Assembly: GCA_021650915.1 (NCBI GenBank)
Contig: CP091279.1
Coordinates: 1,290,001-1,322,000 of the forward strand
Reading direction: 5' to 3'
Length of the DNA: 32,000 bases
Source of the DNA: Candidatus Brocadia sp.
Lineage (GTDB): Bacteria > Planctomycetota > Brocadiia > Brocadiales > Brocadiaceae
The notes below the pieces were generated by a model that saw nothing but the letters and a program-made list of their open reading frames with translations, was not told the origin of the DNA and ran no database searches. Made by a program: the position numbers and the translations under genes. Below are positions 1-32,000 of the stretch, piece after piece; position 1 is the stretch's first letter, and every line of letters begins with the position of its first letter.

Positions 1-311
1 GCGGTATGAGCAAGGAATACGCATCGCCAGAACAAAAACAGATGATTCGCATGCTACGCGATGGTGAGGAGGAAAAAACTGTGTTGAAAAAAGTCAAGAT
101 GAACGCGGCATCAGATATGTATTCTGTTGGCTTGATTTTTTACCGGGTATTGACGGGGAAATTATGGCAGGAGGCAAATATCAACCCACAAGAAATCAAC
201 AAGGCCATTCCGGATAAACTCAACCGGGTTCTCTTAGGACTTTTAGAGGAAAACCCCGATAATCGTATCCCGTCTGCAGAGGCACTAAAAAAAGAACTAG
301 CGACAGTATAA
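1..311 (+). CDS. C-terminal end of a Ser/Thr protein kinase (5' part lies outside the window)
   Basis: The frame is open from the window edge. The translation contains SDMYSVGLIFYRVLTG, which fits the Hanks-kinase subdomain IX pattern (D-x-Y-S-x-G), followed by a short tail. Stop codon at 309-311. Confidence 0.6.
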   Translation, partial: GMSKEYASPEQKQMIRMLRDGEEEKTVLKKVKMNAASDMYSVGLIFYRVLTGKLWQEANINPQEINKAIPDKLNRVLLGLLEENPDNRIPSAEALKKELATV

Positions 312-457
312 TTCCTCAGACTAAGCCTCATACAACACAACGAAAGCCATAATACCACCGCTCATAAACGATTACGGCATAGGAAACCATTTACGAATTT
401 CTCTAAGAAGGCACTTCTTTGACCGTTCCCATTTCGTATTTCCCCTTAAATGCACGA

Positions 458-477
458 GGGCCGCTAAAAAGCGGCCC
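458..477. terminator. GC-rich hairpin GGGCCGCT-aaaa-AGCGGCCC in the intergenic region
   Basis: Perfect 8 bp stem read directly from the sequence, about 150 nt downstream of the kinase stop. No clear T-tract follows on either strand, so a terminator role is uncertain. Confidence 0.3.
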
Positions 478-809
478 CCGTAGCATCAAAACCCTGCAGA
501 AGAATACCTCTTTATAAGTTACCTAAAACAAACACCACAGGAACAAGGCAGTCACCAACGCCATTGTATACAACCGTGGAGATCCCACCGCTCAGAGTTA
601 CGACATGGGTATGGACATCCCGGAGTTGCGGCAGAGGTAAACCAGCGCCCCGTCCCAGTAGCTTGCAGCTACCGGTGGGCAAGAAAACTCCGTCTCTTTA
701 AGAATGTTCCTGTTCTTTGCTGTTCAAAACACCGCACTTCTGATATCATCTTATTTCAGCCGATCACTTGCGATATGCATCTTAAAATAACTACAAACAA
801 ATCTACCTG

Positions 810-1247
810 TTATTTGCCAAACGAGAATTTTCCCTGAGATCCGCCTACCGTTTGGAATAGGCCTGTATCTGTCGTTACTAAAAAGAGAAGGACGCGTTCC
901 TGCACCTCAAAGAGGGGACTTTCCGCCATTCCGGGAGAAAATACAACTCGCACCTCAGATTTAGCTGAAAGATCTCCCTTCAAGATACACTCAACCGAGA
1001 CAACTGCTTCCTGATCATTCTTCCTGGAGGAAATCCCCTTCACCGTACCAAATACAACGACATGGGAACGGTTAACCATCTCTGCATTTTCCAGTCGCAG
1101 CACCATGCCATATGCGCGATCAGAAGCCCCCCCAAACAGGCATATATAAAGGAGGAGGAGTGTTATCCCCCCCCCCCCCCATATTTTACCTGCATACTTC
1201 ATAAACTGGAGTTTAGTGTTTCCCATCGTTATAAATATTCTCTCCAA
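810..1247 (-). CDS. small secreted hypothetical protein containing a G14 tract
   Basis: ORF of up to 145 aa. Alternative ATG starts at 1226 and 1202 would reduce or remove the overlap with the upstream gene. The hydrophobic segment [13 protein letters not shown] looks like a signal peptide. No family was recognised. Confidence 0.45.
1167..1180 (-). repeat. homopolymer, 14 x G on the coding (minus) strand
   Basis: Fourteen C residues counted on the plus strand. The tract encodes W-G-G-G-G at codons 8-12 if the ATG at 1202 is the start. Confidence 0.9.
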
Positions 1248-2469
1248 ATGCCCGCGCTCTAAATACCGGGTTCACAAAATGCACATTATACGTAGCGTTC
1301 TTGGCAACATCTCCGGGATTTATCACAATATCCCCTAACACCTGACCATTCAGGGATACACGAACGGTCTCAGAATCACCGGCTAGTATGTTATTAGCAA
1401 GCGCTATACTCACTTGCACCTGATCAATATCCTCCCTGGTGGCGGCAAGGCTAAATTGCGCCCTGTACAGGTCTCCGGTATGCCACCAAAAACCATCAAA
1501 TTGGGCACCAAAGGCATTTCGGGATAATACCCCATCCACATCTGCAAACACACTATTTCCGAGATTGGCTGCCCTTGGTAATATACGAGTACTCAGTAAT
1601 CCCGTGCCTTTCTCTCGCAGACTTACCGTTACACCATTTTCTAAAATCCTGAAACTCCCGGAACCAGGCGGTACCGTATCAAGAAGCTCGAGCTGAATGA
1701 CACAGTCATTCGACCGGTTCCCATATATCGCTACAATACCTCTGATATCATCATGAGAAAGATATGCCCTTCTCGCCGAATAGAACGGATACATCAGGGC
1801 ATTGGGATCGGCAGAGTGTCCCAATCCAAGGGCATGACCCATTTCATGGGCAGCAACAGTCAACAGATCAATTCCTGCCCCTCCAAACGTGGGCGACACC
1901 CATGTTTCGGCATCGTCAAAATGGATGTCTCCGGCAATACAACCGGCATTTACGGGTGGTGGATAAAAGGCATGCGCCAATACACCGCCCGCACCATCGA
2001 ACGGATACCCGTCACCATGATTTCCTACTCCCCACGAGATGCGAATATCGCCACTGCAATTGCCATCATCCAAGACTTCCTGGGGATACACCCGCGTTAC
2101 ATTCGACCAAAGGCCAAATGCCTGGCCAATGATTCCGCGTTCTGCGGCACCTGAAACATCTCCCGTGCCGGTGCCAACAACGCTATAGGTGAAACCGGTC
2201 ACTGGCCAACTCCCACCACTGGTTACATACGATGCAATTCCGAAGGGGAGATCGTCATAGAGGCAAGGGGAATCCGGGGTACAAGCGAATGATTCCGCTG
2301 CAGCAGAAATGGGTTCTACCCGGAAAATAGTATCATTATTCGTTGAAACAATATATTGTTGCCCCTCATAAACAGCAGAAACACCTTCTTCCTCAAGCGC
2401 AAAAGAATTAGTTCCAATACTTCCCACAACCGCTATGCAGACTGCTGCAATTCCAAACATTCGTCTCAT
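1213..2469 (-). CDS. secreted matrixin-family (M10) zinc metalloprotease
   Basis: N-terminal signal peptide [17 protein letters not shown]. Zinc site and Met-turn [23 protein letters not shown] match HExxHxxGxxH...ALM-x-P. RBS AAGGAGGAGG lies upstream of the ATG. Confidence 0.85.
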
Positions 2470-2600
2470 ATTTCCTCCTCCTTTTTCTCACAGAATTAAT
2501 CAGAATATTTCCGGCACTTCTTCATAAACAGATACGATCTTGAAGAAAAATCCACGAACGTATCTTTTTCTTCTATTTCACAATCACCTCCTTTACCAAA

Positions 2601-2740
2601 TAAAAAAGCCTTACTGTCAAAATGCACATGATACATTTTCGGCAGTAAGGCTATCTTTCAGCATACTTTATGAGCATGCCACTACTTCAAAGATCCTTCA
2701 CTTTGCGCCCCCTGATCACTCAGGGTTTGCCTTTATCGAT
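2601..2740 (-). ncRNA. candidate sRNA, unit A of a tandem pair
   Basis: Promoter at 2746-2773 (minus strand). Long hairpin at 2607-2652 (AGCCTTACTG / CAGTAAGGCT) followed on the minus strand by TTTTTTATTT. No ORF longer than 8 codons. A paralogous unit lies 250-270 bp upstream (hairpin starts are 250 bp apart). Confidence 0.4.
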
Positions 2741-2745
2741 AACTC

Positions 2746-2773
2746 ATTATATCATAAAAACAAAATATTTCAA
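2746..2773 (-). promoter_or_regulatory. sigma70-like promoter for sRNA unit A
   Basis: The minus strand reads TTGAAA, a 16 nt spacer, then TATAAT. On the plus strand these are tttcaa at 2768-2773 and attata at 2746-2751. Confidence 0.5.
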
Positions 2774-2850
2774 TTAACAGCGCATATTTTTAAAAACAGG
2801 GTATCGGAAGATTTTCCATATGTCTTAGCATAAAAATGTAATTTATTCTC

Positions 2851-2975
2851 AAAAAAAGCCTTGCTGCCGAATACTTTTTACATTTTCGACAGCAAGGCTA
2901 TCTTGAAATTCGTTCTTATAAACTACACGATCCTTCGCCTGAGCCTCTTGATTACTCAGAGTCTGCTTTCGTGGA
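2851..2975 (-). ncRNA. candidate sRNA, unit B of a tandem pair
   Basis: Hairpin at 2857-2899 (AGCCTTGCTG / CAGCAAGGCT) followed on the minus strand by T7. Shares the blocks CTGAGTrATCA and GAAGGATC with unit A. Weaker promoter-like TTAGCA, 16 nt spacer, TAAAAG. Confidence 0.3.
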
Positions 2976-3015
2976 ATTCTTTTATCAGAAATACAAAAAA
3001 TGCTAAAACAACGAT

Positions 3016-3033
3016 CCGTATTTAAAAATACGG
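3016..3033 (-). terminator. hairpin just downstream of the lipoprotein gene stop
   Basis: The minus strand reads CCGTATTT-tt-AAATACGG followed by the T-rich atcgttgtttt, 13 nt after the stop codon at 3046. Confidence 0.35.
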
Positions 3034-3045
3034 AAACGCAATAGG

Positions 3046-3774
3046 CTATTTTTCAGAGGTGGAACGAACCTTCTCGTTGGCAATTTCTATGTTAAACTTT
3101 GCTTCCAGATTCTCAGGTTCAATGACGAGGACTTCTTCCCATTTACCAATTGCCGCCTTGTAATTCCCTTCCCGATACAACGTCAGGGCATCGTCCAACA
3201 ACTTTTGCAGCGCCTCTTTCTCCTGGTTGGTGATAATCGTCTTTAATTTCTGGTCGTTCTCCGGCTTTATTTCACTGCTTGCATCTTTCAGCATCTCACG
3301 CCCCTGCTCAAGCATCTCCTTTACCTCTTTGGTTTGTTCTATCTTCTTACCCGTCAAACGGGATCTTTGCGCCTGGAGCGCCATCAGCTGGTTTTGCAAA
3401 TCAGTTTTTGCCTTCTCAATTTCACCCATCTCCCTTTCAAGGTCTTTTACCGTCTTCTGTGTCTCGGCAACTACGTTCTCTAATGAACTGTCCATAAGCA
3501 CTATCTTGGAATCTAATTCATTCAGGCGACTGAGAAGTTTTGTATAATTAGAATCAGCATCGGCGGTCTTTGACGACAGCAACTCGACGCGTTTGCCAAG
3601 CGCTTGTGTCGTATCGTTTAAATCAGACAATCCCCGCTCAAGCTCCTTGATTTTTCGATCATTCACTCCTACCGGCACGGCTTGGATATCGGGTGATCTT
3701 TGAGAAGCTGCAACACATCCTGTAACCAGGGTAGCGAAACCCAATGCCATTACAATACTACCGCGTTGTTTCAT
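3046..3774 (-). CDS. lipoprotein with a long coiled-coil region and a C-terminal TPR-like motif
   Basis: Signal peptide plus lipobox-like LVTGC. A heptad-rich central region rich in E, K, L and Q. The C-terminal ALTLYREGNYKAAIGKWEEVLVIEPEN resembles a TPR. The architecture resembles CpoB/YbgF, but identity is not established. Confidence 0.6.
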   Translation of the reverse strand: MKQRGSIVMALGFATLVTGCVAASQRSPDIQAVPVGVNDRKIKELERGLSDLNDTTQALGKRVELLSSKTADADSNYTKLLSRLNELDSKIVLMDSSLENVVAETQKTVKDLEREMGEIEKAKTDLQNQLMALQAQRSRLTGKKIEQTKEVKEMLEQGREMLKDASSEIKPENDQKLKTIITNQEKEALQKLLDDALTLYREGNYKAAIGKWEEVLVIEPENLEAKFNIEIANEKVRSTSEK

Positions 3775-3816
3775 GATCCTCCTTTTTCGAAAGCCGGATG
3801 CATAGTCAAAAGGAAT

Positions 3817-4422
3817 CTATTTCATCTTTGACAAGTCAAAGTCAAACACCGTTTCTTCCCCCCCAGGAGCAACAACCGCCAGCGTAACAACTCCATTCAA
3901 ATCAATGTCTTTCGTTGGAAATTTAAATACCAGACGGGCTGAGTGGCTTGGGGAATCAGGCCAGAATTCGCTGGCTTCAGCAATATCAGGGGTAAACTCA
4001 AACTCTGGCTGTATCACATCATCCTTATAATAAAGCTTAGCGGTATAGTGAACGCAAAAGTCATATTCATCACCATAAACGGTAACGGAAAAGGTAAAAG
4101 CATCACCAATTTCCGCCGCCTGCATAATATTCTTTTGAGTAAACTCCCGCTGCTCTACGGCAAATTTTCGTGCCTTATAAGCAATATTATGAAAGGGGGT
4201 AAATAAGGTTGCAGTGCCCAGTCCTTTTTCTTTGCAGATAGTCCACGGTTTTGAAAACAATGATATCTCAATGCGTTTGTTTTTTTGCCCATATTCCACA
4301 GCCTCAGCTATTTGTTCCGTAGACAGCTCTAAAGAAATGGCGTAGGTTGGCTTTAATGCGAACAAACACATCTCCAGAGCAAAAACAGCCGTTATCGCAA
4401 ATACGTTCTTCATTACCATCAT
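3817..4422 (-). CDS. secreted hypothetical protein
   Basis: ORF of 201 aa with an N-terminal hydrophobic signal sequence (VFAITAVFALEMCLFAL). No family recognised. Confidence 0.55.
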   Translation of the reverse strand: MMVMKNVFAITAVFALEMCLFALKPTYAISLELSTEQIAEAVEYGQKNKRIEISLFSKPWTICKEKGLGTATLFTPFHNIAYKARKFAVEQREFTQKNIMQAAEIGDAFTFSVTVYGDEYDFCVHYTAKLYYKDDVIQPEFEFTPDIAEASEFWPDSPSHSARLVFKFPTKDIDLNGVVTLAVVAPGGEETVFDFDLSKMK

Positions 4423-4451
4423 TTCACTCTCGCAAATTATTTTTTTTATTC

Positions 4452-4745
4452 TTATTCAGCGCTTGGTTCTGTTGCCGCAGCTTCCTCTGCAGGCGCCGCC
4501 TCGGACGCTGCCTCTGCCTCTTTTTTCTCCTCTGCGGATGGTTTTACGACATAATTTTTGCCGGTCTTCATCAGGCTTGCACCACACACAATAAACATAA
4601 TGCCAAAGACGACAGCGCCAACAAAACAGAATACCCCGCCGAGATTATTTACCATTCCTTCGACTTTTTGATTGGTCATAATCTTTTCAGATTTTTCGGT
4701 AATTATCTGATTCAACTTGTCAATCATTGCACCGTACCCCCCCAA
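4452..4745 (-). CDS. small membrane protein with an acidic Ala/Glu-rich tail
   Basis: ORF of 97 aa with one clear TM segment (VFCFVGAVVFGIMFIVCGASL). The C-terminal low-complexity tail reads EEKKEAEAASEAAPAEEAAATEPSAE. Confidence 0.45.
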   Translation of the reverse strand: MGGYGAMIDKLNQIITEKSEKIMTNQKVEGMVNNLGGVFCFVGAVVFGIMFIVCGASLMKTGKNYVVKPSAEEKKEAEAASEAAPAEEAAATEPSAE

Positions 4746-4820
4746 TATAATTCGTATCTTACACGGAAAAACTTACCATAAATACAAAACTTTTTGCGAA
4801 AAAAAAATCATCTTACATCT

Positions 4821-5618
4821 CTACTTTTTCACTAAATCATGATACATTGATAATTCCCGGTCAGCCTCTTCCTTCATCCCTTTCCCGCGATATATTGATT
4901 CTAAATTTTTATGTGCCTTTGCATATCCAGGATTTAGAGCAATGGCTTTCTTGTATTCGCTGATTTGGTTTTCATACATTTTTTTTTCCCCATATGCCAC
5001 TCCCAGATTAAAATGGGCCTCCGCACTTCTGGGGTTCAACTCCAACACCTTCTTGTATTGTGCGATTTCGTCATCCAACAACCCTTTCTTTCCATATGAA
5101 ACCCCTAAATTGAAATAGGAGTTTACGGATTGAGGGGAAATTTCGATTGCTTTTTTATACGCAGTAATTGATTCATCGTACTTTTCTTTCTCACGATAGG
5201 AATCCCCCAAATTATAAAATGCCTCAAAATTCTTTGGGTCAAGCTCGATAACTTTTTCGTACAGACTGATTTCTTCATCAACCATCCCCTTGGCACCGTA
5301 TGCAATCCCAAGATTAAAATACGCGTCTGTATATCTCGGATCCAACTCTATTGCAATCTTATATGCGGCAATCTCCGCATCGAACATCTTCCGTTTGCTA
5401 TAAGCCACACCTAAGTTATTATACACCTTTGGAGAATATCTGTTTAATTCAATGGCTTTTTTGTACTCCGTAATCGCCAGGTCAACCAAACCACGATTGT
5501 TGTATTCATTTCCCATCTGATAATGCACATCAAAGTCGCCAAACTCTTCTGCACCGTAATTCAGTGGAGCACAGATAACATTGAGAAACAGCAAGACCGT
5601 AAAAACAATGCGTTTCAT
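4821..5618 (-). CDS. secreted TPR-repeat protein
   Basis: Signal peptide followed by about 6-7 consecutive 34-aa repeats of the form YxNLGxAYxxxGxxDEAIxxYKKAIELxP. Confidence 0.8.
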   Translation of the reverse strand: MKRIVFTVLLFLNVICAPLNYGAEEFGDFDVHYQMGNEYNNRGLVDLAITEYKKAIELNRYSPKVYNNLGVAYSKRKMFDAEIAAYKIAIELDPRYTDAYFNLGIAYGAKGMVDEEISLYEKVIELDPKNFEAFYNLGDSYREKEKYDESITAYKKAIEISPQSVNSYFNLGVSYGKKGLLDDEIAQYKKVLELNPRSAEAHFNLGVAYGEKKMYENQISEYKKAIALNPGYAKAHKNLESIYRGKGMKEEADRELSMYHDLVKK

Positions 5619-5624
5619 ATGGCT

Positions 5625-6002
5625 CTAAATCACCGGGGAAAAAAACCAATAGGTTTTATCGTTCTTCGGGGAAACCTCTTTTGCAATCGTATTAAATTCA
5701 GATTGAGAAAGATCATCCAATTTCTTACCATATTTTTTTACCGTTTTATTGAATTCCAGCACCTTTTCAACAAGGATTTCATGGGTCTCAGCAGAACCTC
5801 CTAAGATGTAGAAGTCTTCGCCCGTCGTAATTCTTTTGTGACTGTCCTTGCTGTCAAAGGCAAGACCATAAAGAATGGTGCTTTTCCTGTCTGATTTCTT
5901 CTCATTATCCACAGCGTAACTCCTTTCTGCAGGTATGGTATATCGCATGCCATGAGTTGTCGTTACGACAAAAAGGATACCATTCCCCCGGAAAAATGTC
6001 AA
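5625..6002 (-). CDS. hypothetical protein
   Basis: ORF of 125 aa with a TTG start preceded by GGGGGT. An alternative ATG lies at 5948. The ORF ends 6 nt before the TPR gene start. No family recognised. Confidence 0.4.
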   Translation of the reverse strand: MTFFRGNGILFVVTTTHGMRYTIPAERSYAVDNEKKSDRKSTILYGLAFDSKDSHKRITTGEDFYILGGSAETHEILVEKVLEFNKTVKKYGKKLDDLSQSEFNTIAKEVSPKNDKTYWFFSPVI

Positions 6003-6210
6003 GTTAATATACCCCCACCCCGAACAAGCCGGGAAAGCGAGCGAACCCTTCAGGGTTCAAAACCTTGACAAGGTTATGTCTGTCCATATTTTTGCCAAAA
6101 ATGTTAAAATATTTTTTATTAGACCCTACTTTCGCGCATAAAAAAGAGCTTTCCTGACGTCTTATCCTGTGTATCACGACTGAAAAAAATGCCTGGTGTA
6201 TCACTGATTT

Positions 6211-7575
6211 TTACGAAGCCGACCAAGTGAGCATTCTGCTGGCAATCTCAAAATAAATCACCAAGCCTGTCGCATCTAATAAGGTAGCGATAAGCGGCGC
6301 TGAAACAAAGGCCGGATCCAGTTTGATAAACCTGAAAAATAACGGTATCGCAAGGCCGACAATATTACCCACGCTCACCACGATGCACAAAGAAACACCA
6401 ACCGTTGAAGCTACCGTCATCTGTTTCAAGGATATGGCTGCAATGACAAAGGCGATAAAACCCATAATAAGCCCCAGGGAGATACCCACCTTAAATTCCC
6501 GCAATAAAATCCGCCACCATTCTTTCGTCTTGATTTCCCCCGTTGCAAGCGCGCGAATGATTAATGTGGATGACTGTGACCCCGTGTTGCCCCCTGACCC
6601 TGTAAGCATGGGAATGAAATACGCAAGGGCAATCACGGAACTGAGGACCCCGGAATAACTTTTCAAAATGGTTTGTGATATCGTTGCGGCAATAACCAGG
6701 ATAACCAGCCACGAAACCCGATTGACGATCCGCTTTGAAAATCCCACCCGAAAATATTCTTCCTCCGTAGTCTGAATACCGGCCATCCGCTGAAAATCTT
6801 CGGTTACTTCTTCCTGCACGACGTCTAACACATCGTCGACCGTAACGATGCCGACCAGTCTGTCTTCATTATCCACCACGGGCACCGCCAGGATATCATA
6901 TTTTTGCACTACCTGAACCGCCTTTTCCTGGTCATCGGTGGTATGGACATAAAAAACATTTTCATTCATAATGTCCTTAATAAGCTGGCCGGGATTGGCG
7001 AGGATAATATTCTTCAGAGAAGCGACACCGCGAAGTTTTTTGGTCTCATCAACTATATAACAAATATAAATCGTTTCCCGGTTTGGCCCGGTTTTACGAA
7101 TATGTTCCAATGCCTCCGCCACCGTCATGCCTATTTGAAGGTCGACATATTCCGGAGTCATGATGCGTCCGGAAGAGTTGTGAGGATAATTCAGGAGTTC
7201 GTTGGCCTCCTTGCGTTCCGCGGGAGGCAGGAGCTTCAGGAGTTTTTCAACTACGTGGGCAGGCAATTCATCAAAGAGCTGGGTCCGGTCGTCCGGCTGC
7301 ATCTGAATCAGAATTTCTTTTGCATGCTGCTCTGTAAACTGCTTGAGAAGTTCTTCCTGCTCTACCGGTTCAACAAGGGCAAAGACCGCTGAAATCTTAT
7401 GTTTATCAAGCAGCCTGAAACCCATAACACGTTCAGTCGGATCAAGCTCGCGGAGGATGTCCACAATGTCGGCCGGATGCCGCTCCCGAAGAAAATCCCG
7501 CAACCCCTTGAAATCTCTGGTTTCAATGAGCTCCTTTATCTCAGGAAGAAAGATCTTCGTCCACTGTAGTTCCAT
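6211..7575 (-). CDS. mgtE: magnesium transporter MgtE
   Basis: 454 aa with the typical MgtE layout: an N-terminal domain, two CBS-like segments (ILAVPVVDNEDRLVGIVTVDDVLD), and a C-terminal 5-TM domain containing PMLTGSGGNTGSQS. Confidence 0.9.
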   Translation of the reverse strand: MELQWTKIFLPEIKELIETRDFKGLRDFLRERHPADIVDILRELDPTERVMGFRLLDKHKISAVFALVEPVEQEELLKQFTEQHAKEILIQMQPDDRTQLFDELPAHVVEKLLKLLPPAERKEANELLNYPHNSSGRIMTPEYVDLQIGMTVAEALEHIRKTGPNRETIYICYIVDETKKLRGVASLKNIILANPGQLIKDIMNENVFYVHTTDDQEKAVQVVQKYDILAVPVVDNEDRLVGIVTVDDVLDVVQEEVTEDFQRMAGIQTTEEEYFRVGFSKRIVNRVSWLVILVIAATISQTILKSYSGVLSSVIALAYFIPMLTGSGGNTGSQSSTLIIRALATGEIKTKEWWRILLREFKVGISLGLIMGFIAFVIAAISLKQMTVASTVGVSLCIVVSVGNIVGLAIPLFFRFIKLDPAFVSAPLIATLLDATGLVIYFEIASRMLTWSAS

Positions 7576-7667
7576 GGTGAATGCGTTTTTGCAAGTTTCT
7601 CAACGGACCCCTCACTCCATTCTTTTTAGAGGCGACCCGACTGCAGCTTCACTGCACGATGATATCT

Positions 7668-8858
7668 TTACTCAACTTTTTCCACTCCCAGGGCCTTTGC
7701 CATGCCCAGAAGCGTCCTTCCCAGGAGCGAACGTTTCATTTCAATTGCATGAAAATCGCACACCTCATCGCAGCAAAAACATCCGATGCATTTCTTCTTA
7801 TCCACAATCACCTTGCCATTCTCTTTCGACATAGCGCCGGCAGGACAGTTTCTTACACATTCGTAGCACCGCGTACAGTTTGCATGATTTACCGAAGAAA
7901 AGGTGGAACAGGTGCTGTCAAACATCATGGTCAGCAGAAAATCGGGAAGATATTTTCCTGCAAAATCCTGAGCGCCGCTGGAAGGTTTTTGAAAATCCGG
8001 CACGGATACGTTATGAATGGTTTCGCCGACTACATTGATGGTATCGAGCTCCCCGATACCCAGGCCTCGCTGGTGTGCAAACCGGATGGTCGGTATAGCC
8101 ATAGGTTCAAAGCCAATAATGCTGCTCGCTGCCGAATCCAGGGCGACACTGTCCTGGCTGGCGAGAATCAGGCCAACCTTTTTCGGTTGGCCGGCATTCG
8201 GCCCGTTTCCCTCCATACCCACAATGGCATCCATGATAATCAGATGGGGCGGCACCATATGATAGATGTCTACCAGCGCCTTTGCAAACACCGTCGGTTT
8301 TGGTGCAATCAAATGCACGTTCTTTTTTCCATTCCCGGGGATGCTGCCCAACATATTCTTTATCGCGCCGGTGTATTGCGTCAACCCATGAGTTTTCAAC
8401 TTTGGCACTGATACGATAAAATCCACTGTCCGCAGGGTCCTGGCAATACGGAATTTATCTAAAATTTCATAATCTTTGTTGTGAACGTCTACGTACTCAT
8501 CCTTATCAAAATTCACAATCTTCGCGCCGGTTTCCTCAGCAATATCAGTGATCCGGGTAATGCGAAAGGCATTAAAGGTGGAGGCGTTCTTCACGCTGCC
8601 GGACGAGTCTCCTATAAAAACGTCACATCCAAAGTCTTTCTGAAATATGCGAACAAGGGCACGGACCACGATGGGATGCGTGTTAACAGCCCTCTCCGGC
8701 GGTTGTGATGAAGAGAGGAGATTGAGCTTTAACAGCACCTTCATACCGGGTTTAACCAGTTTATCGACGCCATTTAGCAGGCTTAAAGACTTATGAATGG
8801 CGTGATAAACCTTTTCTGATTCATAATCATCACATTTGACAATGGATACTGTGGGCAT
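7668..8858 (-). CDS. DUF362-type protein fused to a 2x[4Fe-4S] ferredoxin domain
   Basis: The N-terminus VSIVKCDDYE...VKPGMKVLLKLNLL...HP.VV...IGDSSG matches the DUF362 pattern. The C-terminus carries CTRCYECVRNCP and CIGCFCCDEVCD cluster motifs. Confidence 0.75.
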   Translation of the reverse strand: MPTVSIVKCDDYESEKVYHAIHKSLSLLNGVDKLVKPGMKVLLKLNLLSSSQPPERAVNTHPIVVRALVRIFQKDFGCDVFIGDSSGSVKNASTFNAFRITRITDIAEETGAKIVNFDKDEYVDVHNKDYEILDKFRIARTLRTVDFIVSVPKLKTHGLTQYTGAIKNMLGSIPGNGKKNVHLIAPKPTVFAKALVDIYHMVPPHLIIMDAIVGMEGNGPNAGQPKKVGLILASQDSVALDSAASSIIGFEPMAIPTIRFAHQRGLGIGELDTINVVGETIHNVSVPDFQKPSSGAQDFAGKYLPDFLLTMMFDSTCSTFSSVNHANCTRCYECVRNCPAGAMSKENGKVIVDKKKCIGCFCCDEVCDFHAIEMKRSLLGRTLLGMAKALGVEKVE

Positions 8859-8933
8859 GGAAAACCTCTTTTTTTATAATACTGATCTAATATAATAGCG
8901 ATAGCAACGGAAGGTATTACGATAACATTCTTC

Positions 8934-10397
8934 TTAAAAAAACGTGTTCATTGCCTCCGCCCCCGCCATATCTCTTTTATACAATTCCATTTCACTGAAA
9001 TTGTTGTTGAATAACCTGTTTTTTAGCCTCAGGAATGGTCTCCTGAAATACTGCCGGTAATAATAAGCAAGGGGATAATTTTTGATAAAGGCCGGGGTTG
9101 TACAAATATAACTGGCATATTTCTTGTTATATTTCCATCTGAGAAACTGAAGCTCCTCTGGTCCTAAATAGTTTGTCTTGATATTCGCCCAAAAGCAGTT
9201 GTACCGGCTATAGTCACTGGTATTCGTTATTAGCCCGTCGTTTAACAACTCGTCGCGCATGCCTGTTTTGGGATACGGCGTCAGTATCTGGTCTGCAAAG
9301 AAATCTATTTGCAAATCGACAAAGAATTCATAATTTCTCGCAATATCCTCTTCCTTGTCATTGGGATTCCCGATAATCATACCGCCAACAATCATAATAT
9401 TGTGCTCATGCAATCGTTTGACAGCGAGCTTTGTCTTTTCGATAATGTTTCCCTTCTTCATACGCCGCAAATTTTCTTCCGAAACGTTTTCGATACCAAG
9501 AAAAACGATCCGGAAACCTGCCCTGGCCATCTTTTCCGCAAGGGTATCAGAGGAAGCAATGCCCGTGCTGCTTGCCTGGATGATATACCGAATATCATTG
9601 TGTCCGGCGTCAGCAATCGCATCACAGAGAGACTCGAATCCCTTGATATCCAATGTAAAGTTATCATCCGAGAAGATAATGAAATTCGCGCCCGCCTGCT
9701 TGGCGTTGGAGATGTCAGAAAGTATCCTGTCCACGCTATAGCGTCGGAAGGTCTTACCATACATCTTGTCCATACTGCAGAAATTACAGGGCATAACGCA
9801 TCCGCGGGATGATTCCACGATATCGAGCTTAAATCCGTAATATTGATATCCCTTCCATATCCGTTTGGAACGATCAGGTATTTTTATCTTCGCCAAATCT
9901 TCCAAAGAACGCGGGGAATTATGAATAAAACCATCGCCCTTTCGAAACGAAAGACCCGGGACACTTTCCATGATTCTCTTACCGCTTATGGCCTCTAACA
10001 ATTCATTAAACGATAAATCCCCTTCTCCGCGAATGAAAAAATCAAAGGGCGCAGCCTCTTCACTTTCGCTTATCTCCCGATACATGAGCGTTACATGATA
10101 CCCGCCCAAAACAGTTTTAATATTGTTATTGATCGTTTTTATGAGACTTGCTATCCTGCGGGCCGTAGAGAACTGAAAACTCATAGCCGTCAGCCCAACC
10201 ACGTCAGGGCAATATTTTGCAATCAGCTCCCTGACGGTGTCTGCAATCCGCTCTCTCCGGAGAATCAGGTCTGCTATATAAACGTCGTGGCCATCAATAT
10301 TCCCTGCAATCGATGAAATAGCGAGGTTTGGCGCCTTCCATCGCTTTGCATTAAAGTGCGGGGCACAATCTGGCATGGACATCAACAGTATCTTCAT
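8934..10397 (-). CDS. B12-binding-domain radical SAM protein
   Basis: The N-terminal Rossmann-like segment MKILLMSMPD...VVGLTAM is typical of the B12-binding domain. The radical SAM motif is CVMPCNFC (CxxxCxxC). Confidence 0.8.
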   Translation of the reverse strand: MKILLMSMPDCAPHFNAKRWKAPNLAISSIAGNIDGHDVYIADLILRRERIADTVRELIAKYCPDVVGLTAMSFQFSTARRIASLIKTINNNIKTVLGGYHVTLMYREISESEEAAPFDFFIRGEGDLSFNELLEAISGKRIMESVPGLSFRKGDGFIHNSPRSLEDLAKIKIPDRSKRIWKGYQYYGFKLDIVESSRGCVMPCNFCSMDKMYGKTFRRYSVDRILSDISNAKQAGANFIIFSDDNFTLDIKGFESLCDAIADAGHNDIRYIIQASSTGIASSDTLAEKMARAGFRIVFLGIENVSEENLRRMKKGNIIEKTKLAVKRLHEHNIMIVGGMIIGNPNDKEEDIARNYEFFVDLQIDFFADQILTPYPKTGMRDELLNDGLITNTSDYSRYNCFWANIKTNYLGPEELQFLRWKYNKKYASYICTTPAFIKNYPLAYYYRQYFRRPFLRLKNRLFNNNFSEMELYKRDMAGAEAMNTFF

Positions 10398-10869
10398 ATG
10401 CTTCGTCTACCTGTTTTGAAATGAATTTGTGCTTCTATTTTATCCGTATTTTCAAGGCATTCAAGGAAAATTAATGAAAGATAGAAAATCCCGTCTGCTG
10501 GCTTGGTAGCAATACCGGTCAGATCAAAACGGCACCATACCAGTTACTCTTATTTGACTTTTACTTTCAATTTTGCTTTTGCACTGCCTGCTTTAAATTT
10601 CACCCTTCCTTTTCTCATTTTCCGGTCACTTGATTGGGTCAGTTCCGTAATGGTAAACTCGGTCTGGCCATGAGCGTCGGTAATGCTTCTTCTTGGATGA
10701 ACCGTGATGCATCTTCTGCCCCTTTTAACCTGCGCCCTTACTTTCTTACCCTCCACTGGGCAACCACCCTCACCGGTTACCGTCACCGTTACTTTAGCGC
10801 TCTTCCCTAGTTTAAGCCTTATTTTTTCCGGAGACACCGTCATCACCTTATCTCTGCACACGGCAATAT

Positions 10870-12150
10870 CCGTACCGGTAGTAAAGTTCCAGGTATAATC
10901 AGCAGCCATGGCGTTGCCGGCAAGGTCTTTTACCCCCCTGGTCATCGTTACCGTGTAGGCCGTGGAATGGGCTAGGTTACCCGACGGCGCGAACGTCGCT
11001 GTCGTGCCACTATAAGATACCGATCCGCTGACATTACTACTACCATCATACACGCTAAAGGTGGCGATGCTCACAGTAGACACATCCATCGCCTCAAAAA
11101 ACGTAACCGTAATAGCCCCGTTGATTGCCGCACCAGACGCTCCGTTGACCGGACTCGTGGAACTTACCGCGGGTGATGTGATATCCGTATCCGTGCCGGC
11201 AGTAAAGTCCCAGGTGTAATCAGCAGCCATAGCATTGCCGGCAAGGTCTCTTACTCCCGTGGTAATCGTTGCCGTATAGGTGGCAGAAGGTATCAGGTCG
11301 CTCAATGGTGTAAATGTGGCTACCGTACCATGATACATAACAGATCCGCCAATGGTACTACTGCCATCATTCACGGTAAATGTAGCGGTGCTTATCGTAG
11401 AGACATCTATCGTCTCACTGAACACAGCAGCAATAGCTCCATTAATAGCAACACCAGATGCGTCATCGACCGGACTCGTGTCACTTACGGCGGGCGGTGT
11501 GATATCCGTATCCGTACCGGTGGTAAAGCTCCAGGTGTAATCATCGGTCATGGCATTGCCGGCAAGGTCTTTTACCCCCGTGGTAATCGTTGCCGTGTAG
11601 ACGATAGAAGGAGTCAGGTTACTGGTCGGGCTAAACGTTACCGTCATACCACGGCAGGATACCGATCCGCTGATATTACCGCTACCGTCATTTACCGTAA
11701 AAGTCGCTGCGGTAACGGTAACGGCATCCATTGCCTCACTGAATGTAGCAGTAATCGCCCTGTTGACAGCCACTCCAGATGCGCCATGAACTGGGCTTGT
11801 GGCGCTTACCGTTGGCGGTGAGGTATCCGTGTCTGTGCCAGTGGTAAATTCCCAGGTGTAATCAACGGCCATGGCATTGCCGGCCAGGTCTTCCACCCCC
11901 GTGGTAATCGTTGCCGTGTAGACGGTGGAAGGAGTCAGGTTAGCCGATGGTGTAAACGTGGCCGTCGTACCACGATACGATACCGATCCGCCGATATTAC
12001 CGCTGCCATCATTTATGGTAAAGGTCTCCGTAGTAACGGTAGAGGTATCCATTGCTTCACTGAACGACGCACGTATGGCCGTGTTTATCGTCACCCCTGT
12101 AGCTTCATGGGAAGGACTGGTGGAATCAACCCCGGGGGTTACCGTCAATA
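10870..12150 (-). repeat. four tandem 321-bp (107-aa) coding repeats
   Basis: The motif CC(G/A)G(T/C)(A/G)GTAAA..CCAGGT.TAATCA recurs at 10875, 11196, 11517 and 11838, a period of exactly 321 bp. Confidence 0.85.
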
Positions 12151-12460
12151 CTCCGGAATTTGTTGGACTCAGACTGCCTGTGGTTACCTTGATTTCAGTA
12201 GTTCCTGAGAAATGCCCGGTAAAAACAGCGCTTTTCCTGTCCCCACCCGGAACCAAATCTCCTGCAACCACCCCACCCGTGGCGTTTTCAAGAGACCATA
12301 CATCGGCAGCCACATTAGCGACAAAGTTATCATAATCATCACGTTCAATCGCATACACCGTAATCGAACGACCCGAAGTGATACTTTGCAAAGGCACTAC
12401 CGTCCCACTTCCATCCGCCACCGTCTCAACCCTCACCTTCGTCCCGGTTCCCAGGGTAAT

Positions 12461-13390
12461 CGTAAACGCATCGCTCTCGGCTGAGGTTAGCCCTGCACTC
12501 GATGCCGTCAGATTCTTTGCTCCTTCCAGATTGATGCTCAAATCAGAAAAGGTCGCAAGGCCACTGCCATCCGTTGACTGCGGTGTCGTGCCACTGAGCA
12601 CGCCGGTGCCGGTCGTCAGGGCCATCGCCACAGACACACCGCCCCTGGACACGTTATTGCCAAGGATATCCTTAAGTTGCACGGTAATAGCCGGACTGAT
12701 TACATCATTAGCCACCGTGTCCGTAGGCTGCTGAACAAAGATAATGCTGACTGCTGCGCCGGCCGATATCGTAAACGCATCACTCACGGCCAAGGTCAGT
12801 CCTGCGCTTGATGCCGTCAGGTTTTTTGAGCCTGTCAGGTTGATGCTAAGATCGTTAAAGGTTGCAAGACCACTGCCGTCCGTTGTCTGCGGTGTCGTGC
12901 CACTGAACACGCCGGTGCCGGTTGTCAGGGCCATCGCCACTGACACACCGCCTGTGGATACGTTATTACCAAGGGCATCCTTGAGCTGCACAGTAATGGC
13001 CGGACTGATCGCAGCGCCTGCCACGGCATCAGCAGGCTGCTGGACAAAGGCAACGCTGGCTGCAACACCAGCCGATATTGTAAACGCATCACTCACAGCC
13101 GAGGTCAGTCCTGCGCTTGATGCCGTCAGATTTTTTGAGCCTGTCAGGTTGACGCTAAGATCGTTAAAGGTTGCAAGACCACCGCCATCCGTTGCCTGCG
13201 GCGTCGTGCCGCTGAGCACGCCGGTGCCGGTCGTCATGGCCATCGCCACTGACACACCACCCGCGGACACGTTATTGCCAAGGGCATCCTTGAGTTGCAC
13301 AGTAATGGCCGGACTGATCGCAGCGCCTGCCACGGCATCAGCAGGCTGCTGGACAAAGGCAACGCTGGCTACCGCACCTGGATTGATAAG
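12461..13390 (-). repeat. three tandem 309-bp (103-aa) coding repeats
   Basis: CGTAAACGCATC... recurs at 12461, 12770 and 13079, a period of 309 bp with high identity. Confidence 0.85.
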
Positions 13391-14169
13391 GAGTCCAGCA
13401 TTAGAACCGGTCTTGGAGTTCCCATCTGTGACGGTAATGCTGATAGTCTCTGCAATATTGTCTTTCGTGCTTATGGTGAACGTACCGGCAGTTAATGTCT
13501 TGGTATTGTCACCAAACGATGCATCGCCGTTACTATCAAATTGCACACTCCCTGAACTGCCCATGGTTACGACCGTGCTGTTATCATAAACTACCGTTTC
13601 GTTTAAAAGATCCTCTGCCGTCACCTTCGTCAGAAACGTAATGCCTGCAGTCTGTGGAGAGGTGGCATTTACTACATAGTGATCAATTTCCTGCTCACCA
13701 ATGGCAAAGTCTCCTAACGAAGAGATGCCTGTTGCTCCGGTACTTGTCGCTGTTTTCGTTCCTGCAGTCGTTGGGAGCCAGGCAGCCCCGTTGAATTGCC
13801 GTACGACAAAGCTTCCTGGCGCCGCCCCCCCATCCGTGACACTTGCAACGAAGTTGAACGTGGCATCGTACGTGGAGAATCCTAACCCTCCGCCGTCCGT
13901 CAACGTCCAGAACCGATTAACGCTTCTTGCAGAGTCGATTCCGGATGTCCCAACGCCAGGATGTTCCGTTGCCGTTGCCGCCGCGGTTACGTTACCTGGA
14001 GTGGTTACATTAAGAGAATTTATACTCACAGGGGTATAATCAGTTGCATCGCCTATGTCAAACGTGAAAGATTGAGCGCCGGCTGCAAATACCTTCTGCA
14101 AATTGCCGGCAATATGGCCACTTGTCCGCGACACACTCCCCGACGAGTCGATAACCATCGCAACCGAAT

Positions 14170-14755
14170 CCGTTGTAATGTTGCCGCCAGCAAGAGTCAG
14201 CGTACCTGTGACGGTGGCAGTCCCAGCAAGGGTAACACCGTTAGAATTACTGATCTTGATATTACCATAGGTAAGGGCACTTACGATTTGAGCCGATGTT
14301 CCGGCGTAGTCAACCGTTAAATCAGTCAAAGTATTTGTTGTGAACTTATACTGATTCGAGTAATCAGCCGTTGCAGACGTTCTCGTTACCTGAACGGTTC
14401 CCAAGCCGGTGATGGCACCTTGTGTGGCAGCATTATTGACCACCACTGTCGCCGCAGGACTTAAGAGGGCAGATGCATTGACGGTCAAAGTGCCGCTGAC
14501 ATCGAAGTCTGCGCTCGCCGTAACGGCGGCAGCCGTATTGGATATTTTCAAACTTCCGTAGCTCAAGGCGCTTATCTCCTGGGCTGCTGTTCCGGCATAG
14601 TCGACCGTCAGATTGTTCAAAGTATTTGTTGTGAATTTATACTGGCTTGAGTAATCAGCCGTTGCGGACATTCTTGTTACCTGAACGGTTCCCAAGCCAG
14701 TGATGGTACCTTGTGCGGCAGCATTATTGACCACCACCGCTGCTGCAGGACTTAA
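14170..14755 (-). repeat. 291-bp (97-aa) coding repeats; a third unit continues at 18775-19065 beyond IS-A
   Basis: The repeat junction GGACTTAAGAG is at 14457-14467. The homologous junction at 14748-14755 is the one interrupted by IS-A. Confidence 0.7.
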
Positions 14756-14905
14756 CCCGACTTTCGCAATTCGCGCCCAAAAAAGTTTATTTTTGGGCAA
14801 GAGTCGCCAGGAAACCCGTGATATTCAAGGGGTGAATTTTCAAAACGGCTTGTAGTGCCGACCTACCCTCTTGACGCATGCAGGAGGAAGTGCGAAAATG
14901 CTCGC

Positions 14906-15476
14906 ATGTTTCTCCGGGAAAAGACATGAACGAAAGATGGAAAAACCCACCGTTATTGGAGTGTGGTAGAGAACCACCGGGTCAGCGGAAGAAGGGTGGT
15001 GCAGCGGCAGGTTCTCTATTTGGGAGAACTCAATGACAATCAACGGGCTGGGTGGATTCGGACGATAGAGGCGGTGTCGGGTAAAGAACCGAAACCAAGA
15101 CAACTGGCATTGTTTCCGGATGACCGGGAAGCCATGCCGATACCGGATGGTGAGACCGTTCAGGTGAGATTGGACAAAATAGAGCTGCGCCATCCACGGG
15201 AGTGGGGAGCAAGCTGGTTGGGATTGCATGTATGGGATATGCTGGAACTGGACGCATTTTGGAGAAAGCGTCTGCCGTCAAGCCGGAAGGGAACAAGCTG
15301 GCTGAATATCCTGAAGGCGCTTGTCTGTTACCGGTTGACCGATCCGGGAAGCGAATTTCGTTTTCACCGTGAGTGGTACGTGCGGAGCGCAATAGGTGAT
15401 CTGCTGGGAGAGGATTATTCCCTGGCGCAGAAGGACAAGGCGTATCGTTGTTTGGATTTGTTGCTTGAGCATCGGC
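14906..15476 (+). pseudogene. IS1634-family transposase, exon 1, with an in-frame TGA at codon 8
   Basis: ATG at 14906 gives MFLREKT*TKDGKTHRYWSVVENHRVSGRRVVQRQVLYLGEL. As I recall the family, this is its typical N-terminus, with Arg at position 8, which would imply CGA->TGA at 14927-14929. The frame is interrupted by the intron after 15476. Confidence 0.7.
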
Positions 15477-17478
15477 GTGCCTTGAAGTATGGGATACCTA
15501 AGTGGTTGAAAATATCACCTCTGCGAGCCTAGATCCTCGTAGAGAAGTTTGTACCTATGCGTATACAAAGGAGCAATCCGTGTGCGTAGAAGGATAGCGT
15601 ATTCCCGTGAGGGGTATGACGGAGTTACGAGGTACAGACGACCTTTTGGGGTGTATGAGTATGGCGTGTTAGTTCGTGCCAACTGCCCTTTCTCAGTGAA
15701 GCACTGACAATGTCCTTGTTGGAGATGTCAAAAAAAAAAAGACCTGGTGAAAACATCTCTGGATAATGCGTTTGAACATACATCACGAAGGGAAAAGGGG
15801 TAATTCATATGACCGGGGGAGGACTTACGTCTTGGGAAGAAATTCCCTAACAGCGAGGTATAAGGGAAATCCGAAATCCAAGCTGTATGAGATGGTGACG
15901 GACGACTGGCTCTCACAGGTCTGTCTTTGAAGTCGTCAGCAGTGCTCATAATAGTTTCTGGTGTGTACCAGGAATGAAGGGGCATAACCGTAGTGGAGTT
16001 GATGAAACGTGGTAGATTGAATACGTTCCATGAGAAAAGAGACTCTTTGCATGGGCAAGTAGTAGCAAGAGCCTCTCTTGTTTTGCCTCTGTCAGGAGGA
16101 ATCTCGACTCAGGAAACACGATTGACAAGTCTATTATCCGGAATCAATCAAAAGGAACATATCGGGAGATGCTTAAGTATCATTCTTTAAGAGACAAGGT
16201 ATTCAGTCTGAGAAACCTTTATGCGGCTTTTGGGCACGTAAAGAAGAATAAAGGCAAGGCTGGTCTCGACAGGGTAAGTATTAAGCAGTTTGAAAGTGAC
16301 CTTGAGAATAATCTACAAGCTATTCACAAGGAACTGAAAACCGCCATATACAACCCTGCGCCCGTCTTAAGGGTCTACATTCCCAAAGGCAGGCATGGCA
16401 AGAGACCTCTTGGCATTCCCATTGTCAAGGACAGGGTAGTACAGCAGGCGTTCAGACAAATCATAGAGCCAATATTCGAGAAAGAATTCTCGGATAACAG
16501 CTTTGGATTTCGTCCAAACAGATGCTGTCATGATGCTATCAAACGGATTGAACAGTATAAGCAGCAAGGGTATCGGAACATTTTGGACGCCGATATAAAG
16601 GCGTTCTATGATACCATACCTCACAAGCTTATCATGAACTCCTTGCGTGAGAAAATTGCTGACGGATGGGTGTTGAACAGTATCGAGAACATGCTCAAGG
16701 CAGGGGTCATGGAGGACGGCATCGTGCATGAGACAAATCAAGGCACTCCGCAAGGAGGCGTCATATCTCCCTTGCTTGCAAACCTTATCGGTGACATCAT
16801 CGACAAGGAGCTTGAAAAGGCAGAATATAAATTTGTCCGCTATGCCGATGACTTCGTTGTCATGACTAAAACGAAAGAAGAACTCCCTGCCGCCCTTCAG
16901 TACGTCAAGGAAATCATCGAAGGGAAACTTGAAATGAAGCTGAACGAGGATAAAACCAGGCTCACCAACTTCAAACGAGGCTTCCGGTTTCTCGGATATA
17001 ATTTCATGGGCAAGAACAAGGGTGTAAGCATGAAATCCCTGGACAAACTCAAGGACGCCGTCAGGGACATCACCAAACGCACACAAGGCGTCAACCTGCA
17101 AGCCGTCATTGATACATTAAATCCTGTCATAAGGGGACATGTCAACTATTTTCGGCTGGGCAATGTACAAACGGTATATCGCTCGTTAGACTGCTGGGTA
17201 CGCATGAGACTGAGAAGTTTCAAGTTTTCGAGAAAATGGAAAACTGACAACAAACGTTTCCCGGTACACCGATTCTTTAAGATGGGGTTACTCTCATTTG
17301 AAAGAGAATTTCTTAAGGCACGTGCAAAGGCATGATAGGTTACTTTTCTCTGCTCCAGAGCAACACTATGGGGTCGCTAACTACGGGAAAGCCGTATGGT
17401 TTAAAAGGATACTTTGTCACGTTGTCCAAAGTATCTGGCGACGATTGGGGGTTGGAGGCGATTCGCCTCCTTCCTACC
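15477..17478 (+). mobile_element. group II intron, copy 1 (2002 nt), with an intact intron-encoded protein
   Basis: Boundaries come from comparison with copy 2 and from frame restoration of the host gene. They carry a 1 nt ambiguity because a C flanks both ends. The 5' end reads GTGCC. The 3' region has a 10-bp stem at 17407-17436 and a hairpin at 17454-17470. The ORF lies in the expected domain IV position. Confidence 0.8.
16169..17335 (+). CDS. group II intron reverse transcriptase/maturase, no endonuclease domain
   Basis: 388 aa with RT motifs RPLGIPIVKDRVVQ, GTPQGGVISPLLAN and YADDFVV, plus a maturase X-domain RGHVNYFRLG. No HNH or Cys motifs follow domain X. Confidence 0.9.
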   Translation: MLKYHSLRDKVFSLRNLYAAFGHVKKNKGKAGLDRVSIKQFESDLENNLQAIHKELKTAIYNPAPVLRVYIPKGRHGKRPLGIPIVKDRVVQQAFRQIIEPIFEKEFSDNSFGFRPNRCCHDAIKRIEQYKQQGYRNILDADIKAFYDTIPHKLIMNSLREKIADGWVLNSIENMLKAGVMEDGIVHETNQGTPQGGVISPLLANLIGDIIDKELEKAEYKFVRYADDFVVMTKTKEELPAALQYVKEIIEGKLEMKLNEDKTRLTNFKRGFRFLGYNFMGKNKGVSMKSLDKLKDAVRDITKRTQGVNLQAVIDTLNPVIRGHVNYFRLGNVQTVYRSLDCWVRMRLRSFKFSRKWKTDNKRFPVHRFFKMGLLSFEREFLKARAKA

Positions 17479-18695
17479 AGCTGGACGAGTTGTTTGCCTA
17501 TTTAAAGGAGAAGTGGGGAAAACTCTTTGGGGCGAAGTACGATGTGCTGCTGTATGATTTGACGAGTACGTATTTTGAAAGTGACCCACCTCCGACTGGA
17601 TCGGGGAGTAAGAAACGGTTTGGATATAGCCGGGACAAACGTTCGGATTGCGTGCAGGTGGTAGTGGCATTGGTGTTAACGCCGGAAGGATTTCCCGTGG
17701 CCTACGAAGTGTATCCGGGCAATACCAGAGACACCGCAACGCTGGAGGAATTTCTGGATCGGATTGAAAAGCAGTATGGGAAATTCCGGCGCACCTGGCT
17801 TATGGATCGCGGTATTCCAACGGAGGAGATGTTGGAAAAGATGCGTGAGCGCGGGATTGATTATTTGGTTGGGACTCCGAAGGGACATTTGACGCGAGTA
17901 GAAAAACCGTTGCTCGAACAAACCTGGATGCAGGCGAGGGAGAGTGTCCGCGTGAAAGTTCTTCGGCAGGAATCGGAGTTTTACGTTTACGTGGAAAGCC
18001 ATGACCGGGTGTCTAAGGAGCGTGCCATGCGTAGGCGCAGACTCAGACGTTTGTGGATGGGCCTGCGCGAACTTCGCAATCGAAAAGCCCTCACGCGCGA
18101 TGACCTGCTCATGCATATTGGCGCGTTAAAGAAAGAAGCCGGACGAGACTACAGACTGGTCACGATCTCCATTCCCAAACCGCAGGAACCGGTCAATGAG
18201 AATACGTTCCGGTTCAGTTTGGATCGGGAACGCCTGAGGCAGGCGTATCGGCGCGAGGGGCGTTATTTGCTTCGTTCCAACATGCAGGCCGCCGCGCCAG
18301 AAACCGTCTGGGAAAATTATTTGCTGTTGACGCGGATAGAACAGGCATTTAAGGACTTGAAGGGGTCTCTTTCCGTCCGCCCCCTATGGCATCAATTGGA
18401 ACGGAGAATTGAAGCCCATATCTTTGTTTCCTTTTTGGCTTTTTGTCTCCACACGACACTGCGCAATCTTGCGCGGGGGAGGGCCGGAGGGCTGACGTCT
18501 GAAGCGATTTTGGAAAAACTGTCGGGCATTCAAATGATAGACGTTCATTTACCGACCACGGATGGCCGTCATATTGTCATGAGCCGTTATACCCAGCCGG
18601 AGAAGGACGTTTTACTCCTTTTGGCGCAGTTGGGATTAACGCTTCCTGAACAACCGCCGCCCAAGGTTTACGTATCCGGGCAGGTCGGCCTGTAG
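17479..18695 (+). pseudogene. IS1634-family transposase, exon 2
   Basis: The splice join CAT CGG C|AG CTG GAC gives LLEHRQLDELFAYLKEKWGKLFGAKYDVLLYDLTSTYFE..., continuing through the DDE region (WLMDRG, YLVGTPK) to a TAG at 18693-18695. Confidence 0.75.
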
Positions 18696-18709
18696 TGCCG
18701 ACCTTTTTA
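18682..18709 (+). terminator. rho-independent terminator at the transposase stop
   Basis: AGGTCGGC-ctgtagt-GCCGACCT followed by TTTTT. The stop codon TAG lies in the loop. Confidence 0.6.
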
Positions 18710-18770
18710 CATGACCCCTTGATTTTCCTGGCTTAGCGGGTTGTATACCCCTCGAATTGCGAAAGTCGGG

Positions 18771-19675
18771 TTAAGAGAGCAGATGCATTCACGGCCAGAG
18801 TGCCACCGACATCGAAGTCCGCGCTTGCCGTAACGGCGGCAGTCGTATTGGATATTTTCAGATTTCCGTAGCCCAAGGCGCTTATCTCCTGGGCTGCTGT
18901 TCCGGCATAGTCAACCGTCAGATTCGTGAGCGTCTTGTTGTCAATAGTATATTGCAAGCTGAAATCATCCACCGCTGCCGTACGCGTTACTTGCACGGAG
19001 CCGTTCCCGCTCAAAGTGCCGGTTCCGCTGACTACTACGGCCGCGGCAGGAGTTAAGACGGCATTTACATCTACCGTGAGAGTTCCAACAGCGCTAAAGT
19101 TTGTATTTGCCGAAACTGCTGCACTTGCATTCGAAATGGTTACATTATTGAATGCGGTAGCTCCTGTTCCGCCAATGGCCTGTGCTGATGAGCCATGAAA
19201 AATTATGGCGCCGGAACCAGCAGTAAAGGTGTCATCGTTGTCCCAGTTGCCCGTCAGACCCAGCGTACTCGAGTCGCCATTGAGCGTGCCTGCCGTAATC
19301 GTGACGTCACCATTAATGGTGTGCAACAAAGCAGCGCCAAGATCCAATGTCCCGCCACTTCCATTCATCGTTAGCGATGCAGCCGTTATATCTCCGGTAA
19401 GCGTGGCGGTGCTTGCTGTCCGGTTAATGAGAAACGCCCCTGTTGTTACGAAACCGTCAATGCTTGGCGCCGGACTTGTTCCCCCGATCGTTATGCTGGA
19501 ACTGTTCGCGGTAAAAATGCCTCCATTCGTGAAGCTTCCGTTGAGAGTCAAAGCAAAGTTGTCTCCCGATGTGTCGAGCGTTCCAGCCGTTATCGTGAAA
19601 TCGCCGTTTACTATGGTGTCTGCGCTCAATGTTGCTGTCTGCCCTGATTTATTAATGGTGAGATGATGATAGGTA
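18771..19675 (-). pseudogene. giant repetitive surface protein, middle fragment (between IS-A and IS-B)
   Basis: The frame reads YHHLTINKSGQTATLSADTIVNGDFTITAGTL...AVNASALL. Both ends join in frame to the flanking fragments once the IS elements and target duplications are removed. Confidence 0.8.
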
Positions 19676-21524
19676 GTGTTTGAACGGAAACCCCCCAGAG
19701 CCCTGTAAAGTAAGGAGAAGCTGGTGAAAAATGTTCATGAAAGTCATTGAATTTTTTCGGGTAAAAGGGTAAAATATGGCGAAAATGAAGGGATTCTGGG
19801 TATAAAGAGTCCAAATATTCGGTTCATTAACCCACTAGCCAAAGGACATTCGATAGAAGATGAGAAAGAGATTTGAGCAGCAATTGAAGCTTGGCATCAT
19901 ACCCATTTCAGGGGTAAAACTGCCAATAAAGAGTCGAGATGAGCTACCACCGATACTGAGGGCGTTGCAACATATCTATGTTACACCGGAGTTGAACGAG
20001 GAGGTATTCCGGATATTAGAGGCGAAGGTAACGAAGGGGAAGAAAAAGACGGGAAGATATGGGATGGATTTATGGCATATTTTGGTGTTGTCGGTGGTAA
20101 GATTAGGGTTAGATGCCGATTATGACAGGTTGGAGGATTTTGCCAACCATCACAAACTTATCAGGCAGATAATGGGGGTTGAGACGGCATTTGGAGAGGC
20201 GAAGGTTTTTTCGATGCAGAGCATCAAGGACAATATAAGATTGTTGGATGAGGAGACCCTCAGGCAGATAAATGAAGTGGTGATATCATCGGGGCATCAG
20301 TTGGTTAAAAAAAAGGACGAAGGACTGTGTATTAAGGTGGATACGTATGTGTTAGAGACGAATGTACACTTTCCGACCGATATGAATTTATTGTGGGATG
20401 CGGGACGCAAGAGTCTGGACATGATAGAGGATGCAATAGAGGAAGGCATCCTGGCGGGGAAAGGATGGCGCAAGAGCAAATATTGGAGGAGAGAGTTAAA
20501 AAAGCTGATGAGGATAAGCGCAAAGGCGTCAAGCAGCGGGGGGAAAAACAAGGAAGAGCATGTGAGGAGTTACTTGGAATTATCGAGGGGTTTGAGTGAA
20601 AAGATAGGAGCGAGTCTGTTAGCCATCTACGAAAAGGTGCTAACGACGAACCAGGTAGACAAGCATGCAGGGAAAATAGGGACACTGGAGTATTTTCACG
20701 GGATGTTGAATAAACAGATAGACCTGGTGGAGAGAAGGGTGATCCGGGATGAGGTAATACCGGCGGCAGAAAAGGTTCATTCGTTGTTTGAGCCGCATAC
20801 GGAGTGGCTGTACAAAGGCAAGTCAAACAAAAGGGTAGAGTTGGGACATAATATTCTGGTAGCAAGCGATCAGTGGGGTTTCATCGTGGACCATGTGGTA
20901 GGAGAAAAACAGGCGGATGTATCGTTGGTAATTCCATTGGCAGATAGGTTGTTGAGCCGTTACGGAGAAGGCACAATAAAGAGTATAAGTTTTGATAAAG
21001 GTTTTTACAAGAAAGAGAATAAAGAGTTGCTGAGTTTGTATATACCAGAGGTAATCCTTCCCAAGAAGGGCAAGAAGAATAAGGCGGAACAGGAAGAGGA
21101 ATCGGGTAAGACATTTAAGAAGCTAAGGCACAAGCACTCGGCGGTAGAATCGGATATCAATCGTTTGGAGCATCACGGCTTGGATAGGTGTCCGGACAAA
21201 GGGCTGCATGCCTTTAAAAGATATTGTGCAATGGGCGTGTTAGCTGCGAATTTGCACAAGCTGGGAAACGTGCTGCAGGAGAAGGCACGGAAGCAGTGCG
21301 AAAAGTTGCGAAAAGCCGCCTAAGCAAGCAAAAAACACGAAGAAAAACAGTCTGCCGGGAGGCAGGTACGCCCAGACAAGGCTAAAATAAAGGGGAAAAC
21401 AAGGGAAATATGTAAAAGAACAGTATTTTTGCCAAAAACCCTAATCTCAAATCTTAAAATTATCTATTGGTAAATAGAAAATCGACCTCGCACTTTTACA
21501 AAAAGTGCGTTTTCGTTCAGACAC
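19676..21524 (+). mobile_element. second insertion sequence (IS-B), 1849 bp
   Basis: Imperfect terminal inverted repeats: GTGTTTGAACGGAAAC at 19676 and the reverse complement of 21509-21524, GTGTCTGAACGAAAAC. A direct repeat TAGGTA (extendable to TAGGTAGT) flanks the element at 19670-19675 and 21525-21530. Excision restores GGA ACT ACC TAT CAT CAT (GTTYHH). Confidence 0.8.
19860..21323 (+). CDS. DDE transposase of IS-B (IS5/IS1182/ISNCY-like; family assignment tentative)
   Basis: Intact ORF of 487 aa. The N-terminal segment RDELPPILRALQHIY and the segment VDTYVLETNVHFPTDMNLLWD are typical of IS4/IS5-superfamily DDE enzymes. Confidence 0.75.
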   Translation: MRKRFEQQLKLGIIPISGVKLPIKSRDELPPILRALQHIYVTPELNEEVFRILEAKVTKGKKKTGRYGMDLWHILVLSVVRLGLDADYDRLEDFANHHKLIRQIMGVETAFGEAKVFSMQSIKDNIRLLDEETLRQINEVVISSGHQLVKKKDEGLCIKVDTYVLETNVHFPTDMNLLWDAGRKSLDMIEDAIEEGILAGKGWRKSKYWRRELKKLMRISAKASSSGGKNKEEHVRSYLELSRGLSEKIGASLLAIYEKVLTTNQVDKHAGKIGTLEYFHGMLNKQIDLVERRVIRDEVIPAAEKVHSLFEPHTEWLYKGKSNKRVELGHNILVASDQWGFIVDHVVGEKQADVSLVIPLADRLLSRYGEGTIKSISFDKGFYKKENKELLSLYIPEVILPKKGKKNKAEQEEESGKTFKKLRHKHSAVESDINRLEHHGLDRCPDKGLHAFKRYCAMGVLAANLHKLGNVLQEKARKQCEKLRKAA

Positions 21525-23285
21525 TAGGTAGTTCCCACAACCGTTTGCACAGCGGTCGCGCTGGTATAGTTGATCGTGTTTGAGTCAACACTGGCGTCAA
21601 GTGAAACGATGGTTGAAGTACCGCCAATATTTAAGGTGGCTCCGCTACCCTGGGTAAGTCCACCCGTGCCGCCTAAGGCAGTGTTTACCGTTAGTGTCGT
21701 GTTGTTGGTAAGGGTAACACCCGTAACGGTTACACTGGGGATGGAAATTGCCGTTGTTCCGCCAAGAGCCTGGTTGTTTGTATCAAAGGTATACACCCCA
21801 GTTCCGGCAGTAAAGGTCGTGCCATTATGGGTAATTCCGCCCTGAAAAGTCACCGCTGAATTTGCAGAATTATTCCACGTCCCGCCTGCATTGACGGTTA
21901 CCAGACCGACAAACGATTTCGTCCAGGTTGCATTCGTAATGCCAAGGGTACCGGTGATGTTCGTGGTGCCGTTTACGATACAGGCATTACTGCCCGTGTT
22001 GAGCGTCCCGGTAGTAATGGTAAGATCACCATTTATTATGATGTTTCCGCCCAGTGTCGCGGTCCGTGCGGATTTATTAATCGCGAGATGATGATAGGTA
22101 GTTCCCACAACGGTCTGGTTAGCAGCCGTGCTGGTATAGTTAACCGTGTTGGGATTTACACTGGCGGTTAGCGTAGTAATAGCTGAAGTGCCACCAATAT
22201 TTAAGGTGGCGCCACTGCCCTGGGTAAGCCCGCCCGAGCCGCTTAAGGCGGTGTTTACCGTTAGTGTCGTGTTGTTGGTAAGGGTAACACCCGTAACGGT
22301 TACGCTGGGGATGGAAATTGCCGTCGTACCTCCAATCGCCCGACTGTTCGTATCAAAAGTATGCACCCCCGTTCCGGCAGTAAAGGTCGTACCGTTATGG
22401 GTAATTCCACCCCGGAAGGATACGGCTTCGTTGGCCGTGTTATTCCACACTCCACCGGGATTAATGGTAACCAGTCCAGTAAATATTTTTGTCCCCGTAG
22501 TTGAAGAGATTGTTACCACGCCTGTTATGCTTGTTGCTCCGGAGACCGTCGTTGTAACTGCCCCAAAAGTGAGTGTGCCGGTGGTTACCGTCAACGTTCC
22601 GCCAATGGTTGTCGTGCCAAGAAAAGAGACGCCTCCCGATGTATTATTAATGGCAATATTATAATACGTGGTATAGGCCCCTATGGATTGCGCTACACTG
22701 CCATTAAAATTGATCGTACCGGTTGCTGAAGTGTTTAAATTTCCGCCGCTTCCAAAATTGCCACCGACATTTACCGTGCTTGCGCCGGTTGAGATAAATC
22801 TTGCCTGAGCTGCAGTGCCACTGAACGTTATAGAACCTGTAATGGTAATTGTCCCGGTGCTGACGCTGACCGTGGCAAAACGGCTGGCAGTAGCGCTGCC
22901 GGGAATGGTGATGCTCGCTGCGTTGAGAACGCCGGCGCCGACGGTCAGATTCGTTGTTGCTGCTGTTGGAGCAGTTAGGGTGATAGCGCCGCTGATGTTC
23001 AAGGTGATTCCGGAGTTAATCGTAACGCCATTCCCACCGACAGCGCTGTTGGCGGCAACTGTTAAGGTTGCCGCAGCAGCATCGGCCGTTACCGTAACGA
23101 TGTGACCATCAGCAACGGTGACGTCGTCGCCGGCAACGGGGGCAACCCCACCAACCCAGGTCGTCGTGGCATTCCAGTTACCCGTGAGTGCGGACGTTAT
23201 ATTTGCCGCAAGTACCGCCGGCTCCCGAACAAGAAAGACCGCAAAGGCAAAGAGGCATACAATCGCAATCTTTTTGATATGACAT
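21525..23285 (-). pseudogene. giant repetitive surface protein, N-terminal fragment with a signal peptide
   Basis: The frame is open from 23284 down to a TAG created at the IS-B junction. It encodes [16 protein letters not shown]...VLAAN (signal peptide) and then T/G/N-rich beta-helix-like repeats. The only ATG (23285) is out of frame by +1 relative to the long frame. Confidence 0.7.
21527..22666 (-). repeat. two tandem 570-bp (190-aa) coding repeats
   Basis: GGTAGTTCCCACAAC starts both units, at 21527 and 22097, and long stretches are near-identical. IS-B inserted at the homologous repeat boundary. Confidence 0.85.
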
Positions 23286-23354
23286 TACCTCTAATAAACA
23301 ATCCATTAAAATGCAGTTTAATTAGGCCTTCGGCTACTTTGTTTGCGATCACCC

Positions 23355-23429
23355 GTAGGGGCGAAGCATTTGCTGTTCAGGATATAAGATGACATTCAAA
23401 TCTGATATCAGCAAATGCTTCGCCCCTAC
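23355..23429. repeat. REP-like long palindrome
   Basis: GTAGGGGCGAAGCATTTGCTG at 23355-23375 and its perfect reverse complement at 23409-23429, separated by a 33-nt loop. Confidence 0.8.
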
Positions 23430-23459
23430 AACAAATATTGAAATTCCTATACATTCAAT

Positions 23460-23486
23460 GTAGAGCGACGAGGCTCGTCGCTCTAC
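23460..23486. repeat. REP-like palindrome
   Basis: GTAGAGCGACGAG-g-CTCGTCGCTCTAC. Flanked by the direct repeat GAAATTCC(T/C)ATACATT at 23440 and 23499. Confidence 0.75.
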
Positions 23487-24159
23487 AACCGTAACTCTGA
23501 AATTCCCATACATTAGTTAGGTTGTCTCTGACAGCGACCTTTTCGATACACGTAAAATGCTGACGAATACCTCTCCCCCTTATCTCATGTTATGAGAACC
23601 ACCCGAGTCACTTGCGAGTGAGAAGAGGGAGTGGCGCATCCGTTCCGGGCTTCATCGTGCATCTTCGGCATGCACTCAGTTCAACACCCATCACGCACGA
23701 TACTGCATCCTGAGCCGTTCAATAAACTCAGGACATGTCCTTAAAGGGTCAAACGCACGTGCAGTCAATCGAAAAGGTTGCGGTACCAGGCAGGCTAAAG
23801 AGTGACCCCTCTTTGTATGCTTAAGCGAGGCATCATGAGGTGAACAAATTTACCCTCATGAGAAATATTCAGTAAAAGTATATAAACTGCACAAAGGCTC
23901 ATTGCCTAAAAAATAGCCATCTTTGTCTTTTGCTGATGCATTTCTCGTCACATGGGCGGTAAATCAAGTCCTTTGCTATTAAATTCAAATTGCATACCAG
24001 TGCAGAGATCATAAGGCAAGCTGTTCATACCGTTATCGGCGCCAACACCATAGCTGACATCGAAAAGAGACGAAAAGGGGACATTAACATCGTGGACAGA
24101 TTCATCTCCGACAAACATGACATTTCAAGGAAACCGGCGCATATGCGGTCAGACACTGC

Positions 24160-24345
24160 TTATTTCTTCGCTTGTTTCTTCAGCATATCTCCTGGCAAGG
24201 CGCTTCCAATCATCCCATCACCCAGGGATAAATACTCCATCTGGCCTTCATCATCTTGAAAAATATTTTGACGATACTCTCCTCTTTGGGTAATATGGTG
24301 TGCATCGGTTAGAACAACTACCCTTGCGGTAAGTAGTAAGCTCAA
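24160..24345 (-). pseudogene. fragment of a Y1 (RayT/IS200-like, COG1943-type) transposase
   Basis: HHITQRGEYRQNIFQDDEGQMEYLSL resembles the conserved N-terminal block HH(V/I)TQRGNRRQ.(I/V)F..D.DY..YL.LL. The frame stops after 61 aa. Only weak traces (AY, HV) of the expected following block appear in another frame down to about 24000. Confidence 0.35.
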
Positions 24346-24388
24346 ACATGTGTCCCTCTTCGTCCTAACAGTAAATTCCCCGGTAAAA

Positions 24389-25771
24389 ATGATTCACAGA
24401 ACTTATCAAGAACAATTACAAACCTGGGATAAACAGTATCTCTGGCATCCGTTCACCCAGATGCAGGATTACGTCAAGGAAACACCGCTGATTATCGAGG
24501 AAGGAACCGGACTTTTTCTTAAGGACGTCGATGGAAAAGAATATATCGATGGGATATCCTCCATGTGGTGCAATATTCACGGCCATCGCAAGAAAGAGAT
24601 CGATGATGCGATAAAACGGCAGATTGACAGGATCGCGCACACCACACTCCTGGGTCCGTCAAATATACCAGCCATCGAGCTGGCGAAAAGACTCGTAGAA
24701 ATCGCACCGCAGGGCTTGACGAAGGCCTTTTATTCAGATAACGGGTCTACCGCAAATGAAGTAGCGCTCAAAATGGCCTTTCAATACTGGCAGCACAAGG
24801 GACTGAAAAACAAGACACAATTCGTAGCATTACAGTACGGATATCACGGCGATACCATCGGAACCATGAGTGTTGGCGGCATCGATATCTATCACAAGGT
24901 CTTTCAACCTCTTTATTTCAAGACCCACTTTGCGCCGGCGCCCTATTGCTACCGCTGTCCCGTGGGAAAGCAACCCGGAGATTGCACCCTGGCATGCCTT
25001 GAGGAATTAGAAAATATCCTGAGAGGCAATTCCGACCGCATTGCCGCCGTGATTATGGAACCCCTCGTTCAGGGCGCTGGTGGGATGATCACCCATCCAT
25101 CAGGGTATTTATCAGGGGCACGCGCCTTGTGCAAAAAATATAAGGCGCTCTTGATTCTCGATGAGGTGCTTACCGGCTTTGGGCGGACAGGAAAGATGTT
25201 TGCCTGTAAGCATGAAGACGTCGTCCCCGATATTATGGCAACATCAAAAGGGATTAACGGTGGTTATATGCCTCTGGCTGCCACGCTTGCAACAGAGGAA
25301 ATATACCATGCCTTTTTGGGCAAATATGCGGAGTTGAAAACCTTTTTCCACGGGCATACCTACACGGGAAATCCCTTGGGATGCGCGGCTGCGCTGGCTA
25401 GCCTCGAACTATTTGATAAGGAACAGATCCTGGAAAATTTGGAACCAAAGATTAACTATTTGCGAGCCAACCTGAAACGCTTTGAGTTATTAAAGCACGT
25501 TGGGGAAGTGAGACAATGCGGCCTTATCGCCGCCATTGAACTGGTGGAGGATAAAATCACGAAAGCGCCCTATCCCTGGGAAAAACGGGTGGGCATTCAG
25601 GTCTGCCTTGAGGCCAGGAAACAAGGCTTGCTTATACGTCCGCTTGGACATATTATTGTTATCATGCCGCCATTATGTATCGGGGGACAGGAACTGGATA
25701 GATTACTGGATATCATTTACGAATCAGTAAAAACCGTTACGCAGGCGACCACTCTGCCCCTGTTCTCATAA
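24389..25771 (+). CDS. bioA: adenosylmethionine-8-amino-7-oxononanoate aminotransferase
   Basis: YLWHPFTQM near the N-terminus. DEVLTGFGRTGKMFACKHE and the PLP-lysine context TSKG. The ATG at 24389 is preferred over the GTG at 24350. Confidence 0.9.
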   Translation: MIHRTYQEQLQTWDKQYLWHPFTQMQDYVKETPLIIEEGTGLFLKDVDGKEYIDGISSMWCNIHGHRKKEIDDAIKRQIDRIAHTTLLGPSNIPAIELAKRLVEIAPQGLTKAFYSDNGSTANEVALKMAFQYWQHKGLKNKTQFVALQYGYHGDTIGTMSVGGIDIYHKVFQPLYFKTHFAPAPYCYRCPVGKQPGDCTLACLEELENILRGNSDRIAAVIMEPLVQGAGGMITHPSGYLSGARALCKKYKALLILDEVLTGFGRTGKMFACKHEDVVPDIMATSKGINGGYMPLAATLATEEIYHAFLGKYAELKTFFHGHTYTGNPLGCAAALASLELFDKEQILENLEPKINYLRANLKRFELLKHVGEVRQCGLIAAIELVEDKITKAPYPWEKRVGIQVCLEARKQGLLIRPLGHIIVIMPPLCIGGQELDRLLDIIYESVKTVTQATTLPLFS

Positions 25772-25821
25772 GAATTGGCTAACGTTTCTGATAATTAGAG
25801 CAGCAAAAGGGATGTGTTGTT

Positions 25822-26532
25822 ATGGGAAGAGGATATTTTATAACCGGGACGGACACGGGTGTGGGAAAGACCATTGTTGCTGGTGGATTAGCAGCATTAT
25901 ACAAAGACAAGGGGCTGGACGCCGGCGTTATGAAGCCAGTCGCCACGGGTTGTAAACGGATAAACAACGCCCTTGTCTCCGAGGACGCCGTCTTCTTAAA
26001 ACGTGCGGCGGAAGTGGACGATGAATACGCACTCATCAACCCCGTCAGCCTCGAACAACCCCTCGCCCCTACGGTAGCGGCACGGCTGAGTAATACAAAA
26101 ATAGACCTGGAAAAGATCCGAATGAACTACGACTCCCTGTGTGAAAAACACGATTATCTCATTATCGAGGGTGTTGGGGGATTATTAGTCCCTATTGAAG
26201 CATACTATTTCGTTGTGGATCTGGCCAGCGAAATGGAGTTGCCAATCATTGTGGTTTGCCGGTCTAATCTTGGCACCATAAATCACACCTTACTGACCGT
26301 ATCGTACGCGCGCGAACACGGGCTCGACGTCAAAGGCATCATCATGAACGACATCAAGGAAAACGGCGATGATGTCGTCAAGAAAACAAGCGCCGATGAA
26401 ATACAAAGACTTACCGGCCTTCCCCTGCTGGGAATAATCCCCTTCGATAAAAGACTGGATGTAACTCAATTTAACAAGGAGGCATTGCTGAATATTTTTC
26501 GTGATAAAATAGACAAAGACATTATAATATGA
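25822..26532 (+). CDS. bioD: dethiobiotin synthase
   Basis: P-loop GTDTGVGKT at the N-terminus, length 236 aa, immediately downstream of bioA. Confidence 0.9.
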   Translation: MGRGYFITGTDTGVGKTIVAGGLAALYKDKGLDAGVMKPVATGCKRINNALVSEDAVFLKRAAEVDDEYALINPVSLEQPLAPTVAARLSNTKIDLEKIRMNYDSLCEKHDYLIIEGVGGLLVPIEAYYFVVDLASEMELPIIVVCRSNLGTINHTLLTVSYAREHGLDVKGIIMNDIKENGDDVVKKTSADEIQRLTGLPLLGIIPFDKRLDVTQFNKEALLNIFRDKIDKDIII

Positions 26533-26720
26533 GCTTTATTGTTTTATATTTCTTACCGGAAAGGTAATTTATGCGCTAACACGTGTGGGCGCAGTTAGGC
26601 AGGGTGGATTAAGTAAAGCAAACCCATCACTTGGCATAATTCGGGAAGAACCAGTAAAAAGGCAATTTATTTTGTTGGGTTTTTGTTGTCTAACTCAACT
26701 TACACAGGAGTAAAAAATAT

Positions 26721-28052
26721 ATGAAAACGCAGTTAGAACTCGCACGCGAGGGTATTATTACCGAGGCCATGAAAGAGGCAGCGGTCTATGATGATGTTTC
26801 CCCGGAATTTATCCGCGAAGGAATCGCAAAAGGGCAGATCGTCATCTATGGAAACCCAAACAGAAAGGCCCGTGTCGTCGGTATCGGAAAAGGACTTAAG
26901 ACAAAGGTAAATGCCAGCATTGGCACCTCGCCTGATATCGTTGATATTGACATGGAGATAAAAAAGGCACAAACTGCTGAAAAATACGGCGCCGATACCC
27001 TCATGGAGCTTTCAACGGGAGGCGATTTAACCAGGATCAGAAAACAGGTGTTAGACTCCATTTCTCTGACAGTGGGCACCGTACCGCTTTATCAGGCCGC
27101 CATCGAAACCGACAAGAAGAAAGGTTCTGTCGTACACATGGAGGCCGATTTCCTCTTTGATGTCATCGAACAACAGGCGGAAGAGGGAATTGGATTTATG
27201 GCCATCCACTGTGGGATCAATCTCATTACCTTAGAACGACTGAAAAAACAGGGATACCGTTACGGCGGTCTCGTCAGCCGCGGCGGCTCCTTTCTGACCG
27301 CGTGGATGAATCACAACAAGAAAGAGAATCCTCTCTATGAGCAGATCGACCGACTTATCGATATTATGAAGAAGCATGACGTCATCCTGAGCCTCGGAAA
27401 CGGTCTCAGGGCTGGCGCTATCCACGACAGCACCGACCGCGCTCAGATACAGGAACTCATTATCAACTCCGAAATCGCCGAATATGCCCAAAGCAAGGGA
27501 GTACAGATTATTGTGGAAGGCCCGGGGCATATCCCCATTGATGAGATCGAGGCAAACGTGCTCATCCAAAAACGCCTCAGCAACAATGCCCCCTTCTATA
27601 TGCTTGGCCCCATCACCACCGATGTTGCCCCCGGATATGACCACATTTCATCGGCCATCGGCGCTGCCTTATCCTCGTGTTACGGCGCCGATTTCATCTG
27701 CTATGTCACACCACCGGAGCATCTGGCGCTGCCTGGACCGGACGATGTGCGTGAAGGCGTCATGGCAGCCCGCATTGCTGCCCACGTGGGTGATATGGTA
27801 AAGCTAAAAGACAAGGCAAAGAATCTCGACCTGAAGATGGGCATTGCCCGGAGGGATTTGGACTGGAATACCCAGTACGAAACGGCCATCACGAAAGAAC
27901 GCGCACAGGAAATCCGCAATAGCCGCCCCCCTATGGACGAAGATACCTGCACCATGTGCGGCAGCCTGTGCTCCCTGAAGGGTGTGATGAAATACTACGA
28001 GCAAGACCTCAAGAAGAGCCGCAAAAGAAGCGCAACCACAGCGGCATTTTAA
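26721..28052 (+). CDS. thiC: phosphomethylpyrimidine synthase
   Basis: Conserved blocks VEGPGHIPIDEIEANV, APFYMLGPITTDVAPGYDHI and CYVTPPEHLALP, plus the C-terminal CTMCGSLCSLK cluster motif. RBS AGGAG at 26706-26710. Confidence 0.9.
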   Translation: MKTQLELAREGIITEAMKEAAVYDDVSPEFIREGIAKGQIVIYGNPNRKARVVGIGKGLKTKVNASIGTSPDIVDIDMEIKKAQTAEKYGADTLMELSTGGDLTRIRKQVLDSISLTVGTVPLYQAAIETDKKKGSVVHMEADFLFDVIEQQAEEGIGFMAIHCGINLITLERLKKQGYRYGGLVSRGGSFLTAWMNHNKKENPLYEQIDRLIDIMKKHDVILSLGNGLRAGAIHDSTDRAQIQELIINSEIAEYAQSKGVQIIVEGPGHIPIDEIEANVLIQKRLSNNAPFYMLGPITTDVAPGYDHISSAIGAALSSCYGADFICYVTPPEHLALPGPDDVREGVMAARIAAHVGDMVKLKDKAKNLDLKMGIARRDLDWNTQYETAITKERAQEIRNSRPPMDEDTCTMCGSLCSLKGVMKYYEQDLKKSRKRSATTAAF

Positions 28053-28078
28053 AGCAGACATTTTATTCTCATGCCATG

Positions 28079-28106
28079 TAGGGGCACGGTTTCAAACCTG
28101 CCCCTA
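28079..28106. repeat. REP-like hairpin downstream of thiC
   Basis: TAGGGGCA-cggtttcaaacc-TGCCCCTA. It shares the GTAGGGGC head with the palindrome at 23355. No T-tract follows. Confidence 0.6.
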
Positions 28107-28235
28107 TCATAAAATATATGTTTGGATATCAGAGTGGATTGACGGCATATTTCTGTTTGTTTTTGTTCGATAAGCGCTATTTCATGCAATAATATGATGG
28201 CAATTATAGAATAAATCATATGAGGGAGAGACAAT

Positions 28236-28460
28236 ATGAAAACAAAAGATCTTATAGCAGAAGCAATTTCATTACCTGTTAAAGAAATGGCGATGGTTAT
28301 TGATTCTTTATTAAAAAGTTTAAACTCACCGGAAGCGGAAATAGATAAAAAATGGGCATCAGTTGCTAAACGACGACTTGAAGAACTCCATTCCGGTAAA
28401 GTGAAAGCAGTGCCAGGTGAAGAAGTATTTAAAAGAATATTGAATAGGTTCTCAAAATGA
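28236..28460 (+). CDS. antitoxin, addiction-module component (TIGR02574-like)
   Basis: 74 aa. LIAEAISLPVKEMAMVIDSLLKSL...W...A.RRLEEL.SGKVK..PGEEVF is the typical pattern of this family. Its stop overlaps the next ATG (ATGA). Confidence 0.7.
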   Translation: MKTKDLIAEAISLPVKEMAMVIDSLLKSLNSPEAEIDKKWASVAKRRLEELHSGKVKAVPGEEVFKRILNRFSK

Positions 28461-28789
28461 ACTATTCATTTCATCCCGAAGCGGAAATAGAATTCATTGA
28501 AGCAGGTGAGTATTATGAAGAAAAGGGATCAGGATTGGGATACGACTTCGCTGTTGAGGTATATTCAGCTATTGAAAGGACGATAACTTTCCCAAAAGCT
28601 TGACCGGTTATAGAGGAAGATATCCGGCGGTCGTTAATTCGAAGATTTCCATATGGAATCTTATATTCAGAAGAGAAAGACGGGGTATACATTGTAGCAG
28701 TCATGCATTTACATAGAGAACCAAAATACTGGAAACACAGAGTCTACAAATGTGTTCGCAATTGCACGCCGTCTGCGGTCGCCGCATAA
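28457..28789 (+). pseudogene. ParE/RelE-type toxin with an in-frame TGA
   Basis: MNYSFHPEAEIEFIEAGEYYE...ITFPKA*PVIEEDIRRSLIRRFPYGILYSEEKDGVYIVAVMHLHREPKYW. The stop at 28601-28603 sits where this family usually has Trp (FP..WP). Confidence 0.7.
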
Positions 28790-28836
28790 TTACCTCATTA
28801 GAATTAAACGATACACCTTAATTCTAATGCACTATA

Positions 28837-29113
28837 ATGAGACCGGACTTTGAGTGGGATAAAGAGACGGCGAAAGCAAATCTCAAAAAGCACAGAGTCT
28901 GTTTTGAGGAGGCTACCACAGTTTTCCTCGATCCATTTTCAATGACGATTCCTGACCCTGATCACTCAGTGGAAGAACAACGGTTTATTGACATTGGTAG
29001 TTCTGATAAAGGCCGTGTGCTGGTAGTGGTTTATACTGAACGCGGTTCAAGCATGCGTATTATCAGCTGCCGTAAGGCAACGCCATCGGAGCGGACACTT
29101 TATGAAGAAGGGC
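28837..29113 (+). CDS. brnT: BrnT-like (DUF497) toxin, exon 1; exon 2 is 31110-31123
   Basis: FEWDKETAKANLKKHRVCFEEATTVFLDPFSMTIPDPDHSVEEQRFIDIGSSDKGRVLVVVYTERGSSMRIISCRKATPSERTLYEE matches the DUF497 pattern. The frame then runs into the intron. Confidence 0.8.
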
Positions 29114-31109
29114 GTGCCTTGAAGTATGGGATACCTAAGTGGTTGAAAATATCACCTCTGCGAGCCTAAATCCTCGTAGAGAAGTTTGTACCTATGCGTA
29201 TACAAAGGAACAATCCGTATGCGTAGAAGGATAGCGTATTCCCGTGAGGGGTATGACGGAGTTACGAGGTACAGACGACCTTTTGGGGTGTATGAGTATG
29301 GCGTGTTAGTTCGTGCCAACTGCCCTTTCTCAGTGAAGCACTGACAATGTCCTTGTTGGAGATGTCAAAAGAGACCTGGTGAAAACATCTCTGGATAATG
29401 CGTTTGAACATACATCACGAAGGGAAAAGGGGTAATTCATATGACCGGGGGAGGACTTACGTCTTGGGAAGAAATTCCCTAACAGCGAGGTATAAGGGAA
29501 ATCTGAAATCCAAGCTGTATGAGATGGTGACGGACGACTGGCTCTCACAGGTCTGTCTTTGAAGTCGTCAGCATTGCTCATAATAGTTTCTGGTGTGTAC
29601 CAGGAATGAAGGGGCATAACCGTAGTGGAGTTGATGAAACGTGGTAGATTGAATACGTTCCATGAGAAAAGAGACTCTTTGCATGGGCAAGTAGTAGCAA
29701 GAGCCTCTCTTGTTTTGCCTCTGTCAGGAGGAATCTCGACTCAGGAAACACGATTGACAAGTCTATTATCCGGAATCAATCAAAAGGAACATATCGGGAG
29801 ATGCTTAAGCATCATTCTTTAAGAGACAAGGTATTCAGTCTGAGAAACCTTTATGCGGCTTTTGGGCACGTAAAGAAGAATAAAGGCAAGGCTGGTCTCG
29901 ACAGGGTAAGTATTAAGCAGTTTGAAAGTGACCTTGAGAATAATCTACAAGCTGTTCACAAGGAACTGAAAACCGCCATATACAACCCTGCGCCCGTCCT
30001 AAGGGTCTACATTCCCAAAGGCAGGCATGACAAGAGACCTCTTGGCATTCCCATTGTCAAGGACAGGTAGTACAGCAAGCGGTCAGACAAATCATAGAGC
30101 CAATATTCGAGAAAGAATTCTCGGATAACAGCTTTGGATTTCGTCCAAACAGATGCTGTCATGATGCTATCAAACGGATTGAACAGTATAAGCAGCAAGG
30201 GTATCGGAACATTTTGGACGCCGATATAAAGGCGTTCTATGACACCATACCTCACAAGCTTATCATGAACTCCTTGCGTGAGAAAATCGCTGACGGATGG
30301 GTGTTGAACAGTATCGAGAACATGCTCAAGGCAGGGGTCATGGAGAACGGCATCGTGCACGAGACAAATCAAGGCACTCCGCAAGGAGGCGTCATATCTC
30401 CCTTGCTTGCAAACCTTATCGGTGACATCATCGACAAGGAGCTTGAAAAGGCAGGATATAAATTTGTCCGCTATGCCGATGACTTCGTTGTCATGACTAA
30501 AACAAAAGAAGAACTCCCTACCGCCCTTCAGTACGTCAAAGAAATCATCGAAGGGAAACTTGAAATGAAGCTGAGCGAGGATAAAACCAGGCTCACCAAC
30601 TTCAAACGAGGCTTCCGGTTTCTCGGATATAATTTCATGGGCAAGAACAAGGGTGTAAGCATGAAATCCCTGGACAAACTCAAGGACGCCGTCAGAGACA
30701 TCACCAAACGCACACAAGGCGTCAACCTGCAAGCCGTCATTGATACATTAAATCCTGTCATAAGGGGACATGTCAACTATTTTCGGCTGGGCAATGTACA
30801 AACGGTATATCGCTCGTTAGACTGCTGGGTACGCATGAGACTGAGAAGTTTCAAGTTTTCGAGAAAATGGAAAACTGACAACAAACGTTTCCCGGTACAC
30901 CGATTCTTTAAGATGGGGTTACTCTCATTTGAAAGAGAATTTCTTAAGGCACGTGCGAAGGCACGATAGTTTACTTTTCTCTGCTCCAGAGCAACACTAT
31001 GGGGTCGCTAACTACGGGAAAGCCGTATGGTTTAAAAGGATGCTTTGGTACGTTGTTCAAAGTATCTGGCGACGATTGGGGGTTGGAGGCGATTCGCCTC
31101 CTTCCTACC
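29114..31109 (+). mobile_element. group II intron, copy 2 (1996 nt), with a defective intron-encoded protein
   Basis: Collinear with 15477-17478 and differing by scattered SNPs. It has aaaagag where copy 1 has an A11 tract (15730-15740) and carries a 1-nt deletion in the RT ORF. Flanked by GGC | AGCT, as in copy 1. Confidence 0.85.
29801..30969 (+). pseudogene. group II intron RT/maturase, frameshifted
   Basis: GGG (copy 1, GACAGGGTAG) is GG here (GACAGGTAG, about 30066), producing a TAG at 30068-30070. The rest of the protein continues in another frame (ORF 30214-30969). Confidence 0.85.
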
Positions 31110-31124
31110 AGCTAGGTGAGTAAA

Positions 31125-31403
31125 ATGGCACGGACGACGGATAGCGATATGCGCGCCGAGTATGATTTTAGAGGTGGAGTGCGTGGCAAGCATTACAGAG
31201 CCATGCAAGCTGGATATACAATTACTATTCATGAAGCGGATGGCACAACTGTCGTTAAGGATGTGATACCAAAAGAGGGCGCAGTCATCCTGGAACCAGA
31301 TGTTAGAGCATATTTTCCAGATTCAGAATCAGTAAATAGGACTTTGCGTTGTTTAATTCCGCTGCTGCCCAAAAAGCTTAAAACAAAAGCTAAAAAGGCC
31401 TAA
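31125..31403 (+). CDS. putative antitoxin partner of BrnT
   Basis: MRAEYDFRGGVRGKHY...VILEPDVRAYFPDSESVNRTLRCLI resembles antitoxin-type small proteins found beside DUF497 toxins. The ATG lies 1 nt after the restored brnT stop (TAA at 31121-31123). Confidence 0.55.
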   Translation: MARTTDSDMRAEYDFRGGVRGKHYRAMQAGYTITIHEADGTTVVKDVIPKEGAVILEPDVRAYFPDSESVNRTLRCLIPLLPKKLKTKAKKA

Positions 31404-31444
31404 CAAGTCGCTCCGCTTAACCCACCCTTATACAGCAAACCAGC

Positions 31445-31579
31445 ATGAAGACAGGCAACGTTTACCAAGAATTTAAATCCTTAACGCAAAACCAGTGCAA
31501 ACATATTTTCGGCACACCTTTTTCTGAATTTGAAATTCCGCACCGGAAATGCAGGAAGGCGCAGAACAATGACCGTTGA
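31445..31579 (+). CDS. possible small ORF (44 aa)
   Basis: ATG-initiated ORF whose stop overlaps the start of the next ORF. No similarity recognised. Confidence 0.15.
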   Translation: MKTGNVYQEFKSLTQNQCKHIFGTPFSEFEIPHRKCRKAQNNDR

Positions 31580-32000
31580 TGTTAAGAAATTAGAACGCGC
31601 GTTACCCGTCCATGCCTATGGAAAAGACAAGGCCAAGAGTTTTCGGCAGCTTTTGAATGAAATTGCAACTGGCGAGACGCAAATCATCTGGCAGGAGAAC
31701 CGCCCCATCCGTTTGCTCAGCATTGTTGTTGTCAAAGTGCACTGCCGGGATAAGACCTTAGTTGAAGACCGGCAGGTGTTTCCTGACGGACGGGTTCGCT
31801 ATCGGGGAATTGAGGGACTTTCCGAAAAGCTTCATCCGCAGGAAGAACACAGCAAAGGAGTCTATCGTGCCCTGCAGGAAGAACTGGGTTTTTCGGCGGA
31901 TGAACTGCAAGGTATATCCATTCAGTTTTTGGGGCGGGAATGGGAGAAAAAGGAAAGCCTTTCATATCCGGGTCTTGAGTCGCACTATGACACTTATACA
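31569..32000 (+). CDS. partial ORF, possibly a Nudix-like hydrolase (3' end lies outside the window)
   Basis: Open from the ATG at 31569 to the window end. GLSEKLHPQEEHSKGVYRALQEELGF approximates the Nudix box Gx5Ex7REUxEExGU, with the first Glu of the REU element replaced by Ala. Confidence 0.3.
   Translation, partial: MTVDVKKLERALPVHAYGKDKAKSFRQLLNEIATGETQIIWQENRPIRLLSIVVVKVHCRDKTLVEDRQVFPDGRVRYRGIEGLSEKLHPQEEHSKGVYRALQEELGFSADELQGISIQFLGREWEKKESLSYPGLESHYDTYT

Follow-up and report, generated by a model that had tools for sequence, protein, structure and literature searches.

The sequence analysed, referred to here as the window, is a 32,000 nt stretch of DNA from Candidatus Brocadia sp., within which a group II intron interrupts the transposase gene of an insertion sequence (IS) that itself interrupts a host gene. 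The host gene, carried on the minus strand, encodes a giant surface protein composed of Big_5/Ig-like repeats (Pfam Big_5, 315 bits), the downstream part of which is found in the list of open reading frames (ORFs) at 10550-14755 and the upstream part at 18771-19629. Separating these is an IS1634-family element on the plus strand (14756-18770), 4015 bp long with the intron and 2007 bp without it, delimited by perfect 18 bp terminal inverted repeats (CCCGACTTTCGCAATTCG; 14756-14773 and 18753-18770) and flanked by a TTAA target site duplication, the left copy of which lies at 14752-14755 and the right copy, with which the upstream part of the host gene starts, at 18771-18774. A TTAA adjacent to the end of the IS was seen twice, once in the window and once beside a related IS copy at another locus (L084). 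Deleting 14756-18774 in silico joins the two minus strand ORFs, the second then comprising 18775-19629, into a single ORF of 1721 aa; the repaired junction reads ...GTLAVNASALLSPAAAVVVNNAAAQG... and agrees with a paralogous module at 14420-14500, and the uninterrupted paralogous module reads GCAGGACTTAAGAGGGCAG at the target site of the IS. The three-level nesting that had originally been predicted is therefore real, with all of its boundaries located and the host ORF repaired, and the outer coordinates predicted for the IS were exact, in agreement with both the inverted repeats and the target site duplication. Clean inverted repeats were also sought for a neighbouring ISNCY element, and none were found.

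Three-frame translation divides the transposase gene into a first exon at 14906-15474, consisting of codons 1-189 plus the CG of Arg190, and a second at 17483-18695, extending from the G of Arg190 to the stop codon, both on the plus strand. When joined, these encode a 593 aa product, colinear with the proteins P0001-P0004, that scores 294.7 bits against the IS1634 model NF033559 (cutoff 100) and also matches DDE_Tnp_1; with the inverted repeats and target site duplication, this bears out the predicted IS1634-type identity. Intact transposases 97-98% identical to it occur in a Candidatus Brocadia sp. metagenome-assembled genome (MAG), in which they carry an IS1634 family annotation. The copy in the window does not itself encode an intact transposase, as, besides having the intron, it reads TGA in frame at codon 8 (14927-14929; three-frame translation), a position occupied by Arg in 8/8 aligned homologues (motif MFLREKTRTKDGK), the N-terminus there being invariant, and by CGG in the more distant IS copy of L084. 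Because of this nonsense codon, full-length transposase would not be obtainable through splicing alone; an N-terminally truncated form could in principle start at the GTG at 14963. The TGA had not been mentioned in the original prediction.

Intron boundaries and exon pairing

The intron occupies 15475-17482 of the plus strand (2008 nt) and lies at a phase 2 position, within the codon for Arg190 (CG|G). Empty sites corroborate these limits: in a protein alignment, the intact transposases of 97-98% identity read LLLEHR-DELFAYLK, and the IS copy in L084, which has no interruption, remains colinear across the insertion point, with one base between the equivalents of 15474 and 17484. A same-orientation element of ~2 kb splitting the transposase ORF had been predicted and is indeed present, and the ORF can be restored only through its removal, but at a different junction from that proposed. 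The insert had been placed at 15477-17478 (2002 nt), in error by 2 and 4 nt at its two ends, and the 'CUAC' of the branch site had been mistaken for the intron 3' end; the resulting exon junction would add six bases, encoding QL, which none of the intact homologues has (HR|DELF). At the corrected junction, the ligated exons are predicted to read GAGCAUCG^GGACGAG.

The intron begins with GCGUG and finishes ...CUACCAGCU. Around 20 related copies at unrelated sites likewise start G(C/U)GUGCC and finish CCUACCAGCU, with the bases outside these limits varying, such that insertion is precise, is unaccompanied by target duplication and involves the same termini at independent sites. The termini depart from the group II consensus (5' GUGYG, 3' AY), with the 5' end being GCGUG in most copies and GUGUG in two (L001 and L087), and the 3' end being CU in all; altered termini are known in some group II introns (PMC4424553).

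The EBS1 sequence CUUUCUCA (15688-15695, plus strand) is found in the loop of a GUGC/GCAC hairpin within domain I, and, in 7/9 copies, pairs in register with the final 5-6 nt of the 5' exon. Among these nine, IBS1-EBS1 pairing is 6/6 in five, 5/6 in two and 3/6 in two, and EBS1 covaries with the exon at position -1, the pair being G-C in most cases and U-A in L082 and L087. The poorest pairing is that of L001 and of the copy within the IS, where the exon is GCAUCG; apart from the latter, 7/8 of the scored copies pair at 5-6/6. The lineage targets purine-rich YGRGRRRG sites. The 3/6 pairing points to the IS insertion being ectopic, at a site that is probably poorly spliced, although weak EBS1 pairing alone is no proof of poor splicing, EBS1 being the only one of EBS1, EBS2 and EBS3 to have been mapped.

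Domain IV contains, as predicted, an intact reverse transcriptase (RT)/maturase ORF (16169-17335, plus strand), the 388 aa product of which has RVT_1 (7e-41) and GIIM (1e-16) domains but no endonuclease domain, and scores 401.6 bits against the equivalog TIGR04416 (cutoff 300). It is 98% identical to UJS20854.1, from a Brocadia sp. MAG; no contig was recorded for the window RT, P0121 or P0001 when each was looked up as an exact protein. The lineage, comprising introns with RTs at least ~61-69% identical, is present in Brocadiaceae and metagenomes and is multicopy and appears to have been recently mobile: a single 4.05 Mb Brocadia MAG has at least 15 of its RT loci, three of which are identical, and a twintron of the same family, with a perfect 8/8 EBS1 match, is found in B. 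pituitae (L006). The window itself contains a second copy (29112-31113, plus strand), to which the original prediction made no reference. This is 2002 nt long and 98% identical by self-BLAST, has an RT frameshifted by a 1 nt deletion, and interrupts a brnT toxin gene close to its 3' end, following ...GAAGAAGG; its IBS1-EBS1 pairing is 6/6, and the ORF predicted to result from its splicing matches BrnT_toxin at 96 bits.

Domains V and VI

Of all parts of group II introns, domain V is the most conserved, and it corresponds to the catalytic stem of spliceosomal U6. It is small and characterised by an AGC or CGC triad (PMC4424553). In its canonical form, it is a contiguous hairpin of ~34 nt with a 2 nt bulge and a GNRA-type loop, as recognised by RF00029. 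Relatives with 40-50% RT identity to the intron described here have canonical domains V and VI with GAGAU or GAAAA pentaloops, and the AGC triad, invariant in 75 distinct relatives, is absent from the Brocadia lineage. In the latter, the putative domain V homologue (17373-17442, plus strand) appears to be interrupted so as to form a three-way junction. Its 5' strand (17373-17386), in which CGC occupies the position of the triad (17375-17377), is followed by a 5 nt GAAAG loop (17387-17391) and a 3' strand with an AU bulge (17396-17397), which is divided into two parts (17392-17401 and 17437-17442) by an inserted 35 nt segment (17402-17436). This insertion, conserved in the lineage, consists of UAAAA and a hairpin (17407-17436) that covaries and has GUUGUC as its loop motif. 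Outside it, the homologue is colinear with canonical domain V in its triad position, bulge and 5 nt loop, is invariant across RTs down to ~61-69% identity, and was present in 18 loci as well as in L164 and L166. Counts for the proposed structure found 96.1% of cells to be paired, against 34-45% in slid controls, with seven compensatory pairs, and unconstrained folding of single sequences recovered the three-way junction in 10/12 cases.

Domain VI (17445-17480, plus strand), delineated by an RNAalifold consensus and pair counts, is more conventional. Its branch-site A (A17476) is bulged at a distance of 7 nt from the 3' splice site, within the usual 7-8 nt; beneath this bulge the stem continues for 4 bp, leaving 2 nt before the 3' end. 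Compensatory changes are found at three pairs, and the geometry agrees with that of the canonical relatives (UACCCCUAU versus UACCAGCU).

None of the Rfam group II models reached its gathering score in the window or in the 19 family loci scanned. For domains V and VI, nothing was detected in the window at the gathering score, at E <= 1 or at E <= 10, and RF00029 had no match in the 166 nt around domain V even at E <= 10, leaving as the lone Rfam trace a sub-threshold hit to D1D4-1 at 15914-15982 (20 bits). Scanning the intron for a canonical domain V-shaped hairpin likewise found none, and a lineage-specific domain V/VI covariance model, for which 45 canonical relatives were used, matched only the distal part of domain V (17379-17401; 9.8 bits, E ~2). 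The original prediction had held that failure of covariance models to recognise group II domains would count against the intron; taken literally, none is recognised, but this is outweighed by the other evidence.

A number of alternative structures were considered. AGCCGUAUGG (17390-17399) was rejected as the 5' strand of domain V, as most members have AGACGUAUGG and there is no conserved partner, and the hairpin at 17407-17436 was rejected as domain V itself, since its stem varies freely in sequence and it has neither triad nor bulge. A pseudoknot between an upstream GAGCAAC, containing an 'AGC', and the GUUGUC loop was mostly discounted, the GAG being engaged in a small hairpin that covaries in L160 (CUCU/AGAG to UUCC/GGAA); CAAC/GUUG is possibly its sole remnant. 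Pairing of the same loop with GACAA in domain I was also set aside, there being one covariation (L085) and a local partner for GACAA. Similarly, UAUGG...CCUAAG (15488-15502) resembles the halves of an 11 nt GAAA receptor, but has no flanking helix and is not claimed as such.

Judged from these sequence comparisons, the interrupted domain V probably forms a functional catalytic centre, and the intron is likely to have ribozyme activity. We would give even odds to the broader proposal that this is an undescribed, actively mobile lineage, distributed across Brocadiaceae, MAGs labelled as Chlamydiae and Omnitrophica, and metagenomes, in which domain V is split between base pairs 6 and 7 by the 35 nt GUUGUC-loop hairpin to give a three-way junction and the CGC triad has G-C in place of G.U as its middle pair, and which is invisible to RF00029 and to domain V-anchored pipelines.

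Origin and fate of the nested insertion

The absence of target duplication, the exact termini and the EBS-IBS pairing together suggest that the intron moves by retrohoming or retrotransposition. The best explanation of the locus, to which we assign a probability of roughly 0.78, is that an actively mobile group II intron without an endonuclease underwent a one-off ectopic retrotransposition, the recipient being an IS copy in decay, an event that would be selfish rather than regulatory. The intron, of a lineage putatively derived from relatives of the IIE/IIF type, would have retrotransposed once into a poorly matching site, the Arg190 codon of an IS1634 transposase, in an IS copy itself inserted at TTAA within the giant Big_5 surface protein gene of Candidatus Brocadia, and would be a selfish retroelement and not a tuned regulator. 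Splicing from this site is likely to be poor. The stop at codon 8 and the weak pairing between EBS1 and the 5' exon make it most likely that this IS copy is dead and that the intron disrupts it almost permanently.

It is also conceivable, if unlikely, that the IS was already intron-bearing when it landed in the surface protein gene, with the nonsense mutation arising later. The full 4015 bp unit is bounded by intact inverted repeats and an intact TTAA duplication, and could be acted on in trans by intact transposases encoded in related genomes; however, no second composite copy was seen, and a single copy cannot give the order of events.

More doubtful still is the function originally proposed for the intron, that of a post-transcriptional gate by which transposase would be made solely on splicing, so that the intron would tune the mobility of the IS while riding with it. 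The common orientation of intron and transposase, the exact in-frame restoration at the corrected junction and the intact RT ORF would all be compatible with this, as would the intact IS ends and target duplication, given that the composite could be mobilised in trans, and there is a precedent in RmInt1, found in ISRm2011-2 of Sinorhizobium meliloti (PMC3035460). The TGA at codon 8 and the 3/6 IBS1-EBS1 pairing count against such a gate, and splicing in the precedent, at 0.07%, constitutes a block rather than a gate (PMC3035460). Neither was a second intron-bearing IS found among the ~20 family insertions with readable flanks, despite intact 593 aa transposases being many and intron-less IS copies being the rule among those examined, which likewise argues against the suggested spread of the intron with its host element. 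A junction-peptide search for other IS-intron fusions yielded three candidates, none of them IS1634, using an index that is weak for short queries.

Of similarly low probability is the suggestion that domain V has been lost from the insert, which would then be either a degenerate intron or a retroelement that encodes a group II-like RT but does not splice, and that the transposase is irreversibly disrupted: this would account for the failure of Rfam domain V/VI models at any threshold, the lack of a full match to the lineage-specific domain V/VI covariance model and the missing AGC triad, but not for the exact termini at ~20 unrelated sites without target duplications, the covariation of EBS1 with the 5' exon, the bulged A at -7 of domain VI with its compensatory changes or the invariance of the segment colinear with canonical domain V, and the presence of three identical RTs at separate loci points to mobility being ongoing, for which a working ribozyme is needed.

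Comparison with known systems

As an instance of a group II intron inside other mobile DNA, within or near which such introns typically occur in bacteria (PMC4424553), the nesting is a further example of a known pattern, and the IS differs in nothing notable from others of the IS1634 family save for the intron and nonsense codon. The hairpin apparently inserted into domain V, which hides the intron from standard models, is the more unusual feature. If the lineage is mobile despite this insertion and its changed triad, it would show an unexpected structural tolerance of the catalytic centre, and its apparently split domain V would offer a natural system in which to examine the assembly of that centre. 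Censuses anchored on Rfam domain V/VI matches, as in one intron pipeline (bioRxiv 10.1101/2021.09.28.462093), would miss the lineage entirely, so that the number of introns carried by anammox and related genomes has probably been underestimated.

RmInt1 in ISRm2011-2 is likewise an endonuclease-less group II intron in the sense orientation within an IS transposase gene, and such introns have been proposed to restrain IS spread (PMC3035460); the idea of a gate has thus already been published for that system. The IS is, however, a natural, high-efficiency homing site for RmInt1, with full EBS-IBS pairing, whereas the IS site in Brocadia pairs at 3/6, is unique among ~20 copies and lies in a transposase gene with a nonsense codon. 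A domain V loop of 5 nt, rather than 4 nt, is a stated idiosyncrasy of IIE and IIF introns (PMC3753933). The Brocadia intron has both this loop (zeta', GAAAG) and an endonuclease-less intron-encoded protein of similar size (388 aa, against ~390 aa), the likeness to IIE/IIF being one of loop and protein features. By contrast with its IIE/IIF-like relatives, the Brocadia lineage shows CGC in place of AGC, with GCGUG replacing GUGYG at the 5' end and CU replacing AY at the 3' end, and it has the 35 nt insertion in the 3' strand of domain V; furthermore, the insertion sites of the relatives are located immediately downstream of a GC-rich hairpin, unlike the purine-rich sites of the Brocadia lineage.

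Deviant 5' and 3' termini and the nesting of introns within introns are both documented group II variants (PMC4424553). The lineage resembles B.c.I4, with its 3' extension, and bacterial and archaeal twintrons in its odd termini and its nesting, as seen in the twintron of B. pituitae. These variants nevertheless keep a contiguous, canonical domain V, whereas that of the Brocadia lineage appears to be split.

Boundaries of the nested elements

The source of the window is an anammox planctomycete close to a Candidatus Brocadia sp. metagenome-assembled genome (MAG), the 4.05-Mb contig of which encodes four proteins annotated as 'IS1634 family transposase' that are 97-98% identical to the spliced window transposase. 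The IS1634-family element lies within a giant minus-strand gene for a repeat-containing surface protein, the downstream part of which (10550-14800) encodes four Big_5 Ig-like domains. A paralogous module without the insertion reads GCAGGACTTAAGAGGGCAG, whereas the same module is split at the IS site (...GGACTTAA/CCCGACTTTCGC... and ...GCGAAAGTCGGG/TTAAGAGAGCAG); the IS therefore spans 14756-18770 (plus strand), exactly as originally predicted, and removing 14756-18774 yields a single 1721-aa ORF with a sensible repeat junction. The element has 18-bp perfect inverted repeats, computed as 23 nt because the duplicated TTAA target is palindromic. Further in are a 19-nt direct repeat (CGGCYTGTAGTGCCGACCT; 14846-14864 and 18686-18704, 95% identical), the second copy of which overlaps the transposase stop codon, and an imperfect inverted repeat (14813-14833/18714-18734); these subterminal repeats may be transposase-binding sites. 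A second, unrelated IS (roughly 19680-21510) interrupts the same surface-protein gene, with the IS1634 element about 1 kb downstream of it in the gene. It encodes an ISNCY-family transposase (19860-21323, plus strand; NF033593, 443.8 bits), no clean terminal inverted repeats were found at this element, and host-like ORFs resume beyond it (21524-23002, minus strand).

The IS1634 transposase is in turn divided between two plus-strand ORFs, the downstream of which matches DDE_Tnp_1. The proposed removal of 15477-17478 keeps the reading frame, but its product, LLLEHRQLDELF, disagrees with the LLLEHR-DELF found in a protein alignment of eight intact homologues (four at 97-98% identity). In metagenome locus L084, an uninterrupted IS copy (80% identical) aligns colinearly to 14752-15474 and 17484-18085, leaving one base between, so the insert is 2008 nt long. 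The one-base ambiguity in its placement was settled by family members from unrelated sites: a second copy in the window and others in B. pituitae, in one MAG each of Brocadiaceae, Kuenenia and (as labelled) Chlamydiae, and in several metagenomes. All of these start with G(C/U)GUGCC and finish with CCUACCAGCU; the preceding base is G or U, while the following base varies (G, A, U, C). Together these comparisons correct the predicted intron coordinates to 15475-17482 (plus strand), in phase 2 of Arg190 (CG/G), with GAGCAUCG^GGACGAG as the predicted ligated exon junction. Joined in this way, the 593-aa transposase passes the IS1634 model NF033559 (294.7 bits, cutoff 100), in agreement with the continuous protein expected upon intron removal. 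The anticipated reverse transcriptase (RT)/maturase was likewise identified as a 388-aa ORF passing TIGR04416 (401.6 bits, cutoff 300), 98% identical to a 'group II intron reverse transcriptase/maturase' on the same 4.05-Mb contig. The three-level nesting is thus real, with corrected intron boundaries.

A group II intron with a putative interrupted domain V

In the window, Rfam searches gave no group II match reaching the gathering score; the only match to do so was a c-di-GMP-I-GGC riboswitch aptamer (2637-2740, minus strand; RF03167, 62.2 bits, gathering score 59). Relaxing the threshold to E<=1 across 2.4 kb, or to E<=10 across the final 166 nt of the intron, gave none either, and none was found in any of 19 loci of related introns. 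The one RF00029 match, in locus L059, was not counted, as it sits 2.5 kb from the RT and is probably part of a different intron. Such silence of covariance models had been named in the original prediction as evidence against a group II intron, and it was indeed observed, but other evidence points the opposite way. At about 20 sites, family members share identical termini and have inserted precisely, leaving no target duplication. Domain I contains an 8-nt loop (15688-15695, CUUUCUCA) that, in seven of nine copies, is complementary in register to the final 5-6 nt of the 5' exon. The loop also covaries with exon position -1, where most copies have a G-C pair and L082 and L087 have U-A, which identifies the pairing as EBS1-IBS1. 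At the 3' end is a domain VI fold in which A17476 bulges out above 4 bp, followed by 2 nt up to the splice site; compensatory changes are seen at three pairs. The 'CUAC' originally taken as the 3' terminus belongs to this branch-site region. Canonical relatives with 40-50% RT identity carry textbook domains V and VI at an equal distance from the ORF (RF00029, 44-60 bits). The insert thus appears to be a group II intron, despite the silence of Rfam.

Where the canonical domain V hairpin would lie, between the ORF and domain VI, this family carries an invariant segment instead. All 75 distinct canonical relatives have the form (G/A)AGCCG...CGGUU(C/U) with a 5-nt loop, described as an idiosyncrasy of classes IIE and IIF (PMC3753933). 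A covariance model built from 45 of these relatives, run with filters off over the whole window, did not find a complete domain V/VI; its plus-strand local matches were confined to 17379-17401 and the equivalent 31010-31032 of the second copy. These weak matches (9.8 bits, E about 2) cover model positions 7-29, comprising four lower base pairs, a four-pair upper helix, the pentaloop and the two-base bulge. Extending this register makes 17374-17386 a 5' strand colinear with that of canonical domain V: C17375-G17376-C17377 falls at the triad position, CGC being a known alternative to AGC (PMC4424553), and five pairs intervene between the triad and the bulge (A17396-U17397), the canonical spacing. 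Between pairs 6 and 7, the 3' strand is split by 35 nt (17402-17436), consisting of UAAAA and a hairpin, the stem of which varies freely yet stays paired (GGAUACUUUG, AGGUGCAGUGG, GGAUAUAAUU, GGAUGCGU and AGGUAUAG) while its GUUGUC loop (17421-17426) is conserved.

Over 12 aligned sequences, pairing across the whole model is 96.1%, compared with 34-45% when partners are slid. Two-sided changes occur at seven pairs (shuffles: 1.7 +/- 1.0), and the three-way junction reappears in 10 of the 12 when each sequence is folded singly and without constraints. The triad-bearing base helix is invariant and carries no covariation support of its own, which matches expectation for a catalytic core, yet is not evidence for pairing. 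Members down to about 61-69% RT identity have the identical architecture. The segment can be read as a domain V homologue with an insertion, which would retain the function of that domain. This interrupted domain V, at present a proposal from comparative sequence analysis, and its invisibility to standard models are the part worth following up.

The GUUGUC loop could pair with an invariant CAAC just upstream of domain V (17361-17364). An alternative partner, favoured by one covariation in L085, is a GACAA adjoining the EBS1 hairpin (15703-15707), which also has a local partner.

Copies and mobility of the intron family

The main argument against the RNA being degenerate is the apparent ongoing mobility of the lineage, which needs a working ribozyme. 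The RT belongs to a 90% identity cluster of 58 members; among the 15 listed, 13, with 16 accessions between them, are encoded on the one 4.05-Mb Brocadia contig, and three of these accessions have identical sequence. A second copy in the window (29112-31113, plus strand; 2002 nt, 98% identical) has an RT frameshifted by a 1-nt deletion and a poly-A tract 5 nt shorter, and splits a brnT toxin gene (28837-29111 plus 31114 onward) three codons from its end. The next ORF (31116-31403), without a Pfam or NCBIfam match, may encode the antitoxin. In B. pituitae (L006, AP021856.1, locus 1306-4313), one family copy lies inside the RT ORF of another, at ...UUCGAGAAAG, forming a twintron; this site, after ...TTCGAGAAAG, is a perfect 8/8 match to EBS1. 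A functional ribozyme would be expected in such a lineage.

An equivalent of the twintron site is present in the window RT ORF, at about 16472-16481. Two database ORFs (P0256 and P0257), neither an IS1634 fusion, finish in an identical intron-derived tail (RALKYGIPKWLKISPLRA), marking further insertion sites in unrelated genes. Canonical relatives with 40% RT identity are also multicopy, in Desulfosarcina alkanivorans (L061-L068) and a Planctomycetota MAG (L014-L021); unlike the sites of the Brocadia lineage, all of theirs follow a conserved GC-rich hairpin (GCGGC-UGGAA-GCCGC) at a distance of about 5-7 nt.

The intron and its IS host

The original prediction held that splicing gates mobility of the IS, which four observations argue against for this copy. 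Transposase codon 8 is TGA (14927-14929), whereas all eight aligned homologues have Arg there, within an invariant N-terminus (MFLREKTRTKDGKTHRYWS), and a more distant IS copy has CGG. In addition, the IS 5' exon, GCAUCG, pairs with EBS1 at three of six positions, tied worst of the nine copies, against six of six for the copy in brnT; since IBS1-EBS1 pairing selects the 5' splice site, splicing at the IS site would probably be inefficient. Thirdly, no other family copy with readable flanks was found inside this IS, and many intact 593-aa transposases exist, so the IS is not a homing site. The nesting also occurs in reverse: in L084 (metagenome Ga0082335_1025202; 1-1350 and 1347-2812), a TTAA within a copy of this intron, corresponding to window position ~16017, is the insertion site of the 80% identical IS copy, which has the same 18-bp end and a transposase region uninterrupted across the Arg190 site. 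These IS and intron families hit each other opportunistically.

Such nesting is itself ordinary, as other mobile DNA commonly surrounds bacterial group II introns (PMC4424553). The fourth observation is that the gate, unsupported by this particular copy, is a published idea: for RmInt1, which interrupts the ISRm2011-2 transposase gene with 0.07% splicing, the authors suggested that introns of this kind restrain the spread of IS elements (PMC3035460).

Follow-up and report, generated by a model that had tools for sequence, protein, structure and literature searches.

A multi-copy group II intron with an interrupted domain V in the brnT toxin-antitoxin operon of a Candidatus Brocadia lineage

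The DNA analyzed here, referred to as the window, is a 32,000-nt stretch from the anammox bacterium Candidatus Brocadia sp. (GCA_021650915.1, contig CP091279.1, positions 1,290,001-1,322,000 of the forward strand), and all coordinates are counted from its first letter. An element of ~2.0 kb carrying a reverse transcriptase (RT)/maturase gene lies in sense orientation between an ORF with a BrnT domain and a 92-aa ORF. This element is named copy 2, while a copy located in an IS1634 transposase gene of the same window is named copy 1. The features are listed in Table 1.

Table 1. Features of the brnT locus and of the two intron copies in the window.
Feature	Position	Strand	Remarks
IS1634 transposase exons flanking copy 1	14963-15474 and 17483-18695	+	15474/17483 join
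Intron copy 1, 2008 nt	15475-17482	+	within IS1634 transposase gene; intact RT/maturase gene 16169-17335
Insertion site empty in the window	28619-28620	+	strain L004 has another copy of this intron here (...GAGGAAG/ATATCC)
brnT 5' exon	28837-29111	+	codons 1-92 and two bases of Gly93; ends ...GAAGAAGG
Upstream antitoxin start ATG AAG AAG G (MKK)	29102-29111	+	overlaps brnT end; severed from the remaining ORF by the intron
Group II intron copy 2, 2002 nt	29112-31113	+	5' GCGUGCCUUGAAG ... CUACCAGCU 3'; from empty-site alleles and family ends
Toxin ORF read-through into intron	29112-29169	+	tail RALKYGIPKWLKISPLRA; stop 29167-29169
RT/maturase pseudogene, copy 2	29801-30969	+	89-aa fragment 29801-30070; remainder in another frame to 30969
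Atypical domain V	31004-31073	+	RNAalifold and pair counts, covariation
Domain VI, bulged A31107	31077-31110	+	covarying helix; bulged column conserved
brnT 3' exon A GGT GAG TAA	31114-31123	+	also carries remnant of antitoxin ribosome-binding site
Partner (putative antitoxin) ORF, 92-aa form	31125-31403	+	begins at internal ATG

The product of the first gene matched the full profile of Pfam family PF04365 (BrnT_toxin; 95.7 bits, residues 7-85) and PDB entry 7vd7_A ("toxin", E=9e-11), the latter alignment stopping at residue 92. The unspliced RNA encodes the entire stretch that aligns to 7vd7_A (residues 1-92), followed by a tail of 18 aa. Judged from these alignments, the 5' exon encodes the whole BrnT fold. 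The sequence-only reading of this DNA had noticed that the unspliced toxin and the truncated IS1634 transposase acquire an identical tail, and this was confirmed. With the tail, the toxin could either lack activity or exceed the native protein in toxicity.

The downstream ORF had been taken for the antitoxin gene, and it is a conserved partner of BrnT, located directly downstream in Brocadia, in a groundwater contig and in a Planctomycetota MAG. The partner followed BrnT in every homologous locus examined, adjoining it in L004, L082-L089, L090-L092 and L094, either 1 nt behind it or overlapping it by 20 nt (the latter in L091, L092 and L094). Its homologues fall into 1673 clusters with 78-99% identity across phyla, all of them unnamed and devoid of Pfam domains. 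Searches with the partner itself gave no match in Pfam even at E<=10, none in NCBIfam, and none in the PDB by sequence or profile; membership of the BrnA (ribbon-helix-helix) family was not found in any of the three. The AlphaFold2 (AF2) model had a pLDDT of 54, and its C-terminal strand-helix-helix is a low-confidence prediction only. Most partner homologues are 99 aa long, as is the product called in the intron-free alleles (MKKEVSKMAR...; P0135, P0137). The 7 residues at their N-terminus vary, the position of the window's internal Met is occupied by I, L or T in many of them, and the usual start (MKK...) falls in the 5' exon. The ribosome-binding site of the antitoxin is AAGGAGGUGA in intron-free alleles versus an AGGUGA remnant in the window. 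The unspliced RNA, in which the antitoxin is preceded by CUAGGUGA, retains an in-frame AUG with this weakened site. A promoter and terminator scan of 28200-31600 revealed nothing above shuffled expectation, and nothing promoter-like close to the intron's 3' end. In a neighbouring TA pair (28236-28603), the partner is truncated to 48 aa in all strains examined.

The RT of copy 1 was assigned to the group II equivalog model TIGR04416 (group_II_RT_mat) with 401.6 bits (cut-off 300), and matched Pfam RVT_1 and GIIM, corresponding to RT and maturase (X) domains; an endonuclease domain is absent. The two copies are ~98% identical. As had been claimed, the RT gene of copy 2 has a frameshift: the run at 30066-30067 lacks one G that 8/8 relatives keep, leaving an 89-aa fragment. 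An RT fragment of 89 aa with the same ending is encoded by an independent assembly (P0121, UJS20096.1). Copy 2 also carries derived changes at 29210, 29504 and 31057, in ribozyme columns conserved in 7-8/8 relatives, and these mutations could abolish splicing. The supposition that intact maturases exist elsewhere was borne out, the genome having many intact paralogous RT genes which could act in trans; one Brocadia genome of 4.05 Mb encodes several intact RT paralogues of 388-389 aa. No record was returned by exact look-ups for the RT of the window or for its closest relatives (P0001, P0125), and a scan of genome contigs with the 3'-end 24-mer recovered only one 5'-truncated fragment (L011).

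The ends of copy 2 were determined by comparison with nine intron-free Brocadia alleles (L004, L082-L089), all of which read GAAGAAGG/AGGTGAGTAAAATG at the same locus, the slash marking the insertion point. The junction in these alleles is ...GAAGAAGG/AGGTGAGTAAAATGGC, with the continuation ...GG/AGGTGAGTAA. Since they lack 29112-31113, this block is what was inserted. Across the family, represented by ~50 independent insertions, the element has the form G(U/C)GUG...CUACCAGCU, its DNA starting with G(T/C)GTGCCTTGAAG and finishing with CTACCAGCT. Based on the empty alleles and the family ends, the intron boundaries proposed in the sequence-only reading (29114-31109) are wrong, as is the C-terminus LYEEGQLGE deduced from them. 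The corrected excision restores a toxin of 94 aa ending in ...LYEEGGE. What stood of that reading was a sense-oriented group II-type intron with a defective maturase gene in a brnT operon, and the spacing of 1 nt between the toxin stop and the ATG, which is restored upon precise excision according to the intron-free alleles; its splice sites and spliced protein did not stand. The insertion lies 7 nt before the TAA and splits the Gly93 codon between bases 2 and 3. Rather than lying between toxin and antitoxin, the intron sits where the toxin ORF overlaps the usual 99-aa antitoxin ORF (ATG at 29102).

The corresponding boundaries hold for copy 1. Joining 15474 to 17483 produces an open transposase frame of 574 aa, reading HRDELF at the junction, which is collinear without a gap with an uninterrupted IS1634 homologue (L059, ...LLKHRDELFEY). 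The earlier boundaries, applied to copy 1, would give HRQLDELF and are contradicted by this homologue. In both cases the inserted DNA is exactly the intron, without target-site duplication, as determined from the nine empty alleles (copy 2) and from the IS1634 homologue (copy 1). The possibility that the intron-free allele is a microhomology deletion product was rejected, as both AGG copies are kept and no microhomology exists at the junction.

At the 5' end, relatives carry GUGUG, while the window copies and L013 carry GCGUG, which matches GUGYG at 4/5 positions (U2 to C). The AY expected at the 3' boundary is absent: nearly all of the ~50 sites end in ...CCAGCU, with one variant ...CCAGAU. 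The CUAC that had been taken for the 3' end represents the branch-site bulge of domain VI. In that domain, whose helix is backed by compensatory changes, the bulged A31107 is conserved and is the candidate branch point, with six nt (CCAGCU) between it and the 3' splice site (31113). The same geometry was observed in a relative with 48% RT identity (L095), the intron of which ends in CCUACUCUAU.

A descriptor of canonical domain V (~34 nt, AGC/CGC triad, 2-nt bulge, GNRA loop) found no candidate in the intron; the controls, an ai5-gamma-type domain V sequence that was typed in and the domain V of L095, were recovered. The region instead contains a basal helix, GUCGCUA/UGGCGAC, with a CGC triad, followed by hairpin A at 31013-31027 (UACGG-GAAAG-CCGUA), a UG bulge and, within the 3' strand, an additional inserted hairpin B (31039-31066). 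In 24 distinct family members, 95% of cells were paired in this structure versus 36-45% in slid controls (RNAalifold and pair counts), and compensatory changes were present at 12 pairs. A core resembling domain V is thus kept (CGC helix, UG bulge and GAAA-containing loop), split by an extra covarying hairpin; hairpin A corresponds to the domain V of L095, which is canonical and is accompanied by D1-D4 matches in Rfam. A canonical domain V that can be formed from AAGCCGUAUGG...GGUACGUUGUUC was rejected, as it exists only in copy 2 through derived mutations and is absent from the relatives. A candidate 7-nt pseudoknot (GAGCAAC/GUUGUC) has both strands nearly invariant. RF00029 gave no match at E<=10, and no Rfam group II family was matched at gathering thresholds or at E<=1-10, with the exception of a weak sub-threshold D1D4-1 match at 15914-15982. 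Without a canonical domain V and without an Rfam match, this intron lineage is unusual; no reports of a domain V that is atypical or carries an insertion emerged from literature searches.

The arrangement is not conserved across strains. The intron-free alleles of the locus have flanks 99.4-99.8% identical to the window, and in strain L004 the same intron is inserted 490 bp upstream instead. The same intron is found at other positions in other strains and also in an IS, related copies are nested in other copies, and the family includes truncated and internally deleted derivatives. The lineage, polymorphic, nested and multi-copy in Brocadia and present in many metagenomes, is clearly mobile. 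The intron-bearing allele is viable, as it was recovered from many independent samples with the same junctions in many independent assemblies. The ~50 distinct insertion sites have purine-rich 5' flanks in common, and the target of copy 2, which is purine-rich and contains GRG, resembles them; its location is therefore best understood as a side effect of target preference. A scan for EBS/IBS complementarity in 22 intron/flank pairs yielded nothing but runs rich in U, which pair promiscuously with purine-rich flanks, so it is the similarity of the flanks that suggests such a preference. The landing is recent and polymorphic, and looks like an accident of target preference, not an evolved control circuit.

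We consider it probable that a multi-copy, endonuclease-less group II intron recently retrotransposed, on the sense strand, into the brnT-antitoxin operon of one Brocadia lineage, and that the operon tolerates it. The intron landed in a stretch of ~20 nt which holds the end of the toxin ORF, the start of the antitoxin ORF and the antitoxin ribosome-binding site. Removal of copy 2, if it takes place, would need the maturase of an intact paralogous copy. After precise splicing, the toxin would again be 94 aa long, the antitoxin ORF 99 aa long and the ribosome-binding site strong. The unspliced RNA would yield BrnT with its full fold plus the 18-aa tail, and an antitoxin of 92 aa, initiated at the internal AUG from a weaker ribosome-binding site and lacking only the variable 7-residue N-terminus. 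Because the toxin fold and the internal antitoxin AUG are both kept in the unspliced RNA, the insertion is probably tolerated by the operon and is not a means of regulating it. The proposal that the operon needs splicing is accordingly too strong, as neither gene strictly does: the toxin keeps residues 1-92 and the antitoxin an in-frame AUG with AGGUGA. The weakened ribosome-binding site and the loss of the native start could nevertheless make the toxin:antitoxin ratio sensitive to splicing.

Three other readings of the operon were weighed. The module could have been inactivated, the intron never being spliced and the TA pair decaying like its neighbour, with a tailed toxin that is non-toxic or an operon that is silent. 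The dead RT and the three changes at conserved ribozyme positions of copy 2 agree with this, as do the truncated partner in the adjacent pair and the typical residence of bacterial group II introns in dispensable or mobile DNA. Away from the insertion site, however, neither ORF has acquired disabling mutations; the two are intact and differ little from those of the intron-free alleles, and we regard inactivation as unlikely.

Alternatively, the insertion may have made the toxin:antitoxin balance depend on splicing and on a maturase supplied in trans, amounting to a coupling between retroelement and TA module, or "addiction". The intron takes away the native start and most of the ribosome-binding site of the antitoxin while leaving toxin translation untouched, no promoter-like site was seen near its 3' end, intact paralogues accompany the frameshifted maturase of copy 2, and the intron-bearing allele persists in many samples; a trans-acting maturase coordinating host genes is also described for Trichodesmium (PMC12584367). 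These points are opposed by the recent, strain-polymorphic nature of the insertion, by the spread of the same intron over numerous unrelated sites, ISs and other introns among them, by the AUG and AGGUGA that the antitoxin retains, and by the mutations of copy 2 at conserved ribozyme positions. Splicing-dependent control of the pair is possible but unsupported, and we judge it quite unlikely. Very doubtful, on the same sequence features, is the further proposal that the TA module would be hostage to this split-domain-V intron family, such that losing the intact copies or their expression would tip the balance toward the toxin. It is scarcely credible that the element is some other RT-encoding element or an assembly artefact: the lack of an Rfam group II match at threshold, the missing canonical domain V and the CU instead of AY at the 3' end are outweighed by an RT that passes the group II model, the GUGUG or GCGUG 5' end, a covariation-supported bulged A six nt before the end of the intron, precise insertions without target duplication at ~50 sites, a relative (48% RT identity) with canonical domain V and D1-D4 matches, and identical junctions in many independent assemblies.

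Among the closest known systems are bacterial endonuclease-less introns with retroelement behaviour, such as those of the RmInt1 type in IS elements, which likewise encode RT and maturase (X) domains, are multi-copy and insert into IS transposase genes or dispensable DNA without target duplication. Unlike these, the Brocadia intron has a domain V interrupted by a hairpin of ~45 nt and a 3' end of ...AGCU not AY, the window copies start with GCGUG, and no Rfam group II family is matched. B.c.I4-type introns with a 3' extension and C.te.I1 are comparable in their shifted splice sites, since the Brocadia 3' site is likewise not the first CUAC-type "AY", but the Brocadia intron has no domain VII of 50-70 nt and ends the usual six nt past the bulged A. 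Housekeeping genes carry the Avi.groEL and EcKTE56.groEL introns at their stop or start codons, and the Brocadia intron similarly lies at the very 3' end of its coding sequence. The defective Brocadia copy may depend on the maturase of another copy, as in the dnaN/RIR trans-maturase system of Trichodesmium. Whereas the groEL and dnaN/RIR insertions are conserved and site-specific across lineages, the Brocadia insertion is polymorphic and one of many scattered sites.

The proposed form of coupling of a retroelement with a TA module had been thought undescribed; group II introns inside TA gene cassettes were already reported: the CALIN of Halorhodospira halochloris, an integron-like array, contains fragments of group IIB introns in type II TA cassettes, with BrnT/A-family modules in the same array (PMC7923331). 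Those are truncated introns in attC cassettes, while the Brocadia intron is full-length, in sense orientation and exactly in the overlap of chromosomal toxin and antitoxin ORFs. The operon itself resembles known BrnT/BrnA type II systems in having the toxin gene first, a BrnT (DUF497) protein of ribonuclease fold, and a small coupled or overlapping partner gene; it differs in that the partner matches neither Pfam BrnA nor any Pfam, NCBIfam or PDB entry.

A proliferating retroelement landing in dispensable DNA is usual behaviour for a bacterial group II intron, and the significance for TA biology is small unless splicing is proven to gate antitoxin output. If the module were truly hostage to the intron family, a retroelement "addiction" would have been built from a TA system. 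The BrnT partner represents a large, highly conserved family without annotation. As for the intron lineage, the lack of a canonical domain V, the CU end and the lack of a matching Rfam model mean that surveys based on domain V will miss it, and it constitutes a natural test of how far insertions are tolerated in a catalytic domain.

Two copies of an element of about 2 kb encoding a reverse transcriptase (RT)/maturase were identified in the window and are about 98% identical. Copy 1 lies in an IS1634 transposase gene, while copy 2 lies in sense orientation, 3' of a BrnT-domain ORF and 5' of a 92-aa ORF (the partner). The RT of copy 1 matched TIGR04416, the NCBI group II intron RT/maturase equivalog model, with 401.6 bits (cut-off 300), as well as Pfam RVT_1 and GIIM. 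In copy 2 the RT gene is frameshifted, as the sequence-only reading had recognised, one G being missing from the run at 30066-30067. An independent Brocadia assembly (P0121) has an 89-aa RT fragment with the same end as that left in copy 2, which rules out a read error. The closest RT (98% identity) came from a 4.05-Mb Brocadia MAG holding several full-length RT paralogues and several fragments. Compared with eight relatives, copy 2 carries derived substitutions at 29210, 29504 and 31057, in columns conserved in 7-8 of the eight, and a conservative A-to-G change at 31042. Copy 1, the bearer of the intact RT, is also the copy with 5 extra nt in a domain I A-run (15730-15734); a deletion in copy 2 was ruled out, the insertion having no counterpart in any of the eight relatives.

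Features of the two intron copies and of their surroundings (window positions)
Feature	Position	Remarks
Intact RT/maturase ORF, copy 1	16169-17335	388 aa
Atypical domain V (DV), copy 1	17373-17442
Atypical DV, copy 2	31004-31073	also in compared loci L012-L014, L022-L081, L096
c-di-GMP-I-GGC riboswitch aptamer	2637-2740 (-)	RF03167, 62.2 bits vs gathering score 59
Very large ORF, 1416 aa	10550-14800 (-) and 18733-19629 (-)	tandem repeats of 321, 309, 291 nt
Direct repeats, 154 nt	14461-14614 and 18771-18924	92% identity

The IS1634 element hosting copy 1 seems to have split the 1416-aa repeat ORF.

The boundaries of copy 2 were determined from intron-free alleles. Locus L004, found via look-up of the downstream protein, reads ...GAAGAAGG directly followed by AGGTGAGTAAAATGGC, and the junction is identical in eight further alleles (L082-L089) of a syntenic Brocadia locus with the gene order ThiC, antitoxin-like, 48 aa, BrnT, partner, 173 aa, methyltransferase and flanks 99.4-99.8% identical to the window. 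Because all nine read through uninterrupted, the inserted block is 29112-31113; its junction lacks microhomology. At copy 1, an open 574-aa transposase results when 15474 is joined to 17483; it is collinear and gap-free with the uninterrupted homologue in L059 (82-86% identity; ...LLKHRDELFEY). Relatives with 72-86% RT identity and 60 metagenomic loci fetched by a conserved motif were also surveyed; at about 50 different insertion sites the element starts with G(U/C)GUGCCUUGAAG and ends with CUACCAGCU, after which the flanks diverge. Based on the intron-free alleles and these conserved ends, the interval first proposed, 29114-31109, begins 2 nt too late and stops 4 nt too early, and the same excision at copy 1 would insert the extra residues QL relative to L059. 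The restored toxin has 94 aa and ends LYEEGGE, not LYEEGQLGE; the TAA remains 1 nt before the ATG at 31125, and the unspliced toxin and the interrupted transposase do both read into the shared tail RALKYGIPKWLKISPLRA. The comparison thus upholds the insertion at the operon but neither the original coordinates nor the spliced product, and the observation is confirmed in part, with both corrected.

Aligning 24 distinct 3' regions yielded a consensus fold in which 95% of cells are paired (36-45% in slid controls) and 12 pairs show compensatory changes. The DV basal helix GUCGCUA/UGGCGAC, bearing the CGC triad, is invariant, and a UG bulge lies 3' of the hairpin UACGR-GAAAN-YCGUA. This core of basal helix, DV-like upper hairpin and 2-nt bulge is split by a covarying hairpin of about 45 nt, the DV 3' strand containing an extra, strongly covarying hairpin of 8 bp. 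In domain VI the bulged A (31107) is conserved, with six nucleotides after it. The 3' end of the family is CU, not AY; "CUAC" was rejected as an AY terminus, being the domain VI bulge. None of the Rfam group II models matched the window element, the sole signal being D1D4-1 (20 bits, sub-threshold) at the J2/3-DIII position, and a canonical-DV descriptor found none in either copy while recovering both control DVs. Locus L095 (48% RT identity) has a canonical DV, matched by the descriptor and by RF00029 at 33 bits, just under threshold. Its DV upper half UACGGGAGAACCGUAUG is nearly identical to the DV-like hairpin of copy 2 (31013-31027), and the 3' end of its intron, CCUACUCUAU, lies at the same distance from the bulged A. 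L095 belongs to Halarsenatibacter silvermanii (2590-2807), where the intron is closely followed by a T-box leader (110 bits) and an aminoacyl-tRNA synthetase gene. Its protein, its ends, its domain VI and the way it inserts mark the element as a group II intron, albeit one whose DV is non-canonical and whose 3' end is CU.

The intron lineage is clearly mobile. Many independent assemblies contain the intron-bearing allele, their contigs breaking off where the intron begins or ends, and strains near-identical to the window have no intron at the brnT site. L004 carries another copy 490 bp upstream, between GAGGAAG and ATATCC (window 28619/28620; L004 1-106). Its host is the remnant of a neighbouring toxin-antitoxin (TA) pair, Unstab_antitox (28236-28460) plus a truncated 48-aa ORF; with the brnT site of L004 empty, one small TA cluster has received two independent insertions. 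The 5' flanks of insertion sites are purine-rich (GRG...). Related copies are nested inside the 5' part of others (L012 111-148; L039 239-440), after ...GAAGUAUGG and ...GGGGUGUG. Internally deleted derivatives keeping both intron ends measure about 260 (L025/L028/L050), 1653 (L036/L057/L076), 1008 (L039), 869 (L053) and 717 nt (L079). Because some are present at more than one site, they suggest ORF-less copies mobilised in trans.

The BrnT-domain ORF matched PF04365 (95.7 bits) and the solved toxin 7vd7_A (E=9e-11), aligned through residue 92, the end of that chain, so that the 5' exon encodes the whole fold. The partner had 1673 homologues (clusters; 78-99% identity) in several phyla, all unnamed and none with a Pfam domain; the family (P0135-P0254 among them) includes Planctomycetota, Desulfobacteria, Syntrophales, Actinomycetota and others and is always annotated hypothetical. 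The partner itself had no match in Pfam, NCBIfam or PDB, and its AF2 model was poor. It lies directly downstream of the BrnT gene in every homologous locus examined, and by this conserved context is cognate to BrnT, not a demonstrable BrnA. In most homologues the protein is 99 aa long and opens with MKKxxxK seven codons further upstream, giving a 20-nt overlap with brnT; in many of them I, L or T replaces the window's internal Met. The gene calls for intron-free Brocadia alleles read MKKEVSKMAR.... The window retains the upstream ATG (29102), and the intron therefore lies where the two ORFs overlap. It cuts a strong ribosome-binding site, AAGGAGGUGA, leaving AGGUGA.

The explanation with the best support is a recent and accidental retrotransposition, tolerated by the operon. 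Unspliced RNA would yield complete BrnT with an 18-aa tail and, from the AUG at 31125, a 92-aa partner lacking only a variable N-terminus. Both native ORFs, together with the strong ribosome-binding site, would be regained upon precise splicing, for which a maturase from another copy would be required. A scan of the intron and its surroundings gave no excess of promoter-like or terminator-like signals. A toxin:antitoxin balance set by splicing, as the sequence-only reading proposed, is mechanistically possible but improbable, with toxin translation unaffected and the antitoxin initiation signals weakened. Because the insertion is polymorphic among strains, evolved coupling is disfavoured. The sequence-only interpretation as a whole is supported in part.

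Bacterial group II introns usually reside in insertion sequences and other dispensable DNA. PMC7923331 describes truncated IIB introns within TA cassettes, BrnT/A modules lying close by; introns at stop codons (groEL), shifted splice sites and trans-maturase coordination in Trichodesmium (PMC12584367) are also known. The landing in the brnT operon adds a new case to a type of event already known. Full-text phrase searches of the literature returned no description of a split-DV, CU-ending lineage. What stands out more than the TA insertion is the intron lineage, whose DV is split and whose 3' end is CU.
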